Source: Candidatus Omnitrophota bacterium (GTDB lineage Bacteria > Omnitrophota > Gorgyraeia > JABMRG01 > JAFGKX01). From it: a stretch of 64,000 nucleotides of DNA. Location of the stretch: contig JAZDPX010000032.1 of NCBI GenBank assembly GCA_043797125.1, forward strand, positions 10,425 through 74,424, given 5' to 3'. A program made the position numbers and the translations under genes. This document shows, in pieces, positions 1 through 64,000 of the stretch. Below the pieces are notes generated by a model, which did no database searches, had not been told where the DNA came from, and was given only the letters and a program-made list of their open reading frames with translations. The first letter of the stretch is position 1, and every line of letters starts with the position of its first letter.

Positions 1-99
1 TGCTTGTTTATAAAGAATCATAATATAAAAAGCAAGGTTAGAATTTTTAGTAGCAGCCTTAATTATTTTATCGAATTGTGCAAGTTTAAAAAAAGCCTA

Positions 100-708
100 A
101 TGCTTGGTGAAAACAAAGGCATTATCTATTGGAACCCCACGATCTACAGATTTTTTATGCAGCTACTTTACGGAAAGAATTTTTACGCCAGGTATAAGGC
201 TATTGCAGAATATATACCCGAGCACTCATCAGTAATTGATGTCTGCTGCGGAGACGGTTATCTTTATTATGATTTTTTAAAGCCCAAGAATATAGAGTAT
301 ACGGGCTTAGACATAAATGTGGCCTTTATTTTGGATGCACAGAGTAAAAAAGTTAATGTAAGGCTTTTCGACGTCAAGAGCGACCCCTTACCAAAAGCCG
401 AATATATCGTTATGCAGGCAAGCCTATGCCAATTTATACCGGACCAAAATATAATATTAGAAAAACTTCTTAACTCAGCCACAAAAGCAGTTATCATATC
501 AGAACCAATTCAGAATCTGTCTAATTCAAGAAACCCAATAATATCTTTTATGGTTAGAAAGTTAGCTAAGCTGACAACAGGGTCTACTGTAGAAAGATTT
601 AACGAGAAAAGCCTGGAAGAACTTTTTAATAAGCATAACAGCCTATTAAAGGCTAGGTTTAAGATTCCTGGCGGCCGTGAAATGATCGGTGTTTTTGAAC
701 GCAAATAA
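100..708 (+). CDS. Class I SAM-dependent methyltransferase (start uncertain; frame is open from position 4, so the gene may begin upstream of the window)
   Basis: Glycine-rich SAM-binding motif VIDVCCGDGYLYY about 60 aa into the ORF, followed by an acidic-loop-like LDIN. ATG at 100 follows an AT-rich upstream stretch. Confidence 0.55.
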   Translation: MLGENKGIIYWNPTIYRFFMQLLYGKNFYARYKAIAEYIPEHSSVIDVCCGDGYLYYDFLKPKNIEYTGLDINVAFILDAQSKKVNVRLFDVKSDPLPKAEYIVMQASLCQFIPDQNIILEKLLNSATKAVIISEPIQNLSNSRNPIISFMVRKLAKLTTGSTVERFNEKSLEELFNKHNSLLKARFKIPGGREMIGVFERK

Positions 709-723
709 AACAAAACAGTTTTT

Positions 724-2364
724 ATGTTTGTTAAATCAATTTTAATTTTAGCAGTATTTTTATATTTATTTTTTAGTTTGTTGGTCCAAGATATTGGCAG
801 TTTCGATGAATCATATTTGATTGTAGCGGCCAAGACTATAAATCAAGGCATAGCTTACTATCGGGATGTAATTTGTATTGTTCCGCCATTAAGCCTATAT
901 CTGTGCGCCTTTTTTATAAAGCCATTCAATAGCCCGATTTTTGCATCGCGCATTCTTGAGCTGTTTATCTTACTTGCCTCCCTGATTCTATTATACAAAA
1001 CAATCAAGCATCTTAAGGTGTCTGAAAGTTTTACCTATTTTATTTTGCTGTTATTCGCCTATAGATTGCAATCGCTTAGACATTGGTACAGTTATAATAC
1101 TCTTTGTGTGATGTTTTCATTAATATCGCTTTTATGTTTTCTAAAATTTTTAAATAAAAGATCGTATAAACATATTTTTTTAGCAGGCCTGTTTCTGGGG
1201 TTAATGGCATTGACAAAACAAACCATAGCCCTTGCTTGTACTGCAGCTATAGCATTATGCCTTGTTTTTGACAGAGCCGGCAAAAAGGAGATCAGCCTTC
1301 AAAGGGTTTTATCTGTTTTAGCTTTTGGAATATCTGCGCCAATTTTGGTTGTGGTTTTTTATTATTTTAAAAATGGATTATTGCAGCAATTTGCGTCAGG
1401 GTATTTTCTTGCGATATCTACTAAATATTTTGAAAACGGAATAAGTTATTTCAGCAAGCATGCGGGTTTTAGTGACGGCGGCTGGTTGCGGTTTTATATG
1501 CTTCCGTTAATTGTAATTTTAATTTATGTATTTTTTTCGCTATACCTGTATTTTTCCAAAAAAAAGACATACCCCGTATTAGGCTATGTAGTTATATTCA
1601 GCGCGGCCAATTTCTTTGCCTTTATTTATCCGATTGCGGATATTTTTCATTTTGCCCACGCGTTTTATTTTGTAATCCTAATTATTGCCTGCGCCTACAA
1701 TATTTTTACGGCAGAGCAGCCCAGCCTTAATATAGGAAAATTTAAGTTTACGGCAGAGGATCTGGCCCTTATTTTTGTAATTTTACTATCTGCGGCAACA
1801 TATGTCATTCCTGATTATTTATCATTTGTAGTTTTATTTGTTTTTTTTGCAGAAAAAATGGCAGGAGACAATATTTTTGTCCCGTTAAGCCGTTATATTA
1901 AATTAAAATACGCTTTTTTAGTTTTATGTTTATTTTTATTTTCATCGATGTTATCCAGCACTATTGGTAACGCATGCCTGATGCATAAAAGAGTATATTA
2001 TCAAAACATATTTATATCTAAACAGCAATTTAGGCTTATCAGCGAGATTAAAAAAGAATTAGGAGATTCAAAGCAATACGTATTGCAAGCCCCCAGTTTT
2101 CCGCTCCTGTATCTTATAGGGAATTATATAAACCCTACCAGGTTTTATATAATACATCCAAACGCTGTTATGCCGCAACATCAACAGGAAATCATAGATG
2201 ATTTAAAAACAAAAAATGTCAGAACCGTAGTTTTAGACATTCCTCTTTATGCAACAGATGCCACTGGCTTTAATAGCCTTTTTCCGGATATTGCGGACTT
2301 TATTAAAAGAGAATATAGCGAATGCAAGGTGATAGATAATAAAATACATATATATAAGAAATGA
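724..2364 (+). CDS. GT-C fold glycosyltransferase, ArnT/PMT_2-like polytopic membrane protein
   Basis: 546 aa with many hydrophobic TM segments. The first extracytoplasmic loop carries a DE-x-x-Y type motif (SFDESYL) typical of the ArnT/PMT family. Confidence 0.5.
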   Translation: MFVKSILILAVFLYLFFSLLVQDIGSFDESYLIVAAKTINQGIAYYRDVICIVPPLSLYLCAFFIKPFNSPIFASRILELFILLASLILLYKTIKHLKVSESFTYFILLLFAYRLQSLRHWYSYNTLCVMFSLISLLCFLKFLNKRSYKHIFLAGLFLGLMALTKQTIALACTAAIALCLVFDRAGKKEISLQRVLSVLAFGISAPILVVVFYYFKNGLLQQFASGYFLAISTKYFENGISYFSKHAGFSDGGWLRFYMLPLIVILIYVFFSLYLYFSKKKTYPVLGYVVIFSAANFFAFIYPIADIFHFAHAFYFVILIIACAYNIFTAEQPSLNIGKFKFTAEDLALIFVILLSAATYVIPDYLSFVVLFVFFAEKMAGDNIFVPLSRYIKLKYAFLVLCLFLFSSMLSSTIGNACLMHKRVYYQNIFISKQQFRLISEIKKELGDSKQYVLQAPSFPLLYLIGNYINPTRFYIIHPNAVMPQHQQEIIDDLKTKNVRTVVLDIPLYATDATGFNSLFPDIADFIKREYSECKVIDNKIHIYKK

Positions 2365-2532
2365 AGCATTTGAAACGCTCCTTGCAGGTTTAATTTCAAC
2401 AATATGATTTATTTATTCTAATTTTATCTTGATTTGCCTTTCATGGCGGAGTATTATATTAACACTAGATGTTTTAACCAGGATTTTTATGCCTGTTCAG
2501 GAGCATTAGAACCGAAGGAGGATAGAATAATA

Positions 2533-3441
2533 ATGAAAACAAAATTATTATTGCCGGTGTTGGCAGTTATTGTATGTTTTTTAATTGTAAATTGCGCGCC
2601 TATTCTGGCCGCGGAGCTTACTTCCAAGCAGCTAAAAGACATAGAGAACGCCATAAAAAAAATAAAGGATAAGGCAAGAGGCGTCCAAAAAGAAGGTTAT
2701 GATGAACTTTTATCAATAGGGCCTGACGCGACAAGCCAGCTTATAGATTTATTAAAGGATAAAACAGTTGAAAGAGAGGCCTTGAGACAGGCATGTAATT
2801 TATTAGGAGAATACAAAACTAAGGACAAGGAAGCGGTTACGGTTTTAATATACACTTTAAAGAATCCATCCTATACTGTCCGCGCAGCTGCCTGCGAAGC
2901 GCTTGGAAAAATAGCGGATCAGTCGGCCGCGGAAGAGTTGCTTGGAATGCTTGTTGACGAGGAAAGCTTAGTCAGGGAAAAGGCAGCGTACGCTCTAATA
3001 AGTTTTGATAATAAAACCATTCCAGGAAAAGTTTGCGAACTTTTAAAAGACAAAGATGAATCTGTTAGAGTCGCAGCCATTACGCTGCTTAACGAAAAAC
3101 TGGATCCGGCAACTATTAATTCTATAATAAACACCCTGCAAAAAGACAAGGCCCCCAAAGCCCGTCAGATAGCAGCCCGGGCGCTAGGCGGCTTAAAGAA
3201 AAAGGAAACCGTCGATGTTCTTATGGAATCTGTTGTTGAAGACAGCGATAACCTTGTAAGAGAAGAGTGCGCATCTGCATTAGGGCAAATAAACGATGCA
3301 AAAGCTGTGCCAGCCCTGATAGAAGCCATAAAAGATGGCTATAAGGACGTGCAGTTAAAAGCATTATATTCGCTCAAGAAAATAACAGGTCAGGACTTTG
3401 GGAGAGATTATGAGAAATGGTCGCATTGGTATAAAAAATAG
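2533..3441 (+). CDS. HEAT/PBS-lyase repeat protein with N-terminal signal peptide
   Basis: RBS GGAGGA at 2515-2520, then ATG at 2533. Signal-like MKTKLLLPVLAVIVCFLIVNCAPILAA. Repeated ~30-aa units with VR(x)AA(x)ALG patterns (TVRAAACEALGKI, SVRVAAITLL, KARQIAARALGGL). Confidence 0.6.
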   Translation: MKTKLLLPVLAVIVCFLIVNCAPILAAELTSKQLKDIENAIKKIKDKARGVQKEGYDELLSIGPDATSQLIDLLKDKTVEREALRQACNLLGEYKTKDKEAVTVLIYTLKNPSYTVRAAACEALGKIADQSAAEELLGMLVDEESLVREKAAYALISFDNKTIPGKVCELLKDKDESVRVAAITLLNEKLDPATINSIINTLQKDKAPKARQIAARALGGLKKKETVDVLMESVVEDSDNLVREECASALGQINDAKAVPALIEAIKDGYKDVQLKALYSLKKITGQDFGRDYEKWSHWYKK

Positions 3442-3841
3442 AAGGCGAACGGGCTTTACGCTGGTTGAAATTATGATAGTGGTGTCAATTATCGCGCTTT
3501 TAGCATCTCTTTCCATACCGATTATATTGCGGGCTAGGCACAATGCTGATGAGGGCGCTGCGCAAACGTCGCTTAAAACCATATGCGGCGCTTGCGTGAG
3601 TTATTTTGGAGCCAATGAAGCATATCCTGATTCGCTTGAGCAACTTGCCGGTGAAGTGCCGCCGTATATTGACCCTGTTTTGGCCAGCGGCTCGTCCAGC
3701 GGGTATGATTTTGCATATGAGCCTGGAGATGACGGCGTCTCATTTACATGTACTGCAACTCCTCAAGTGCCGGGTAGGACAGGAACGCGCATATTTGTCA
3801 TAGATCAGAGCGGGCTTATAACAGAAAGCGAAGAAGAATAG
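3410..3841 (+). CDS. Prepilin-type N-terminal cleavage/methylation domain protein (type II secretion pseudopilin / type IV pilin-like)
   Basis: Leader ending in G, followed by FTLVEIMIVVSIIALLASL, the hallmark of class III signal peptides. Overlaps the 3' end of the upstream gene. Confidence 0.6.
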   Translation: MRNGRIGIKNRRRTGFTLVEIMIVVSIIALLASLSIPIILRARHNADEGAAQTSLKTICGACVSYFGANEAYPDSLEQLAGEVPPYIDPVLASGSSSGYDFAYEPGDDGVSFTCTATPQVPGRTGTRIFVIDQSGLITESEEE

Positions 3842-4050
3842 AGCAAAAAAGCGAGGTAAACAATGCCGCTGTATAAACTGATAAGGCCTTTAGGCATCAG
3901 TACATATATTGTTTTGTTATTAACTGTAATTTCCGGAATGCTCATATTGAAATTCCATGTAAGATGGGTCAAGATGAAATGGCATATCTGGTTGGGTTTT
4001 TTAACCCTGCTGTTAGGCACACTGCACGCAGTTATAATCCTTTTTTATAG

Positions 4051-4788
4051 ATGAAAAATTCAATGTTGTTATACGGAAGAAATTCAGTCTTTGAGCGGTT
4101 AAAGGCAAATCCATCAAGCATAAAAGGTATATATCTGCAGGATAATTTCAATATGCAGGCTATTGAGCAATTAATAAAGGCAAATAGCATTAAGGCAGAA
4201 CGTTTAAGCGCCAATAAATTATCTAATCTTAAGCCAGCCAAAGACCTGCAGGGGATTGTAGCAAGGATAGACCCATTTAAGTGTATTCCTTTTAACGATT
4301 TATTAAATCAGGCGCAAGATAAGCAGTTGACGCTTATATTTCTGGATAGGATAAATGACCCTCATAATCTCGGCGTGATTATCAGGACAGTGGCCTGCTT
4401 TGGGATGATGGCCTTAATAATTCCTGAGTTTAACGCGTGCGGCGTCAATGAAACAGTTTTACATGTGGCTTCAGGCGGCGAAAATTACGTTTCTATATCC
4501 GCAATTTCCAATATCCCCACAGCCATAATCAAGGCAAAAAAACAGGGATACTGGATAACAGGCGCTGTTGTGGACGATGACGCTGAGGATTTGAATAAAA
4601 TTTCTTTTACTTTTCCCTTAGGGCTTGTGTTTGGGTCTGAAGGCGAGGGAATCCGTTACGGTGTGCAGAAACATCTGGACCTGAAAGCGCGCATTCCCAT
4701 GGAAGGTGCTAAACTCTCGTTCAATGTCAACATGGCTTGCGGCATTTTTTGTTATGAGATTTGCAAACAAAGAGGACTGTCCATATGA
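4051..4788 (+). CDS. rlmB: SpoU/TrmH-family RNA 2'-O-methyltransferase (RlmB-like)
   Basis: Motifs LDRINDPHNLGVIIRTVACFG and LVFGSEGEGI, characteristic of the SPOUT TrmH family. An N-terminal substrate-binding-like region is present. Confidence 0.7.
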   Translation: MKNSMLLYGRNSVFERLKANPSSIKGIYLQDNFNMQAIEQLIKANSIKAERLSANKLSNLKPAKDLQGIVARIDPFKCIPFNDLLNQAQDKQLTLIFLDRINDPHNLGVIIRTVACFGMMALIIPEFNACGVNETVLHVASGGENYVSISAISNIPTAIIKAKKQGYWITGAVVDDDAEDLNKISFTFPLGLVFGSEGEGIRYGVQKHLDLKARIPMEGAKLSFNVNMACGIFCYEICKQRGLSI

Positions 4789-5390
4789 CCAAAAAGGCAA
4801 GTAAAGAGAAAGCATCTATCAGAAATATGCTAAATTTTATTTCAGAAGCAGGCATGCTTAAGCGCGTCAGCCGTTCGGGTTGGTCAGTTTTGGGGATAAA
4901 GAACGCAGAAAGCGTTGCAGATCACAGTTTCAGATGCGCTGTGATAGCTTATGTATTGGCCCGCATGGAAAACGTAGAGCCGTACAAGGCATTATTAATG
5001 GCGCTATTTAATGACATACAGGAAGCCCGCATTACCGATTTGCATAAAATGGCCCAGCGCTATATAAAAGATGTGGAGGCAGTTGAAGATAGCGCATTTT
5101 ATAAACAGATAGGTTTTCTGCCAGAGAATTTGAAGAAGGAGCTCTCGGCAATGCGTAATGAATATACACGGCAAAATACAGCAGAAAGCGTTATTGCAAG
5201 AGATGCGGATATTCTGGAATGCCTTATTCAGGCTAAAGAGTATTATCAGCACGGCTTTTTAGAAGCAGCTAAATTTATGAAAGGCGCGCCGCAATTTCTT
5301 AAAACTAAAAGCGCCAAAAACCTCTGGCGGCTTGCAAGAAAAAACGACACCAGCCGCTGGTGGTTAAGTTTGAGCGAATTTAAAAGATAG
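4785..5390 (+). CDS. HD-domain phosphohydrolase (YfbR-like)
   Basis: HD motif VADHSFRCAVIAYVLA and a downstream D residue (NDIQEARITDL). Start ATG overlaps the rlmB stop (ATGA). Confidence 0.65.
   Translation: MTKKASKEKASIRNMLNFISEAGMLKRVSRSGWSVLGIKNAESVADHSFRCAVIAYVLARMENVEPYKALLMALFNDIQEARITDLHKMAQRYIKDVEAVEDSAFYKQIGFLPENLKKELSAMRNEYTRQNTAESVIARDADILECLIQAKEYYQHGFLEAAKFMKGAPQFLKTKSAKNLWRLARKNDTSRWWLSLSEFKR
5356..5389. repeat. 34-bp direct repeat, copy 1 (3' end of HD gene); copy 2 at 5445-5478
   Basis: gctggtggttaagtttgagcgaatttaaaagata versus gctggtggttaagtttaagcgaatttaaaagata, one mismatch. The two copies flank the palindrome at 5405-5430. Confidence 0.8.
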
Positions 5391-5404
5391 AGTTATCCAC
5401 AACC

Positions 5405-5430
5405 GTAGCGCAGGCTTAAGCCTGCGCTAC
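5405..5430. repeat. CTTAAG-centred perfect palindrome (type 1) GTAGCGCAGGCTTAAGCCTGCGCTAC
   Basis: Perfect 26-bp palindrome immediately 3' of a gene. Member of a family recurring at least 8 times in the window. Confidence 0.85.
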
Positions 5431-5489
5431 CGAAAATTGCAGGAGCTGGTGGTTAAGTTTAAGCGAATTTAAAAGATAAGGAGCCCGAT

Positions 5490-6989
5490 ATGCGCTTAGT
5501 AGTTTTTTTATTGCTAATTAGCAGTATCTGTTTTTGTCCACAACTTAGTTACGCGCAGCAAAAAGATAAATTAGAGCAGGCGATATCGCTTTATCAGCAC
5601 GAGAATTATGAAGAAGCGCTCCAGCTGCTTAAGCAATTGCGCCAGGAAAACCCGGATTCTTCAAATGTCGCCTATTACACGGGCCTTACGTATAAACGCC
5701 TGCAGGATTATCCTTCTGCAAGGCCTCATCTCGAGGCAGCCGTCACGCTTAAACCGCCAGTAAAGAACGCATATATAGAACTAATAGATCTGCTTTATCA
5801 ATCCGACCAAACCGAAGATGCAAAGAAATGGATAGAGCTAGCCAGAGAGAATGAAACTTCGCCGTCACAACTTGCATTTTTCAGCGGCCTTTTATCCTTG
5901 AAAGTAAAGGATTTTGAAAGCGCTATAAAATCATTCGACGAGGCGCAAGAGCTTGATCAGGCGCTTGCAGATACCATTAAATATTATAAGGCCCTTGTAT
6001 ACGCGCAGTCAAAGCAGCTTAATAAGGCAAGGGATATTTTCAGGGAAATTATCACCAAAGACCCAACCACAGATCTTGCGGCATTTGCGGACGAGTACAT
6101 GGATGTTCTCTCTATTCAGGAAAAGGCAACCAGGCCGTTTAAGGGCTACCTGGGGTATGCGCTTCAATATGATGATAATGTTATCCTGAAGCCCAATGAT
6201 AAATCGCTGTCAACAGACACAGCGGGCGAGGATGATTGGCGTTCAGTCTTCGCAGGGTACGCGGAATATAATTTAAAGCCGTCAGATTTTTTTGGTGTGA
6301 AAACAACATATTCTATTTCTGATTCGAAGCAGTTTGATTTAGGATTCTACGACATGGTAAGCCAGGAGGTGGGGCTGCAGCCAGCATTTTATTTAAAAAA
6401 TGCGGCGGTGAGTTTTCCTGTTCGTTGCGTATTTTCAAGGTTAAACGATAAAAGGTATGTCCAGACCCTTGATGTAAGCAACTTAAATAATATAAAGATT
6501 AATAAAAACCAGATGCTTCAGGTTATGTTTCAATATAACAGGGATGATTTCAGATGGATAGTTACGGTTGACAATGACAACAAGGACTCAAATGAATATA
6601 TCGGTTCGTTAGGCTGGTTTTTGTTTTTTACAAAAAACAACGAGGGCTTTATTAACCTGCGTTATGCCGTAAATTTCGATGACGCGAAAGGCAACAACTG
6701 GAAATATTTCGGCAACAAGCTGACCTTTACCAGCACCGTTCCTATCGGGAAAAAATTAAAATGGAGCTTAGTCGGCGATTATTACAGGCAGGATTATAGA
6801 AAAATAAACACTTCTTATGATAAAGAGCGCTATGATAATATCCTGACTGTGTCAAACCTCGTGTCTTATGAAATATTTAAAGATATAGATTTGCAAATCC
6901 AGCATACATTTATGGATGATTTGGCAAGCATAGGAGTTTATAAATATAACCGCAACATATATAGCTTAGGTCTAAAATACAGATTTTAG
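5490..6989 (+). CDS. TPR-repeat protein, putative outer-membrane beta-barrel (C-terminal Phe)
   Basis: RBS AAGGAG then ATG. Signal peptide MRLVVFLLLISSICFCPQLSYA. TPR-like N-terminal third. The C-terminal half has alternating hydrophobic beta-strand patterns and ends in ...LGLKYRF, a typical OMP C-terminus. Confidence 0.45.
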   Translation: MRLVVFLLLISSICFCPQLSYAQQKDKLEQAISLYQHENYEEALQLLKQLRQENPDSSNVAYYTGLTYKRLQDYPSARPHLEAAVTLKPPVKNAYIELIDLLYQSDQTEDAKKWIELARENETSPSQLAFFSGLLSLKVKDFESAIKSFDEAQELDQALADTIKYYKALVYAQSKQLNKARDIFREIITKDPTTDLAAFADEYMDVLSIQEKATRPFKGYLGYALQYDDNVILKPNDKSLSTDTAGEDDWRSVFAGYAEYNLKPSDFFGVKTTYSISDSKQFDLGFYDMVSQEVGLQPAFYLKNAAVSFPVRCVFSRLNDKRYVQTLDVSNLNNIKINKNQMLQVMFQYNRDDFRWIVTVDNDNKDSNEYIGSLGWFLFFTKNNEGFINLRYAVNFDDAKGNNWKYFGNKLTFTSTVPIGKKLKWSLVGDYYRQDYRKINTSYDKERYDNILTVSNLVSYEIFKDIDLQIQHTFMDDLASIGVYKYNRNIYSLGLKYRF

Positions 6990-7008
6990 ACAAAAAAAGG
7001 GGTGCTTT

Positions 7009-8793
7009 ATGAAAAAGGCAGTAGTGTTTAGCGCCGGGATTATTCTCTTGATAATGGCAAACGCGTTATTTGCGCAAGAAGCAGCCCAAGTGGGTGTTGT
7101 AAGTTATCAGGAGGGCACATGCGATATCACGCATATCGAGCAAAGCCCGTTCTCTGCCCGGGAACAAGAACCCGTATATGCAGGTGACCGCTTACGGACA
7201 AAAAGTTATTCCAAGCTCGAAATAACTTTTAACGATAAAAGCGTTGTAAAGGCAGCGCCGGGCACTTGCCTGACCATAGCTGAATATTCCATCAATAATG
7301 ATAAAACAAGGCAAGGCGCGCGCATACAGCTTACAAGAGGCAAGATAGAAACAATTGTTTCCAAAACAAAAACTTCGGATACTTTTGTTATAGATACTCC
7401 CAACGCGAAAGGAAGCGTTAAAGGCTCTGATGTTTTTGTGTCTTATCAGGCAGGAAAAACAAACGTCCTTGTGAACAGCGGCACTATCCTTGTTTCGAAT
7501 TTTAGCCTGCCTAAGGATGTAATTGAAGTAACCGGGGGCGATTCCACCACAGTTAGCTTTAACGAAGCTCCGACGCAGGTTCGTCCTTTTTTTAATACCG
7601 AACAGAAATTATTCAGAAGGGATGTGGAACGCTCGCTTATTAAAAAATTCACCACCGCGGAGGGCGCGGTAAATATAAACGGCAAATTAGTTGAAGTTAT
7701 CGGCGACGTGAGTATTTTGAAAAAGGGAACAACGGAATGGAAAAAAGCTGTCAAAGGGGATATTGTTTCCGAAGGAGATAATCTTAAAACTGACAAGGAC
7801 GCAACAGCGGTAGTTTGCTTAGATAACGGTAATATGATTTACTGCCAGTCGGGCACGGAGCTCGGGGTTGAAACCTTGAACTATGACCAAAATAATTTTG
7901 AATCATCGAACGGCAGCCTTAAGTTTGTCGTAGGAGGAGGAGTGGCGCAGCAATCAACGGGTCAAGTAGCAACGGTTCAGGTAAGGACTCCGACCGCAGT
8001 TTGCGGCGTGCGAGGCACTGTAATGTATGTTAATACTCAAGAGGGTTCAACGCGGTCGTTTTTTGAAGGCGGCGACGGATTTATGACAAGCACTATTTCA
8101 GGTGAAACAGCAGATATTGTTGCCGGCCAAAATGCTACAATTGACGTTTCAGGAGTAATTTCCGCGCCTGTATATACATCGAATGAACAAAGGGAGGGCC
8201 TGGATCAGACATGGGTTATGCCGGTTGTTGACAACTATGCCACAAAAACAGAATCAAGCCCGATTAATACAGGGCCAATAATACAGCCTATGCAATTTTC
8301 AGATGCTACGCAAAAAGATCCTATGAAGATGCTGATAAAACCCTTTAATGTTTTTACATACGGCGATGTTATTAACCAAAACCCGCCGCCGCCGCCACCA
8401 CCGCCGCCAATTTACAGTATTAACCTTGTTAAAAATCCTGCAGGCTCCAACCCTGCCTTTACTACTGCAAATATGTTCTTGGATCTTTTTTCAGATCATA
8501 CGTTTAAGGCAGACGTTAATGGAACGTGGACTCCGGGTATGCCTGCAAACTGGACTTTGGTTTTTGAAAATCTTCCCGCTCAAAGCAGCAATAACGATGA
8601 TGTGAGCGTATTTAACGGAAATCAATGGTCGGATAATAGTGATGGGCCATGGAACGCAGATGTATCTGGTGTTGTGTTAGGCACTTACCCCGATAAGTCT
8701 CTTTCCGGAACAGCGAGCGGCACATACACAGGAAGCGGCGGGCCGCCGGATACATTTCAGGGGATTGCAGAAGGCACATGGAATGATATATAA
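7009..8793 (+). CDS. FecR-domain protein with signal peptide and a 10-proline tract
   Basis: Signal peptide MKKAVVFSAGIILLIMANALFA. FecR-like region (VKAAPGTCLTIAEYS...RIQLTRGKIE...GSDVFVSY). PPPPPPPPPP encoded at 8385-8411. Confidence 0.55.
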   Translation: MKKAVVFSAGIILLIMANALFAQEAAQVGVVSYQEGTCDITHIEQSPFSAREQEPVYAGDRLRTKSYSKLEITFNDKSVVKAAPGTCLTIAEYSINNDKTRQGARIQLTRGKIETIVSKTKTSDTFVIDTPNAKGSVKGSDVFVSYQAGKTNVLVNSGTILVSNFSLPKDVIEVTGGDSTTVSFNEAPTQVRPFFNTEQKLFRRDVERSLIKKFTTAEGAVNINGKLVEVIGDVSILKKGTTEWKKAVKGDIVSEGDNLKTDKDATAVVCLDNGNMIYCQSGTELGVETLNYDQNNFESSNGSLKFVVGGGVAQQSTGQVATVQVRTPTAVCGVRGTVMYVNTQEGSTRSFFEGGDGFMTSTISGETADIVAGQNATIDVSGVISAPVYTSNEQREGLDQTWVMPVVDNYATKTESSPINTGPIIQPMQFSDATQKDPMKMLIKPFNVFTYGDVINQNPPPPPPPPPIYSINLVKNPAGSNPAFTTANMFLDLFSDHTFKADVNGTWTPGMPANWTLVFENLPAQSSNNDDVSVFNGNQWSDNSDGPWNADVSGVVLGTYPDKSLSGTASGTYTGSGGPPDTFQGIAEGTWNDI

Positions 8794-9208
8794 TAATGTG
8801 AAAAGGTATGACATTTGCGCCATATTTTTGGCAATCGTCTGTATTATAATTTCAGGCTGCGCTGCCGCGACATTGCCGTATATAAGATATGAAAACAGCG
8901 AAAGGCTTAAAAAACTTTCACTCGGCATGACGAAGCAACAAGTGCTGGATATTATGGGCACAAAACCGATTAAGGCGCATAATAGTTTTGGCGAAGAGAT
9001 GGGGATTATTGATAATCCCTACAAAACTCAAGGCTTTGAAGTTGAAGGCAAAAATTACGAGGTTATATATTACTATACTCAAATTGTGCATTCCGACGGA
9101 ATAATTAATGAAGACGAATTAACGCCGCTTGTTTTTTGTGAAGATAAATTAACCGGCGCTGGCTGGGATTTTTACAGGGATATAACAAAACAACAGGGAG
9201 GAAACTAA
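8783..9208 (+). CDS. BamE/SmpA-OmlA family lipoprotein
   Basis: Lipobox-like IISGC after a hydrophobic segment. SLGMTKQQVLDIMGTKP matches the BamE core motif GMTxQQV...GTP. Confidence 0.5.
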   Translation: MIYNNVKRYDICAIFLAIVCIIISGCAAATLPYIRYENSERLKKLSLGMTKQQVLDIMGTKPIKAHNSFGEEMGIIDNPYKTQGFEVEGKNYEVIYYYTQIVHSDGIINEDELTPLVFCEDKLTGAGWDFYRDITKQQGGN

Positions 9209-9210
9209 TC

Positions 9211-9579
9211 ATGGCAGGACGTAAGGTGTTGGTTGTGGATGATGATAAGTACGTGTGCGATGTTGTTAAATTGATGTTGGAAAAGAAAGGCTGCGAAGCT
9301 GTTATTATCTCTGACGGAGAGGCGACTGTCGAAAACGCGGAAGCTGAAAAACCGGATCTTATATTATTGGACATAACTTTGCACGATATAAGCGGTTTTA
9401 AGGTTCTGGAGCGCCTGAAAAACAATCCGACTACCGAGAAAATTCCGGTGGTTATGATGACCGGCAGGGAAGATTACGCCTCTATGGCAAGGGCCAGGGG
9501 CTTGATGGCGGATGATTATCTTACAAAGCCGTTTTTATCGGATGAGTTGTTTGAGAAAATAAGCAAGTATTTCAAATAA
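9211..9579 (+). CDS. Single-domain response regulator (CheY-like receiver)
   Basis: KVLVVDDD...DLILLDITLHDISG...K near the C-terminus. 122 aa with no output domain. Confidence 0.8.
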   Translation: MAGRKVLVVDDDKYVCDVVKLMLEKKGCEAVIISDGEATVENAEAEKPDLILLDITLHDISGFKVLERLKNNPTTEKIPVVMMTGREDYASMARARGLMADDYLTKPFLSDELFEKISKYFK

Positions 9580-9600
9580 TAGCAGAATTTATATGCAATA

Positions 9601-9629
9601 AAAGGCCGCGGATATATAGCGGCCTTTTT
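9601..9629 (+). terminator. Rho-independent terminator after the response-regulator gene
   Basis: aaaGGCCGCggatatataGCGGCCttttt: a GC stem followed by a T-run, just before the moxR RBS AAGGAGG. Confidence 0.6.
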
Positions 9630-9643
9630 AAAAGGAGGCTTAT

Positions 9644-10639
9644 ATGGCAAGCGAAGGGATTACAGCGATAAACGAGAAGATAAAGAAAGAAAGCGTGTTT
9701 GTGCAGAGTTTGGTGACAGAGATAGAAAAAGTCATAGTTGGGCAGAAGTATCTGATAGAAAGGCTCTTAGTTGGGCTTCTGGCAAACGGGCACATACTGG
9801 TCGAAGGCGTGCCCGGGCTTGCCAAGACAATGTCAATAAAGACATTGTCGCAGGCTATAAAGACAAAATTTCAGAGGCTGCAGTTTACGCCTGACATGCT
9901 GCCTGCCGATATAGTGGGCACGCTTATCTATAATCCGAAAGACGGCGCGTTCACGACAAAAAAGGGCCCGGTGTTTGCCAATATTATTCTTGCGGATGAA
10001 ATAAACAGGGCCCCGGCGAAAGTCCAGAGCGCGCTTTTAGAGGCAATGCAGGAGCGCCAGGTCACAATAGGCGAAAACACTTTTAAACTTGACGACCCTT
10101 TCCTGGTTATGGCAACGCAAAATCCAATAGAGCAGGAAGGCACCTATCCTTTGCCTGAAGCGCAGGTGGACAGGTTCATGCTTAAGGTAAACATAACTTA
10201 TCCAAGCAAGGAAGAAGAGCATAAGATATTAAAGAGGATGGGCTATACCGACAAAAAGATCGAGGTAAACGCTGTTGTAACTCCGCAGGATATTATAAGG
10301 GCAAGGTCTGTTGTGGATGAAGTATACATGGATGAAAAGATAGAAAAATATATTCTGGATATTGTTTTTGCCACAAGAGAGCCTAAAAAATACAAGCTGG
10401 ATGAATTAAGCAGCCTCATTCAGTATGGCGCCTCACCACGCGCGACCATATATCTGACATTGGCTTCCAAGGCGTACGCGTTTATTCAAGGCAGGGGCTA
10501 TGTAACGCCGCAGGATATAAAATCAATAGGCCCTGATGTCCTGCGCCACAGAGTGATAATAAGCTATGAGGCGGAGGCTGAAGAGAAAACCTCCGATGAT
10601 ATTATTAAGAAAATATTCGATGAAGTTGAAGTACCTTAA
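9644..10639 (+). CDS. moxR: MoxR-family AAA+ ATPase
   Basis: Walker A GVPGLAKT, Walker [10 protein letters not shown], sensor region MATQNP. Length 331 aa, typical for MoxR. Confidence 0.9.
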
Positions 10640-10644
10640 AGTTG

Positions 10645-10675
10645 GTCGATAGTCGATGGTCTATGGTCGATAGTC
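10645..10675. repeat. Tandem heptamer array (GTCGATR) of about 4.3 copies, intergenic between moxR and the DUF58 gene
   Basis: gtcgata gtcgatg gtctatg gtcgata gtc. The same heptamer (as ccatcga) recurs in-frame inside hisF at 45588-45615. Confidence 0.8.
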
Positions 10676-10679
10676 AAAA

Positions 10680-11558
10680 ATGATACCGAAAGAAATACTT
10701 AAGAAGATACGGCGCATACAGATTACCACATCAAGGATGGTTACTGATGTCTTTGCCGGCCAATACCAGAGCGTATTCAAAGGCAAGGGCATGGAGTTTG
10801 ATGAAGTAAGAGAATACCAGCCCGGTGATGATATCCGCACTATTGACTGGAATGTTACCGCGAGGATGGGCCATCCTTATATAAAAAAGTTCGTCGAGGA
10901 AAGAGAGCTTACTGTAATGCTGCTTTTGGATGCCTCTATGTCGTGCCGTTTCGGGTCGGTTAAGCAGCTTAAAAGCCAGCTTGCCGCGGAATTATCTTCC
11001 GTGCTTGCCTTTTCCGCGATACAGAACAATGATAAAGTAGGCCTTATAATATTTACCGACAAAATAGAAAAATTTGTCCCCCCAAGAAAAGGCCTGCGCC
11101 ACGTCTTAAGAGTTATCAGGGAAGCGTTATATTACGGGCCGCAAGGCAAAGGCACTGATATATCTCTTGCGTTGGAATATTTAAACCGCGTTACAAAACA
11201 CAAATCCATCGCGTTTATCATTTCCGATTTTTTTGACGATAAATTCAAGAAGCTTTTGGCGATATCCAACAAGCGCCATGATATTGTCGCCGTTACTATT
11301 ACAGACCCCAGAGAAATTAATTTGCCGAATGTAGGAATTATCAAACTCGATGACGCGGAAACCCAGCAAAGCTTTCTTGTTGATACGACCAGCGCAAGTA
11401 TTAGAAGCACATATAATGCGGACGCTGTTAAAAGGATAAAAGAGCGCCAGGAGCTTTTGCGCTGGGCCAGAGTAGATAATATAGATATATATACGGATTC
11501 ACCTTACACAAAAGAACTGGTAAAATTTTTCAGGATGAGGGAAAGGCGGATGGCGTAA
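10680..11558 (+). CDS. DUF58 protein (vWA-like MoxR partner)
   Basis: Conserved DUF58 core EYQPGDDIRTIDWNVTAR, plus MLLLDASMS (vWA-like). Canonically follows moxR. Confidence 0.8.
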   Translation: MIPKEILKKIRRIQITTSRMVTDVFAGQYQSVFKGKGMEFDEVREYQPGDDIRTIDWNVTARMGHPYIKKFVEERELTVMLLLDASMSCRFGSVKQLKSQLAAELSSVLAFSAIQNNDKVGLIIFTDKIEKFVPPRKGLRHVLRVIREALYYGPQGKGTDISLALEYLNRVTKHKSIAFIISDFFDDKFKKLLAISNKRHDIVAVTITDPREINLPNVGIIKLDDAETQQSFLVDTTSASIRSTYNADAVKRIKERQELLRWARVDNIDIYTDSPYTKELVKFFRMRERRMA

Positions 11559-11559
11559 A

Positions 11560-12117
11560 GTGTATGCGATTGCGTTTGCGGCTGATATAAAAGACATAAA
11601 ACCCCCGATACTTAGGCATCCCGCTTCTTTGCCTAAGAATTATTTTTTGCTTTTTGTTGTTGCCGCGCTGCTTTTGGCGGCAATACTCTTATTTATGAGA
11701 TATTTGCGAAAAAGAAAATTAAAGGCCCAAACGCAAAATTCTGTTCAGATAAAAAGGCCTGCGCACGAAATAGCTTACGAAGCATTGCAGGCCTTAAAAC
11801 TCAAGAACCTTCCGGGCCAAGGCAGGATAAAGGAGTATTATATCGAGCTTTCCTGGATTGCCAGGATTTATATAGAAAACCGTTTTAACATCAGGGCGCC
11901 GGAGATGACTACGGAGGAATTTCTGTTTTTCTTAAGAGAATCGGAAGTGTTATCTGGGGCGCATAAAAATTTGCTCAAGGAATTTTTGACGTTGTGCGAT
12001 ATTGTAAAATTCGCAAAATATGCCCCCTTGCAAAACCAGATAGATGACAGTTTCGATGCTGCCAAAAGATTAGTTGATGAAACAAAAGAGCAAAATATAG
12101 CTGTAGCGCAGGCTTAA
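11560..12117 (+). CDS. Membrane protein of the MoxR/Bat operon (DUF4381-like); GTG start
   Basis: Single TM segment (FLLFVVAALLLAAILLF) then a soluble domain. Position between the DUF58 gene and batA matches the conserved operon. The palindrome at 12103-12128 overlaps its stop codon, with TAA supplied by the central CTTAAG. Confidence 0.45.
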   Translation: MYAIAFAADIKDIKPPILRHPASLPKNYFLLFVVAALLLAAILLFMRYLRKRKLKAQTQNSVQIKRPAHEIAYEALQALKLKNLPGQGRIKEYYIELSWIARIYIENRFNIRAPEMTTEEFLFFLRESEVLSGAHKNLLKEFLTLCDIVKFAKYAPLQNQIDDSFDAAKRLVDETKEQNIAVAQA

Positions 12118-12128
12118 GCCTGCGCTAC
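12103..12128. repeat. CTTAAG-centred palindrome (type 1) overlapping a stop codon
   Basis: gtagcgcaggcttaagcctgcgctac. The stop TAA lies within the central cttaag. Confidence 0.85.
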
Positions 12129-12154
12129 GGAAGGAAATAAAAAGGTATCATAAT

Positions 12155-13150
12155 ATGATTTTTAAGGATGTTTGGGTTTTATTGTTTTTTCCTGTTGCCT
12201 GTGCGCTTTTGTATTTTTTTAAAAGAAGAAGCACAACCTCCGGCATCAGATTTTCTTCCGCAAGATTAGTCAAAGGATATAAACCCACCTTAAAACTTGT
12301 ATTAGCGGACAAATTATTTTACTTGAGGCTTGCCGCGATATTCTTATTTTTTATAGCCCTGGCAAGGCCGCGGATACCGCTGGAAGAAACAAAAGTAGAG
12401 ACAGAAGGCATAAATATCGTTCTGGCAATTGACTCATCAGGCAGCATGCTGGCCGAAGATTTTAAGATAGCCGGCGTACGCCAGAACAGGCTGCAGGTGG
12501 TAAAGGGCGTTGTCCGGGATTTTATTAAGGCAAGAATTTCAGATAAGATAGGCATAGTTGCTTTTGCGGCGCGCGCGTATACCGTATGCCCGCTGACTCT
12601 GGATTATGACTGGCTTATCAGCAATTTGGAAAGGATAGAAATCGGCGCCATTGAAGATGGCACAGCGATAGGCTCCGCTATAAGCTCTTCTTTAAACAGG
12701 CTTAGGGATACACAGGCAAAAAGCAAAATTATTATTCTTTTAACAGACGGGGTCAATAACGCGGGCAAGATTTCCCCTCAAGCCGCGGCGGACGCTGCCA
12801 AAGCGCTTGGAATAAAGATTTATACGATAGGCGCGGGAACCAAGGGCCTGGTGCCGTATCCCGCGAGAAACATGTGGGGCCAGACAGTTTATCAAAATGT
12901 TGAGATAGACATAGATGAAGATATATTAAGAGAAATCGCGCAAAAGACCAACGGCCAATATTTCAGGGCAACAAGCACGGAGGCGCTAAAAGACATCTAT
13001 AAAGAGATAGACTCACTTGAGACAACGCCTATCCAGGAAAGCGGTTTTCAGGAATACAAAGAACTGTTTAGCAAATTTTTGGTTTTTGGATTAGCGCTTT
13101 TGATTTTAGAAATAGTTTTATCTAATACGGTTTTAAGGAAAATACCATAA
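12155..13150 (+). CDS. batA: vWA-domain membrane protein, BatA-like
   Basis: N-terminal TM segment. vWA MIDAS DxSxS (LAIDSSGSM). C-terminal TM segment. Confidence 0.8.
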   Translation: MIFKDVWVLLFFPVACALLYFFKRRSTTSGIRFSSARLVKGYKPTLKLVLADKLFYLRLAAIFLFFIALARPRIPLEETKVETEGINIVLAIDSSGSMLAEDFKIAGVRQNRLQVVKGVVRDFIKARISDKIGIVAFAARAYTVCPLTLDYDWLISNLERIEIGAIEDGTAIGSAISSSLNRLRDTQAKSKIIILLTDGVNNAGKISPQAAADAAKALGIKIYTIGAGTKGLVPYPARNMWGQTVYQNVEIDIDEDILREIAQKTNGQYFRATSTEALKDIYKEIDSLETTPIQESGFQEYKELFSKFLVFGLALLILEIVLSNTVLRKIP

Positions 13151-14160
13151 TGAGATTCGGGCAGATTGCGTATGCTTTTGGTTTTTGGATAGTCTTAGCC
13201 TTGAGCCTTTTTTTTGTCTGGGCGTTTAAGGAAAAGGCCAAGGCAATGCGCAGGTTTGCCGATCAGGGCTTTTTAAAGGAGCTTGCGGCTACGCTAAACA
13301 GAAAAAGACAGATAATAAAAACAGTAATAATTTTATTAGCTATTTTCTTAAGCGTTCTGGCTTTAATGCGCCCGCAATGGGGATTTAAATGGCAGGAGGT
13401 CAAGCGAAGAGGCCTTGATATACTTATTGCCATAGACACATCTAAAAGCATGCTGGCTACAGACGTAAAACCAAACAGGCTTGAAAGGTCCAAGCTGGCG
13501 GTTAAAGACCTGGTAAAAAAATTAAAAGGCGACAGAATCGGGCTTGTGGCGTTTTCCGGCACGGCATTTTTGCAGTGCCCGCTAACAATAGATTACGGCG
13601 GGTTTTTGCTGGCTTTAAATGATTTAAATACAGGCATAATCCCCAGAGGCGGCACAGCTATATCAAGCGCCATAAAAACAGCCATCGACAGCTACAAGGG
13701 CGGACAGAAAAAATACAAGATACTCGTTATTATTACCGACGGAGAAGACCTTGAGGGCGACGCGGTTAAGGCGGCAGAGGACGCGAAAAAGGAAAATGTA
13801 AAGATTTTCTGCATAGGAATAGGAACCGAAGCAGGCGAGCTTATACAATTGACTGACGAAAACGGCAATAAGTCTTTTTTAAAGGATGAGAACGGCAATG
13901 TCGTAAAATCAAGATTAAACGAGGTTATCTTAAAGAAAATAGCCCTATCAACGGGCGGGGCGTATGTGCATTCAAGCGGCGCTGAATTCGGGCTTGATAT
14001 GATTTACGAGGAAAGGCTCTCCAAGATGGAGAAACAAGAGATAAAAGCAAAGATGAATAAGCTTTTTATCGAGCGCTTTCAGATACCATTGGTTTTTGCG
14101 CTGCTTCTTTTAATCATAGAGCCTTTTATAGGCGACAGAAAGAGGGGGCAGGCTATGTAG
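13150..14160 (+). CDS. batB: vWA-domain membrane protein, BatB-like
   Basis: TM segments, vWA MIDAS IAIDTSKSM. ATG overlaps the batA stop. Confidence 0.8.
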   Translation: MRFGQIAYAFGFWIVLALSLFFVWAFKEKAKAMRRFADQGFLKELAATLNRKRQIIKTVIILLAIFLSVLALMRPQWGFKWQEVKRRGLDILIAIDTSKSMLATDVKPNRLERSKLAVKDLVKKLKGDRIGLVAFSGTAFLQCPLTIDYGGFLLALNDLNTGIIPRGGTAISSAIKTAIDSYKGGQKKYKILVIITDGEDLEGDAVKAAEDAKKENVKIFCIGIGTEAGELIQLTDENGNKSFLKDENGNVVKSRLNEVILKKIALSTGGAYVHSSGAEFGLDMIYEERLSKMEKQEIKAKMNKLFIERFQIPLVFALLLLIIEPFIGDRKRGQAM

Positions 14161-14162
14161 TT

Positions 14163-14178
14163 GTAGCGCAGGCTTAAG
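14163..14178. repeat. Truncated left arm of the type-1 palindrome (GTAGCGCAGGCTTAAG), immediately upstream of a complete type-2 copy
   Basis: gtagcgcaggcttaag followed by taaatgta and then the full palindrome at 14187-14218. Confidence 0.7.
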
Positions 14179-14186
14179 TAAATGTA

Positions 14187-14218
14187 GCCGTAGCGGAGCC
14201 TTAAGGCTCCGCTACGGC
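14187..14218. repeat. CTTAAG-centred palindrome (type 2) GCCGTAGCGGAGCCTTAAGGCTCCGCTACGGC
   Basis: Perfect 32-bp palindrome. Arms differ from type 1 by paired, compensatory substitutions (CAGG/CCTG to GAGC/GCTC). Confidence 0.85.
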
Positions 14219-14235
14219 CAGGTTGGGATGTCAAT

Positions 14236-15093
14236 ATGAAGAATTTTATAATAGCTATATTTATTTTGTGTTTTCTGGCAAACCCCTGCATGGCTAAAAC
14301 GCAGCCCAAGAAGATAATAAAAAAGGGAAATGCGCTGTATAAGCAGGGAGAATTTCATGACGCGCTGAAACAATATGAAGAGGCGTTTTTGCACGCGCCT
14401 GATTCTGATATCGTGAATTTTGATTTAGGGGACGCCTTGTATAAAATAAAGGATTTTAAGCGCTCAATAAGCCATTTTGAAAAAGCCCTTATCACAGAAA
14501 ACGCTTCCCTTGAGCAAAAGGCCGGCTATAATATAGGGAACGCCAAATATAAATACGGAATAAGCCTGGAAGAGGCTGATTTATCAGCAGCAATAATCTT
14601 ATTAGAACAGGCCCTTCATCATTATGAGCGTAGTCTCGAACTTAAACCTAAGGATAAAGATACGGAATTTAATTATGAGTTTGTAAAAAAGGAACTTGAG
14701 AGGCTGAAGAAGAAGCAAAAGGACCAGCAGCAGCAACAGCAAGGCCAGCAAGGGCAACAGGGTCAGCAGGGCCAGAAACCTGAGGGTGGTCAACAACCAC
14801 AAGGGCAACAGCAGCAGCAAGACCAACAACAGCAAGGCCAGCAAGAACAAAAACAAGACCAGCCGCAAGGTGGCGAGCAATCCCAAGGAGGCCAGCAGCC
14901 GCAGGAACAAGAGCAGCCGCAGGAACAAGAGCAGCCGCAGGGCTCAAGTCAGCAGCAAGATGCAAAAGGCCAGGCATCAGAAAAGCAGGCAGTAATGCTT
15001 CTTGAGGCTTATCGTCATGATGAAGAGCCCACGACTTTGTATAAGCAGAAGATTAATACAAGCGGGATGCCGGAAGCGAAAAAAGACTGGTAA
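14236..15093 (+). CDS. batC: TPR protein BatC-like, with a long Gln-rich low-complexity region
   Basis: Signal peptide, TPR-like N-terminal half, then about 80 aa of Q/G/E/P repeats (QQQQQQGQQGQQGQQGQKPEGGQQPQGQQQQQDQQQQ) encoded by imperfect CAG/CAA repeats at about 14710-14960. Confidence 0.65.
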   Translation: MKNFIIAIFILCFLANPCMAKTQPKKIIKKGNALYKQGEFHDALKQYEEAFLHAPDSDIVNFDLGDALYKIKDFKRSISHFEKALITENASLEQKAGYNIGNAKYKYGISLEEADLSAAIILLEQALHHYERSLELKPKDKDTEFNYEFVKKELERLKKKQKDQQQQQQGQQGQQGQQGQKPEGGQQPQGQQQQQDQQQQGQQEQKQDQPQGGEQSQGGQQPQEQEQPQEQEQPQGSSQQQDAKGQASEKQAVMLLEAYRHDEEPTTLYKQKINTSGMPEAKKDW

Positions 15094-15105
15094 TTTTTAG
15101 ACTCG

Positions 15106-15137
15106 GATGTAGCGCAGGCTTAAGCCTGCGCTACATC
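15106..15137. repeat. CTTAAG-centred palindrome (type 1, extended to a 32-bp perfect palindrome)
   Basis: gatgtagcgcaggcttaagcctgcgctacatc. Confidence 0.85.
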
Positions 15138-15170
15138 GGGAGATATTGCGAGAGTTAAACTATTACAAAA

Positions 15171-17009
15171 ATGCAAAATGCAAAATTTAAAATTAACATA
15201 TTAAAAGCACTCTTGGCCATAGTAGTTATTTTTGCATGCGCTGCGGCGATTGCCGAGGATATTAATTTTGAGGCGACGGTGGATAGAAATAAGGTTTCCC
15301 TCGGTTCGCGGTTTATGCTAAGCCTTAATTTTTACGGGACGCAGAGCATCCAGGAGCCTGACTTACCGAGCATAGAAGGATTCGATTCGCAATACACAGG
15401 CCCTGCCACGACAATGTCCATTATAAACGGCAAGGTCTCAAGTTCAATAACACACAACTATATACTTACACCGCTTAAAGCCGGTAAATTCGAAATACCT
15501 TCCTTAACAGTCGAATACAACGGTAAAACTTACTCCTCAAGCGCGATACCAATAGAAGTTGCGCAAGGGCCTGTCAGCCCGCTGCCAGGCGCGCAAGGCT
15601 CAACGCAGCAGGAGGCTTCTTATGATTTAGGCGACAGGATTTTTCTTGTTATGGAAGCTGATAAAAATACAGCGTATATAAACGAGAATATTGCTGTAAC
15701 AATTAAACTTTACATGAATAAGCTGCCTATTCGGGATATACGGTATCCGGAATTTGAGCATGAAGGGTTTTTGGCGGATAAATTTGACAAATACAAGCAG
15801 TATAAGGAAGCTATTAACGGGGTTTTATATGATGTTATGGAATTTAAGACAAATGTTTCAGCTACACAGACGGGTGAACTCAAAATCGGGCCAGCAAGCT
15901 TAAAATGTAATCTCATCGTGCAAAGAAGGCCAGGCAGAAGAGGCTCTGTATTCGACGATGATTTTTTCGGCTCGGATATCTTTGACGATTTCTTCGGGCG
16001 TTACGAAACATATCCTCTGGACTTGAAGTCAATGGATATATCTATTTCCGCGTTGCCCTTGCCTGATGAAAATGTTCCCGCTGATTTTAACGGCGCAATT
16101 GGGGATTATAATTTTTCTTTGGAAGCTAATCCGAAACAGCTCAAGGTGGGTGACCCTATTACCTTAAAAATGGCCATAAGCGGTAAAGGCAATCTTAATA
16201 CAATTCAGGCCCCAGCGCTTAATTTCGGCGATGATTTTAAGGTTTATGATCCCGAGATAAAGCAAGGCGATAATGTTAAGGAATTCGAACAGGTTATAAT
16301 ACCCAAAAGCGACAAAATAAAACAGATACCTGAAATTTCATTCAGCTTTTTTAATACTCAGTCAGGTAAGTATGAAAAAATTACTAAAGGCCCCACGCCT
16401 ATTATTGTAGAGCCGCTTGCCAAAGGCGACGAGCTGCAGGTTTTAGCAGCTCCTGAGCAAATTGTAGCCCAAGCGCCTAAGCAAGAAATATTAGGCAGAG
16501 ATATCATATATATTAAAGACACGCCGGGCGAGTTAAAGAAAAAAGGAGCATTTTTATGCAGGAGCAAGGCGTTTTTAGCGCTGCAACTATTGCCGCTTTT
16601 AGCTGTCATATCCGTACTTATTTTACATAAGAGGTACAAGCGCCTTACAACCGATATCCGTTACGCAAGGCGCATGCGCGCGCCGAAAAAGGCAAGAAAG
16701 AATCTGCAGGCGGCAAGGCAGCTTCTTAATACGCAGGGTGCGGATAAATTCTTCGAAGCTGTTTTTAAGACTTTGCAGGAATATCTCGGGGATAAATTCC
16801 ATCTTCCGACCGCAGGTATAACCTCAAGTGTGGTAGATGAGTTAAAAAAATATAACATCGATCAGGACGTTCTCTCTAAACTAAAGGATTGTTTTAACAG
16901 CTGTGACGCGGCGCGTTATGCCGCCTCCAGCATTACAAAAGACCAGATGCAAAACGCCTTTAAGATGCTTGAAGAGATAATTGATGAACTTGAAAGGGTA
17001 AGGCTATGA
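15171..17009 (+). CDS. batD: BatD-like oxygen-tolerance protein
   Basis: Signal peptide, large beta-rich extracytoplasmic domain, C-terminal TM segment plus a basic tail. Position in the batA-E operon. Confidence 0.65.
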   Translation: MQNAKFKINILKALLAIVVIFACAAAIAEDINFEATVDRNKVSLGSRFMLSLNFYGTQSIQEPDLPSIEGFDSQYTGPATTMSIINGKVSSSITHNYILTPLKAGKFEIPSLTVEYNGKTYSSSAIPIEVAQGPVSPLPGAQGSTQQEASYDLGDRIFLVMEADKNTAYINENIAVTIKLYMNKLPIRDIRYPEFEHEGFLADKFDKYKQYKEAINGVLYDVMEFKTNVSATQTGELKIGPASLKCNLIVQRRPGRRGSVFDDDFFGSDIFDDFFGRYETYPLDLKSMDISISALPLPDENVPADFNGAIGDYNFSLEANPKQLKVGDPITLKMAISGKGNLNTIQAPALNFGDDFKVYDPEIKQGDNVKEFEQVIIPKSDKIKQIPEISFSFFNTQSGKYEKITKGPTPIIVEPLAKGDELQVLAAPEQIVAQAPKQEILGRDIIYIKDTPGELKKKGAFLCRSKAFLALQLLPLLAVISVLILHKRYKRLTTDIRYARRMRAPKKARKNLQAARQLLNTQGADKFFEAVFKTLQEYLGDKFHLPTAGITSSVVDELKKYNIDQDVLSKLKDCFNSCDAARYAASSITKDQMQNAFKMLEEIIDELERVRL

Positions 17010-17779
17010 AAGTGCGGCTTGCTATTATGGTATTAGTATTCCTTATAATTTCAGTTTTTGCGGCTGCGGCCCGCTGCGACGATGCAAGTGATGCCCGCTC
17101 ATATTTTGCCAAGGCAAACGCCGATTATGCCGCGGAAAAGTTTGATGAGGCAATCGCTGATTACGAAAACGCCTTAAAAACAGGCTTTGAGAGCAGCGAA
17201 CTTTACTATAATTTAGGCAACGCCTATTTTAAAAGCGGACAATTAGGCAAAGCTATTTTAAATTATTCGCGCGCCAAGCGCTTTATGCCGAATGACGCTG
17301 ATTTAAAATCAAACCTCGAATATGCGCAGTCTCTTATAAAAGGCGGGGCGGCCGCCGCGCAGGCGAACTGGTTTGCGCACTTATTTTTAAAATTAACAGA
17401 TTTATTTAGCCTGGATAAAATTACTTTAATAAGCTCAATCCTGTATTTTATATTAGCTGCCTTGATTATTTTGGCAATTGTACTGAGCGATTTAAGAAAA
17501 ATCATAATTTATGCCGTAATAGCGGTCTGCATATTATTAAGCATATCCGCATCATCTTTATATGCGCAATACTACAGGACAATCGTTGAGAAGGAAGCGG
17601 TTGTTGTAGCCCAGACCGTTGACGCCAGATTCGAGCCTTTTGATGACGCGACCGTGTTTTTCAGTTTAAGCGAAGGCGAAAGCGTTGTCGTAGTCGCGGA
17701 AAGAGAAGACTGGGTAAAGATTAAGCGCCTTGATGCAAAGCAAGGCTGGATTAAAGAAGCTGACATAGAGTTGTTATAG
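17006..17779 (+). CDS. batE: TPR + SH3b-like protein, BatE-like
   Basis: Signal peptide, TPR motifs (YYNLGNAYFKSGQLGKAI), TM segment, C-terminal SH3b-like region (WVKIKRLDAKQGWIKEADIEL). Confidence 0.6.
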   Translation: MKVRLAIMVLVFLIISVFAAAARCDDASDARSYFAKANADYAAEKFDEAIADYENALKTGFESSELYYNLGNAYFKSGQLGKAILNYSRAKRFMPNDADLKSNLEYAQSLIKGGAAAAQANWFAHLFLKLTDLFSLDKITLISSILYFILAALIILAIVLSDLRKIIIYAVIAVCILLSISASSLYAQYYRTIVEKEAVVVAQTVDARFEPFDDATVFFSLSEGESVVVVAEREDWVKIKRLDAKQGWIKEADIELL

Positions 17780-17873
17780 CTAACTAAGGCCTCAGGGTCC
17801 TGCCCGTCACAAGTTCGGTTTTTGCAATGTTCAGAGCTGTTTAGCAAAGGCCTGTGACAATCCTCGCAGGGAC

Positions 17874-17904
17874 GCAAAAAAATCCCCAGCGAGGATTTTT
17901 TTGC
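17874..17904. terminator. Bidirectional terminator-like hairpin
   Basis: gcaaaaaaatcc ccagcga ggatttttttgc: a perfect 12-bp stem with A/T runs on both sides. Confidence 0.5.
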
Positions 17905-17954
17905 TCTGACCTCGGCCTTCGCTCTCGCCTGTATGGAAACAAAGCAAAACTATA

Positions 17955-18060
17955 GTCGTTCGGCTGGGGCCCCTCCGAAATTCACCTAAAGATAGTAGGT
18001 CAGGCTTAAGCCTGACCTACTATCCAAGGGTTCAGTTTCGGTGTCCCCAGCCTGCACTCC
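17955..18060. repeat. About 105-bp composite imperfect palindrome with a perfect 34-bp CTTAAG-centred core (type 3: GATAGTAGGTCAGGCTTAAGCCTGACCTACTATC, 17991-18024)
   Basis: The flanks cggctggggcccctccgaaattcacc and ggttcagtttcggtgtccccagcctg are imperfect inverted repeats around the perfect core. Lies within the 530-bp non-coding region upstream of the giant gene. Confidence 0.7.
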
Positions 18061-18198
18061 TATGTTTTGCCTGCAACCAAAACAAGTGACCAAATCTTCC
18101 GCTATTGTTTTTTCGGCTATGCCCAAGGGGCTTATTGCCGTGAATCCTTAAGCAAAACCTAACATTTCATTATTTTGTAACAAAATTCCAAAAAATCC

Positions 18199-18227
18199 TT
18201 GACAGAAGTGCTATAAATTGCTAAAAT
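18199..18227 (+). promoter_or_regulatory. Sigma70-like promoter (TTGACA-17-TAAAAT) for the giant-protein locus; the -10 lies inside an inverted repeat GTGCTA...TAGCAC
   Basis: ccTTGACAgaagtgctataaattgcTAAAATattagcac, with an about 75-nt leader and RBS AGGAGGGG before ATG 18312. Confidence 0.55.
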
Positions 18228-18311
18228 ATTAGCACTTTTTAAATCATCAAACCATATCAATAAAAAGTTTAGAATAATCAGGGGAAACCTAATATAATAG
18301 GAGGGGAAAAA

Positions 18312-21300
18312 ATGTCAAAATTGACACAAAAATTTTTCACCATTATTATCTGCTTAGCCTTTATCGGGCAAAGCACGAATCTGGGTTACTTACCTTCACC
18401 AAACTCATCTAATACGCATACCTTGCGCGGAATGGCGTCGCAATTCGAAATATTACAGGAACTAGAAGAAGAAATGGCAAATGTAATGCCGAAATTTTAC
18501 ACAGCTGAAAATACCGGGCCCTATATGCCATATTATCAGTTGGACAGATCCTTTTTGCAGGGAAAGGTCGGATTTGCAAGGCTTGGATGCGATACGCCTA
18601 TGGATAAAAAGAAACAGAAGGAAATGAAGGATCTGGTTAAAGAGAAAAAAGATATGTCCCTTCTTCTTACCGATGTCAGCCGTATAGCAGACCCTGCCAG
18701 AATAGACTCCGCTATTGAAACTTTAATACACGTTATACGAAACGGCGGCAGGGTAGTGCTGCAGCCCGGCTGGATTGGCAGGCCCGAAGGTAAAATTAAG
18801 GCAGAATTAAGCGTAGTTCCGGTATTTTTGTATATAAGGGACAAGCTTGTAAAAGCAGGAGTAATAAAAGAAGATGAAATGATCCTCTGTCCCACGGATT
18901 TAGAAAAAAGAGAATGCAAAAGCAATTTCCAGAATGTAGGCGTAATTCGGGAGGCTATTAAAACCCATCTTAAAGATTTTAGGAAAGATGGCGAATCGGA
19001 TAAGGATTATAACAAAAGAAAGGGCAAGGTTAAGATATTGTGCCTTGAAAATCCAAGATTCGATAAAGAGTACGATAGCTTTAAATACAAAGATTTTAAG
19101 GATAGCAAAATAGAGGAACCTGCATTTATAAAGATGCTTAAAGAGGAGATTGCTTATGTTGTTTATGATGACTTCAATCATCAGCACAGGCCGCCGGCTG
19201 ATATATCCCTTCTGCCTGAATATGTACCCTCTTTTGTGGGAAAACGACTGGCTGAAGAAATCAGAATGGCTGATATATTATTGGAGATACTTAATAAGAG
19301 AGATAGAAAACCTTTTGCCTTATATCTTGGAGGAAAGAAAATAGAGACAAAGCCAGGCAAGATTTCCAAGGTAACGGTTGCGCTGGAATTAATCAGAAAC
19401 GATATGATGCGCAAGGATGACAGGCTTCTCATAGGCGGCGGTGTTGCGTATGCCTTTTTGGTTGCCCAGAAATATATAGATAGAATCATAACAGGCTTCG
19501 TAGATGACCCCGATAAAATAATCAGCCAGGAGGCTGTAAAGAAAATTACTCGCGGTGAAATAAGTGATGTTATCGGAGATTCATATATCTCGGATGACCC
19601 GTTTGATACAGAAGAGGGTTTAAAACAGGCGCATGAGAGAATTTATACTTTCGCGCAGCTTTTGGTTGAGGCAGCGAAAAGAGGCATTAAGGTCGGGCTG
19701 CCAATAGATCACAAAGTCAGAAACAACAAAACCGGGCAAATAAAAGAATGTACAGGTAATATTGAACGTGGCTGGTATGGTATTGACATTGGTTCCAAAA
19801 CTCGAGAAATGTATAACGGTGCCAGAAAAGGCATAAGCGCAGGTTTGATTGCAGGGCCTATGGGTATAGCTGATGACCCCGACCTTCCCGAAGGCACAGA
19901 AGGCACAGACATAGTCCTTAATGGCCTTGCGGAAGAGACGAGGGATAACGGCGCCTATACATTAAGCGGCGGAGGCGAGACAACGTTCAGGGCAATGGAG
20001 ATTAAAGTATTGCTTTCATGGCTTTCCTTAGGAGGCGGCGCTTTGCTGGAATATATTCAGAAAAATCGCGAGCTGCATGGCCTGCTTGCGCTAAAGAGAT
20101 CAGCGGAGAAATTTGCCGAGGGGAGGGTGTTAGCAGTTTCTGATGCGAAATCAGTGGAAGACACCATTCAGCAGATTAGGCCCTTATATGAGTCGCTGAA
20201 TAAGATAAGAATAGCCATGCCTTCCAATAAAATACAATATAAAATATGGGCGTTAATCAACTATTTCAGAAAAAAGATAGCTACGTTAACAGGCGCTCCG
20301 TGGAAGATACCTATTACTGCGGGGAACTGGAAAGAGAATATAGGAGAAGAAGAAGATGCAAAAAAATTGATTAAAGAAATGATATATGACCTTCGTTTCA
20401 TAGAAGGGGTTATACCTTTTATATGTCCAACAGCTGCGCATTTAAAAATTGCCGCAGAAGCCATAAAAGAAATGGAAGACAAGGGAATTATAGCAAAAGG
20501 AAAATTCACTCTCGGAGCCCAGGATGTGAGCGCCTATGGGGATAAAGAAATGAGCCCCTATTATAAGGATATAAGAGAGCAGTCAGGCAGAACGCATATA
20601 AAAACTATAATAAATGCAGGCAAAGGATATGTTAAATTTATTATTGTAGGCCATTCCGAGACATGCAGGACTCCTGTAGGGGTGGGCGACGAAGAGGGAG
20701 GCGCTGTGCCGGCCGGGCCAGCTTACGATCCTTTATGTGATTACGATGTGAATAACAAGGCGAAATTAACATTAAAATACGGCCTTACTCCAGATATATG
20801 CATAGGCGAAAGTTACGCGGAAAGAAACGCGGAAAAACTATATCCAACTGCTGACGCAAGAAAGGCCTTTCTTTTAAGACGCGGCATAACAGATGATACC
20901 GGAGAACCGGCATGGAAGCAGATTTTAAGACGCCAGATTCAGAGGAGGTTTTTAGGCCCGGATCCCGACGGTGCGATTACTACTAAGATTACCAAGGAAG
21001 ATATTTTACAAAAAGGCATCTATCTTTCCTACGAACCTATCCACTTTATAAGTTTTGGCAACGTAAACGCGGTCGTGGATATGAAGATTGTCGAAGAAGC
21101 CAACAGATTTATCACCTCGGAGATACTCAAGTTGTATGATAACGATAAAGACATAAAGGATAAGATACAGACCGAGGTAATAAAATACGGCGGCAGCGCC
21201 AATGAAACAAACGGCGAAGAGATAATCTCTACTATTTTCACCATAGGCACCATAGCGGGTGGAGCGAGCAGAACTTCAGCCAGATACCTGGGCCTTAACG

Positions 21301-24300
21301 TGGCATTCGGCGGCTGGATGATTCCCCAAAACGCAATTTTAGAAATCGAAGCGGAGCTTAAGCAATTGCGCAAGGCGCTTAAATCTACGCCGGCTGATTC
21401 AAAAGATGCGTCTTTGGCCTTAGAAGGGCAAATAAACCTGCTTAAGGAATTAAAACAGATAGTGCTTGAGATTATGAAAAAGCAAGGTATAGCTATACCG
21501 GCGCCAAGGATACCGACCGAGCAAGAGATGGCCATATATCTGCAGCTTAAAAAGGTAAAAGCTGTTACAGACGCTCAAGCGCAGTATGCCGGAGCTTATA
21601 TTCCAATAATTGATATGGTAAGACAATTTTATAAAAAGGCAGAAAAGACAGTAATAGATAAAAAGAAAGGGATAGAAGCGCTTGCTAAATATAAAAGTGT
21701 TTCATACAAAGACGTAGACAGCATAGAAGATGATAGCGTAGTTATATTCTGCAATCCGGAAAAAGATATGTTTACGGCGAGATTATGGTCATTCGCTTCG
21801 TACAAGAACGACTATTATAAAGATTATAAAGATTACACAATCTACATAATAGGCCATGCGGATGAGTTCGAGGCTGCGATAGCGGCGGAAGAGGCGAAAA
21901 AGCAGGCGAAAGAGGATGCGAAAAAGACTGAAACTGATACAACAAAAACGAACAACTATAATGCTACTGAAAGTGGCCATGTTGATAATATGCCTGATTT
22001 AACGGGCTTTGGCCGTAACGTGCAGATGCCATACACGCCTTCAGAGGCGGAGATGAACCTGTATATTGCGGCTGTAAAGGTACAAAACGTTACTAATGTA
22101 AAGGGCGTTCAAGTTAAAAGAGGCGATGCCTTTGCAGAAGTATATAGTGACGAGGCCACCAGGTTAGAGGGCGAGGCAAAAAGCTTTGTTAAGAAACAAG
22201 ACCTCAAGAAATACAAGCGTATTTCATATAAGAACAGAAAAGAGATACCTGACGGATCATTGGTTCTATTACCTGCTAAAGATGCAGGAAGGGACGGATA
22301 CAGGGTGACTATATGGTCTGCAAAGAAATACAATAAGGGGGTTTACTCTGGGGAGTTGTATAAATACTTCACCTCCTCCACCGCTTATATAATAGGCCAC
22401 AGAGATGACTTTGAAGTTCTCATAACGGAGTCGCCAAAAAAATATGCTGAGTTATTAACTATGCAGTCTGGATGGGGTGACAAGTGGACCGAGTATTACC
22501 ATATAGTAGCTATAGATAAAGCAATCGAGGACTATACAAAAGAGTTGAATACAAGGGAACGCGACTTGTTAACACCGGAAGGCATATACGAAGAGTATTG
22601 CAAGGTATTAGACGGGGCAGACAGCGCAGAGTTATACAAGATGGCATGGGAATTCGCGTTACGGAAAGATTTTAAGAGCTTATCAACAATATCTGATATA
22701 AAGCAAGTAGCGCCCGGGGACATAATTATTATTACCGATACCAATCCAAAACAGAAAAGTGTCATTAATGTAATTGTGTATGACCCGCAAGAGCATGACT
22801 TAATTGTATCTGCCGCGATTTCCGATTTTAAGAAAGCCGAGGTGCGCTACATAGGCAATAAAAATATGTTTGAAGATAAAATATCTGTAACAGCAAAAGA
22901 CGTATTAAAAGTATATCTGGAGTTTAATAAAAGCGTGACTAACAATGATAAGTTTTTTAAAACCCACGGCATCAGGAGTACAATTGTTGAAAAGTTTGTG
23001 CGTTCCGGCAATTTTAAAAAGCTGCCTGTTGTCAAAAATCAAGACTATCTGCACTCGGGGTCGCTGTTTATTGCCGCTAAAACACAATGGGATAAGCAAT
23101 TAAGCGGGGATGTTCGCCTTATATTTGTAAGCGCTGGCAAGAGACATGCAATAGAGTATGGAGACTGGTGGAGCGCTGACGGGTCAAAAATCAGCGAGTA
23201 TGAACTCCGCTGCATAGGGCCTATCGCGTTAATAAAGAATGAGTTGGGTGAAAAGGCTGTTTCTAAGTTGAAAGACGAGATCGGCTACATAAAAGTTGAG
23301 TTAAAGAGACGGGAAAAACTAAAGAAAGAGATGACGGGAAAAAAGACGACTGTTTCTTCCGAGAAATCCCTTACCTGGCAAATTCCAAAAATTACTCCGA
23401 AAGATATACAAACTGTGTATGATGAGTACGTCAAAAAATATGATAGATGGTACCCATGGTCTATAGACCCGAAACGCCCGGATAATATTCCCGGATATGG
23501 GCTATTTTTAGAAGAAAAGGATATTCGCCCCCTAATAAATCCAAAGGGCATATGGGCGCTACGCAAAGTTATAGATAAAATAGCGGAAGAGGCTAAGATA
23601 GAAGGGAAAAAAATTGACTTAACAACGCACCCTGACGACCGCTTGTATCACAACAAGCTAGTCGAAATATGCCGGTGGACGCGTGTCGATTTAGGTAATG
23701 CGCTGGATATGATGCTTAAGGAACCAAACCGTCTGGGCTATGTGCTTACAAGCAAAGAAGACGCAATATCAAATTGCTTATATATTTCCAGTCTTACTGC
23801 TTATGAGTCTCTCGACAGCGAACAACAGAAGCGTTACAGAGATGGACTAGGGGGATGGCGCAATAAAACATTGCATCAACTAGCTGATGAGCGTATTGCC
23901 ACAGGAGAGGAAATTGCCAGTATGGACCTAACGCAATTCAAGAAGTATAAGTTCCGTCAAATACTGGTACAAACAGAGGATAAAAAGACGAAAGAAAAGA
24001 CGCAAGGACCCAATTACGACGTTACCGAACTTGCAAAAGGAAAAGTTGATGAGTTTACACCAGGAGAAGGTGCCATTCCTGGTGTTATGGTTGGCGCAAA
24101 TAATGCCCTCCAGACGGCCTTAGATATTATTAATACACCATCTTCCACCACGGACGAGAAGCAAATTGAAGAGTATGCAAAATCATTAGATAAGGCTGAA
24201 GAATCGCTTGACAAGGCAATAAATGCAACAAATTTGAAGGATGATTTTAGCGGTTTTAAGGCAATTGCTGCAGAAGGCACAGGCCTGCCTACGGGCACCA

Positions 24301-24959
24301 TAGATGAAGCCAAGGAGCAGTGGCAATACAGCACGAACATTCTACACGCGGTAAAAGGAATAAGTGCTGCAACAAGAATAAGAGGCCTGGAAGACGCAAA
24401 TCAGGATATTATTAAGCCGTTTACCATGTTTATAGATAAAACAGCGCCTTACCAGAAGCAACTTGAATGGGCAAAAGAGCTGGGTGTGTTTGATGTTGCA
24501 AAAGAGAAGTTCGGATGCCAGACAATAGAATTCGATCCTGCAAAAGATAAGATAGACGAATTATTAAAGCAAGCAAACGTCAGCAAAGACATGGCAATGT
24601 TTATCTCGCAGCCTAAATATAAAGAAAAACTTGAAAGAGCTGAAATTAAATCCATAATTATAGACAAATTCGAGCAGGGTATGTTCATAGATTTTATGAC
24701 CCTGGCAGGTTTTTCAAAGGTAATGCTCTATCTGGCCAAATATGGTGAGAATCAGGAATATAAGGACATTAAATCCAATTTATGGAATCTTGCCCAGCTG
24801 TTGTATAGGTCCTTAACTGGCGAGAGTGCGGTGCTTGAAAAGGATAGTATAACCAGTTTTGCAATTAATTTACCCTTGCCTGAACCCAAGGCTTTACTAC
24901 CAGACGAGAAGTTGAGAGAGCTGATTAAGATATCCGCGGAAACAGCAGGCAAGGCGTAA
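18312..24959 (+). CDS. Giant (2215 aa) protein: N-terminal signal-peptide-like segment, complete phosphoglycerate kinase-like domain, complete triosephosphate isomerase-like domain, about 1200-aa K/E-rich C-terminal region of unknown function with internal repeats
   Basis: PGK motifs: ETLIHVIRNGGRVVLQPGWIGRPEG...SVVPVFLYIRDKL (cf. SHLGRP...LKDKL), KILCLENPRFDKE (LENxRF), AYVVYDDFNHQHRPPAD (DAFGTAHRA), FALYLGGKKIETK, LLIGGGVAYAFLVAQ (GGGMAxTFL), GIDIGSKT...GLIAGPMGIAD...GTEGTDIVLNG...TLSGGGETTFRAMEIK...LGGGALLEY. TIM motifs: ITAGNWKEN, FTLGAQDVSAYGDKEMSPYYKDIREQSG...FIIVGHSETCR, ICIGESYAERNAEK, SYEPIHFISFG, VIKYGGSANETNGEEI, IAGGASRTSA. The C-terminal half has a duplicated module (...TIYIIGHADEFE / ...AYIIGHRDDFE). 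Confidence 0.85.
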   Translation: MSKLTQKFFTIIICLAFIGQSTNLGYLPSPNSSNTHTLRGMASQFEILQELEEEMANVMPKFYTAENTGPYMPYYQLDRSFLQGKVGFARLGCDTPMDKKKQKEMKDLVKEKKDMSLLLTDVSRIADPARIDSAIETLIHVIRNGGRVVLQPGWIGRPEGKIKAELSVVPVFLYIRDKLVKAGVIKEDEMILCPTDLEKRECKSNFQNVGVIREAIKTHLKDFRKDGESDKDYNKRKGKVKILCLENPRFDKEYDSFKYKDFKDSKIEEPAFIKMLKEEIAYVVYDDFNHQHRPPADISLLPEYVPSFVGKRLAEEIRMADILLEILNKRDRKPFALYLGGKKIETKPGKISKVTVALELIRNDMMRKDDRLLIGGGVAYAFLVAQKYIDRIITGFVDDPDKIISQEAVKKITRGEISDVIGDSYISDDPFDTEEGLKQAHERIYTFAQLLVEAAKRGIKVGLPIDHKVRNNKTGQIKECTGNIERGWYGIDIGSKTREMYNGARKGISAGLIAGPMGIADDPDLPEGTEGTDIVLNGLAEETRDNGAYTLSGGGETTFRAMEIKVLLSWLSLGGGALLEYIQKNRELHGLLALKRSAEKFAEGRVLAVSDAKSVEDTIQQIRPLYESLNKIRIAMPSNKIQYKIWALINYFRKKIATLTGAPWKIPITAGNWKENIGEEEDAKKLIKEMIYDLRFIEGVIPFICPTAAHLKIAAEAIKEMEDKGIIAKGKFTLGAQDVSAYGDKEMSPYYKDIREQSGRTHIKTIINAGKGYVKFIIVGHSETCRTPVGVGDEEGGAVPAGPAYDPLCDYDVNNKAKLTLKYGLTPDICIGESYAERNAEKLYPTADARKAFLLRRGITDDTGEPAWKQILRRQIQRRFLGPDPDGAITTKITKEDILQKGIYLSYEPIHFISFGNVNAVVDMKIVEEANRFITSEILKLYDNDKDIKDKIQTEVIKYGGSANETNGEEIISTIFTIGTIAGGASRTSARYLGLNVAFGGWMIPQNAILEIEAELKQLRKALKSTPADSKDASLALEGQINLLKELKQIVLEIMKKQGIAIPAPRIPTEQEMAIYLQLKKVKAVTDAQAQYAGAYIPIIDMVRQFYKKAEKTVIDKKKGIEALAKYKSVSYKDVDSIEDDSVVIFCNPEKDMFTARLWSFASYKNDYYKDYKDYTIYIIGHADEFEAAIAAEEAKKQAKEDAKKTETDTTKTNNYNATESGHVDNMPDLTGFGRNVQMPYTPSEAEMNLYIAAVKVQNVTNVKGVQVKRGDAFAEVYSDEATRLEGEAKSFVKKQDLKKYKRISYKNRKEIPDGSLVLLPAKDAGRDGYRVTIWSAKKYNKGVYSGELYKYFTSSTAYIIGHRDDFEVLITESPKKYAELLTMQSGWGDKWTEYYHIVAIDKAIEDYTKELNTRERDLLTPEGIYEEYCKVLDGADSAELYKMAWEFALRKDFKSLSTISDIKQVAPGDIIIITDTNPKQKSVINVIVYDPQEHDLIVSAAISDFKKAEVRYIGNKNMFEDKISVTAKDVLKVYLEFNKSVTNNDKFFKTHGIRSTIVEKFVRSGNFKKLPVVKNQDYLHSGSLFIAAKTQWDKQLSGDVRLIFVSAGKRHAIEYGDWWSADGSKISEYELRCIGPIALIKNELGEKAVSKLKDEIGYIKVELKRREKLKKEMTGKKTTVSSEKSLTWQIPKITPKDIQTVYDEYVKKYDRWYPWSIDPKRPDNIPGYGLFLEEKDIRPLINPKGIWALRKVIDKIAEEAKIEGKKIDLTTHPDDRLYHNKLVEICRWTRVDLGNALDMMLKEPNRLGYVLTSKEDAISNCLYISSLTAYESLDSEQQKRYRDGLGGWRNKTLHQLADERIATGEEIASMDLTQFKKYKFRQILVQTEDKKTKEKTQGPNYDVTELAKGKVDEFTPGEGAIPGVMVGANNALQTALDIINTPSSTTDEKQIEEYAKSLDKAEESLDKAINATNLKDDFSGFKAIAAEGTGLPTGTIDEAKEQWQYSTNILHAVKGISAATRIRGLEDANQDIIKPFTMFIDKTAPYQKQLEWAKELGVFDVAKEKFGCQTIEFDPAKDKIDELLKQANVSKDMAMFISQPKYKEKLERAEIKSIIIDKFEQGMFIDFMTLAGFSKVMLYLAKYGENQEYKDIKSNLWNLAQLLYRSLTGESAVLEKDSITSFAINLPLPEPKALLPDEKLRELIKISAETAGKA

Positions 24960-24981
24960 GCCGGCGTAGGGCAAATGTAGG

Positions 24982-25060
24982 GGCGCCATTTATGGCGCCC
25001 TGATGTAGGGGGGGCTTGATTTATCAAGCCCACAAAAATAGGGTTCGATAAATCGAACCC
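24982..25060. promoter_or_regulatory. Three tandem perfect palindromes (18, 18 and 20 bp) with AT-rich 2-nt centres, between the giant gene and the next gene
   Basis: GGCGCCATttATGGCGCC (24982-24999), GGCTTGATttATCAAGCC (25013-25030), GGGTTCGATaaATCGAACCC (25041-25060). Each is preceded by (t)aggg. They share the central ATTTAT/ATAAAT core but have different arms. Confidence 0.55.
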
Positions 25061-25091
25061 CTACTGCTATTAAGCAAAATAAGGGGATTTC

Positions 25092-27815
25092 ATGCCGAGT
25101 TTACCTAAAAAAGCAGTAACTGTCCTTATTGCCGCTATTTTCATCGCGCAAAGCGCAAATCTGAATTACCTTTCCGCTCAAACCCAATTAAACACGAACG
25201 CATTGCGGGCCATGTCCATGGCTATTGAGCTTGATCCAAACAAGGCTATTATAGAAAAAGTAAAAGAATACTACGCTGAAAAAGGCATAAATGCCGATGA
25301 TTATTATGTTCCGCCCATAGTAGGCAAAGATATATTTGGAAAAGAGCTGACCATAAATAAAGGCGATATAGTTATCCATGCTAACCATCGCGCAGACAGA
25401 GTTTTTGAAAGCTTATTTTCCCTTACAGATCCTGATTTTAATAAAGACAGCCAAAGGTTTGATACCCCTGATTTGGGCTTGCATGTCGTCGCCTTTGCTA
25501 ACCACGATTCAAAATATTTCGCTAAGCATGGCATAGAAGCTGCTTTTACCATCAACGAAGAAGACTACAGGCCTTCATACGATTCCTTGGTGGATGTCTT
25601 GTATGAAAATAATATCAAGCAGGGGTATTTTACAGAAACAGATAAGGGTAAACATGTAAGTTATTTTTTAGCAGGCCAGCGTAATCTTCCTTATGAGGAT
25701 ATGGGGATACACGTGGAAATCGTTGCTTCTCAATCAGTATCTGATAAGGAAAAAGACCCTAATATGCAGTATAAGGAAATAACATCAAACGCCATTAACT
25801 TTTTACAGAATAACAGCTCTGATGAGCCTGCTTTTATTTTGGTAAATTATCCTGTCGATATCCAAGGCCACAATATTAAATGTAATAAGCAAAGAGCTAT
25901 TGATACAATATCAGCCTGCGATAGGGAAGCTGAAAAACTATATAATGCGGTAAAAGAAATGGGCGGTGTATGGATAGATACATCCGACCACGGCAACGTT
26001 GAAGAGTTAGCTGTTTTGGATAAAAATGGCATGCCTGTAACGGATAAATACGGCAATATCCCTTATGACCAGCATACTGCTAATTCTGTTCATTGCATAA
26101 TAGACGGTTTAGGAAATGTTAATCTTAAAGATGGCAAGGGCCTGGCCAATATCGCCCCCACCGTCCTTGAAATTTTAGGAATTGATAAGCCGAAGGATAT
26201 GGAAGAAAGCCTGCTTAAAGATTATAAATACAAAAAGATAAAAGGCCCTGTTGTGGTTGTTGTGCGCGACGGCTGGGGTAAAAGCAAGTTTACTAACCCT
26301 GAGGCATTGGAATGGAATGGATTAGAACTGGCTAAACCCGCCTTTTTTAACCGGCTTAAAGAAACCGCCCCCATTACTTGGATTAAGGCGCACGGAAGCG
26401 CTGTTGGCCTGCCTGATTATCAGGAGGGCGATTCTGATAACGGCCATCGCACCATAGGGGCAGGAAAGATACTGCCGACATTATATAAATTAATTATAGA
26501 CCAAATAGAATCAGGCGATTTTTATAAAAACGAAGTTCTGCGCAATATCTTTAAAAAAGCCATAGAAGAAAAGCACGATATATGCGTGATGGGCCTTGAT
26601 TCCGACGGAGGAATACACTGCGATCATAAGTATTTTCTTGCTTTAATAGAAATGGCAAGGTGTTTTGACATTAAAAAGCATGGCATAAAGCTGAAGCTTT
26701 TTCCGATTTTAGACGGAAGAGACAGGATGACCAGAATATATGAACAAAGCGGAGCTTACTATCTTGAGGATTTAGACAGAAAGATAAAAGAAGCGGGTCT
26801 TGCAGGCGCTGCATATATAGCTCAAACTGTCGGAAGATATATGGCAATGGACAGAGACGCTGTAAACGCTGATAAGGAAAGAGAACGCCTTGAGCAGAAA
26901 TTATCCGATGCCTTAAAACCGGATGATCCCGCGAATAAAGCTGACAATATTGTGAAATTAGTATCAGGTATTACAGCATCTGTGACTAAGGAAATTGCAA
27001 AAACAGAAAAAGAGCTGGCCAAGGCAAAAGACGCGCCAAAACAGGCATTTTTTAACAGCATAATTAATTGTTTGAATGCCATTGGGCAGCTTAATGAGAA
27101 ATTTAATCTTGAAAACGCGAAAGGCAAAAATAGGAATAATGAGAAAATAATTGAATTAGGAAAGAAAATAGCTGAAAACAAAAGACAGGAGTGGCTTATC
27201 CGCGCTAGCGCATTATGGCAGGAGCGTTACAAGGTAGCTTACGATGCCTGGGTTTATGGGAGCAAAGCTCCTCAAATGAAGTTCATGGAAGCCGCCGCGC
27301 ACAAAGATGAGCCTTTGAGCGAGACGGTTGATTATTCAGAACCGCAGCCTGCAGATAAAAAGGGTGTATGTGTACAATACAGCTATGTTCTGCATTTAAG
27401 AAATAAGTTAAAAAAACATTTTGATACAACAACAACTTCAACTCTAACAGCTGCGGAACTAACATTAGAGGAAATAATAGTGGAATGTGTTAAAAATGAA
27501 GTATTTTATGCTTCAAACCCATTATTTATTAAAGATTCTGAATCTATAAAAGCTGATGGGGTTTATTTTTCAAGCCGTGCATTTAGGAGTAGAAAGTCAA
27601 TCACGGAACAAAATAAGCTCTGCAAGGATATATATATTCTTACGGGTGCGGGAATGGCCGATGTTGAGTCAGTAGCAAGATGGCAGTACCTGTTTGTAGG
27701 TAACCTGGATGAGAAAATATTAAAAAATGGATTCTCTGATAATCCAGGCGCAGAGAAAGTCTATCCTAATGATTCGCAGAAGCTGCTGGACATCGCAATT
27801 CTTGCGGCTGCGTAA
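25092..27815 (+). CDS. 907-aa protein: signal-peptide-like N-terminus with motif shared with the giant protein, circularly permuted 2,3-bisphosphoglycerate-independent phosphoglycerate mutase (GpmI-like) domain, about 200-aa unknown C-terminus
   Basis: C-terminal-half GpmI motifs come first: DIVIHANHRADR (FMNFRADR), FILVNYPVDIQGHN (ICNYPNGDMVGHTG), WIDTSDHGNVEEL (ITADHGNAE), LANIAPTVLEILGI (DIAPTMLSLMG). N-terminal-half motifs come second: VVVVVRDGWG (VLVILDGYG), AHGSAVGLPDYQEGDSDNGHRTIGAGKI (GLPDRQMGNSEVGHxNLGAGR), VMGLDSDGGIHCDHKYF (GLLSAGGVHSH), ILDGRDR (FLDGRDT), GRYMAMDRD (GRYYAMDRD). Confidence 0.85.
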   Translation: MPSLPKKAVTVLIAAIFIAQSANLNYLSAQTQLNTNALRAMSMAIELDPNKAIIEKVKEYYAEKGINADDYYVPPIVGKDIFGKELTINKGDIVIHANHRADRVFESLFSLTDPDFNKDSQRFDTPDLGLHVVAFANHDSKYFAKHGIEAAFTINEEDYRPSYDSLVDVLYENNIKQGYFTETDKGKHVSYFLAGQRNLPYEDMGIHVEIVASQSVSDKEKDPNMQYKEITSNAINFLQNNSSDEPAFILVNYPVDIQGHNIKCNKQRAIDTISACDREAEKLYNAVKEMGGVWIDTSDHGNVEELAVLDKNGMPVTDKYGNIPYDQHTANSVHCIIDGLGNVNLKDGKGLANIAPTVLEILGIDKPKDMEESLLKDYKYKKIKGPVVVVVRDGWGKSKFTNPEALEWNGLELAKPAFFNRLKETAPITWIKAHGSAVGLPDYQEGDSDNGHRTIGAGKILPTLYKLIIDQIESGDFYKNEVLRNIFKKAIEEKHDICVMGLDSDGGIHCDHKYFLALIEMARCFDIKKHGIKLKLFPILDGRDRMTRIYEQSGAYYLEDLDRKIKEAGLAGAAYIAQTVGRYMAMDRDAVNADKERERLEQKLSDALKPDDPANKADNIVKLVSGITASVTKEIAKTEKELAKAKDAPKQAFFNSIINCLNAIGQLNEKFNLENAKGKNRNNEKIIELGKKIAENKRQEWLIRASALWQERYKVAYDAWVYGSKAPQMKFMEAAAHKDEPLSETVDYSEPQPADKKGVCVQYSYVLHLRNKLKKHFDTTTTSTLTAAELTLEEIIVECVKNEVFYASNPLFIKDSESIKADGVYFSSRAFRSRKSITEQNKLCKDIYILTGAGMADVESVARWQYLFVGNLDEKILKNGFSDNPGAEKVYPNDSQKLLDIAILAAA

Positions 27816-27826
27816 GAAGAGTGTAA

Positions 27827-27860
27827 AGCCGTAGCGGAGCCTTAAGGCTCCGCTACGGCT
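27827..27860. repeat. CTTAAG-centred palindrome (type 2, 34-bp perfect) plus an adjacent small hairpin cttgccggctggcaag; apparent insertion into a 3' motif that is uninterrupted at 62989-63015
   Basis: agccgtagcggagccttaaggctccgctacggct, flanked by gtgtaaag on the left and gcgttaagtgtaaagt on the right. Confidence 0.8.
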
Positions 27861-27973
27861 TGCCGGCTGGCAAGCGTTAAGTGTAAAGTAACAGCGTAGG
27901 ATATTTGATGTAAAGATAGCCGTAACTATTACAAATAACGTTGCGGCTATTTTAATATGAAGGATTTAATTTT

Positions 27974-29368
27974 GTGACTAAATTTTTTAGAAGGACAATC
28001 GCGGTTATTATTATCGCCGGCTTAGGCGCAGGCCAGGCGAGCGCCGACGCGCTCAGGCCTTCTGCCTTCGTGAATGGGCCTGAAAAAACAGCGCAAGAAC
28101 AGGCCTTCGAAAACCTTAAAAAGGCTTTTGATTTAAAAGGCGCGATAACCAAAGCTTTACTTGCCGAAGCGATAAATGAATTAGAGGATATATTTAATAG
28201 CCGCAGCCAAAGCGCGCGGGATACAATAGTAAACAATATTGCATATCCGTTTTTCGAAAGAGAAAAAGCCTCCCCCGGCAAAACCGCTTCGGAAACCCCG
28301 ATAAAGAAAGATCTGCTGGATAAAATTAAAGTTTTCGGGATAGATGTTATTCCTACGGGGGACGTTACTTTCATGTGGAAGGAGACAGCAAAAAATGGGC
28401 CTTTGGAATTAACAAACGTAATATATAATTCCGGCGGCGGCTCTGTGAACATAGCGAAGGTGTTCGCGAATTTTAATGAATATTTCGGCCTTATGTCTTT
28501 TGCGGGCAGAGGCAGATTCCATAAGAGATGGCGCCAAGATTTTGAAAGCGAGCACGTCATAAATTTCAGGTTTTTTACAGAGCAGCTTCACCGCAAGATA
28601 AATATTTATAATATTGTCAAGGGCGAAAAACTTCCTGTTCTATGCAGCAGGGGAAATACTATTCCAAGGGTTATAGTTAATGAGTTTTTAAAAATATTCG
28701 AAAAAAAGCTTAAAAAATGCAAAAATGTTAAATTTTTGACACTAAACGCCAGCTCAATGGTGGCGTTTGAAGACGCAGATGCGCTACGGGCATACAAAAA
28801 GATTATAGAAATCGCCCATAAGCATAAAAATAAAATCGAAGTTTTGATAGATTTTTCCTCGACCACAAAGCCGGATGTTATAAAAGCTGTTTTAGAATTA
28901 AATGAGCCAAGGAAGCGGCCTTGCGATATCATCACTCCGAGCCTTGAGCAGTTTATTAAGATATTGGAAAGCACAGGCTTGGCCAAAAAAAACGAGTTAT
29001 CCAGAGATACGCTGACCGACAAAAAAATAGCTACCTATGCCTGGCAGCTGATAAAGGACTATAACCTTTCAGCTGTCTTAATAAAGAGAGATAAGGACGG
29101 TTTGATATTGGTCAGGAACAATTATGAGTTTATGAGAGAAAAAGGGCTTGAGGTTGAAGTAGTATCTGAAATTGCTGCCGGAGACGCCGCTGCCGCCGGG
29201 CTTTTAATCGCTTTATCTGAAGGCAAAAGCTGGCAAGAAGCCATTAAGACGGCGGATTTATTTGGCGCCGCAACGGTTATTTTGCCCGCTACCGAGGTGG
29301 TTACCCCTGAAGCGCTTGATTTTGTCAAAAAAGAACAAATCCTGCAGAATATCTCCCAAGCGGCGTAA
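27974..29368 (+). CDS. PfkB-family (ribokinase/phosphofructokinase-B superfamily) carbohydrate kinase with N-terminal signal peptide; GTG start
   Basis: Signal MTKFFRRTIAVIIIAGLGAGQASADA. PfkB N-terminal glycine motif NSGGGSVNIAKVFANF. C-terminal ATP-site motif EIAAGDAAAAGLLIAL (cf. GAGDxFxGGFL). Confidence 0.75.
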   Translation: MTKFFRRTIAVIIIAGLGAGQASADALRPSAFVNGPEKTAQEQAFENLKKAFDLKGAITKALLAEAINELEDIFNSRSQSARDTIVNNIAYPFFEREKASPGKTASETPIKKDLLDKIKVFGIDVIPTGDVTFMWKETAKNGPLELTNVIYNSGGGSVNIAKVFANFNEYFGLMSFAGRGRFHKRWRQDFESEHVINFRFFTEQLHRKINIYNIVKGEKLPVLCSRGNTIPRVIVNEFLKIFEKKLKKCKNVKFLTLNASSMVAFEDADALRAYKKIIEIAHKHKNKIEVLIDFSSTTKPDVIKAVLELNEPRKRPCDIITPSLEQFIKILESTGLAKKNELSRDTLTDKKIATYAWQLIKDYNLSAVLIKRDKDGLILVRNNYEFMREKGLEVEVVSEIAAGDAAAAGLLIALSEGKSWQEAIKTADLFGAATVILPATEVVTPEALDFVKKEQILQNISQAA

Positions 29369-29395
29369 ATATCTGTGAATCTCGCCAATTTTTAT

Positions 29396-29423
29396 TTGAC
29401 ATTATATAGTATTAGACTATAAT
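29396..29423 (+). promoter_or_regulatory. Sigma70-like promoter TTGACA-16-TATAAT upstream of the flavoprotein gene (would give a leaderless or very short-leader mRNA)
   Basis: atTTGACAttatatagtattagacTATAATgtggcgatgaatatg. Confidence 0.4.
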
Positions 29424-29429
29424 GTGGCG

Positions 29430-29969
29430 ATGAATATGAAGGCCTTAGGCATAAACGCAAGCGCGAGGAAAAACGGAAACTGCGCTATCCTGCTCACCGA
29501 AGCGCTCAAAGGCGCAAAAGAGCAGGGCGCTGATACTGAAGTGGTGTTTTTGGATGAGCTTAAAATATCCGCATGGCGGGAAAAGCTGCCGAAAGACGAT
29601 ATGAACGCGCTTCTTGCAAAAATTAAAAGCGCGGATGCTATTATCCTGGCCTCGCCTATATATTTCGGCTCATTAAGCGCGCAGGCGAAGATTATGATAG
29701 ACCGCTGCCAGGGATTATGGGTGCAGAAGGAAATAAAGAAGCAGAAGATAAGACAGAATAAAGCACAAGCAGCATTTATATGCGCGCAAGCGGCTGATAA
29801 AAAAGAATTTTTCCAGAACGCGACGCAGATCGCAAAGAACTTTTTCGCTGTAATAGAGGCGGAATATAAGGAAGAGTTATTTTGCGTGGGGCTTGAGAAG
29901 GCGGGAGATGCCCACAAACACCCGGAATTTTTAAAAGCAGCGTATACCTTAGGAGGTAAAATCGTATGA
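29430..29969 (+). CDS. NADPH-dependent FMN reductase-like flavoprotein (start 29424/29430/29436 ambiguous)
   Basis: Flavodoxin-like fold motifs: KALGINASARKNGNCAILL...ASPIYFGSLSAQAKIMIDRC. Confidence 0.55.
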   Translation: MNMKALGINASARKNGNCAILLTEALKGAKEQGADTEVVFLDELKISAWREKLPKDDMNALLAKIKSADAIILASPIYFGSLSAQAKIMIDRCQGLWVQKEIKKQKIRQNKAQAAFICAQAADKKEFFQNATQIAKNFFAVIEAEYKEELFCVGLEKAGDAHKHPEFLKAAYTLGGKIV

Positions 29970-30199
29970 GCGAAGAAAAACCAAAAGAAGAAAAACCCAC
30001 AGCCCAAAGCTTAGAGCCCAAAGCTCAAAGCCCACAGCCCATCGTTGTTGGTGCCGGCCAAAAGAAGGTAAAAAAGATCAACAAGATGACTATGAAGGAA
30101 TTAGACAAGACCCTGGAAGATGTGCAGCAGAAGATGGGCAACCTGAAATCAAAATATGCCTTAGAGCTTCTTAAAAGAAAACGGGAACTTGCCGGATAG
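29966..30199 (+). CDS. Small K/E-rich hypothetical protein (77 aa) with predicted coiled-coil C-terminus
   Basis: RBS AGGAGG 11 nt upstream of the ATG, which overlaps the flavoprotein stop. Contains the DNA repeat aagcccaaagc...aagcccacagccca that is also found inside hisH. Confidence 0.45.
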   Translation: MSEEKPKEEKPTAQSLEPKAQSPQPIVVGAGQKKVKKINKMTMKELDKTLEDVQQKMGNLKSKYALELLKRKRELAG

Positions 30200-30204
30200 G
30201 TTTT

Positions 30205-30228
30205 GGATTCCCGCTTTCGCGGGAATGA
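30205..30228. repeat. Small hairpin ATTCCCGCtttcGCGGGAAT (family member; compare 49771-49791 attcccgcggaagcggggat)
   Basis: 8-bp GC-rich stem and a 4-nt loop directly after the small ORF stop. A near-identical stem in inverted loop orientation lies at 49771-49791. Confidence 0.6.
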
Positions 30229-30247
30229 CAAAGAGGAGGCAAATAAT

Positions 30248-30424
30248 ATGAAAGTTATAATTGACGAATCGTTATGTACAGGATGCGGACTTTGCGAAAA
30301 TGTATGCCCGGAAATATTTAAGGTAGATGACAATGTAGCAAAAGTCATATCAAAGGATTTCTCCTCATGCGATCCGCAGCAGGCAGCGGATGACTGTCCT
30401 GTCACCGCAATAATTATAGAGTAA
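30248..30424 (+). CDS. Single-cluster 4Fe-4S ferredoxin
   Basis: RBS GAGGAGG then ATG 30248. CTGCGLCENVCP ... C ... C pattern of monocluster ferredoxins. 58 aa. Confidence 0.7.
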   Translation: MKVIIDESLCTGCGLCENVCPEIFKVDDNVAKVISKDFSSCDPQQAADDCPVTAIIIE

Positions 30425-32140
30425 TTGAACAACACCCAGATAGCAGATATATTTGACAAAATAGCCGATATACTTGAACTTAAAGGTGAAAACCCGTTTA
30501 AGATCCGCGCATATCGCAGGGGGGCTGTCTCTATCAGGTCAATGCCTCAAGAAGTATCCGAATTTGCCAAAAGCAATCCCCTTACGTCTTTACCCGGCAT
30601 AGGCAAGGACCTGTCAGAAAAAATAACAGAGCTAATAAACACACATTCTCTCAAATATTATGAAGACCTGAAAAAAGCCACGCCCGCAGGCCTTCTTGAT
30701 ATAATGACGATTCCCGGAGTAGGTCCGAAGACCACCAAGCTTTTATACGACTCACTTAATATAGACAGCATTGAAAAGCTAAAAAAACACGCCCAACAGC
30801 ATAAGCTAAGTAAACTCCCTCATTTAAAAGAAAAAACCGAACAAAATATATTAGAAGGCATAAGCTTTCTTGAGAAAAGCTCAGGGCGAATGCTTCTTGC
30901 CAACGCAGTGTCTGCGGCGGAGTCTGCAATAGATTACCTGAAAAAAGCTGCGCCTGGCGCTGTTTTTTCCGCGGCAGGAAGCACGCGCAGAATGAAAGAT
31001 ACCATAAGGGATATTGATATTCTTGCGGCATCAAAAAAGCCAAAAACGGTAATGGATGCATTTGTGCATATGCCGCATGTCGATAAAATATCATCTAGCG
31101 GTGAAACAAAATCCTCAATACTGACAAAGGAAAATATCCAAATAGACATGCGCGTTGTTGACCCAAGCTCTTACGGCGCGGCGCTCGTGTATTTTACAGG
31201 TTCAAAAGAGCACAATGTGGGGCTAAGGCACCTTGCTATGAAAAGAGGCCTTAAGATAAATGAATATGGCGTATTTAAACACAATACCAATAAAAGGATT
31301 GCCGGGAAAACCGAGCAGGAAGTATATAAAAGCGTAGGCCTGGAATTTATTCCCCCGGAATTGCGCGAAAACAGGGGCGAAATAGAAGCTGCCGCAAAAG
31401 CCAAGCTGCCTAAACTCATAGAGGCTAAAGACATAAAAGGGGATTTGCACGCGCATTCAGATTATTCGGATGGAAAGCACAAACTTCAGGATATAGCGCA
31501 GTATTGCAAGGAAATCGGTTACGAATATATTGCCATAACCGACCATTCAAAATCCCTTAAGATAACAGGCGGTTTAAGCGAAGAAGCGCTTGCGAAAAAG
31601 AACAAGGAGATAGACGCCTTAAATAAAAAAATAAAAGGCATTAAAATATTAAAAGGCGCGGAAGTGGATATAGATTCGCAAGGCCAACTTGATTATTCAG
31701 ACGATATTTTAAAAGACATGGATGTTGTTATAGCTGCCATACACACAAGTTTTAAGCAGCCCAAGGATATAATGACAAAAAGGATACTTAAGGCAATGGA
31801 TAACAAATATGTCCACATAATAGCGCACCCCACAGGAAGGCTGCTTAATACAAGAGAGGCCTGTCAGGTAGACTTAAACGCGGTTATTAAACACGCCAAA
31901 GACACAAAAACAGCGATAGAAATAAACGGTAACCCCCAGCGTCTTGATTTGGATGATATTCACGCAAAGCAAGCCGCTGAAATAGGAGTGAAGATTGTTT
32001 TAACTACTGATATGCACCGGCTTGAACAATTCGAGTATATGCGCTTCTGTGTATCAGTAGCCCGTCGGGCATGGCTTACCAAAGCTTGCGTCCTTAACAC
32101 GCTTTCAGCAAGTGCTTTCTTGCAGGCCTTGAGGAAGTAA
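30425..32140 (+). CDS. polX: DNA polymerase X family protein with C-terminal PHP domain (TTG start abutting the ferredoxin stop)
   Basis: N-terminal HhH/pol-beta-like FKIRAYRRGA...LPGIGKDL...IPGVGPKT, nucleotidyltransferase region, PHP motifs DLHAHSDYSDG ... ITDH. Confidence 0.8.
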   Translation: MNNTQIADIFDKIADILELKGENPFKIRAYRRGAVSIRSMPQEVSEFAKSNPLTSLPGIGKDLSEKITELINTHSLKYYEDLKKATPAGLLDIMTIPGVGPKTTKLLYDSLNIDSIEKLKKHAQQHKLSKLPHLKEKTEQNILEGISFLEKSSGRMLLANAVSAAESAIDYLKKAAPGAVFSAAGSTRRMKDTIRDIDILAASKKPKTVMDAFVHMPHVDKISSSGETKSSILTKENIQIDMRVVDPSSYGAALVYFTGSKEHNVGLRHLAMKRGLKINEYGVFKHNTNKRIAGKTEQEVYKSVGLEFIPPELRENRGEIEAAAKAKLPKLIEAKDIKGDLHAHSDYSDGKHKLQDIAQYCKEIGYEYIAITDHSKSLKITGGLSEEALAKKNKEIDALNKKIKGIKILKGAEVDIDSQGQLDYSDDILKDMDVVIAAIHTSFKQPKDIMTKRILKAMDNKYVHIIAHPTGRLLNTREACQVDLNAVIKHAKDTKTAIEINGNPQRLDLDDIHAKQAAEIGVKIVLTTDMHRLEQFEYMRFCVSVARRAWLTKACVLNTLSASAFLQALRK

Positions 32141-32146
32141 TAATAG

Positions 32147-32176
32147 CCGTAGCGGAGCCTTAAGGCTCCGCTACGG
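32147..32176. repeat. CTTAAG-centred palindrome (type 2)
   Basis: ccgtagcggagccttaaggctccgctacgg, directly after the polX stop. Confidence 0.85.
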
Positions 32177-32188
32177 TTGTGGATTATA

Positions 32189-34960
32189 ATGAATAACAAA
32201 AACCATGATGTTATTGTAATCGGCGCGGGCCACGCAGGCTGCGAAGCTGCTTTGGCAAGTGCGCGCATGGGATGTCTCACCCTTATTATTACATTCAGCA
32301 AGGAGAAAATAGGATACATGTCCTGCAATCCGGCCATAGGCGGCTTGGGCAAGGGGCAGCTTGTCAAGGAAATCGATTCACTTGGCGGTGAAATGGCGCG
32401 CGCTACGGATTCCTGCGCAATACAATTCAGGATGTTGAATACCTCAAGAGGCGCTGCTGTGCGCTCATCGCGCGCGCAGGTTGACAGAAAAAGGTATTCT
32501 TTATATATGCAGAAGCAGCTGGCAAGCGAAAAAGGCCTCCAGATACTTGAGGATGAGGTTATAGGGTTAACGGTTAAAGGTGCGGTTGTTACAGGCGTAG
32601 AGCTTGCCGACGGAAATAAAATAAACGCCAAGGCAGTAATAGTAACTCCGGGCACATTTTTAAACGGTTTGATACACATTGGCATGAAAAGCTTTGAGGG
32701 CGGTAGGATAGAGGATAAAAAATCAAGCAAGCAGCTATCAGATTACTTAAAAGCCTTAGGGTTCAATATCCTGCGCTTTAAAACAGGCACATGCGCGCGT
32801 TTAGATGGCAAGACAATAGATTTTTCAAAGATGCAGCCTCAAATAGGTGACGAACCTCCTAAGCCTTTCTCCTTAAGCACGAAAAAACTTGATATTAACC
32901 AGGTTCCGTGTTATATTACTTATTCTAATAATAGGACACACGAGATTATTCTCAAAAATCTTGACCGCTCACCCCTATTTAGTGGAAAGATTACAGGCAC
33001 AGGCGTTCGCTACTGCCCTTCTTTTGAAGACAAGGTAGTTAAATTTCCTCATCACGATAGGCACCAGATATTTATTGAACCCGAAGGCAAGGATAGCGAT
33101 GAATTCTATCCTAACGGGCTTTCGACAAGTTTGCCGGAAGACGTTCAGATGGAGTTTATACATTCTATTCCCGGCTTGGAAAACGCCAAAGCCAACCGTT
33201 TAGGTTACGGGATAGAGCACGACGCAGTAGACCCGACGGCACTTTACCCTACTTTAGAAACAAAGCTCATTGAAAATTTGTATTTAGCCGGCCAGATTAA
33301 CGGCACAACAGGCTATGAAGAGGCAGCTGCTCAAGGCCTGATAGCAGGCATAAACGCCTCGTTAAAAGTAAAAAATAAACAGCCTTTGATTTTGGACCGT
33401 TCAAGCAGCTATATCGGAGTTTTAATAGACGATCTTACAACTAAAGGTACAAATGAGCCTTATCGCATGCTTACATCGAGAGTCGAATACAGGCTGCTTT
33501 TGCGCGAGGATAACGCTGATGCGCGTTTGCGTAAAATCGGTTTTGAGTTGGGCCTTGTAAGCGAGGCTGAATTGAAGGATACCGAGGAAAAGCAGAAAAA
33601 TATCGCGCAGGGAATAAAATATTTGGAAGAGCACAGCACATCCGTCGACGGCGAAAAGATCAATCTTTGCCAGTTTTTGAAGAGGCCGCAGGTAAGCATA
33701 GAAGGCATAAAGGAAAGTATACCCTTTGATTATTCCGCCGATGTACTTAAAGGCATTGAGATTGAAGTTAAATATTCAGGCTTCATCAAAAGGCAGTCCG
33801 CGCAGATAAGAAGCTTTAAAAATCTTGAGAAGATAAAAATACCCGCTAATTTAGATTACGTTAATATGAGCGCGCTTTCGCTTGAGACAAAAGAAAAGCT
33901 TTCCAAATTTAAGCCTGTGAATTTAGGCCAGGCGAGCAGGATATCGGGGATTACTCCGGCAGCGATAAGCGTGTTAATGATATACCTGAAGAAAGAGGGG
34001 ACGGTTCACTCCCAAGCGTGGAAAGTGTCCCCAAAGCACAGAAGTGGGGGTAAGGGGACACTTCCCAATCTTGGGAGTGAACCGTCCCCATATCGTAAAT
34101 TTTCACAATATTTAAAAGACAAATTCGGATGCAAAGTTTATAAAGTAAGCGTTGACGCGGGATTTGACTGTCCTAACCGCGACGGAAAGTTAAGCAAGGC
34201 AGGATGTATATTTTGCGATAATAAGGCGTTTAGTTTTAACAGCCGTTTTAGTCAAAAGCCGCTTAAAAAACAGATAGAAGACGGTATAGCGTTCGGTAAA
34301 AACAGGTACGCGGCAGAAAAATTCATAATATATTTTCAAGCTAATACAAACACATACGCGCCGGTTTGTGTTCTTAAGGAAAAATACGACACAGTTAAAG
34401 AATTCGGCGATATAGCAGGTATAAGCATAGGCACTAGGCCTGATTGCGTTAATGATGAGATTTTAGATTTAATAGCAAGCTATGCGTCAGATTACGATGT
34501 GTGGGTTGAGTATGGTTTGCAGAGCATACATAAAAAATCTTTGGAATTTTTAAACAGAAACCATTCTTACGAAGATTTTTTGGACGCTGTTCGAAAAGCA
34601 AAAAAAAGAAACATTAAGATATGCGCGCATGTGATTATAGGCCTTCCCAACGAAACGAAAGATGAAATTTTACAGACAGCAAAGGAGCTGGCGCGTCTTA
34701 AAATAGACGGCGTAAAAATTCATCCTCTTTATATTGTAAAGGGAACAAGCCTTGAAGCGCTTTTTAGAAGCAGTGTGTATAAACCGCTGGAATTAGATGA
34801 GTTTGTAAATCTGGCAGCGGCATTTTTGGAGAATCTTTCGCCGGACACCGTGGTCCAGCGAATAGGCGCTGATTGCCCTCCGGAAATGCTTGTTGAGCCG
34901 TCGTGGATACTTGAAAAGGAAAGAGTTCTTAACATGTTGGATGAAAAGCTAAGGAGTTAA
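32189..34960 (+). CDS. mnmG: tRNA uridine-5-carboxymethylaminomethyl modification enzyme MnmG (GidA), fused in one reading frame to a TIGR01212-type radical SAM domain
   Basis: MnmG: DVIVIGAGHAGCEAA, ...GITPAAISVLMIYLKK (canonical C-terminus). Frame then continues through a 93-bp palindrome into KFGCKVYKVSVDAGFDCPNRDGKLSKAGCIFC (TIGR01212 radical SAM signature). No in-frame ATG/GTG/TTG is available for an independent radical SAM start near the junction. Confidence 0.7.
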   Translation: MNNKNHDVIVIGAGHAGCEAALASARMGCLTLIITFSKEKIGYMSCNPAIGGLGKGQLVKEIDSLGGEMARATDSCAIQFRMLNTSRGAAVRSSRAQVDRKRYSLYMQKQLASEKGLQILEDEVIGLTVKGAVVTGVELADGNKINAKAVIVTPGTFLNGLIHIGMKSFEGGRIEDKKSSKQLSDYLKALGFNILRFKTGTCARLDGKTIDFSKMQPQIGDEPPKPFSLSTKKLDINQVPCYITYSNNRTHEIILKNLDRSPLFSGKITGTGVRYCPSFEDKVVKFPHHDRHQIFIEPEGKDSDEFYPNGLSTSLPEDVQMEFIHSIPGLENAKANRLGYGIEHDAVDPTALYPTLETKLIENLYLAGQINGTTGYEEAAAQGLIAGINASLKVKNKQPLILDRSSSYIGVLIDDLTTKGTNEPYRMLTSRVEYRLLLREDNADARLRKIGFELGLVSEAELKDTEEKQKNIAQGIKYLEEHSTSVDGEKINLCQFLKRPQVSIEGIKESIPFDYSADVLKGIEIEVKYSGFIKRQSAQIRSFKNLEKIKIPANLDYVNMSALSLETKEKLSKFKPVNLGQASRISGITPAAISVLMIYLKKEGTVHSQAWKVSPKHRSGGKGTLPNLGSEPSPYRKFSQYLKDKFGCKVYKVSVDAGFDCPNRDGKLSKAGCIFCDNKAFSFNSRFSQKPLKKQIEDGIAFGKNRYAAEKFIIYFQANTNTYAPVCVLKEKYDTVKEFGDIAGISIGTRPDCVNDEILDLIASYASDYDVWVEYGLQSIHKKSLEFLNRNHSYEDFLDAVRKAKKRNIKICAHVIIGLPNETKDEILQTAKELARLKIDGVKIHPLYIVKGTSLEALFRSSVYKPLELDEFVNLAAAFLENLSPDTVVQRIGADCPPEMLVEPSWILEKERVLNMLDEKLRS
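33997..34089. repeat. 93-bp nested palindrome (20-bp perfect outer arms and about 12-bp inner arms) lying in-frame at the MnmG/radical-SAM junction
   Basis: ggggacggttcactcccaag ... ggaaagtgtcccc ... ggggacacttcc ... cttgggagtgaaccgtcccc. 93 bp = 31 codons with no stop. Confidence 0.8.
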
Positions 34961-36304
<1,344 letters not shown>

Positions 36305-36321
36305 AAAAAAGGGAGCGCGTT

Positions 36322-39300
36322 ATGCCAAGAAGAGACGATATCCATAAAGTGTTGATTATCGGCTCAGGCCCTATAATTATCGGACAGGCTTGCGAGTTTG
36401 ATTATTCAGGCACGCAGGCCTGCAAGGCCCTGAGAGAAGAGGGATATGAAATAGTGCTGGTGAATTCCAACCCGGCTACAATCATGACAGACCCGGGCAT
36501 GGCTGATAAAACATATATCGAGCCGCTTACGCCGGAGAGCCTTGAAAAGATTATAGAGATAGAAAGGCCGGACGCGCTTTTGCCTAATTTAGGCGGTCAG
36601 ACCGGGCTTAATCTAGCTTCCATGCTTTTTAAGAGCGGCGTGTTAAAAAAATACAACGTTGAGATTATAGGCGTTAAGGCCGATGCTATTGAGCGCGGAG
36701 AAGACAGAATAGCATTTAAGGAGACAATGAATAAACTCGGCATCTCGATACCAAAATCAAAACATTGTTATTCCGTTGAAGATGCGGAAAAGATAGCGGA
36801 AGAGCTAGGGTTTCCTGTTGTATTGCGCCCCGCGTATACGCTTGGCGGCACAGGCGGCGGGATGGTCTATAACGTTGAAGAATTAAGAGTTGTTACAGCC
36901 AGGGGCCTTGCGGCAAGCATAATAGGCCAGGTCTTAGTCGAGGAATCGGTCTTAGGCTGGGAGGAATTGGAGCTTGAAGTTGTAAGAGACGCGAAAAATC
37001 AGAAGATAACAGTCTGCTTTATTGAAAACATCGACGCGATGGGCGTGCACACAGGCGACAGCTTCTGCGCAGCCCCGATGCTGACTGTGCCCCAACCTTT
37101 GCAAAAACGCATGCAGGAACTTTCGTATAAGATCGTAGACGCAATCGGCGTTATCGGCGGGACAAACATACAGTTTGCCCATAATTTGGAAGACGATAGA
37201 TTAGTTGTCATCGAGATTAACCCGAGGACATCGCGTTCTTCAGCGCTCGCGTCCAAGGCGACAGGTTTTCCCATTGCGCGCATATCAACAATGCTTGCGG
37301 CAGGCCTTACCATGGATGAAATTCCATACTGGAGAAAAGGCACCCTTGAGAAATATGAGCCATGGGGAGATTATGTTGTAATTAAATTCGCGCGCTGGGC
37401 ATTTGAAAAATTCCCGCAGGCAAAAGACATCTTAGGCACGCAGATGAGGGCCGTGGGCGAAGTTATGAGCATAGGCAAGACCTTTAAAGAGGCGTTCCAG
37501 AAAGCAATTCGCTCTCTTGAGATAAAAAGATACGGAGTCGGAGGGGCAAAGAATTTTAAACAGTTGCCGCTTGAGGAATTAATGAAAAGATTAGTCAACC
37601 CGTCAAGCGAACGTATCTTTTTAATGTACGAGGCCCTTAGAAAAGGGGCAAGTGTTGAAGAACTTTATAGGCTTACATACATAGGCCGCTACTTCATACA
37701 GGAAATGAAAGACCTTGTTGAATGTGAAGAGGAGCTTCTTAAGTACAAATGGAACAGCCTGCCGGATGCAAAACTCGCTAAAGCAAAAGAATGGGGTTTT
37801 TCGGATAAATATTTATCGCAGCTGTTTAATGTTAAGGAGTCTGAAGTAAGAAAGAAAAGAATTGCTATAGGAAAATACGGAAGATTCGAGGCAGTGCCTG
37901 TAAGCGGCGTTGAAAACGCGGCGTATTATTATTCCACGTATATCGCCGAGGATTCGGTGCCGGTGTCAAAGAATAAAAAGGTCATGATCTTAGGCGGCGG
38001 GCCGAACAGAATAGGGCAGGGTATTGAGTTTGACTATACCTGCGTTCACGCGGCCTTTGCCTTGCGGGATGAGGGTTACGAATCTATTATGGTGAATTGC
38101 AACCCCGAGACAGTGTCAACGGATTACGATACGTCAAACAAGCTGTATTTTGAGCCTCTTACGGTTGAAGATGTATTGACAATTTACGAAAAAGAAAAAC
38201 CCGAAGGCGTTATTGTGCAATTCGGCGGGCAGACACCGTTAAATATAGCGCAGGAACTTAAAGATAACGGCGTGAAGATTCTGGGCACCACTCCCGAGAG
38301 CATCAATTTTGCGGAGGATAGGGAACGTTTTCGCGAGAAGATGATAAAGCTTGATATCCTGCAGCCTGAAAGCGGAACGGCAAGGTCTTTGGAAGAGGCT
38401 GTAAAAATTGCCAAAAAAATAGGATATCCTCTTATGGTCAGGCCTTCCTATGTTTTGGGCGGCCGAGGCATGGAAGTGATATATGAAGAGTCTATGCTGG
38501 AAAAATACGCGAAAGAGGCCATTGAGGTGAGCCCGGAACACCCGATGCTTATTGATAAATTTCTTGAGCAGGCGATTGAGTTAGAAGTGGATGCGCTTTG
38601 CGACGGAAAAGATACTTTTGTCGCTTCTGTTATGGAGCATATAGAACTCGCAGGAGTTCATTCCGGGGATTCCGCATGCGCTATTCCTACAAGGACAATT
38701 TCCCAGAAACATCTTAAGACAGTTGAGGATTATACTGACCGCATTGCAAAAGAGCTGAAAGTGGTGGGGCTTATTAACATACAGTTCGCAATCTGCAATG
38801 ACAAGGTGTATATCCTTGAGGCAAACCCGAGGGCATCGCGCACCGTGCCTATTGTTTCCAAAGTAATGAATATTCCGATAGCGCGCATAGCAACTCAGGT
38901 TGTGATGGGTAAGAAGCTGAAATGTTTTCCTGAACTTGTGAAGAAGGCGCTTCCTTACGTAGGCGTAAAAGAGGCGGTGTTTCCTTTTAATATGTTTCCC
39001 GAAGTTGACCCGCTGCTTGGCCCTGAAATGAGGGCGACAGGCGAAGTTATGGGAATAGCCAATACTTTTGCGCTCGCGTTCTATAAGGCGCAGCAGGCCA
39101 CACCCGCAAAGCTTCCTATAACGGGAAATGTTCTTCTTACGGTATCAGATCAGGATAAAAAGGCCCTGCTTCCTATTGCAAAAAAGATTAAGGAGCTCGG
39201 GTTTAATATTTACGCGACTGAAAACACAAGCAGTTTTCTTACGCAGAATAATATCGCAAACACCCGTATAAAGAAACTGCACGAGGGGGGAAGGCCCAAC

Positions 39301-39570
39301 ATAGCGGACGCCATAAAAAACAAGGACATAAGCCTTATTATAAATACGCCTGTGGGCAAAAGCAGCAAGCACGATGACAGCTACATACGCATGATGGCAA
39401 TACAGTATAAACTGCCGTATATCACATCAATGGCAGCTGCGCAGGCGAGCATTGAAGGCATCGAAGCCGCAAAAAAAGATAAGGCATTGCCAAAGGCGCT
39501 ACAGGATTATTATAAGGAGCTCGATACAAAAAACGTTTCCAAAAAGAAACATCCGGTCAAGGTTAAATAA
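36322..39570 (+). CDS. carB: Carbamoyl-phosphate synthase large subunit
   Basis: Duplicated ATP-grasp halves ([25 protein letters not shown] / [25 protein letters not shown]), MGS-like C-terminal domain, 1082 aa. Confidence 0.95.
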
Positions 39571-39571
39571 A

Positions 39572-41113
39572 ATGCAAAAAGACTGGGTAGCTGTTTTAGA
39601 TTTTGGCTCTCAATACACGCACCTTATTGCAAGGCGCATAAGAGAGTGCGGGGTATATTCCCAGATAGTTTCGTGCGATATAAGCAGCAAAAAGCTTATT
39701 AACATAAAGCCTTGCGCTATTGTGCTCTCAGGCGGGCCGGCAAGCGTTACAGCGAAAAATGCCCCAAAGCCCGACGGAAGAATTTTTGATTTAGGGCTCC
39801 CTATGCTTGGCATATGTTACGGCGCGCAGCTTATGGCAGAAGCGCTAGGAGGCAAAGTAAAAAAGGCAAGAGCCAGGGAATATGGCAAGGCCATTGTGGC
39901 TGTTAAATCCAAAAAAGATTTATTTAACGGGCTTGCTTCAAAAGAAAAAGTTTGGATGAGCCACGGCGATATGATCTCGCAACTACCAAAAGGTTTTCGC
40001 ATAATAGGTTCAAGCGTAAATTGTCCTGTCGCGGCAATGGCTGATGAAGAAAAAAGATTTTACGGGCTGCAATTTCATCCTGAAGTCGCGCACACCGATA
40101 AAGGCAAAAAAATCCTGCGCAATTTCCTAACCAGCATCGCTCATTGTAAGCCTCAATGGCGCATGAGCTCTTTTGTAAAAGATACAATAAACAAGCTGCG
40201 CAAGGAAATAGGCAAGGAAAAAGTCCTATGCGCTTTAAGCGGAGGCGTTGATTCTTCTGTTTTGGCGATACTGCTCCATAAGGCAATCGGCAAACAGTTG
40301 ACAGCCATGTTCATAGACAACGGTTTATTGAGAAAAAACGAAGCGCAAAGCGTATTAAAGAGATTCAAGGGCCACTATAGGATTAATCTTAAATTTGTAG
40401 ATGCCGAAGATGCTTTCTTAAAGGCCCTTAAGGGTGTTACAGACCCTGAGAAAAAACGTAAAATCATCGGCAGGATTTTTATAGAAGTTTTTGAAACGGG
40501 AGCGAAAAAACTCGGGGAGATTAAATTTCTGGCTCAAGGGACGTTGTATCCCGATGTAATTGAATCAAAGTCCCCTCTCGGTGGGCCATCTGCAACTATA
40601 AAAACGCATCATAATGTCGGCGGGCTGCCTAAGAATTTAAGGTTTAAGCTTATAGAGCCGCTTAAAGAATTATTTAAAGACGAGGTAAGGCTTGTAGGCG
40701 AAGAATTGGGGTTGCCTGAAGAAATTATTTACAGGCAGCCTTTTCCGGGCCCGGGCCTGGCTGTAAGGATTTTGGGCGCGATAACAAACGAGAGGCTTAA
40801 TATTTTGCGCGAGGCAGACTCAATTTTAATAGACGAGATAAAAAGATTTGGTTTTTATCGCAAACTATGGCAGGCCTTCTGCGTGCTTTTGCCTGTAAAG
40901 ACCGTCGGAGTTATGGGCGATGAGCGAACTTATGAAAACGTTATAGCAATAAGGGCGGTTACAAGCGAAGACGCGATGACAGCGCATTGGGCGAAATTGC
41001 CGCATGAGCTACTTGAATGCGTTTCAAATAGAATAATAAACGAGGTAAAAGGCATAAACAGAGTGGTGTATGATATTTCATCAAAGCCGCCGAGTACTAT
41101 AGAATGGGAATGA
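39572..41113 (+). CDS. guaA: GMP synthase (glutamine-hydrolysing)
   Basis: GATase domain ([11 protein letters not shown]...HPEV), PP-loop SGGVDSSV, C-terminal dimerisation domain ending ...IEWE. ATG at 39572 one nt after the carB stop; the annotated 39452 extension overlaps carB and is rejected. Confidence 0.9.
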
Positions 41114-41312
41114 AATGAGGACGCGATTTAGCGAGCGATAGCGAAGCTAAATCGCATGTCCGAATTTCACCCTTGACATTTTGTGTCCGACTTACCTTCA
41201 GGCAAAATGTCAAGGGTTTAATTCGCACCTTCATAGGGGAAATTCATAGAAGAATTAATTTATGTCAACCAAAGGGTTGCCATAAATTAAGTGCTCATTA
41301 AAGGAGTGAGGG

Positions 41313-41564
41313 ATGTTAAAAGCTGAAGTTTATATTACGTTAAAAAAGACAATAGCGGATCCGCAGGGCCTGATTATAAAGCACGCCCTTGAATCTTTGG
41401 GATACGGTTCTGTAAAAGAAGCAAGGGTGGGAAAGATGGTCATTGTAACTTTGGACACCGATGACAAAAAACAGGCCCAAAAACAGCTTGACCAGATGTG
41501 CAAAAAGCTTTTGGCGAATCCGGTTATCGAGGATTATAGGTTTGTTATAACAGAGGCAAAATGA
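41313..41564 (+). CDS. purS: Phosphoribosylformylglycinamidine synthase subunit PurS
   Basis: 83 aa, typical size; RBS AAGGAG; immediately precedes purQ and purL. Confidence 0.8.
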
Positions 41565-42259
41565 AATTCGCCGTTGTAGTATTCCCCGGTTCAAATTGCG
41601 ACCAGGACTGCTTTTATGTGGTTAAGGAAGTTTTAAAGCAGCCGGTTGAATATATATGGCACAAAGACACGAGCGTAAATAGCTTTGATTGCATTATCCT
41701 GCCCGGCGGTTTTAGCTACGGCGATTATTTAAGGACAGGGGCGGTTGCCAGGTTTTCCCCGATAATGAAGGAGATAGTCAAGTTTGCTAAAGAAGGCAGG
41801 ACAGTTATCGGTATATGCAACGGCTTTCAGATTTTGCTTGAGGCGGGGCTTTTGCCCGGGGCAATGCTTCGAAATACAGGGCTTCATTTTATCTGCAGGC
41901 ATGTCTATATAAGAACAGAAAATACAAAGACAAGATTTACCTCGTCGTGCAAAACGGACCAGGTCTTAAAAATACCCATTGCGCATAACGAAGGCAATTA
42001 CTATATAGACAAAAAGGGATTAAAAAAGCTGCAGGATAACAACCAGATAGTATTCAGGTACTGCAGCAAGCAGGGTAAGGTAAATGATGAGCACAATCCA
42101 AACGGGGCGCTGGATAATATAGCGGGTATTATAAATAAAAAGGGCAATGTCTTGGGGCTGATGCCGCATCCTGAAAGAAGTTCAGAAGAGGCACTAGGCT
42201 CAAGAGACGGTTTTTTAATTTTTGATTCAATTGTAAAATGGTTAAAACAAAAGCAATAG
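41561..42259 (+). CDS. purQ: Phosphoribosylformylglycinamidine synthase glutaminase subunit PurQ
   Basis: Class I GATase: catalytic GICNGFQ and the MPHPER motif. Confidence 0.9.
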
Positions 42260-44457
42260 ACAAAGATACATACAGGGCGTTAGGCCTGACAGACACCGAG
42301 TATGAAAAGATTTTAAGCCTGTTAGGGCGTGTGCCGTCACCTACGGAACTGGCGATGTTTTCTGTCGAGTGGTCGGAACACTGCGGTTACCCGCGTTCGC
42401 GAAACCTTCTTAAATTATTGCCGAAAAAAGGAAAATACCAGGTCTTGATAGGAGAAGATTCGGGCGGCATTATAGTAGATGACCTGGCCATTGTCTTTAA
42501 AATGGAAAGCCACAATCACCCCTCGCAGGTAGAGCCGAAACAAGGCGCTGCCACAGGCGTAGGCGGAATAATAAGGGATATCTTTACAGCAGGCGCAAGG
42601 CCTATTGCTTCGTTGAATTCTTTAAGATTCGGGCCGTTAAGCGAACCATATAACAGGTATCTTTTAAAAGGCGTGGTTGACGGAATACAATTTTACGGCA
42701 ACTGCCTTGGCGTGCCTACCGTCGGCGGGGAGATATATTTTGACGAAAGCTATTCGGGAAATTGCCTTGTAAACGCAATGAGTATCGGCATAGCGAAAAA
42801 GGACTGCCTTGCAAGGGCAAAGGCCTTTGGTGTAGGCAACTCGATTATGTACGTGGGCTCAAGCACGGGAAAAGACGGTATCGGCGGATGCAGCGTTTTG
42901 GCGTCGAGTGAATTTAAAGAAGGCGAAGAAAAAAGGCCAACAGTCCAGATAGGCGACCCTTTTACGGAAAAATGTTTGATAGAAGCGACATTAGAGGCAT
43001 TAGCCACGGGCCACGTAATCGGAATCAAGGATATGGGCGCAGCAGGGCTCACCTGTTCAACAAGCGAAATGGCTCAAGCCGGAGGCTGCGGCATAGACAT
43101 GGACCTGGATAAAGTTCCGCGCAGGGAAGAAAACATGGAACCATGGGAAGTGATGATGTCCGAATCACAGGAGAGGATGCTGGTTTGCGTTAAAAAGGGA
43201 AAAGAAAAAGAAATAGAGAAGATTTTTCAAAAATGGGATTTACACGGTGTTGTTATTGGAAAGGTTACTACAGACGGCATTGTGACAATTAAAGATAAAG
43301 GCAATATTGTGGCCCAAGTAAAGGCAAATGATTTAACCAATGCCCCTGTCTATGATATGCCTTATGTAAAGCCAAGCTCCCTGGATGAAATTATAAAGTT
43401 GGATATGAAAACAATTCCCCAACCTGAAGATTATAATGAGGTATTAATTAAATTATTGGAGTCACCATCAATAGCCAGCAAAGAATGGGTTTATCAGCAA
43501 TATGACCACATGGTGCAGACAAACACAATATGCCTGCCTAATATGGGCGCTAGTGTAGTCAGGTTAAAAGGCACTAAAAAGGCAATTGCAGCTACCACTG
43601 ACTGCAACAGCAGATATTGTTTTTTAAATCCCCATAGAGGCGCGCAGATTGCGATAGTGGAAGCGGCGAGAAATTTAGTAGCAGTCGGCGCAGAGCCTGC
43701 GGCAGTTACAGATTGCCTTAATTTTGGAAATCCTGAGAAACCTGACAGATTCTGGTATTTTAAGAATTGCGTAGAGGGTATTATAGATGCCTGTAAGGCA
43801 TTTAATATTCCAGTTGTAAGCGGCAACGTCTCGTTTTACAATGAAAACCCAAGAGGCGCTATTTACCCGACGCCTTCAATAGGAATGATCGGAATCATAG
43901 ATGATGTTAGCAGGGTCTGCACTCAGAATTTCAAAGACAAGGCCGATATAATAATGCTTTTGGGCGATTGCAAGGAAGAATTAGGCGCAAGCGAATATTT
44001 AAAGCAGGTTCACGGCCTTGTCAGAGGCGATGCGCCAAGCCTGGATTTGGCTTCGGAAAAAAATATCCAAAATGCAGCGCTTAAAATGATAAGAAACGGC
44101 CTTGTAAAATCCGCTCACGACTGCTCTGAAGGCGGATTAGCCGTTGCCATTTCAGAATGCTGCATAAGCGACAAAGAAAACATGATAGGCGCGGTGATTA
44201 ATAATCTTCCCTTTGATATCAGGAAGGACGCGCTTTTATTCGGAGAAACGCAGTCGCGCATTATCTTAAGCTGCAGTATGGATTGCGTTGATAAGATAAA
44301 AAAGACTGCCAAAGATAATGATGCCTCGCTGCATATAATAGGCACAGTCGGCGGCGATGTTTTAAAAATTTCAGCTAAACAAAAAGAGCTGATAAATATG
44401 CCTGTTGAAAAATTACATGACAGCTGGAGTAATTCTTTGAGGAAAATGATTGGTTGA
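42238..44457 (+). CDS. purL: Phosphoribosylformylglycinamidine synthase subunit PurL
   Basis: 739 aa. AIR-synthase-related duplicated domains; HNHPS motif ([11 protein letters not shown]). Confidence 0.9.
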
Positions 44458-44541
44458 GCGCAGATGATCACAGATTGAAAGACACAGATGATCACAGATA
44501 TCTGCGATCATCTTGTATCCTTTAATCTGTGATAATCTGCG
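44458..44541. repeat. 84-bp imperfect composite palindrome between purL and hisH (arms about 85% complementary), built from gatgatcacagat / atctgtgatcatc units
   Basis: gcgcagatgatcacagattgaaagacacagatgatcacagat | atctgcgatcatcttgtatcctttaatctgtgataatctgcg. Confidence 0.75.
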
Positions 44542-44562
44542 TTAAAAAAATTATTTTAAAAA

Positions 44563-45186
44563 ATGATAGCGGTAATTGATTACGGCTTAGGAAATATAAG
44601 AAGCGTCTCAAAGGCCCTGGAGAGAGTCGGAGCTAAAGTAAAAGTAACTGACTCACCCGGCGAAATAGCCAAGGCCGAGGCGCTGGTGTTTCCCGGCGTA
44701 GGGGCTTTTCGCACCGGAATGAAGAACCTTAAAGAAAAAGGAATACTCGCCGCAATACTTGATGCCGTAAAAAAAGATAAGCCGTTTTTAGGGATATGCC
44801 TGGGGTTTCAGCTTCTTTTCAGCGAAAGCGAAGAACATGGGCCGACGAAAGGCCTGGATATTATTAAAGGAAAAGTAATAAGGTTTACGGGCAAAGTTAA
44901 AGTGCCGCATATGGGATGGAATACTGTAAAGCTTCAAAGCCCACAGCCCACAGCCCACAGCCCACAGCTATTTGATAATATCCCAAATGACTCCTATTTC
45001 TACTTTGTGCATTCGTATTACGCTGTGCCAGAGGATAAAAGCGTTGTAATCGCAACCACAAAATACGGGATAGAGTTTGCTTCAGTCGTAAATAAGGGCA
45101 ATGTCTGGGGGGTGCAGTTTCATCCCGAGAAAAGCTCTGATTTTGGGTTAAAGATATTGGAGAATTTTGTTAAAAATGTTAGCTAA
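44563..45186 (+). CDS. hisH: Imidazole glycerol phosphate synthase glutaminase subunit HisH (with an in-frame heptamer-repeat insertion)
   Basis: GICLGFQLL catalytic Cys, [20 protein letters not shown]. Confidence 0.9.
44940..44967. repeat. Tandem heptamer CCCACAG x4 inside the hisH coding sequence (encodes [10 protein letters not shown])
   Basis: cccacag cccacag cccacag cccacag. The 16-mer caaagcccacagccca is shared with the small ORF at about 30018. Confidence 0.85.
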
Positions 45187-45967
45187 AAGAATCATCCCAT
45201 GCCTTGATGTAAAAGACGGCCGCGTGGTAAAGGGGATAAACTTCATTAATTTAAAAGACGCAGGAGACCCTGTTGAATGCGCCGCAGCCTATAGCAAGGA
45301 AGGCGCTGACGAACTTGTATTTCTGGATATAACAGCAAGCCACGAGGCAAGAAAGACAATGCTTGAGGTTGTGCGAAAGACAGCGGAACAGGTGTTTATT
45401 CCTTTTACGGTCGGCGGCGGCATATCAAGTATCGAGGATATAAGACTGCTTCTAAAGACCGGCGCAGATAAGATTTCAATAAATACAGCAGCTGTCGAGA
45501 ACCCGGATTTGATTAAGCAGGGCGCCGAAGCGTTTGGGAGTCAATGTATAGTTGTTGCTATAGACGCGAAAGAACAAAAGCCAGGACCATCGACCATCGA
45601 CCATCGACCATCAACTAAAACATGGGAAGTATATACTCATGGGGGAAGAAAGCCTACTGGAATCGACGCTATAGAGTGGGCCAAGAAGGCCGAGAGCTTA
45701 GGCGCTGGCGAGATTTTACTTACAAGTATGGATAGAGACGGCACAAAAGACGGTTATGATTTAAAATTGACGCGCGCTATTTGCGAAGCTGTTAATATTC
45801 CTGTAATCGCATCAGGCGGGGCAGGGACTTTGCAGCATTTATGCGATGCGTTGTCAAAAGGTAAAGCAGACGCAGCTCTTGCAGCTTCGATTTTTCACTA
45901 CGGAGAATATTCTATTAAGGAAGCGAAGGGGTATCTTAGGAAACAGGGGATAGAAATCAGGGTTTAA
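45167..45967 (+). CDS. hisF: Imidazole glycerol phosphate synthase cyclase subunit HisF (with an in-frame heptamer-repeat insertion)
   Basis: [16 protein letters not shown], (beta/alpha)8 phosphate-binding motifs GGGI and SGGAG. Confidence 0.9.
45588..45615. repeat. Tandem heptamer CCATCGA x3-4 inside the hisF coding sequence (encodes [10 protein letters not shown])
   Basis: ccatcga ccatcga ccatcga ccatcaa. Its reverse complement GTCGATG is the same unit as the array at 10645-10675. Confidence 0.85.
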
Positions 45968-46066
45968 AATTAAAAATTCAAAATGCAAAATGCAAAATTG
46001 CAATTTAAAATTCAAAAACTGGAGTTTTTTAATTTTTAATTGAAATTTTACATTTTTACTTTTTAA
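45968..46066. repeat. About 100-bp extremely AT-rich low-complexity spacer with inverted aaattcaaaat/attttgaattt ends; contains a 20-mer (aaaatgcaaaatgcaaaatt) identical to the batD start region
   Basis: aattaaaaattcaaaatgcaaaatgcaaaattgcaatttaaaattcaaaaactggagttttttaatttttaattgaaattttacatttttactttttaattttgaatttcaaaattt. Confidence 0.7.
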
Positions 46067-46101
46067 TTTTGAATTTCAAAATTTACGGAGTAAACTGGAC
46101 A

Positions 46102-47472
46102 ATGTGCGGTATATTCGGAATACACGGCCATAAAGAAGCTGCGAGGCTTACTTACCTGGGGCTTTACGCGCTGCAGCACAGAGGCGAGGAAAGCGCAGGC
46201 ATAGTTACATACGTAAATAAAAACATCAAATACCATAAAGGCATGGGCCTTGTAAGCGACGTATTTGATGAACGCGCTATTAAGTCCTTGCGCGGTGATT
46301 TTGCCGTAGGCCATGTGCGTTATTCCACCACAGGTTCAAGCATAGCAAAAAACATACAGCCGTTTTTTATACACCATAAAAAAGGTTATATCGCGATTGC
46401 CCACAACGGTAATCTTACAAATGCTCATAAACTGCGCCAGGATATGGAAGGCCAGGGCTCTATTTTTCAGACTACAATAGACTCGGAGATAATAGCGCAT
46501 CTTTTTGCCAAGTCAGCAGAAAGTACCATGCAGGATATCGTAACCGATGCGCTGCTTAAACTTGAAGGCGCATATTCACTGGTTCTTATGTTTAACGACG
46601 TCTTGATAGGCGCAAGGGACCCGCGCGGTTTCAGGCCTCTATGTTTGGGAAAGATAGACGGGGCATATGTCCTTGCAAGCGAGACCTGCGCCTTAGACCT
46701 TGTGCATGCCGACTATATACGGGATATTGAGCCCGGCGAGATAGTCTTTATAAGCAAAGATACAATAAAATCAATTAAGCCTTTCGGGAAATGCAGGAAT
46801 TCATGCTGCATATTTGAGTTTATCTATTTTGCGAGGCCTGACAGCAACATATTCGGCGCTAATGTATACAAGGCAAGAAAGCGCTTGGGCGAGCAGCTTG
46901 CTAAAGAGCATCCTGCGCAATGCGACTTAGTCATGTCTATACCTGATTCGGGAAATTACGCCGCCGTAGGTTTTGCCCAGAAATCAAAGATGCCGCTTGA
47001 AGTCGGGATGATAAGAAACCATTATATAGGAAGGACATTTATACAACCCTCGCAATTTTTACGGGATTTCAGGGTAAAGATAAAGCTCAATCCCATCAAG
47101 GATGTTATAAAAGGAAAACGTATTGCGGTTGTGGAAGATTCCATTGTGCGCGGCACGACAAGCAAGGCCAGGATAAAGACGTTAAAAGACGCAAAAACCA
47201 AAAAGATTCATATGCGTATCAGCTGTCCTCCAATTAAATTTCCGTGCTTTTACGGTATAGACTTTCCGACTAAAAGAGAGCTGATAGCGTCAAAATACAG
47301 CGTAAACCAGATAGGAAATTTTATAGGAGTGGATACCCTGAAGTATCTAAGCTTAAAAGGCATGTTAAAAGCGATGCCGCTTGAAGAAAATAAATTCTGC
47401 ACGGCATGTTTTAGCGGGGATTATCCTACGCAAGTGTCGAAAAACATCACAAAAAATATTTTAGAAAAATAA
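46102..47472 (+). CDS. purF: Amidophosphoribosyltransferase
   Basis: N-terminal MCGIFG (Ntn-hydrolase catalytic Cys), PRTase motif VVEDSIVRGTT. Confidence 0.9.
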   Translation: MCGIFGIHGHKEAARLTYLGLYALQHRGEESAGIVTYVNKNIKYHKGMGLVSDVFDERAIKSLRGDFAVGHVRYSTTGSSIAKNIQPFFIHHKKGYIAIAHNGNLTNAHKLRQDMEGQGSIFQTTIDSEIIAHLFAKSAESTMQDIVTDALLKLEGAYSLVLMFNDVLIGARDPRGFRPLCLGKIDGAYVLASETCALDLVHADYIRDIEPGEIVFISKDTIKSIKPFGKCRNSCCIFEFIYFARPDSNIFGANVYKARKRLGEQLAKEHPAQCDLVMSIPDSGNYAAVGFAQKSKMPLEVGMIRNHYIGRTFIQPSQFLRDFRVKIKLNPIKDVIKGKRIAVVEDSIVRGTTSKARIKTLKDAKTKKIHMRISCPPIKFPCFYGIDFPTKRELIASKYSVNQIGNFIGVDTLKYLSLKGMLKAMPLEENKFCTACFSGDYPTQVSKNITKNILEK

Positions 47473-47487
47473 AAGAAGGGCTTTACC

Positions 47488-49008
47488 ATGTTGAACAAAA
47501 CAGGGTTTGATAATTACAAATATTTAAAAGAACAGACAGAGGCTATCCTAAAGAGGGTAGAAAAATTTAATGACAAACTGTATCTTGAATTCGGAGGCAA
47601 GCTTATTTTTGATTATCACGCCGCAAGGGTCCTGCCCGGTTTTGACCCAAACGTGAAAATAAGGCTGTTGCAGCAGCTTAAGGATAAGGCGGATATAATA
47701 CTTTGTATTTTCGCGGGAGATATAGAAAGAAGAAAGGTAAGGGCTGATTTCGGCATTACCTATGATGTTGACGCGCTTAAACTGATAGATGATTTAAGAA
47801 AATGGCATATTGAGATATGCGCCGTGGTGATAACGCGTTTTAATAACCAGCCGGCGGCAAAAATATTCAAGAATAAATTAGAAAGAAGAGGCATAAAAGT
47901 ATATACCCACGCTGCTACAAAAGGGTACCCGAAAGATGTCGATTTAATAGTGAGCAATAAAGGCTACGGAGCGAATCAGTATATAGAGACTAAAAAGCCG
48001 CTGGTTATTGTCACCGGCCCGGGGCCGGGAAGCGGCAAATTAGCCACTTGCCTTTCGCAGCTTTACCATGATTATAAGAAGGGTAAAATGAGCGGATACG
48101 CGAAATTTGAAACATTTCCGATATGGAATCTGCCCCTGGAACATCCTGTAAATGTTGCTTATGAAGCAGCTACAGCTGATATCGGAGACTTTAACCAGAT
48201 AGACACATTTCATTTAAAGGCCTACAAGAAAAAGACAGTCAATTATAACCGCGACGTAGAAATATTTCCCGTAATAAGGAAGATACTTTTGAAGATAATG
48301 AAGACCAAAAAGCCGATATATAATTCTCCTACGGATATGGGCGTAAACCGCGCAGGATTCGGAATTACTGATGATAAAATAGTCAGGGAGGCTGCAAAAC
48401 AGGAGGTTATAAGGCGTTATTTCAGGTATAACTGCGAATACCTGATGGGATTTGTGGAAAAGGACGCTGTCGAAAGGCTGGAGTCACTGATGAAAAGGCT
48501 TAAGCTCAAACCGCAGGACAGAAACGTCGTTGAACCCGCGCGAGTTGCTGCTGAAGACGCGAAAAACAAAAATAAAGGAAACGAGGGAATTTTTTGCGGC
48601 TCTGCAATCGAGCTTAAAGACGGCACGATCGTTACAGGAAAAAATTCTGAGCTTCTTCACGCCGCATCAAGCCTTATCTTAAACGCGGTAAAAAAATTGG
48701 CGGAGCTGCCGGATAAAATACACCTTCTATCACCCAGCACAATAGATGCAATAGGTGTTTTAAAAAAGAGCATCTCAAACGCAAAGAGCGTAAACCTCGA
48801 TTTGGAAGAAGCGTTGATAGCCCTTAGCATAAGCGCGTCAACAAATACGGCTGCGCAGCTTGCCATGGAAAAATTAAACCAACTGCAGGACTGCGAAGTG
48901 CATATGACCCACATGCCTACGCCAGGGGATGAAACAGGATTAAGAAGGCTCGGGGTTAATCTTACGACAGATGCTAATTTCTCCAGCAAAAGCCTTTTTG
49001 TGGTATAA
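47488..49008 (+). CDS. DUF1846/UPF0371 family protein
   Basis: N-terminal FDNYKYLKEQTEAILKRV...KLYLEFGGKLIFDYHAARVLPGFDPN and later VIVTGPGPGSGKLATCLSQLYHD, as I recall for UPF0371 proteins. Confidence 0.55.
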   Translation: MLNKTGFDNYKYLKEQTEAILKRVEKFNDKLYLEFGGKLIFDYHAARVLPGFDPNVKIRLLQQLKDKADIILCIFAGDIERRKVRADFGITYDVDALKLIDDLRKWHIEICAVVITRFNNQPAAKIFKNKLERRGIKVYTHAATKGYPKDVDLIVSNKGYGANQYIETKKPLVIVTGPGPGSGKLATCLSQLYHDYKKGKMSGYAKFETFPIWNLPLEHPVNVAYEAATADIGDFNQIDTFHLKAYKKKTVNYNRDVEIFPVIRKILLKIMKTKKPIYNSPTDMGVNRAGFGITDDKIVREAAKQEVIRRYFRYNCEYLMGFVEKDAVERLESLMKRLKLKPQDRNVVEPARVAAEDAKNKNKGNEGIFCGSAIELKDGTIVTGKNSELLHAASSLILNAVKKLAELPDKIHLLSPSTIDAIGVLKKSISNAKSVNLDLEEALIALSISASTNTAAQLAMEKLNQLQDCEVHMTHMPTPGDETGLRRLGVNLTTDANFSSKSLFVV

Positions 49009-49019
49009 TAAATACCGAT

Positions 49020-49742
49020 ATGGCAAAGACTAAAAAGACACATACAAAAGAATCAGATACCGGCAAGCAAGTGATAGGCGCCTTAGCCAAAATAAGCGAG
49101 GTTATTACCTCCGATCTGTATCTTGAAGATATTCTAAAATTAATAGTTAATGTCACTGCCGAGGCAATGGGCTCCAAGATATGTTCTCTTATGCTGCTGG
49201 ACAAGGGAGGTAATGAGCTTTCAGTCAAGGCCACGCAGTCTGTGAGCGAAAGATATAATAAAAAACCTAATATAAAATTGGGTCAAGGCATAGCCAGCAT
49301 AGTGGCTAAAACAGGCGAGCCCATTACATCCGCGGACGTAAGAAAAGACGAGCGTTATTTAAGCCGCGATGTAGCGATAAAAGAGAAACTTTGTTCTTTA
49401 TTATGCGTGCCTTTGATTTTTAAAAAGAGGGTCATAGGCGTGCTTAACTGCTATACAGCAAAGCCGCATCGTTTTACGCAGAATGAGATAAGCGTGATAA
49501 AATCCGTTGCGAATCAGGCTGCCATTGTTATCGAGAATTTCAGGCTGGTTATTGAGTCCAAGGTAATAAAAGAAGAGCTTGAGGCCAGGAAGATAATAGA
49601 AAAGGCCAAAGGCATCTTAATGAAGCGCGAGAATTTATCCGAGCAGGACGCCTACCAGAAAATCCGAAAATACAGCATGGATAACCGCAAGTCCATGCGT
49701 GAAGTTTCCGAAGCGATTGTGCTAAGTGAAGAGATAAAATGA
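49020..49742 (+). CDS. GAF + ANTAR domain RNA-binding antiterminator-type regulator
   Basis: GAF-like region (KICSLMLLDKGGNELSVKA...VIGVLNCY). C-terminal ANTAR motif (ARKIIEKAKGILMKRENLSEQDAYQKIRKYSMDNRKSMREVSEAIV). Confidence 0.75.
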   Translation: MAKTKKTHTKESDTGKQVIGALAKISEVITSDLYLEDILKLIVNVTAEAMGSKICSLMLLDKGGNELSVKATQSVSERYNKKPNIKLGQGIASIVAKTGEPITSADVRKDERYLSRDVAIKEKLCSLLCVPLIFKKRVIGVLNCYTAKPHRFTQNEISVIKSVANQAAIVIENFRLVIESKVIKEELEARKIIEKAKGILMKRENLSEQDAYQKIRKYSMDNRKSMREVSEAIVLSEEIK

Positions 49743-49771
49743 CTTAGCAGGCCTTAAGGCCTGCTAAGTCA
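49740..49771. repeat. CTTAAG-centred palindrome (type 4, 32-bp perfect) TGACTTAGCAGGCCTTAAGGCCTGCTAAGTCA, beginning in the ANTAR gene stop codon
   Basis: Perfect palindrome. Arms differ again from types 1-3 by compensatory changes while retaining CTTAAG. Confidence 0.85.
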
Positions 49772-49793
49772 TTCCCGCGGAAGCGGGGATCTA

Positions 49794-49835
49794 TCTTTTG
49801 CGTGCTTGCTTTCGCTTGTCGCTCGCAAAAATTGG
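49794..49835. repeat. Left copy of an about 41-bp imperfect direct repeat bounding the 4.1-kb island (right copy 53914-53954)
   Basis: tcttttgcgtgcttgctttcgcttgtcgctcgcaaaaattgg versus tcttttgtgtggttgccttcgcttgccgctcgcaaaaaggat (about 85% identity). Confidence 0.7.
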
Positions 49836-49838
49836 ATG

Positions 49839-51626
49839 CTATGCGGCGGAGTCGATGGCTGCATAGGAAGAAATCTTTTCAGTGGGTATGGTATCTATTA
49901 ATTTTTCTAGCGCAACGATTGCTTGTTGTATTTCAGGCACGATTTCTCTTAATGCCTGCATTTTATGTTTTGCATCATCACTTTTACAAAAAGTCTGATA
50001 CAGGATGTAGCGAAAAGCACTATTGGGAGGGATATGATCATTTTCTGTATTTACAAAACCAAAAATTTTTTCATATTTAGAAAAGTCTTTTTCTTCAACA
50101 AAATCAACAAAAGGCCGAAGAGCTAAGCTAAATTCCTCAATAATTTGCTTAGCTAAAATACTATTTTTTCTTAGTATTGAGGGGCTATTCTGACCATTGC
50201 AAATATCTTGCTTTATTCTAGATAATCTCTCTTTGGAGAAAAGCCCTCTGTATACAATAACATGCTCTGCGCTTGTGTGAAATTTATCATTATTCCTATC
50301 CTGCGGGCTTCCTTTTACCCAAAAATCAAGTGGAGGTATTAGATTCATCAAGCTTTCATAGAGCTCTTCAGCATACATAAGCTGTGCCTGTACGTTTTCA
50401 AGTGACGAAGCTTTTTTTAGCTTTGGTTTTTTAGGAAAGTTAAAACCGCAAGGCAGCTTTATTATAACTGTCGTACCTTTGCCAAGTTTTGATTTTACAT
50501 CAACCGTGCCGCCAATATCTTTAATAATATAATAGGCTGCTGTAGCGCCAATTCCTGTATGGGTTTCCATATAGCAGCTGTTGCGTTCTTTACTTTCATT
50601 TATATTAAATAAAGCCGGCCTTTCCATGATACAGTCATGTTTTAAAAAATCCTCTGAAACGCCGCCTCCTTTGTCTGTAATTTGTATTTTCACAAAGTTG
50701 CCATTTTTCGTTATTCGCATTGTGACCGTACTATGTTCATAATTTGTTGTTGAAAAATCTATGGCATTTTCAACGATTAATTCTATGGCGCCCTGTAGCA
50801 TTACATCGTTGCAATAAATGTCTACAGGATTCTTTAAATTATTTTTTATTTTTAATTCCACATCCCCACTTACCACCTTGTCGTAGCGTTTTTTGACCCT
50901 TTCATTTACATTCTTTATAATTTCGCTAATAGAATGATGTTTATAGCTGTGTTTATATCCCTGCGGGAAATCTATAATAGGTAATGATGCCTCTAAAATA
51001 ATATTCAAATTTGTTAAAATAAATGTAAACACATCAATCCTGTCAGGTTCTTCTTTGTCTTCGAAAAAAAACTGACTTTTTAGAAAATCATCTGCGAGAA
51101 CTTCTCTAAGGATTTTCTCCATGTTTCTTTTAACTAGTATGATATTTCTTCGTTCGTTAAATAGTATGTCATTATATTTAGTCAAGTCCGATGAAGCAGT
51201 TGCATAATTTAAGGAATCCTCTCCCGCTTTTTCTAGCATGCTCCTTAAATTTTCATTGTGTTTAAAATATAGTTCAGTCGTTTCTTTAACCATATCATAC
51301 ATATTATAAAAATGTCTGCTTTTACCTGACCCCTCCTCCCAATAATCATACCATCTATTGCACGAACCCATTAAGGAACCCATGCGCGCAGATGTATTAT
51401 GGTAAGCTTCAGGTATTCCGAAAATGTTAGCCGTAGGTAAACTCAAAAGTCGTATTGCTACAATAAAACGTTCTATATCTTCTCGTTTTTCCTTTGGTAA
51501 AGTATAGAATTTTTCTTTTGGTGAGAGTTTTTTCAAAGAGAGGTTATTTGCTATCGGTCGTAGTGAATAAGCAGACTGCGGCATTGTTAATATAATAAGC
51601 AGTATAATTGTTATGATTTTCCTCAC
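49839..51626 (-). CDS. Signal-peptide protein with GHKL/HATPase_c-type ATP-binding domain (histidine-kinase-like, atypical; no clear HisKA H-box or TM sensor architecture)
   Basis: N-terminal MRKIITIILLIILTMPQSAYS. G-boxes ...ITDKGGGVSEDFL... and THTGIGATAAYYIIKDIGGTVDVKSKLGKGTTVIIKLP. Confidence 0.6.
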   Translation of the reverse strand: MRKIITIILLIILTMPQSAYSLRPIANNLSLKKLSPKEKFYTLPKEKREDIERFIVAIRLLSLPTANIFGIPEAYHNTSARMGSLMGSCNRWYDYWEEGSGKSRHFYNMYDMVKETTELYFKHNENLRSMLEKAGEDSLNYATASSDLTKYNDILFNERRNIILVKRNMEKILREVLADDFLKSQFFFEDKEEPDRIDVFTFILTNLNIILEASLPIIDFPQGYKHSYKHHSISEIIKNVNERVKKRYDKVVSGDVELKIKNNLKNPVDIYCNDVMLQGAIELIVENAIDFSTTNYEHSTVTMRITKNGNFVKIQITDKGGGVSEDFLKHDCIMERPALFNINESKERNSCYMETHTGIGATAAYYIIKDIGGTVDVKSKLGKGTTVIIKLPCGFNFPKKPKLKKASSLENVQAQLMYAEELYESLMNLIPPLDFWVKGSPQDRNNDKFHTSAEHVIVYRGLFSKERLSRIKQDICNGQNSPSILRKNSILAKQIIEEFSLALRPFVDFVEEKDFSKYEKIFGFVNTENDHIPPNSAFRYILYQTFCKSDDAKHKMQALREIVPEIQQAIVALEKLIDTIPTEKISSYAAIDSAA

Positions 51627-51777
51627 GGCATAGCCCTTTAACTTCGTAACACCTTTAATTAAATGTCTTAATTAAGCCGAAAATACTAAATCCCATAGGT
51701 AGAAACTTCAAAGAAGTTCTACCTATGGGACCCTTTTCAAAATTACATCCATATTATAGCATATGAGAGTAGCATAT

Positions 51778-52266
51778 TCAAGGAAATAAAAATAATAGTC
51801 TGTGCCAAGACATGCCCCGCTTCTTAAATCTATGGGCGATGAACTTGTCGACGTTAGATTCCATGGCTCCTGAGCCCTTTATACGGCGCCTTATTGTTTT
51901 ATCTTCTATTCGCTTTATGGGGTTTATGCCTTGGCGGTTCTGATCTATATATACGTAAAGATCATTTATGGAATCCTTCATTCTTATGTCCTTTGTCCTG
52001 GTAAGTATTCTCTTTATAGTGGAAAGCGCTTTGTCTATCTGGTCTTTCTTTATGAGGTCATTTATCTTAAGCTGCATATCTGGCCTTTTAGAGAGGGCGC
52101 GCTTTATGTTTCTTTTTAAGTGGAACTTGCTTAGGATATATATGGCGCCTGGGAAGCAATCTTTAATCCCGGCTGTTATATACGCGCCTCCATCTCCGCC
52201 GAATATAACCGCTTTTGAGCTTGAGAGCCGGAGTTTCTTTTCGGCGATGAGGCTTAAGTTTTCCAT
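51778..52266 (-). pseudogene. ISL3-family-like transposase, C-terminal fragment only (N-terminal about 60% absent)
   Basis: AIYILSKFHLKRNIKRAL resembles the ISL3 DRFH(V/I)xK region. The C-terminal basic tail is present, but no continuation of the reading frame upstream. Confidence 0.5.
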
Positions 52267-52464
52267 GAAGAGACGCCCTTTTTCAATGCCGGAATATGTA
52301 AACTTATTCTTAAGCTTTAATGAGGCGTCAAAGCCGGCATTGTAGCGCTTGACTTTGCTGCCCCAATCTTATTAAAGAAGTAGTGATATTTTTTTAATAA
52401 CAAAGCGTAAACAAGTCTACTGTTAAAGCACGCTTTAACAGTATTTGTTTTTATTAAAGAAAAC

Positions 52465-52493
52465 TTGACATTTCTTTAATAGTAATGTATAAT
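52465..52493 (+). promoter_or_regulatory. Sigma70-like promoter TTGACA-17-TATAAT for fic
   Basis: aaacTTGACAtttctttaatagtaatgTATAATttctatgctATGaac; implies the fic start is ATG 52503. Confidence 0.5.
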
Positions 52494-52502
52494 TTCTATG
52501 CT

Positions 52503-53654
52503 ATGAACAAAAATAGAGGGGGCATATATATAACCCAATCACAAGGTTATAAGGCTTTTATCCCAACAAAACTTCCGCCAAAACCGCCGCTTAATATCGA
52601 TAATACAATTATAGAGTTGTTATCAAAGGCAGATATAGCTATCGGCCGCCTTTCGGGTATATCTGAAACACTGCCTAATCCTGACTTATTTGTCGCCATG
52701 TACGTAAGGAAGGAAGCTGTTTTGAGTTCTCAGATAGAAGGAACAGAAGCGTCCTTAGAAGATTTATTAGAGTATGAATCCGGAAATGGGGTAAAAAAAT
52801 TGCCAAATGATATAACAGAAGTTGTCAATTATATTAAGGCAATGAACTATGGATTAAAACGCATAAATGAGCTGCCTCTCTCTCTTAGATTAATCAAGGA
52901 AATCCATTTTGAATTAATGGAAGGTGTTAGGGGCGGTGATAAGACTCCGGGCGAGTTTAGAAAAACACAAAATTGGATAGGCCCAAAAGGATGCGTTTTA
53001 AACAATGCGAGGTTTGTGCCTCCTCCGCCGCATGAAATGATTCAGGCCTTGAGCGATTTAGAAAAATATATGCATTCCGAGTTAAATTATCCGCTGCTGA
53101 TAGAATGCGGGCTTATCCACACTCAATTTGAAACTATACACCCGTTTTTAGATGGTAACGGCCGCATAGGAAGATTGCTTATCGCATTTTTTTTATGCCA
53201 TAAAGGAATATTGAAAAAACCATTGCTCTATTTGAGTCATTATTTCAAACAAAACCGCCTTGAATATTACGATAGGCTTATGAATGTAAGGGAAAAAGGA
53301 GATTTTGAATCCTGGATAGAATTTTTTCTGGAAGGCGTTAAAGAAACAGCCCAAGAGGCCTGTGAAGCATCTTATAAAATATTGAAGTTAAAAGATGCTG
53401 ACAGAAGAAAAATCAGTGAAATTTATAAAGAATCCTCAAAAACAGCGTTACTGCATGAAAAGTTATTTGACAGGCCTGTTATTTCAATAAAAGATATAGC
53501 TGCTATTATAAATACCACTTTCCCAACAGCAAATTCCATTTGCAGCAAACTTATTAAATTGGGTATATTAAAAGAGGTAACAGGCAAAGAAAGAAATAAA
53601 TTGTTTACTTATAAAAGCTATTTGGATATTCTTAAACAAGAAGCTAATGTTTAA
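52503..53654 (+). CDS. fic: Fic-family protein (FIC domain with C-terminal winged-helix-like region)
   Basis: Canonical FIC motif HPFLDGNGRIGRLL (HPFxDGNGRxxR). Confidence 0.85.
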   Translation: MNKNRGGIYITQSQGYKAFIPTKLPPKPPLNIDNTIIELLSKADIAIGRLSGISETLPNPDLFVAMYVRKEAVLSSQIEGTEASLEDLLEYESGNGVKKLPNDITEVVNYIKAMNYGLKRINELPLSLRLIKEIHFELMEGVRGGDKTPGEFRKTQNWIGPKGCVLNNARFVPPPPHEMIQALSDLEKYMHSELNYPLLIECGLIHTQFETIHPFLDGNGRIGRLLIAFFLCHKGILKKPLLYLSHYFKQNRLEYYDRLMNVREKGDFESWIEFFLEGVKETAQEACEASYKILKLKDADRRKISEIYKESSKTALLHEKLFDRPVISIKDIAAIINTTFPTANSICSKLIKLGILKEVTGKERNKLFTYKSYLDILKQEANV

Positions 53655-53688
53655 ATGTTACGATTACAGCTACTAAGAAGCAGGCCTC

Positions 53689-53717
53689 TTGACAAACCCA
53701 AAATCGTGTGGTATAGT
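53689..53717 (+). promoter_or_regulatory. Sigma70-like promoter TTGACA-17-TATAGT downstream of fic
   Basis: ctcTTGACAaacccaaaatcgtgtggTATAGTtatg. Confidence 0.45.
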
Positions 53718-53723
53718 TATGTT

Positions 53724-53788
53724 GTAACAAGGCGCGATGTTGGCGCTTAAATTTTAACAAAGGCGTTCGAAAGAACGCCTTATTTTTT
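53724..53788 (+). ncRNA. Candidate about 65-nt small RNA (promoter to intrinsic terminator)
   Basis: Promoter at 53689-53717, followed within about 45 nt by GGCGTTCgaaaGAACGCCttatttttt (53762-53788). A second terminator lies at 53797-53838 (GGTGTTC...GAACACCtttttt). Confidence 0.3.
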
Positions 53789-53796
53789 AGGACAAA

Positions 53797-53838
53797 GGTG
53801 TTCTTATGCCTGAAGAAAGGCATGGGAACACCTTTTTT
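53797..53838 (+). terminator. Second intrinsic terminator (tandem with 53762-53788)
   Basis: aGGTGTTCttatgcctgaagaaaggcatggGAACACCtttttt. Confidence 0.55.
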
Positions 53839-53913
53839 ATTGATAGGGGCCTCGTGGTCCTGTTCTATCTTTGGTTCGGTTTTTGCAATGCTTGGTGCTG
53901 AAATCTTAAGCAA

Positions 53914-53954
53914 TCTTTTGTGTGGTTGCCTTCGCTTGCCGCTCGCAAAAAGGA
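53914..53954. repeat. Right copy of the island-bounding direct repeat, followed by a repeat-dense gcaaaaa/tttttgc region to about 54135
   Basis: See 49794-49835. Downstream recurring motifs: cgctcgcaaaaa, tttttgctcgc, ggcaaaaattgc, tttcgcaatttttgac, ccttgcaaaaacc. Confidence 0.7.
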
Positions 53955-54142
53955 TTTTTCGCCTTCGGCGAAAGGCACTTTTTGCTCGCTGTGGCAAAAA
54001 TTGCTCACTTCTCGCCGGGTTTTCGCAATTTTTGACAGTCGCTCCGGCAACACACACAAAAGCTTTTGCAAATGTATCTCACCTTGCAAAAACCTCACCG
54101 ACACTAAAAGTCAGGCCGAGGGGTTATTTTAGGCAAAGTTAG

Positions 54143-54229
54143 CGGCGGGTGTCTGGCCGAGCCGAAGCCCTCACCGCCCGCAACGAAAGTGAGGACGGTG
54201 AGGTGGCTCGGCCAGACAGGCCCCGCCAC
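54143..54229 (+). promoter_or_regulatory. GC-rich about 87-nt extended hairpin upstream of the sigma-factor gene (candidate structured RNA or REP-like element)
   Basis: gcggcgggtgtctggccgagcc...cctcaccg...cggtgagg...ggctcggccagacaggccccgcc. Outer stem about 20 bp, inner stem 8 bp. Strongly GC-rich relative to its surroundings. Confidence 0.5.
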
Positions 54230-54264
54230 TCTATAAGCTTAAAGGTAAATCCGCAGAGGTAAAG

Positions 54265-54783
54265 ATGGATTTTAAGATTTTACTGGAGAAAATAACGCCT
54301 GCGCTAAAGGCCATTGCCAGAAAGAGGCTGCTTTACAGTTTCTACAGCGAAGAGGACCTTTATCAGGAGATGTGCCTTTTTCTGTGGAGCAGGTATAAAG
54401 ATGGTATGCCTATCGGTTTTAATGAGTCGTATATAATTAAGGCATGCGAATTTCATATGTTGAATTTCTTAAGAAAAGGCAGGCCAAAGGTAATGTTGAT
54501 GAGCTTGGATGAGCCTATTACGTCAGAAGGGCTCAGGCTTGAGGATATTTTAGAAGACAAAAAAGATACCTTTTCTGAAAGCGCAGATAGAAACATAAGC
54601 ATAGATGATATTAAAAACATAGGCCTTACGCCTAAAGAAAATAATGTATTCTCGCTTTTGCTTAAAGGTTACACAGTAAGGGAAGCGGCGCAAGAACTGG
54701 GCATCTCCCATGTCATGGTGCTTAAATATAAGAAGAATATAATAAGGAAGTGGGTTACCAAGAGTAAGAAAAATTTACTTTAG
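54265..54783 (+). CDS. Sigma-70 family (ECF-like) RNA polymerase sigma factor
   Basis: Region-2-like LYQEMCLFLWSRY. Region 4 HTH LTPKENNVFSLLLKGYTVREAAQELGISHVMVLKYKKNIIRKW. Confidence 0.6.
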   Translation: MDFKILLEKITPALKAIARKRLLYSFYSEEDLYQEMCLFLWSRYKDGMPIGFNESYIIKACEFHMLNFLRKGRPKVMLMSLDEPITSEGLRLEDILEDKKDTFSESADRNISIDDIKNIGLTPKENNVFSLLLKGYTVREAAQELGISHVMVLKYKKNIIRKWVTKSKKNLL

Positions 54784-54786
54784 TAT

Positions 54787-56049
54787 ATGTCAATGTCCAC
54801 TTTTAACATAGGAGATAATATGATAAACGCTGGCGATACTGCATGGGTGCTTGTTTCAACGGCGTTTGTTTTGCTGATGACGCCGGGCCTCGCATTTTTT
54901 TACGGGGGCATGGTTAGGAAGAAGAATATATTAAGCGTATTGATGCAATGCTACATAATTATCTGTGCCTTAAGCATTCAATGGGTCCTGTTTGGGTATA
55001 GCCTTTCTTTTGCTCCAGGAGGAATTTTCTGGGGAGGATTAAAATGGTTTGGTTTAAACGGCGTAGGCATGGAACCTTACGCAAATTACGCCCCTACAAT
55101 TCCGCATCAGGCGTTTATGATTTTTCAGGGAATGTTCGCTGTAATTACCCCGGCTTTAATAATAGGAGCTTTTGCCGAAAGAATGAAGTTCTCCGCTTTT
55201 CTGGTGTTTAGCCTGCTTTGGGCAACGTTTGTGTATGATCCGTTAATTCATTGGGTGTGGGGCGACGGAGGATGGCTTAAACAGCTCGGGGTTCTTGATT
55301 TTGCCGGAGGCATAGTAGTGCATACGAGCGCCGGCATAGCGGCCTTAGTAGCTGCTATAATAATAGGCAAAAGAAAAAATCTCGATACCAATACGCCGAC
55401 TCCTCATAACCTTCCATTTGTAGTATTAGGCACAGGCCTTTTATGGTTTGGCTGGTTTGGATTCAACGCCGGCAGCGCTTTGGCAGCAAATGGTTTGGCA
55501 GTAAATGCTTTTGTTGCGACAAATACAGCTGCAGCAAGCGCTGGTTTAATTTGGGCATTGCTTGAATGGATACGAAACGGCAAGCCTACAGTGTTTGGTG
55601 TTATAACCGGTTCAGTTGCCGGCCTTGCTACGGTTACGCCAGCCTCGGGATTTATCAATGCGTCATCGGCCTTAGTCATAGGCGTATTAGCCAGCATACT
55701 TTGTTATATAGGAGTGGCGGTTATTAAACCTAAATATGGTTATGATGATTCATTGGATGTGTTTGGCGTTCATGGCTTAGGAGGTATATTGGGCACATTA
55801 GCGGTAGGTTTATTTGCTTCCAAGGCTATTAATGCTGCCGGTAATAACGGCCTGTTTTACGGCAACCCAAAACAATTGGTAATTCAGTTAGTCGGTGTTT
55901 TGGTTGCCGGTGTTTATGTATTTATAGTTACATTTATTATATATAAATTTGTAGATATATTCTTCAGAATGCGCGTAAGCGAAAAAGAAGAGCTTATGGG
56001 CCTTGACTTAACCCAGCATCGCGAAAGGGCGTATACGGTATTAGAATAA
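54787..56049 (+). CDS. amt: Ammonium transporter (Amt family)
   Basis: 11 TM helices, Amt signature DFAGGIVVHTSAGIAALV. Followed by glnK. Confidence 0.9.
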   Translation: MSMSTFNIGDNMINAGDTAWVLVSTAFVLLMTPGLAFFYGGMVRKKNILSVLMQCYIIICALSIQWVLFGYSLSFAPGGIFWGGLKWFGLNGVGMEPYANYAPTIPHQAFMIFQGMFAVITPALIIGAFAERMKFSAFLVFSLLWATFVYDPLIHWVWGDGGWLKQLGVLDFAGGIVVHTSAGIAALVAAIIIGKRKNLDTNTPTPHNLPFVVLGTGLLWFGWFGFNAGSALAANGLAVNAFVATNTAAASAGLIWALLEWIRNGKPTVFGVITGSVAGLATVTPASGFINASSALVIGVLASILCYIGVAVIKPKYGYDDSLDVFGVHGLGGILGTLAVGLFASKAINAAGNNGLFYGNPKQLVIQLVGVLVAGVYVFIVTFIIYKFVDIFFRMRVSEKEELMGLDLTQHRERAYTVLE

Positions 56050-56061
56050 GGAGAGGTTATT

Positions 56062-56403
56062 ATGAAACTTATAATCGCAATAATTCAGCCATATAAATTA
56101 GAAGAGGTTAAAGAACAGCTATATAAAGAGGAAGTCAATCTTATAACCGTAAGCGAAGTTTTAGGCCATGGCCGCCAAAAAGGCGTAACAGAGGTTTACC
56201 GAGGGCACAAAGAAACAGGCAACCTCTTAAGAAAGGTGAGGATTGAGATAGCTGTAAATGAAAATTATGTGGAGCGCACCATAAACGCGATTATAAAAGG
56301 CGCAAAAACAGGCGAAACAGGAGACGGTAAGATCTTTGTCTTGGATTTGCCGGAGTGCATACGTATCCGCACCGGGGAGCGCGGTGGGGTAGCGATAGGT
56401 TAA
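56062..56403 (+). CDS. glnK: P-II nitrogen regulatory protein (GlnK-type, amt-linked)
   Basis: 112 aa. [18 protein letters not shown]-loop region, C-terminal GDGKIFV. Confidence 0.9.
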
Positions 56404-56420
56404 GCGTTAATGACAGGCGA

Positions 56421-56545
56421 GAGTTAGAATATCAGATTATAAGAGTATCAGAACGAGATTATCAGAGAATCAGAGTATCAGATAAATCTGGTGATCTTAT
56501 GTTCTGATATTCTCGCTCTGATAATCTGGTCTTCTGATAATCTTT
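56421..56545. repeat. About 125-bp imperfect palindrome between glnK and glnA: left half has multiple TATCAGA units, right half multiple TCTGATA units
   Basis: gaatatcagattataagagtatcagaacgagattatcagagaatcagagtatcagataaatctggtgatcttatgttctgatattctcgctctgataatctggtcttctgataatc. Confidence 0.75.
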
Positions 56546-56758
56546 CTCCAGCCTTGACAACTAAAAGAAAATTTTGCAGCACGGTTACCAAAACCAGCAA
56601 AAATTTACTTGTATATATGGATAGCAGCAGTATGCACGGCATTGCGCAAGGATTGTGCAAAAACTCACTTAAAACAAGGGCGTTTTAAAGCAATATAATC
56701 TTTAAAACGCCTTAATTTTTAACAAGCCTACCATGCGGTAAGGCACAAGGAGGAAAAA

Positions 56759-58129
56759 ATGGCAAAGGTAAAAATAAGCGCAAAAACAAGCAGCGGTCCA
56801 GGTAAAAACACCAAAGAGGACATTTTGCGGCTTGCAAAAGAGAAGGATGTAAAATTCATCAGGTTATGGTTTACTGATGTAATAGGCCAGGTTAAGAGTT
56901 TCGCTATTACGGATAAAGAATTAGCAGGGGCATTGGAAAATGGCATGGGCTTTGACGGCTCTTCAATTACAGGATACCAGGATATAGAAGAGTCGGATAT
57001 GATTGCAATGCCTGATCCAACCACATTTACGATACTTCCGTGGAGGCCCGGTGAAAAGGCAGTTGCCAGAATGATATGTAATATATTAAATCCGGATAGA
57101 ACGCCCTATGAAGGCGACCCGAGGTACGTATTAAAAAAGGCTCTTGAGCGCGCCAAAAAAATGGGGTTTGACCATTTTTATTTAGGGCCTGAGCTTGAAT
57201 ATTTTTATTTTAAAAATGATCAGGGAACTGAAATTTTGGACAAAGGCGGTTATTTCGACCTCACCACCCTTGATGTCGCAAGCGATTTAAGAAGAGAGAC
57301 TGTGCTGGCTTTGGAAAAAATGGGCATACAAGTTGAGTATTCTCATCATGAGGTCGCTCCGTCCCAGCATGAAGTAGATATGCGATACAAAGACGCTTTA
57401 CAAATGGCGGATTCTGTAATTACTTACAGGGTTGCTGTGAAGGAAATAGCAAGCAAATTTGGGGTATATGCTACGTTTATGCCTAAGCCGTTATTTGGTC
57501 AAAACGGATCAGGCATGCATACTCACCAGTCGCTGTTTAAGGGTGATAAAAATATGTTTTTTGACCCAAAGACAAAGGATTTTCTTTCGGAAACAGCTTA
57601 TAGTTATATTGCCGGGCTTTTAAAACACGCGAAGGAAATATGCTCCATATTTGCGCAGACAACAAACTCTTATAAAAGATTGGTTCCGGGTTACGAAGCT
57701 CCGGTTTATATAGCGTGGAGCCGCAGAAACAGAAGCGCCCTTGTAAGGGTGCCGCTATATTATCCGGGCAAAGAGCTTGCAACGCGCTGCGAATTCAGGG
57801 CATGCGATCCGGCTTGCAATCCATATCTGACATTTGCAGCTATGCTGCACGCAGGCTTGGAAGGTATAGAAAAAGGTTATAGAGCTCCTGCGCCTATGGA
57901 TCAAAACCTTTACCATCTTACAGATACGGAGAGAAGGAAAAAAGGCATAGAAATTCTACCGGACAGCCTTGGGCAGGCAATAGCAATAACAGAGGAGAGC
58001 GCACTTGTTAAAAAGATACTTGGCGATCACATCTTTCCGAGATTCATCGAGCTTAAGAAAAAAGAATGGGATGATTACAGGATACAGGTTACTCAATATG
58101 AACTTGATAAGTATCTTTCTGTAATGTAA
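56759..58129 (+). CDS. glnA: Glutamine synthetase type I
   Basis: GS-I motifs FDGSSI, MPKPLFGQNGSGMHTHQSLF (ATP-binding), NSYKRLVPGYEAP; RBS AGGAGG. Confidence 0.9.
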   Translation: MAKVKISAKTSSGPGKNTKEDILRLAKEKDVKFIRLWFTDVIGQVKSFAITDKELAGALENGMGFDGSSITGYQDIEESDMIAMPDPTTFTILPWRPGEKAVARMICNILNPDRTPYEGDPRYVLKKALERAKKMGFDHFYLGPELEYFYFKNDQGTEILDKGGYFDLTTLDVASDLRRETVLALEKMGIQVEYSHHEVAPSQHEVDMRYKDALQMADSVITYRVAVKEIASKFGVYATFMPKPLFGQNGSGMHTHQSLFKGDKNMFFDPKTKDFLSETAYSYIAGLLKHAKEICSIFAQTTNSYKRLVPGYEAPVYIAWSRRNRSALVRVPLYYPGKELATRCEFRACDPACNPYLTFAAMLHAGLEGIEKGYRAPAPMDQNLYHLTDTERRKKGIEILPDSLGQAIAITEESALVKKILGDHIFPRFIELKKKEWDDYRIQVTQYELDKYLSVM

Positions 58130-58157
58130 CTCCGGGAAAAATACCCCTTACTGCCCT

Positions 58158-58460
58158 TTGGGCAGAAGGGGGTATTTTGTGAATGCGGATGCACAAAAAA
58201 TAGGCAATTGTTTTAAGAGGCATTGCGATATGAACAGCGGCAACGATATAGATAAAATAGATGAGTTCTTTTTTACGGCAGAAAAAGGCGCAATCTATAA
58301 CTGCGTCATAGCCCATTTTGAGAAGATACTTATAGAAAAGGCGCTGGAAGAAACTTACGGCAGGCAGGTTCTTGCGGCAAAACTGTTGGGATTAAACCGC
58401 AATACCCTGCGCAAGAAGATTAAGGACCTGCATATTGATACGCAGGTATTCAGGCAATGA
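58158..58460 (+). CDS. Small stand-alone Fis-type (HTH_8) DNA-binding protein; stop overlaps the gltB start
   Basis: C-terminal QVLAAKLLGLNRNTLRKKIKDLHI matches the NtrC/Fis C-terminal HTH. No receiver or AAA+ domain. The true start may be the internal Met (MNSGNDID). Confidence 0.5.
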   Translation: MGRRGYFVNADAQKIGNCFKRHCDMNSGNDIDKIDEFFFTAEKGAIYNCVIAHFEKILIEKALEETYGRQVLAAKLLGLNRNTLRKKIKDLHIDTQVFRQ

Positions 58461-61400
58461 AATATATTGGTTTGCCTAAAGCACAGGGTTTATACGACCC
58501 GCAGTTTGAGCACGATAGCTGCGGAGTCGGATTCGTGTGCAATATTACCGGCGAAAAATCCAATGATATTGTGAAAAAAGGCATCGAGGTTTTAGAACGC
58601 CTTAGCCATCGAGGCGCAGTGGGCTCTGATCCTAAGACAGGAGACGGAGCAGGCCTTCTTATTCAAATGCCGCATACGTTTTTATCAAGGCAATGCGAAG
58701 AAAGGGGTTTTTCTTTGCCCGGAGCCGGTGAATACGGCGCAGGCCTTGTTTTTCTTCCTCCGGATGAGAATGAACGCAATTTCTGCATGGATATTTTTAA
58801 AAAAATTATTAGCGAAGAGGGCCAGACCCTGCTTGGTTTTAGAGATGTTCCAATAGATGATTCTGTAATCGGCAAAAAAGCTAGGGACACCAGGCCTTTT
58901 ATAAGGCAAATTTTTATCGGCAAGGGGAAAAACATTGAAAGCCAGCTTCATCTTGAGAGAAGGCTCTACGTAATACGAAAATGCGTAGAACGCGCCGTAA
59001 AAAAGTCAACCTTGCAGCAAAAATCTTTTTTCTATATTACAAATCTTTCTTCAAGAACCTTAAGCTATAAAGGCCTTTTAATGCCCGAGCAGCTTGATAA
59101 GTTTTTTATGGATCTTCAGGACAGCTCAATGCAAAGCGCTATATGCATGATACATTCACGCTATAGCACAAACACATTTCCCACATGGGATTTGGCGCAG
59201 CCGTTTAGATTTCTTGCGCACAATGGCGAAATAAACACCTTAAGAGGAAACATAAACTGGATACGCGCAAGAGAAAGGCTTTTAGCAAGCGAGCTTTTCG
59301 GCGCGGACATCGAAAAGATAAAACCTGTAATTGTTGAAGGCGGCAGCGATTCAGCTGCTATTGATAATGTTTTTGAACTTCTAGTGCTTTCAGGACGGAC
59401 GCTTGAGCATTCCATGATGACGCTTATACCGCCTGCATGGGAAAAGGACTCATTTCTAAACAGGCAGTTACGTGAATTTTATAAATATCATGCCTGCATT
59501 ATGGAGCCATGGGACGGGCCTGCGGCAATTGCTTTTACAGACGGAGAAGGCATAGGGGCAGTGCTGGATAGGAACGGCCTGCGTCCTGCGCGCTATATTA
59601 TAACAAAAAACGATTTTGTAGTGATGGCCTCCGAAGTAGGTGTATTGGATATAGCGGCGCAAGATATCAAACATTCAGGAAGGTTGCAGCCGGGAAAGAT
59701 GTTTTTTATTGATACAAAGCAAAAGAGCATAATCGGTGATGATACAATAAAAAAAGAGGCTGCAAAGCTGCATCCTTATGAAATATGGAACAAAGAAAAT
59801 ATGGTAGATTTGGATACGCTTACATGGTCGGGTTTACCTATAAAAAAATCAGCCGATCTTATCTCTGACTTGAAGGCATTCGGGTATACGCGCGAAGACC
59901 TTAAGATGATTATTGCCCCGATGGCAGAAGAAGGTAAAGAGCCCATTGGTTCTATGGGCAATGACACGCCGCATGCCTTTCTTTCGGCACAGCCTCAACT
60001 GCTTTATAGCTATTTTAAACAGCTTTTTGCGCAGGTTACAAATCCGCCCATAGACCATATAAGAGAGGCGCTTGTCATGAGTATGGAAAGTTTTGTGGGC
60101 CCGGAGAAAAACATGCTTGATGAAACGCCGAGGCACAGCCATAAACTATATGTAAGACAGCCGATACTTACAAGCGAGGAGCTTGATAAAATACGCAATA
60201 TTAATGTCAACGGTTTTAAAACCAAGACCATATACACATTTTTTAGTTCAGAAAGCGAGAAAGATTTCGAATGCGCTTTGGAGAGGGTGTGTTTTGAGGC
60301 TGAATACGCGATAGAGACAGGCCACGCGTTTGTTATTTTAAGTGACCGCGGCTGCGATAAAGATAATATCGCGCTGCCGTCGCTTTTAGCTGTAAGCGCC
60401 GTGCACCAGCACCTGGTGAGAAAAAATATACGCTCCGAAGTCGGCTTAATAATAGAGAGCGCGGAACCAAGAGAAGTGCATCATTTTGCATTGCTTTTTG
60501 GATACGGCGCAGACTGCATAAACCCTTACCTTGCATATGAGGCTGTCGAACACCTTTCTAAAGAGGGAAAGGTTGCGGTTGATTGCCAGCAGGCTTTAAA
60601 AAATTACAGAAAGGCTGTTATAGACGGGATATTAAAGATACTTTCTAAAATTGGGATTTCAACTCTGCGAAGTTACCGCGGAGCCCAGATATTCGAGGCC
60701 TTAGGCATAAACCCGGATGTCATCGACAAATATTTTTCAGGCACTGTATGCAGGATAGGCGGCGCAGGCCTAAAGGAGATTGCGCAGGAATATATAAGAA
60801 GGCATAAAGAGGTTTACATGGAAAGAAAAATCCCCCAGCCGCCTCTTGCAACGGGCGGGGTATATCAATGGAAAAAAGACGGGGAATTTCATCTATGGAA
60901 CCCTGAGTCCATAGCAGCCTTGCAGGATGCCGCAAGAAGAGCGGATTATAAAAGATATAAAGAGTTTGCAGGGTTTGTCAATAACCAGAAAGGCAATCCC
61001 ACAACCTTAAGGGGGCTGCTCGAGTTTAAAAAAGCAAACCCTATTTCAATTGATAATGTGGAGCCCGCTGAAAAAATAATCAGGCGCTTTGTAACAGGCG
61101 CGATGAGTTTTGGTTCTATAAGCAAGGCGGCACACGAAACCTTGGCCATCGCAATGAACAGGCTTGGCGCGAAATCCAATACAGGAGAAGGCGGAGAAGA
61201 CCCCAGCAGGTTTACACTATTGCCTAACGGCGATTCCGCCAAAAGCGCGATAAAGCAGGTAGCCTCGGGCCGCTTTGGCGTTACAACCAACTATCTTGTC
61301 AATGCCGACGAGATACAGATAAAAATAGCGCAAGGCGCTAAACCCGGCGAAGGCGGGCAGCTCCCAGGGCATAAGGTAAGCCAGATAATCGCAAGGACCC

Positions 61401-62986
61401 GTTATACCACCCCGGGAGTTACTTTAATTTCTCCGCCGCCGCATCACGATATTTATTCCATCGAAGACTTAGCGCAGCTGATATTTGATTTAAAGAATGT
61501 AAATCCGAATGCGCGTATAAGCGTAAAACTTGTGTCTGAAATAGGCGTTGGCACTGTCGCGGCAGGTGTTGCCAAGGGCCACGCTGATATGATTTTAATT
61601 TCAGGAGGAGACGGAGGCACGGGCGCATCGCCGAGAAGCTCAATAAGGTATGCAGGCCTGCCATGGGAGCTTGGGCTGTCGGAAACGCATCAAACCCTTG
61701 TTTTAAATGACTTGCGTTCACGGGTCCGTTTGCAAACAGACGGGCAAATGAGGACAGGAAGGGACGTCGCGATAGCGGCGTTTTTAGGCGCCGAGGAATA
61801 CGGTTTCTGCACATCAGCGTTAATTGTGATGGGTTGTGTTATGTTAAGGCATTGCCATTTAAACAACTGTTCTCTTGGCGTTGCGACGCAGGACGCGATG
61901 CTTCAGAAAAGATTCACCGGCAAGCCGGAACACGTGATAAATTATTTTCATTTTATCGCGCAGGAGCTTCGCGAAATTATGGCATCCCTTGGTATGCGGA
62001 CAATAGATGAGATGGTAGGCAGGACAGACCTTTTGGATGTAAATACAGATATAATTCCCGACAAGGCAAAAGGCGCTGATTACGCAAAAATTCTCTATAA
62101 ACCGCAGGCAAGCGAGGATGTCGGAATATATTGTAAAATAAAACAGGATCACGGTATAGATAATGTGCTGGATAAAAAGCTTATAACGCTGTGCCAGGAC
62201 TCTTTAAAAGACAAAAGGCCTGTTAAGGTAGAACTTGAAATTAAAAATACAAACAGGGCAGCCGGGGCAATGTTAAGCGGCAGGTTATGTTCTTTATACG
62301 GCGAGGAGGGCCTTGGCGAGGATACTATCAGTTGTAAATTCAAAGGTATCGCAGGCCAGAGTTTCGGCGCATTTTTAGCGGCGGGAATAACCTTTGAGCT
62401 TGAAGGCATGGCAAATGATTATGTCGGAAAGGGCATCTCAGGCGGGAAAATTATTATATACCCGGACAAAAGAGGAGATTATAAAGCAAGTGAAAACATC
62501 ATAGTAGGAAACACAACATTCTACGGCGCTATCTCAGGCGAGGCGTATATTAACGGGATAGCAGGGGAAAGATTTTGTATTAGAAATTCAGGGCTTTTTG
62601 CTGTTGTTGAGGCCGTAGGAGACCATGGCTGCGAATATATGACAGGAGGCAGGGTGCTTGTCTTGGGCGAAACAGGCAAGAATTTTGCAGCAGGCATGTC
62701 CGGCGGCATTGCGTATGTTTATGATGAAAATAATAATTTTACGGATAAATGCAATATGAAGATGGTCGCCTTGGAAAAAACAACAAAAGATGATGAGGAG
62801 ACTATCTATAGATTATTATACAACCACCATAAATATACCGGCAGCAGCAAGGCTAAAATAATTCTGGATGATCTAAGACAAAAGATGAGCCGATTCGTGA
62901 AAGTAATGCCGATAGAATATAAATATCTATTAGAGGGTATAAAGATTGAAAAACAATTAGATTTGCTGGAGCCGTCTGACGGATAA
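58457..62986 (+). CDS. gltB: Glutamate synthase large subunit
   Basis: N-terminal Ntn amidotransferase CGVGFV, FMN/3Fe-4S central domain, GXGXXG C-terminal beta-helix domain. 1509 aa. Confidence 0.95.
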   Translation: MKYIGLPKAQGLYDPQFEHDSCGVGFVCNITGEKSNDIVKKGIEVLERLSHRGAVGSDPKTGDGAGLLIQMPHTFLSRQCEERGFSLPGAGEYGAGLVFLPPDENERNFCMDIFKKIISEEGQTLLGFRDVPIDDSVIGKKARDTRPFIRQIFIGKGKNIESQLHLERRLYVIRKCVERAVKKSTLQQKSFFYITNLSSRTLSYKGLLMPEQLDKFFMDLQDSSMQSAICMIHSRYSTNTFPTWDLAQPFRFLAHNGEINTLRGNINWIRARERLLASELFGADIEKIKPVIVEGGSDSAAIDNVFELLVLSGRTLEHSMMTLIPPAWEKDSFLNRQLREFYKYHACIMEPWDGPAAIAFTDGEGIGAVLDRNGLRPARYIITKNDFVVMASEVGVLDIAAQDIKHSGRLQPGKMFFIDTKQKSIIGDDTIKKEAAKLHPYEIWNKENMVDLDTLTWSGLPIKKSADLISDLKAFGYTREDLKMIIAPMAEEGKEPIGSMGNDTPHAFLSAQPQLLYSYFKQLFAQVTNPPIDHIREALVMSMESFVGPEKNMLDETPRHSHKLYVRQPILTSEELDKIRNINVNGFKTKTIYTFFSSESEKDFECALERVCFEAEYAIETGHAFVILSDRGCDKDNIALPSLLAVSAVHQHLVRKNIRSEVGLIIESAEPREVHHFALLFGYGADCINPYLAYEAVEHLSKEGKVAVDCQQALKNYRKAVIDGILKILSKIGISTLRSYRGAQIFEALGINPDVIDKYFSGTVCRIGGAGLKEIAQEYIRRHKEVYMERKIPQPPLATGGVYQWKKDGEFHLWNPESIAALQDAARRADYKRYKEFAGFVNNQKGNPTTLRGLLEFKKANPISIDNVEPAEKIIRRFVTGAMSFGSISKAAHETLAIAMNRLGAKSNTGEGGEDPSRFTLLPNGDSAKSAIKQVASGRFGVTTNYLVNADEIQIKIAQGAKPGEGGQLPGHKVSQIIARTRYTTPGVTLISPPPHHDIYSIEDLAQLIFDLKNVNPNARISVKLVSEIGVGTVAAGVAKGHADMILISGGDGGTGASPRSSIRYAGLPWELGLSETHQTLVLNDLRSRVRLQTDGQMRTGRDVAIAAFLGAEEYGFCTSALIVMGCVMLRHCHLNNCSLGVATQDAMLQKRFTGKPEHVINYFHFIAQELREIMASLGMRTIDEMVGRTDLLDVNTDIIPDKAKGADYAKILYKPQASEDVGIYCKIKQDHGIDNVLDKKLITLCQDSLKDKRPVKVELEIKNTNRAAGAMLSGRLCSLYGEEGLGEDTISCKFKGIAGQSFGAFLAAGITFELEGMANDYVGKGISGGKIIIYPDKRGDYKASENIIVGNTTFYGAISGEAYINGIAGERFCIRNSGLFAVVEAVGDHGCEYMTGGRVLVLGETGKNFAAGMSGGIAYVYDENNNFTDKCNMKMVALEKTTKDDEETIYRLLYNHHKYTGSSKAKIILDDLRQKMSRFVKVMPIEYKYLLEGIKIEKQLDLLEPSDG

Positions 62987-62988
62987 AA

Positions 62989-63020
62989 GAAGTGTAAAGC
63001 GTTAAGTGTAAAGTGTAAAG
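62989..63020. repeat. 3' motif gaagtgtaaagcgttaagtgtaaagtgtaaag; uninterrupted counterpart of the flanks of the palindrome insertion at 27816-27893
   Basis: Same order of gtgtaaag + cgttaagtgtaaagt as at 27820-27893, but without the intervening 50-bp palindrome/hairpin. Confidence 0.75.
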
Positions 63021-63037
63021 TTAAAGGATAAAGGAAA

Positions 63038-64000
63038 ATGGGAGATCCGAGAGGATTTTTAAAAACAAAAAGGCAGGAGGCAGGATATAGGCCTGTTTGC
63101 GAACGCATTAAGGATTATAACCCTGCGGCTGTGCTTCATTCGGAAGAAGACGCTAAGCAGCAGGCTTCAAGATGCATGGATTGCGCAACGCCATTTTGTC
63201 ATTGGGGTTGCCCCATAGGCAACTATATACCGGAATGGAACGATTTCGCTTTTAAAGGGAATTGGAAAGAAGCTTTTGAGCTTTTGGAAATTACAAATAA
63301 TTTTCCGGAAATCACGGGAAGGGTTTGTCCCGCGCCATGCGAATATTCATGCGTGTTAGGCATAAACGACGACGCAGTTACAATACGCGAGAACGAACTC
63401 GCTATTATTGAAAATGCGTTTAAAAAAGGGCTGGTTATGCCAAAGCTGCCAAAGATACGCACCGGCAAAAAAATAGCTGTTATAGGTTCCGGCCCAGCGG
63501 GATTAGCAGCTGCTATGCAGCTTAACAGGGTCGGGCATACGGTTTTTGTTTTTGAAAAAGATGAAAAAATAGGAGGCATCTTACGCTACGGCATACCTGA
63601 TTTTAAGCTGGAAAAATCTATTCTTGACAGGCGCATTAAAATTTTGGAAAAAGAAGGTATAAAATTTAAAACTTCCGTTAATGTGGGCATAGATTATCCG
63701 GCTGAAAAATTATTAAAAGACTTCGACGCTATTTGTTTAGCAGGCGGCTGCCGCACTCCGAGGGACCTGTCGATAGAAGGCAGGCAATTAAAAGGCATAT
63801 ATTTTGCAATGGATTATTTGATTCAGTCAAATAAAAAGGTTGCAGGAGAAAAAATTCTCAAAACAGAGCTTATTGACGCAAAAGGCAAAAGAATAGTTGT
63901 TATAGGAGGAGGAGATACAGGTTCAGATTGCGTCGGCACAGCAAACAGGCAGGGTGCGGCATGCGTTACACAGATAGAACTTTTAGCCAAACCTGCGGAA
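63038..64000 (+). CDS. gltD: Glutamate synthase small subunit (partial, runs off window end)
   Basis: RBS AAGGAAA, then ATG 63038. N-terminal Cys cluster (CMDCATPFC...CP), FAD/NAD Rossmann motif KIAVIGSGPAGLAAAMQL. Open to 64000. Confidence 0.85.
   Translation, partial: MGDPRGFLKTKRQEAGYRPVCERIKDYNPAAVLHSEEDAKQQASRCMDCATPFCHWGCPIGNYIPEWNDFAFKGNWKEAFELLEITNNFPEITGRVCPAPCEYSCVLGINDDAVTIRENELAIIENAFKKGLVMPKLPKIRTGKKIAVIGSGPAGLAAAMQLNRVGHTVFVFEKDEKIGGILRYGIPDFKLEKSILDRRIKILEKEGIKFKTSVNVGIDYPAEKLLKDFDAICLAGGCRTPRDLSIEGRQLKGIYFAMDYLIQSNKKVAGEKILKTELIDAKGKRIVVIGGGDTGSDCVGTANRQGAACVTQIELLAKPAE

Follow-up and report, generated by a model that had tools for sequence, protein, structure and literature searches.

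The REP/BIME and ERIC/IRU sequences of enterobacteria and the Correia/NEMIS elements of Neisseria are transcribed hairpin repeats found in operon junctions; some overlap the ends of ORFs and the copies show concerted variation. The MIRU elements of mycobacteria also occupy intercistronic positions in operons, lie in a single orientation and end close to the stop and start codons on either side, or overlap them. The Rickettsia palindromic elements (RPEs, Ogata et al. 2000) are approximately 100–150 bp long, present in many copies and, according to PMC10969869, can lie in frame within genes, adding a peptide without destroying the protein and being tolerated in surface or linker positions. Intragenic ERIC cases are cited in the same source.

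We analysed a 64,000-nucleotide stretch of DNA, hereafter the window, from a Candidatus Omnitrophota genome in which a 93-bp palindrome lies in frame between mnmG and a gene for a radical-SAM protein. The likeness to RPEs is the in-frame residence of a short palindromic repeat in an ORF, and concerns shared behaviour alone. RPEs insert within single genes, whereas the window copy bridges two adjacent genes to give a fusion; the Omnitrophota copies are mostly intercistronic and co-oriented with transcription, the phylum is a different one and no sequence relationship has been shown. In-frame insertion of a palindromic repeat is itself already documented (PMC10969869), and what appears new here is a repeat bridging two genes. 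The element does not have the GTAG-type 5′ head of REP/RAYT systems and, unlike REP, ERIC and Correia-type families, all 16 other Omnitrophota copies are co-oriented with the flanking genes. To our knowledge, families of that type are not described as having two nested stem levels and an invariant inner arm of 13 nt (GGAAARTGTCCCC). MIRUs share the operon junction position and the single orientation; however, they are tandem direct repeats rather than palindromes and have no sequence similarity to the Omnitrophota repeat.

MnmG, with MnmE, puts the cmnm5 or nm5 group on U34 of tRNA; later steps of the same mnm5s2U pathway involve MnmL/YtqA. It was only in 2023–2026 that the MnmL/YtqA family (TIGR01212) was linked to mnm5s2U synthesis, and how it works together with MnmEG is a subject of current research. 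Escherichia coli YhcC is placed in this pathway by a 2026 preprint, and the literature cautions that functions vary among TIGR01212 subgroups. Fusions reported in the pathway (bioRxiv 10.1101/2023.12.21.572861) are MnmC1-MnmC2 (MnmC), YtqA/MnmL-MnmC2 and YtqA/MnmL-MnmM. Our locus resembles these in that consecutive tRNA U34 enzymes are joined and the TIGR01212/IPR005911 protein is the radical-SAM partner; it differs in that the other partner is MnmG, the first-step enzyme. Neither the main text and accessible supplements of bioRxiv 10.1101/2023.12.21.572861 nor the main text of the YhcC preprint of 2026, a study that left out proteins longer than 400 amino acids, mentions the MnmG-MnmL architecture.

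The reading that we favour, with a probability of about 0.65, is that a copy of a dispersed repeat sits in frame at the mnmG/mnmL junction and thereby gives a bifunctional MnmG-linker-MnmL protein of 923 residues.

The palindrome and the reading frame across it

The original prediction described a two-level hairpin in frame with both genes and free of stop codons, and its coordinates, 33997–34089 on the forward strand, proved exact. The relevant features, all on the + strand, are as follows.

32189–33994, MnmG part, residues 1–602 of 923, ending ...ISVLMIYLKK (TIGR00136; Pfam GIDA, GIDA_C_1st, SAM_GIDA_C)
33989–33996, purine-rich 5′ flank AAGAAAGA, codons KK plus the first two bases of an E codon
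33997–34016, outer 5′ arm GGGGACGGTTCACTCCCAAG, perfectly complementary to 34070–34089
34020–34032, inner 5′ arm GGAAAGTGTCCCC, the family's best-conserved motif
34025–34027, GTG in the inner arm, in the mnmL frame and equivalent in position to the ATG in GAGGAAAATG of other copies (alignments A3 and A4, column 37)
34033–34053, loop AAAGCACAGAAGTGGGGGTAA, 21 nt, between the inner arms
34054–34065, inner 3′ arm GGGGACACTTCC, pairing with 34020–34032
34070–34089, outer 3′ arm CTTGGGAGTGAACCGTCCCC, pairing 20/20 with the outer 5′ arm
34090–34092, 3′ flank ATA, common to many family copies as CGTCTCT followed by ATA (alignment A3, columns 104–106)
34091–34960, MnmL/YtqA radical-SAM part, from YRKFSQYLK to the stop (TIGR01212; Pfam Radical_SAM, Radical_SAM_C)
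34096–34098, out-of-frame TAA within the codons CGT AAA, inside the F/Y-Y-K codons of mnmL

Overall the arms span 36 nt and are 92% complementary, with three mismatches and unequal bulges of 3 and 4 nt. The 20-mer outer arm occurs in the window just at its two sites, where shuffled sequences lead one to expect none, and the G+C content of the palindrome is 59% as against 42% for the window. The predicted RNA fold has an energy of −68.5 kcal/mol compared with −33.9 ± 4.1 in shuffles (z = −8.48); a hairpin of −68 kcal/mol within an ORF may impede ribosomes. The 5′ flank at 33989–33996 is similar to the conserved RGAAAG flank of the family (alignments A3 and A4 and the cmsearch alignment) and might be either native mnmG or element sequence.

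The ORF is continuous from 32177 to 34960, with 927 codons counted from TTG 32177 or 923 from ATG 32189. The latter is likely to be the start, as homologues align with the N-terminus from MNNK onwards. The TIGR00136 profile for MnmG matches residues 11–607 (profile positions 2–615 of 616) with 820.8 bits against a curated cutoff of 524.85. Residues 639–926 match TIGR01212 (positions 2–290 of 302; 342.2 bits, cutoff 180) together with PF04055 and PF16199, in agreement with the prediction of a complete radical-SAM protein. The cysteine motif, CPNRDG...GCIFCDN (CPNRDGKLSKAGCIFCDN, pattern CxxxxDG..GCxxC), is intact and conserved in alignment A1. By family match this part is MnmL/YtqA, and its enzymatic function is assigned on that basis. 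As had also been claimed, it has no start of its own; from the palindrome's 3′ end to YRKFSQYLK, the conserved N-terminus, no ATG, GTG or TTG occurs in frame. This leaves just two in-frame candidates for mnmL, GTG 34025 in the palindrome and ATG 33977 in mnmG.

Between the two enzymes lie 32 residues, essentially all supplied by the palindrome, which encodes the peptide (E)GTVHSQAWKVSPKHRSGGKGTLPNLGSEPS(P). Structure prediction gives coil for this linker, with no secondary structure and pLDDT below 50 at residues 605–631. An example of a peptide from the predicted protein that spans the fusion is GTLPNLGSEPSPYR. Four frames of the element are open, and none of their translations matches anything among 5.8 billion proteins.

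Several other explanations of a hairpin in this position were considered. There is no run of T residues 3′ of the hairpin, where the flank is ATATCGTAAA, and no promoter-like or terminator-like site occurs in 33700–34400, so a G+C-rich stem of this kind is not an intrinsic terminator or attenuator. Programmed bypass of the phage T4 gene 60 type involves matching take-off and landing codons with a stop directly after take-off. Here the flanking codons, AAA GAG GGG and TCC CCA TAT, are mismatched and the element carries no in-frame stop, and translational bypass was discarded. An intron-like element and a local inverted duplication of the flanks were both rejected on the reading of the sequence and on membership of a repeat family. 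Rfam returned only sub-threshold resemblances to miRNA precursors, that is generic hairpins, for the palindrome, and no match at gathering thresholds for the whole window.

A repeat family in operon junctions

A chance 13-nt match in a related locus, L005, where a related copy of the repeat sits between polX and mnmG, led to a search with the conserved inner-arm pattern and so to the family. About half of the matches to that pattern (in Brachybacterium, Clostridia, Prevotellaceae and others) were unrelated perfect hairpins that contain the 12-mer, and these were removed by requiring the family outer arm. There remained 16 further distinct copies, 10 of them in the related MAG GCA_964570585.1 and the others in JGI Ga03155xx metagenome contigs.

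The elements are dispersed repeats of roughly 95–100 bp. Inner arms GGAAARTGTCCCC and GGGGACAYTTYCC flank a loop of approximately 19–23 nt, and the inner stem is invariant in 17 of 17 copies when that of the window, with its 21-nt loop, is counted. The outer stem of 20–24 nt starts RGRGACG.TTC and ends GAA.CGTCYCY, and the hairpin measures about 93–95 nt in all; the window arms fit this, the 5′ arm aligning with RGRGACGTTTC...CAAAG with compensatory changes. In the alignment of 17 copies 96.8% of cells are paired and compensatory changes occur at 14 of 33 pairs, across three subfamilies. This level of pairing and covariation was reached in 0 of 500 shuffles, and slid controls gave 59% at most. 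A covariance model (R2) built with the window copy left out scores that copy at 63.4 bits (E ≈ 2e-15), and no other hairpin in the window exceeds 25.6 bits. By these sequence comparisons the palindrome is one diverged copy of a dispersed nested-hairpin repeat family of this branch of the Omnitrophota, a family that is apparently undescribed so far.

The palindrome had been assigned to a different family from the CTTAAG-centred palindromes of the window, and the comparison bears this out. The latter carry GTAGCG and are unrelated in sequence. As candidate members they and the AT-rich hairpins of the window score 17–26 bits, a similarity of structure only.

All 16 other copies lie in junctions of operon genes and all are co-oriented with the genes that flank them. 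The reading frame upstream ends shortly ahead of the element or within it, and the gene downstream has a start of its own 5–33 nt beyond; one other copy is translated as the C-terminal tail of prmC. The window copy, at the mnmG/mnmL junction, departs from this context. Here the mnmG frame meets no stop up to the end of the element, no in-frame start follows, and the result is a fusion. Its sense strand scores 63.4 bits as against 58.2 for the opposite strand, without the A.C asymmetry that marks orientation elsewhere. The purine-rich 5′ flank, the 3′ flank ATA and the loop are like those of family copies in sense orientation; the loop is similar to those of L005, L023 and L018 (CAAAGCG..AGAA..TAA), again in sense orientation.

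The ends of the 17 copies form inverted termini with asymmetric flanks, RGAAAG on one side and ATA on the other. Columns 5–10 of alignments A3 and A4 are purine-rich, and columns 8–9 are A in 16 of 16 other copies. Target-site duplications of the classical MITE kind were looked for, and no direct duplication flanks the 17 copies. There is no second copy of the window's own element variant in the 64 kb, and the exact 20-mer outer arm is found 0 times in GTDB representative genomes and 0 times in JGI metagenomes. Mobility of the element in the window's genome would be presumed from the relatives.

With its nested stem, strict co-orientation and stop–start position, the family might play some part in operon mRNA or in translation. 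One could go further and treat it not just as selfish DNA but as a portable module for intercistronic translation that is strand-specific and that here welded mnmG to mnmL. The purine-rich, Shine-Dalgarno-like 5′ flank (RGAAAG) would then be brought near a start codon 5–8 nt past the 3′ end, and the family's own GAGGAAAATG (a Shine-Dalgarno sequence plus ATG), present on the sense strand only, would be made by two asymmetries that distinguish the strands. If so, the in-frame GTG could yield separate MnmL in addition to fused MnmG-MnmL, and rewiring of operon junctions by the repeat would be one route to recurrent MnmG-MnmL fusions in the phylum. We consider a module of this sort improbable.

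A similarly doubtful proposal concerns the window alone, namely that MnmL is also, or instead, made separately from GTG 34025 or from ATG 33977 (the Met of LMIYLKK), with the element as a portable start site. The Shine-Dalgarno-like GAGGAAAATG is at the equivalent position on the sense strand in 15 of 16 other copies, and GTG 34025 is in the mnmL frame, although the chance of that is one in three and unremarkable. The sequence ahead of this GTG, GCGTGGAAA, matches a Shine-Dalgarno site poorly, and the codon itself is enclosed in a G+C-rich stem of 13 bp. At L013 1408–1498 the family ATG is in frame with a downstream trmD ORF, but that trmD has its own GGAG plus TTG start; across the family, mini-ORFs from the ATG end at differing places, with no conserved use. 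Internal initiation at GTG 34025 is possible but unproven.

Fused and unfused relatives

At least 13 other Omnitrophota protein clusters are MnmG-MnmL fusions of full length (890–959 residues, 52–66% identity) and one further fused cluster is truncated; the fusion in L002 was checked on DNA. The linkers of the other fused proteins are short, approximately 9–22 residues, non-homologous and unconserved, and the palindrome peptide is absent from all of these clusters. In 100 bootstrap neighbour-joining trees of MnmG the fused forms are scattered and 8–10 changes between fused and unfused states are required. On these predicted proteins the fusion is an ordinary, recurrent state of the gene pair in the Omnitrophota.

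In all of the 100 replicates the nearest neighbour of the window's MnmG is an unfused protein, and in 72 it is P0014; deep support is weak, a clade of the window and eight unfused sequences appearing in 15 of 100. Both halves of the protein are nearest to the unfused L001 pair, with identities of 73.8% for MnmG and 68.4% for MnmL. In unfused relatives the two genes share some sequence, the overlap being 20 nt for L001, 23 nt for the P0017 locus and 8 nt for L006; in L003/L004 and L005 mnmL has been lost after mnmG. Comparison of MnmG lengths and neighbours, proposed as a check on the fusion, therefore gave a mixed answer: the closest relatives do have separate, overlapping genes, but the fusion is not unique to this genome.

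Is the fusion an error? Strong hairpins are a classic source of indels in sequencing and assembly, and a 1- or 2-nt error in or near this one might hide the mnmG stop, leaving separate genes like those of L001, L006 and the P0017 locus, the nearest relatives being unfused. Both other frames stop within or just past the element (TAA 34051 and TAA 34096 in one, TAA near 34113 in the other); a 1-nt indel would separate the genes. Such an error would nevertheless leave mnmL startless after the element, nor would a frame error ahead of the element supply a start, and a single one cannot restore two normal genes. Both domains are intact over 923 codons, fused orthologues are common, and flanking ORFs likewise run through further family copies, which come from independent assemblies. 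The recurrence of the fusion itself makes a missed stop or frameshift in the window less likely. We judge an artefact very unlikely and infer that the sequence at the junction is free of indel error.

How the fusion arose is less straightforward. The original prediction had the element replace the mnmG stop and an intergenic region. The element does sit at the expected stop–start position, consistent with unfused closest relatives, but there is no intergenic region to replace, as the genes of those relatives overlap by 8–23 nt. TAA 34096 falls at the mnmG stop position of unfused relatives (compare L001 7829–7833), and many unfused MnmG proteins have KVL or KIL ends; as proof of an ancestral mnmG stop it is weak since any NNT AAA codon pair yields TAA. 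Excision of exactly 93 bp (31 × 3) leaves the frame still fused, with approximately one residue between YLKK and YRKFS. The fusion can therefore not be put down to a simple 93-bp insertion by itself, and one has to suppose either that a deletion or indel came with the element or that the fusion is older; at least 13 clusters are fused without the palindrome. A simple-insertion model in which removal of 92 nt restores mnmG ...KKEIS* is insufficient, because mnmL is left startless (TGA AGA AAG AGA TAT...).

An older, lineage-specific fusion, produced by a small indel in the overlap, could have been entered later by the repeat, which would have replaced most of a dispensable linker and survived as a stop-free multiple of three. 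Fusions often arise without the element, the element is exactly 93 bp and its removal keeps the frame, and the unconserved, variable linkers of fused homologues tolerate change. However, only about one residue remains without the element, compared with at least about nine in every other fused protein, so this history needs an extra deletion, and the nearest MnmG relatives are all unfused. We think it unlikely. The closest available relative is approximately 74% identical, and an empty site was not observed among available relatives.

In the reading that we prefer, family copies reside in very short junctions of co-directional operon genes, in a single orientation with respect to transcription, and one copy would have come to occupy the mnmG/mnmL junction, an 8–23-nt overlap of separate genes in the closest relatives. 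Its arrival, with a small deletion or indel, would have produced the fusion rather than entered an older linker. Translation from mnmG would run through the hairpin-coding stretch into mnmL, and the product would comprise MnmG, the 32-residue element-encoded linker, predicted to be disordered, and MnmL, thereby joining consecutive enzymes of the mnm5s2U pathway. As other Omnitrophota have repeatedly made the same fusion by other means, this one is probably functional, and the fused protein would be expected to be made and active.

The conserved, overlapping mnmG-mnmL pair and at least 14 natural fusions, that of the window included, constitute Rosetta-stone evidence that MnmL may work physically beside MnmG, and the fusions are ready-made constructs for biochemistry. 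The window would provide a concrete case of a hairpin repeat supplying the whole linker of a bifunctional enzyme, which would extend the RPE type of selfish DNA in genes to an uncultured phylum and to gene fusion. For annotation, long ORFs bridging two genes across a palindrome should neither be split automatically nor dismissed as errors.

It is conceivable that the locus is instead a recent pseudo-fusion, not yet decayed, in which the very stable hairpin blocks translation and MnmL is not made. The loss of mnmL after mnmG in L003/L004 and L005 indicates that the gene is dispensable in the clade. Against this, 2.7 kb are free of stops and frameshifts, both profiles match over their full length with high scores, and the catalytic cysteine motif is conserved, making inactivation most improbable. 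The mismatches and bulges of the palindrome may also indicate age, though the family has internal loops at this position too.

A palindrome in frame within the mnmG-mnmL ORF

The 93-bp nested palindrome at 33997-34089 of the window consists of the following contiguous segments, 5' to 3':

Outer 5' arm: GGGGACGGTTCACTCCCAAG
Spacer: CGT
Inner 5' arm: GGAAAGTGTCCCC
Loop: AAAGCACAGAAGTGGGGGTAA
Inner 3' arm: GGGGACACTTCC
Spacer: CAAT
Outer 3' arm: CTTGGGAGTGAACCGTCCCC

The repeat finder describes arms of 36 nt, 92% complementary, around a loop of 21 nt. With up to three mismatches allowed, the 20-nt outer arm has only two sites in the window, where 0 are expected. The folding energy of the palindrome RNA is -68.5 kcal/mol, compared to -33.9 ± 4.1 kcal/mol for dinucleotide shuffles (z = -8.5), and the G+C content is 59% as opposed to 42% for the window.

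The palindrome lies within an ORF at 32177..34960, running from the third base of a GAG codon to the second base of a CCA codon. The ORF frame across it is free of stops and a second frame is open too; the third contains TAA and TGA. N-terminal alignment with homologues indicates ATG 32189 as the likely start, which gives a protein of 923 aa. Comparison with NCBIfam matches residues 11-607 to TIGR00136 (MnmG; 820.8 bits, cutoff 524.85) and residues 639-926, from profile position 2, to TIGR01212 (342.2 bits, cutoff 180), now named "tRNA modification radical SAM protein MnmL/YtqA". The Pfam domain calls are consistent with these assignments. No ATG, GTG or TTG occurs in frame from the 3' end of the palindrome to the conserved YRKFSQYLK. 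The original prediction of a stop-free palindrome in frame, a fused ORF and an mnmL gene lacking its own start is therefore confirmed by the sequence and by the ORF and domain searches. Both profiles are matched over their full length and the radical-SAM cysteine motif is intact; that this is a dead locus we regard as very improbable.

Judged from the reading frame, the linker of the fusion is essentially all encoded by the element. AlphaFold2, supplied with an alignment of fused homologues, predicts the MnmG and radical-SAM domains with confidence, and gives pLDDT values under 50 for residues 605-631, where it places no secondary structure. Such a stretch would suit a flexible tether rich in Gly, Ser, Pro and Lys. 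The predicted junction peptides of the fused protein are EGTVHSQAWK and GTLPNLGSEPSPYR.

A family of hairpin repeats

The exact outer arm is absent from 596 Gb of GTDB representative genomes and from the JGI metagenome contigs. When the loci retrieved for synteny were searched by low-stringency BLAST, 13-nt stretches of the inner arms matched in L005, in the polX-mnmG spacer of the metagenome-assembled genome (MAG) GCA_964570585.1, whose MnmG (P0034) falls within the clade of the window protein. A nested palindrome of 94 nt, built in the same way, is present in this spacer. A scan with the shared inner arms (GAAARTGTCCCC N10-40 GGGGACAYTTYC) located 10 copies in that MAG, spread over six contigs, and more on the JGI contigs Ga0315543-549; two further Omnitrophota MAGs yielded related repeats. 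The scan also picked up unrelated perfect hairpins from other phyla, which the outer-arm requirement excluded.

Seventeen distinct copies, including that of the window, were aligned over 111 columns. The inner stem (GGAAARTGTCCCC / GGGGACACTTYCC) is invariant in all 17, and the outer stem occurs in three pairing-competent versions, AGAGACGTTTCCAGTTTCAAAG, AAGACCGTTTCTGAAACCAAAG and the GGGGACGGTTCACTCCCAAG of the window, the subfamily of the window copy being GGGGACGGTTCAC. In the alignment 96.8% of cells are paired, with two-sided changes at 14 of 33 pairs, values matched by none of 500 shuffles; sliding the partner by one column reduces pairing to 54-59%. With a covariance model built from the other 16 copies, the window element reaches 63.4 bits (E ~2e-15) and the best unrelated hairpin of the window 25.6 bits. 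Of the 17 copies, that of the window has diverged most. The window variant was found neither as DNA in GTDB representatives and JGI metagenomes nor as a translated peptide, the 64-kb window holds no second copy, Rfam contains nothing comparable, and a literature search on palindromic repeats in Omnitrophota returned nothing relevant. On this comparison of copies, the element belongs to an Omnitrophota family of hairpin repeats that appears to be undescribed.

Two copies in the alignment, at L005 and L046, are chimeric, with 5' and 3' outer arms from different subfamilies; they carry a GAAACC direct repeat on both arms, which are complementary at only 16 of 24 positions. Loops occur in both orientations between subfamilies. 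Together the chimeric arms and loop orientations suggest that copies have exchanged segments by recombination or inversion.

Each of the other 16 copies is flanked by co-directional genes and has one and the same orientation relative to them (two-sided binomial probability ~3e-5 if the copies are independent, with the caveat that at least two, L023 and L042, represent one locus shared by different organisms). Of the 14 copies with a traceable upstream gene, a count that leaves aside L057 (unplaced) and L042 (upstream gene cut by the contig end), 10 follow the stop of that gene by 5-24 nt; three (L038, L007 and L026) contain the stop, and at L013 3040-3134 the stop comes after the element. Purines predominate in the 5' flank (RGAAAG). 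On the downstream side, the ATG of a long ORF follows after 5-8 nt in seven copies and after 16-33 nt in six, four of the latter having a GGAG-like motif of their own within the spacer. The sense strand of 15 of 16 copies presents AAAGAGGAAAATG, which is Shine-Dalgarno (SD)-like and followed by ATG, with AAAGGGGAAAGTG the antisense counterpart; these are the sole consistent strand asymmetries.

Contexts on the L013 contig include rpsP-element-trmD and prfA-prmC-element-murA. In the latter, the prmC (hemK) ORF (3013-3981, minus strand) continues across the element and into the murA start, gaining a repeat-encoded C-terminal extension of about 40 aa (...KRRFQFQRGKCPPKRLENKLGDTFPFETGNVS...). Translation across family copies is thus not unique to the window.

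At L023 (1368-1461) and L042 (1204-1297) the element precedes the same gene (MKGLKINP(K/E)RVKKKL...) in two organisms, but the outer arms belong to different subfamilies and the loops are inverted. This junction may be either an old insertion homogenised in each genome by concerted evolution or a hot spot.

REP/BIME, ERIC and Correia elements are intercistronic, transcribed hairpin repeats, and MIRUs are co-oriented intercistronic repeats. Residence of palindromic repeats in frame within genes is established for the Rickettsia RPEs and is occasional for ERIC and other MITE-like repeats (PMC10969869). What the Omnitrophota family is seen to share with these is behaviour rather than sequence or a defining head motif. 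Its strict orientation and placement relative to stops and starts merit experiments.

Origin of the fused gene

Does the fusion occur elsewhere? A search for homologues of the 923-aa protein yielded 13 fused MnmG-radical SAM proteins of full length (890-959 aa, 52-66% identity, 98-100% query coverage), each with both Pfam domain sets, from JGI, ENA, NCBI and Logan assemblies; one further fused protein is incomplete at a contig end. The named sources of neighbouring proteins are Candidatus Omnitrophota/Omnitrophica. The initial interpretation, of a fusion created by a palindromic element or else a missed stop or frameshift, is right in part: the feature is real and is a family repeat at the mnmG/mnmL junction, and the fusion as such is not confined to the window genome. 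Going by these proteins, the MnmG-MnmL architecture is recurrent within the phylum. The unalignable stretch from YLKK to YY(K/R)FS spans about 9-22 residues in the fused homologues and 32 in the window protein, and the palindrome peptide is found in no other protein of their alignment. The one gene inspected as DNA, L002, is continuous with an A-rich, lysine-encoding linker and no palindrome.

Fused forms are dispersed across a neighbour-joining (NJ) tree of the MnmG part, with 8-10 changes of state required by parsimony (100 bootstrap NJ replicates). The nearest neighbour of the window MnmG is unfused in 100 of 100 replicates and is P0014 in 72. Since deep nodes are weak, we limit ourselves to two statements from these trees: the fusion state changes often, and the closest known relatives of the window protein are unfused.

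In the locus of P0014 (L001), the closest MnmG at 73.8% identity, mnmG ends ...YLKKYKNERKVL-TAA and the mnmL ATG is 20 nt upstream of that stop in a different frame (MKERFYKFSRYLK...). The two genes overlap by 23 nt at the P0017 locus and by 8 nt in L006 (ATGGATAG). About a quarter of unfused MnmG proteins terminate in KVL, KIL or EIL, the result of an mnmG stop inside the F/Y-Y-K codons of mnmL, and we infer an overlap in those genomes also. Given an overlap, any length change that is not a multiple of three in the stretch from the mnmL start to the mnmG stop fuses the frames, which explains the recurrence. There is no mnmL behind mnmG in L003/L004 (11855-11946) and L005 (11813-11821), and L003 otherwise has the gene order of the window (polX ... 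mnmG - gdhA - carB); mnmL is thus dispensable or relocated in part of the clade. The unfused L001 pair is closest to both halves of the window protein (73.8% for MnmG, 68.4% for MnmL) and the fused P0001 second closest to both (68.4% and 66.6%), indicative of a shared history; this comparison of identities gives no sign of foreign origin for either half.

The best-supported interpretation is a real translational fusion with a repeat-derived linker. A family copy sits at the mnmG/mnmL junction and lacks the upstream stop and downstream start seen with its relatives, so that both genes form one reading frame. We consider it somewhat better than an even chance (about 0.55) that arrival of the element produced the fusion. 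If exactly 93 bp are taken out, the frames stay fused; taking out 92 bp gives back a plausible end of mnmG (KKEIS-TAA), with mnmL still lacking a start. A sequence error behind the apparent fusion is unlikely. As neither deletion suffices, the history must also contain a further deletion or indel, or else a fusion that predates the element. The last, with the element entering a pre-existing fusion linker, is a distinctly less probable course of events; with the palindrome removed, about one residue separates YLKK from YRKFS, as opposed to about nine or more in all other fused proteins. In addition to the fusion, free MnmL could be made by internal initiation at the in-frame GTG 34025 or ATG 33977. 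The GTG is the counterpart, in frame, of the family ATG, but the context is poor, with a weak SD and the site buried in the stem.

The accessible main text and supplements of one preprint tie MnmL/YtqA to mnm5s2U synthesis through its fusions to MnmC2 and to MnmM and its clustering with mnmM, with no mention there of MnmG fusions or Omnitrophota (bioRxiv 10.1101/2023.12.21.572861). E. coli YhcC was recently placed in the same pathway, under anaerobiosis, in a study that left out proteins > 400 aa and whose main text likewise mentions neither (10.64898/2026.05.18.725915). The fusion is useful Rosetta-stone evidence for cooperation of MnmG and MnmL, and the window junction would be a tidy example of repeat-mediated gene fusion.

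Other repeats in the window and related genomes

Further repeats, by position

Window, perfect CTTAAG-centred palindromes: 5405-5430, 12103-12128, 14187-14218, 15106-15137, 17991-18024, 27826-27861, 32147-32176, 49738-49773
Window, long imperfect A+T-rich intergenic inverted repeats, arms 27-53 nt: 44443-44557, 45963-46085, 56420-56543
Window, hairpin of 85 nt, 22-nt arms, ~65% G+C: 54142-54226
L020, repeats on GGGGAC...GTCCCC cores: 482-528, 701-747, 1641-1773, 2493-2549, 2718-2764
L028, same cores: 655-798, 1898-1968
L021, same cores: around 5960-6080

The eight CTTAAG palindromes (26-36 bp) all occupy short junctions of co-directional genes or extend a few bases into the end of a gene, and most have arms reading GTAGCG(C/G)AGG, with a REP-like GTAG head. 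They constitute a second, more abundant hairpin family in the window genome, with no sequence relationship to the 93-bp element. The polX-mnmG spacer contains one of them in the window (32147-32176) and a nested-hairpin copy in L005 (9900-9993), so that one junction carries different repeat families in related genomes. The window mnmG has repeats on both sides.

The 85-nt hairpin is located between divergent ORFs at 53644-54057 (minus) and 54265-54783 (plus); it has no Rfam match and is not a tRNA.

Omnitrophota MAGs JAUSED01 and JAQTUD01 have different repeat families on the same GGGGAC...GTCCCC cores, one formed of tandem units TAGGGGACACTTTCC-28 nt-GGAAAGTGTCCCCTA and another reading AAAAAATGGGGACAGTCCCCAAAAGGCGGGGACAGTCCCCATTTTTT. 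The 13-nt motif looks like a building block used across the phylum and is possibly a protein-binding site.

The CAZMYR01 contigs L007, L013, L018, L022-L027 and L029, from GCA_964570585.1, are labelled "uncultured Planctomycetia bacterium". The MnmG of this MAG, P0034, groups with proteins of named Candidatus Omnitrophota sources, and the label is probably wrong.

Follow-up and report, generated by a model that had tools for sequence, protein, structure and literature searches.

How did a GAF-ANTAR regulator gene of a Candidatus Omnitrophota bacterium come to be separated from the nitrogen operon beside it, and where does the intervening DNA begin and end? The question was addressed in a 64-kb stretch of DNA (the window), in which a preliminary description had placed a 4.1-kb island bounded by imperfect direct repeats of about 41 bp. 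The repeats are present, at 49793–49831 and 53913–53951, although they measure 39 nt. They are identical at 35 of the 39 positions, and their degenerate consensus finds two matches in the 64 kb compared with 0.00 expected from shuffles.

The native locus and its relatives

The GAF-ANTAR gene (49020–49742, plus strand) encodes 240 aa with Pfam GAF_2 (1.8e-23) and ANTAR (4.5e-21) domains, and its product is 100% identical to P0001, a protein of a Candidatus Omnitrophota metagenome-assembled genome. The genes for a sigma-70-family/LuxR-type protein, amt, glnK (P-II) and glnA lie at 54265–58129 on the same strand, in the order found in relatives. The sigma-amt-glnK operon retains its native sigma-70-type promoter at 53689–53717 (plus strand; TTGACA-17-TATAGT, with TG), which aligns with the promoters that relatives carry directly 3' of ANTAR.

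This promoter is followed by an ANTAR-type attenuator leader (53730–53835, plus strand). The leader consists of a P1 hairpin (53730–53748), a P2 hairpin of the form AAC-AAAGGC-GTT (53756–53767), a first terminator overlapping P2 (53760–53781) and a second terminator (53794–53835). An 18-nt leader terminator sequence, GGCGTTCGAAAGAACGCC, is identical in the window and in L043. The promoter, the AAC-AxxGGC-GTT hairpin and a terminator are common to 10 leaders, most of which also have a P1 of the form GCAC-AxxGxx-GTGC.

ANTAR attenuators of the EutV, NasR and AmiR type are reportedly built from two hexaloop hairpins, the second of which competes with a terminator. The leaders described here likewise combine P1 (GCAC-AxxGxx-GUGC) with P2 (AAC-AxxGGC-GUU), and the 3' side of P2 forms the 5' arm of the terminator. 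The P1 at 53730–53748 differs from this pattern in having a 7-nt loop that begins with G. Leaders of this type were found 5' of sigma-amt and glnA, and in relatives 5' of amt, glnA and gdh, in agreement with the expectation in the preliminary description that leader hairpins would accompany the nitrogen genes. Solely from gene adjacency, the GAF-ANTAR protein is predicted to bind the leader RNA.

In five relatives (L043, L044, L047, L048 and L008), the promoter and leader come within 0–24 nt of the end of ANTAR, with sigma/amt or amt alone next. In L043 and L044, the ANTAR stop codon is separated by 4 nt from TTGACA (ANTAR 76% and sigma 72% identical). In L047 it overlaps the −35 box (sigma 75% identical), while the gap is 24 nt in L048 (ANTAR 78% identical) and 7 nt in L008. 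Neither the island nor the dispersed element described below is present at the ANTAR–promoter site in any of the five, and the leaders of L043, L045, L047 and L048 are without the element. The ancestral order is ANTAR stop codon, 0–24 nt, sigma-70-type promoter, attenuator leader and sigma/amt. The proposal that the block was inserted between the regulator and the nitrogen cluster is upheld by these five uninterrupted relatives; as judged from the alignments, the insertion physically parts ANTAR from the operon, upstream of an intact promoter and leader. The nearest relatives share only about 75–78% protein identity, so the timing and order of the insertion events are beyond reach.

Insert borders and the dispersed element

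Comparison with the relatives places the accumulated insert at 49755–53678, about 3.9 kb, with an exact 9-bp repeat, AGCAGGCCT, on both flanks. The left copy lies at 49746–49754 (plus strand) and is a candidate target-site duplication or microhomology; the right copy (53679–53687, plus strand) ends 1 nt 5' of the −35 box. This is the sole word of at least 7 nt common to both junction zones, and the chance expectation of such a match is about 0.004 by our estimate. The left junction is spanned by a perfect 18+18-nt palindrome (49738–49773; 100% complementary), which overlaps the ANTAR stop codon. A REP-like hairpin, GTCATTCCCGCGGAAGCGGGGATC, followed by a T-run lies at 49767–49791 (plus strand) and appeared terminator-like in a terminator scan. 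The hairpin motif recurs at 30205–30229 on the minus strand and in L018.

These borders differ from those given by the 39-nt repeats, the left one by about 40 nt and the right one by about 230 nt. A foreign insert is present in the supposed 4.1-kb island, but the final 230 bp before the right repeat hold the native promoter and leader (53689–53835). The repeats do not bound the island as had been described, since this native DNA separates the right repeat from the Fic gene, and the right repeat begins a complete dispersed element. The 39-nt repeats do not mark island ends and are two copies, one of them broken, of that element.

The complete copy (53913–54064, plus strand) is 152 nt long, folds as a three-way junction and has the right direct repeat as its first 39 nt. 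It begins 78 nt 3' of the leader terminators, and it matches the family profile with an nhmmer E of 7e-37 and has a fold z-score of −5.45. The left repeat (49793–49831, plus strand) is a stub comprising the 5' half of the outer stem and the first 24 nt of the core, and it stops where foreign DNA begins. It matches the family profile at positions 3–40 only, about 38 nt (nhmmer E 1.6e-4); one full copy and one stub were thus found in the window with this profile. Because the stub and the full copy have a common ATC prefix, in place of the AGC or AGA of other genomes, the sequences suggest that the stub is native to the host genome. The interval from the element to the sigma-like gene holds a long GC-rich hairpin (54141–54228, plus strand) with a fold z-score of −7.9; in Rfam it gave spurious microRNA matches only.

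The family was recognized by scanning a genome collection with the 21-nt core of the repeat, which gave three matches, two by chance (L011 and L012) and one revealing (L013). Every copy was retrieved with one exact 19-mer, so this block is necessarily invariant in the set. About 20 copies lie at unrelated intergenic metagenome sites, 19 of them distinct and full. Among the genes flanking them are cysS, glyS, one for a class I (Trp/Tyr-type) tRNA synthetase, the C-terminal part of a fumarase gene, ispD and coaX, and two copies are on one 243-kb contig, Ga0082335_1000093. The suggestion that the repeats are att-like is contradicted by this distribution, in which the same sequence begins copies at unrelated loci, and by the block being without an integrase. 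The alternative named in the preliminary description, a repeat that occurs commonly between genes, holds in the sense of a family; the window itself has two copies only.

The fold of the element is well supported by comparison. Its 34 pairs are formed in 96.1% of cells, compared with 37–50% in slid controls, with compensatory change in 14 pairs. The covariation score was 0.302, compared with at most 0.086 in controls, and in the divergent L015 copy covariation extends to the third stem. In all 17 loci having upstream sequence, the element and the nearest upstream ORF share a strand, and in six of these the gap from stop codon to element is only 3–7 nt. The antisense strand folds better by 2.4 kcal/mol on average, and does so in 13 of the 19 copies.

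The element had no match to Rfam 15 covariance models at E up to 10, nor in phage or plasmid collections; viral scans with two blocks of it returned one chance match in a coding region. An initial search of the literature on Omnitrophica repeats gave nothing relevant. A sigma-54 promoter was rejected for the spacing, which is GG-N8-GC and not N10. An integron attC site was rejected as well, given that conservation is high in the interior and low in the outer stem (opposite to the attC pattern), R'/R'' boxes are missing and the flanking genes are housekeeping genes. Readings as IS200/IS605, omega-RNA, retron or bridge RNA were discarded for want of a partner gene beside any copy.

Dispersed structured intergenic repeats of bacteria include ERIC/IRU, REP/BIME, Correia/NEMIS and NIME. 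By comparison, the element is likewise 100–150 nt long, multicopy and located between unrelated genes, even within operons. It is also a long imperfect palindrome with a fold kept by compensatory change, and with truncated and internally deleted copies. It differs in folding as a three-way junction, whose junction strands are highly conserved, and not as a simple hairpin, in its lack of similarity to any Rfam 15 family, and in lying on the same strand as the upstream ORF. We know of no partner transposase for it.

Tentatively, the element may represent an undescribed class of structured nucleic acid of Omnitrophota-like bacteria, characterized by a three-way junction, near-invariant junction strands, three covarying stems and orientation with the upstream gene. 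Its role could be that of a functional RNA (a module for processing, stability or protein binding, or else a −35 TTGACA promoter in portable form) or of a non-autonomous mobile element that some enzyme handles as single-stranded DNA, and it is perhaps a preferred breakpoint for the entry of foreign DNA.

Composition and genes of the foreign core

The foreign core (49832–53678) is AT-rich, with a GC content of 0.36 compared with 0.43. The composition check called for in the preliminary description supported a foreign origin: at 0.357, the GC of 49832–53685 is below that of all 210 same-size windows elsewhere in the stretch, and its tetranucleotide distance is exceeded by one of the 210. Searches against Pfam and NCBIfam identified a HATPase_c domain, an ISLre2 DDE fragment and Fic in the block, and nothing else. 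The block was said to contain the only minus-strand genes of the window, and no minus-strand ORF of at least 100 aa with domain support was found elsewhere. As for its reported content, a transposase fragment and a Fic gene are both there, but the fragment is of the ISLre2/UPF0236 family and not ISL3, and Fic is on the plus strand. Neither plasmid nor phage collections gave a match to the island.

An orphan, AT-rich gene for a histidine-kinase-like ATPase occupies 49839–51626 on the minus strand (595 aa as the longest ORF, 565 aa in the annotation, which starts at 51536), with a Pfam HATPase_c match of 4e-12 and a GC3 of 0.295. In the PDB it matches sensor-kinase CA domains. Homologues among the 1.8 billion cluster representatives searched covered core residues 130–370 only and no full-length homologue was found; PADLOC gave no match.

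The transposase fragment (51778–52266, minus strand) encodes 162 aa with both ends missing. It matches NCBIfam transpos_ISLre2 (2.6e-25) at profile positions 162–304 of 382, as well as Pfam UPF0236 (2.3e-17), and has a host-like GC of 0.417.

The Fic gene (52485–53654, plus strand; probable start 52503) is intact and is preceded by a consensus sigma-70 promoter at 52465–52493 (plus strand; TTGACA-17-TATAAT, 12/12 match). Its product matches the PADLOC SoFic profile at positions 5–360 of 361 (1.9e-126), contains Pfam Fic_N and Fic, and aligns over its full length with the solved SoFic structures 3EQX and 3ZCN (about 1e-33 to 1e-34). The catalytic motif HPFLDGNGRIGR (53140–53175; expected HxFx(D/E)GNGRxxR) and the inhibitory motif SSQIEG (52725–52745; expected (S/T)xxxE(G/N)) were read in the sequence. 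By these matches, the gene is predicted to be a Fic AMP-transferase of the defence-type SoFic class, in support of the preliminary description, which had noted that Fic proteins on mobile DNA are often toxins or host-targeting effectors.

The window protein thus resembles the anti-phage SoFic of Shewanella oneidensis in its full-length profile, domains, and catalytic and inhibitory motifs, and it is encoded on compositionally foreign DNA beside a transposase remnant. It is a distant member, at about 1e-34 to the solved proteins; a defence role is suggested by its sequence, and its kinase-like neighbor is not part of the described system. The islet is ordinary: small, decayed and horizontally acquired, with a known single-gene defence system.

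Origin and meaning of the block

In relatives the ANTAR–promoter spacer measures a few bases; here it has in all probability grown to 3.9 kb by nested insertions. The extra DNA starts with two repeats of a sort typical for this genome, the REP-like hairpin and the stub, which are followed by the kinase-like gene, the decayed ISLre2 gene and the SoFic gene, which has a promoter of its own. One copy of the element would first have settled just 3' of the ANTAR stop codon, the usual site for the family. Foreign DNA would then have replaced the 3' three-quarters of this copy, probably by means of a transposon. The 39-nt direct repeat is produced by the second, complete element downstream of the leader.

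The transposon route is considered probable because ISLre2/TnGBS transposases target DNA just upstream of sigma-A promoters and make 8–9-bp duplications. DDE transposons of the TnGBS/ISLre2 group (p-MULT 3) insert 15–17 bp upstream of sigma-A −35 boxes, with 8–9-bp direct repeats and inverted repeats of 18–39 bp (Guerillot et al. 2014, PMC3942029). The block has a transposase fragment of this family and a 9-bp flanking repeat, and it adjoins a sigma-70-type −35 box. Nevertheless, its end is 10 bp from the −35 box and not the typical 15–17 bp; the site is of the kind that the family targets, but the distance is off. The transposase fragment covers 143 of 382 profile positions and sits mid-block, not at an end. 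With this position and a host-like GC, the block is seen as a mosaic, and the 9-bp repeat is not tied to any event. Two further observations weigh against nested insertions: the ends of 49755–53678 are without terminal inverted repeats, aligning locally no better than shuffles, and the 18-bp palindrome at the left junction is not accounted for.

Missing inverted repeats would also suit recombination, homologous or illegitimate, with a related Omnitrophota donor, in which the element provided portable homology, no transposition took place and the 9-bp repeat is microhomology or chance. Elements from different genomes are about 90% identical, copies L025 and L036 have mismatched or rearranged outer halves that suggest exchange between copies, and the end of the stub coincides exactly with the start of foreign DNA. 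This origin is nevertheless unlikely, given that the kinase-like and Fic genes have a GC3 near 0.30, unlike the host genome, that the right side has no second crossover inside an element, and that an exact 9-bp match at both junctions is improbable by chance.

Still less likely are the repeats as attL and attR of a 4.1-kb island integrated site-specifically at the element's 5' end, in the manner of islands at tRNA genes. Neither an integrase nor a tyrosine or serine recombinase gene was found in the block with Pfam or NCBIfam, and AT-rich DNA stops at about 53680, not at 53912. Such an island would include the promoter and leader at 53689–53835, native regulatory DNA preceding the full copy, although all five relatives have both right after ANTAR. 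The anatomy does resemble that of integrase islands at tRNA genes, in that a partial structured element flanks one side and the repeat on the other side runs on into a full element, and two copies 4.1 kb apart are unusual at a density of about one per 180 kb (Ga0082335 contigs). The repeat, however, comes from a dispersed family, and the 26-nt core of the stub is no nearer to the right copy (two mismatches) than to L017 and L028 (one mismatch each).

That the contig falsely joins two regions at the repeated element, giving the island a spurious place beside ANTAR, is scarcely credible: although the source is a metagenome-assembled genome, 150-nt dispersed repeats can mislead assemblers and L025 resembles a hybrid copy, both junctions would have to be false, the longest exact run common to the two copies is just 12 nt, a false join would leave a complete repeat with mismatched flanks and not a 38-nt stub, and the 9-bp repeat and intact promoter at the right junction suit a biological insertion.

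Under nested insertions, the loss would be limited to any read-through from ANTAR into the operon. Nitrogen control probably survives, because the ANTAR protein acts on RNA in trans and the promoter and leader are intact. The acquired Fic protein would serve as an auto-inhibited AMP-transferase in phage defence.

The case shows that a short direct repeat can mislead on the borders of an island; here, relatives corrected both. It also gives a clear view of the ANTAR regulon in Omnitrophota, with dual-hairpin attenuators 5' of sigma-amt, glnA and gdh that were unharmed by the insertion. The repeat family, which has no counterpart in Rfam 15 or among the phage and plasmid records, is more interesting than the islet itself. 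In a phylum about which little is known, the dispersed element, strongly conserved across metagenomes, is a candidate for either an RNA or a mobile element.

Extent of the inserted block

The block is flanked on its left by the GAF-ANTAR regulator gene (49020-49742) and on its right by a sigma-70-family/LuxR-type gene, amt, P-II and glnA. The direct repeat reported in the preliminary description is present, with 35 of 39 bases identical between 49793-49831 and 53913-53951. The degenerate consensus and the 21-nt core matched here and nowhere else in the 64-kb window (0.00-0.02 expected).

Nitrogen-gene leaders in related genomes share a TTGACA/TGnTATAnT promoter, a hairpin GCAC-AxxGxx-GTGC and a second hairpin AAC-AxxGGC-GTT, the GGCGTT of which is the 5' arm of the leader terminator. 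These leaders match the dual-hexaloop design of ANTAR targets reportedly described by Ramesh et al. in 2012. In the window, this design is found in the leader before glnA (56553-56725) and in one at 53689-53835, which starts after the Fic stop codon and ends before the right repeat.

In all of the closest relatives with enough sequence (database loci L043, L044, L047, L048 and L008), the promoter directly follows the ANTAR gene. In L043 and L044 the ANTAR stop codon is followed by 4 nt, the promoter and then sigma-amt-PII-glnA, and the terminator GGCGTTCGAAAGAACGCC is identical to that of the window. The distance from stop codon to promoter is 24 nt in L048 and 7 nt in L008, and in L047 the -35 box and the stop codon overlap. 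None of these five loci has the island, nor was the repeat-bearing element described below found in their leaders. As proposed earlier, the block is thus an insertion between the ANTAR gene and the nitrogen cluster. Its borders differ from those first drawn: because the relatives' promoter directly follows the ANTAR gene, the extra DNA in the window is 49743-53688 and not 49794-53954.

An exact 9-bp direct repeat AGCAGGCCT was found at both junctions (49746-49754 and 53679-53687), for which the chance expectation is roughly 0.004. Without 49755-53687, the stop codon is followed by 13 nt and TTGACA, within the relatives' range; if the 9-bp repeat is a duplication, an empty site would read ...AAATGACTTAGCAGGCCTCTTGACA...

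The ANTAR gene closes a long series of nitrogen and nucleotide genes on the plus strand (34964-49742) that includes a guaA-like and a purF-like gene and DUF1846. Two ORFs of this series, 34964-36304 and 36322-39570, match, by size alone, gdh and carB of database locus L001, where gdh-carB-DUF1846 lies close to the ANTAR gene. As in relatives, gltB is preceded by a small HTH_8 gene (58158-58460).

The dispersed element at the repeats

A scan of species-representative genomes gave one informative match to the repeat core, in L013. This match runs on for ~125 nt, at ~90% identity to the part of the window that lies to the right of the right repeat, in a gene context unrelated to that of the window copy. 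A 19-mer from the far end of this stretch was found at 28 metagenome loci, ~20 of which hold the same dispersed element. When the window was searched with the family profile, the only matches were a full copy at 53916-54063 (E 7e-37) and a 5' fragment at 49795-49837, which covers profile positions 3-40. The right repeat is therefore the first 39 nt of a complete 152-nt element (53913-54064), and the left repeat belongs to a second copy, of which it is a stub; the att-site role first assigned to them is wrong.

Nineteen distinct copies were aligned; invariance of the 19-mer block in this alignment is forced by the search design, as the copies were collected with it. The outer stem is conserved at its ends (AGMTTTTG...CAAAAKCT) and variable between them. 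A conserved strand TTGCCTYCGCTTGYCGCTCG is followed by a variable hairpin, a conserved hairpin CTCGCTGTGGCAAAAATTGC and a conserved strand GACAGTCGCTCCGGCAA. The consensus fold obtained with RNAalifold is a three-way junction with 34 pairs, and compensatory changes occur in 14 of these. On this structure 96.1% of cells pair, compared with 37-50% for slid partners; covariation scores 0.302, and no more than 0.086 for slid controls. In L015, a more divergent copy, the third stem is also changed in a compensatory way. The window copy has a fold z-score of -5.45. The antisense strand of the element folds slightly more stably than the sense strand, and either may be the strand that folds.

Genes adjoining the copies are unrelated housekeeping genes. 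Those downstream include cysS, glyS, a class I (Trp/Tyr-type) tRNA synthetase gene, a fumarase C-terminal gene, ispD, coaX, pfkB, manC, pilM, ogt and tag. In all 17 loci with upstream sequence, the first ORF upstream is on the element's strand, and in six of the 17 its stop codon is only 3-7 nt from the element. Since genes in such genomes follow replication, this orientation bias could reflect transcription or replication.

One 243-kb contig bears two copies, and loci L033 and L036 hold truncated or internally deleted ones. In reverse complement, the 5' flank of the copy in L025 (2744-2894) is identical to the 3' flank of the rearranged copy in L036 (930-976). Both loci come from the same sample series, and their flanking sequences suggest either that copies have exchanged sequence or that assembly produced chimeras at the element.

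TTGACA occurs in the conserved 3' block of the aligned copies; ~18 nt on, the sequence is CAAAAT in half of the copies and CAAAAG in that of the window. The element may include a promoter that faces outward, and the window copy failed the promoter scan. Correia elements carry outward-facing promoters. The element, which matched no Rfam 15 family and nothing in a phage collection or a plasmid collection, is the part of the finding worth following up.

Gene content and route of entry

The window belongs to a Candidatus Omnitrophota metagenome-assembled genome. The GC content of 49832-53685 (0.357) is below that of all 210 same-size windows elsewhere in the window, and its tetranucleotide distance is exceeded by only one of the 210. 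This AT-rich DNA, from 49832, holds a kinase-like gene, a transposase fragment and a Fic gene.

The kinase-like ORF (595 aa, minus strand, GC3 0.295) has a histidine-kinase-type ATPase domain, and homologues were found only for this ATPase core. The best distant matches of the core fall within giant proteins of 1300-3900 aa; giant ORFs of 2215 aa and >2818 aa occur at 18312-24959 of the window and in locus L038 (3-8459), respectively. The transposase fragment (162 aa, minus strand), initially called ISL3-like, belongs to ISLre2/UPF0236; it keeps 143 of 382 profile positions, and its GC is host-like. The Fic gene lies on the plus strand. Outside the block, no minus-strand ORF of at least 100 aa in the window has domain support. 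The Fic gene (GC3 0.32) has its own promoter, matching the consensus at 12/12 positions, and its protein matches SoFic along its full length, with the catalytic motif HPFLDGNGR and the inhibitory motif intact as read in the sequence. The islet is an ordinary defence-type acquisition.

ISLre2/TnGBS transposases generate 8-9-bp duplications and insert at sites that lie 15-17 bp upstream of a sigma-A -35 box (PMC3942029). The block fits this pattern in that it retains part of a transposase of this family, is bounded by a 9-bp repeat and ends just upstream of a -35 box. Nevertheless, it lies 10 bp from the box rather than 15-17 bp, no inverted repeats remain at its ends, and the transposase fragment is mid-block. 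Transposon-mediated delivery is tentatively preferred as the likeliest single route, with less than even probability. The main alternative is that recombination at the element brought in the block.

The stub has the ATC prefix of the full window copy, whereas copies in other genomes have AGC or AGA, which suggests that it belonged to this genome before the foreign DNA broke it. Its 26-nt core has one mismatch to copies from other metagenomes and two to the neighboring full copy. Simple insertion of foreign DNA into the element is excluded, since a profile search of the window did not find the stub's missing 110 nt at the other end of that DNA; a deletion or replacement must have come afterwards.

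The left end of the insert is the second arm of a perfect 18-bp palindrome (49738-49773, 18+18 nt, no spacer) that crosses the left junction and takes in the stop codon of the ANTAR gene. The palindrome may be a native terminator, or it may have arisen at the break as an inverted duplication. Right of it is a REP-like hairpin GTCATTCCCGCGGAAGCGGGGATC (49767-49791), followed by the stub. The REP-like motif GTCATTCCC-N8-GGGAATC is found at gene ends here, at 30205-30229 (minus strand) and in L018 (3624-3643), another metagenome contig. The neisserial dRS3 repeats have the same ATTCCC-N8-GGGAAT shape.

Nitrogen regulation after insertion

A GC-rich 88-nt hairpin (54141-54228, z-score -7.9) separates the element from the sigma-like gene, at a position where relatives have a second GGCGTT...AACGCC attenuator instead; its only Rfam matches are spurious microRNAs. 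Both the full element and this hairpin are now part of the sigma-like gene's 5' untranslated region. A 135-nt near-perfect long hairpin of repeated TATCAGA/TCTGATA units (56415-56550, z-score -7.15) lies between glnK and the promoter of glnA, with only a spurious MIR821 match in Rfam. This second hairpin may be a further inserted repeat or a group of sites for a regulator.

New terminators 3' of the ANTAR gene would stop read-through. The ANTAR protein is expected to act in trans on the leader RNA and, as the promoter and leader are intact, nitrogen regulation should persist after the insertion.
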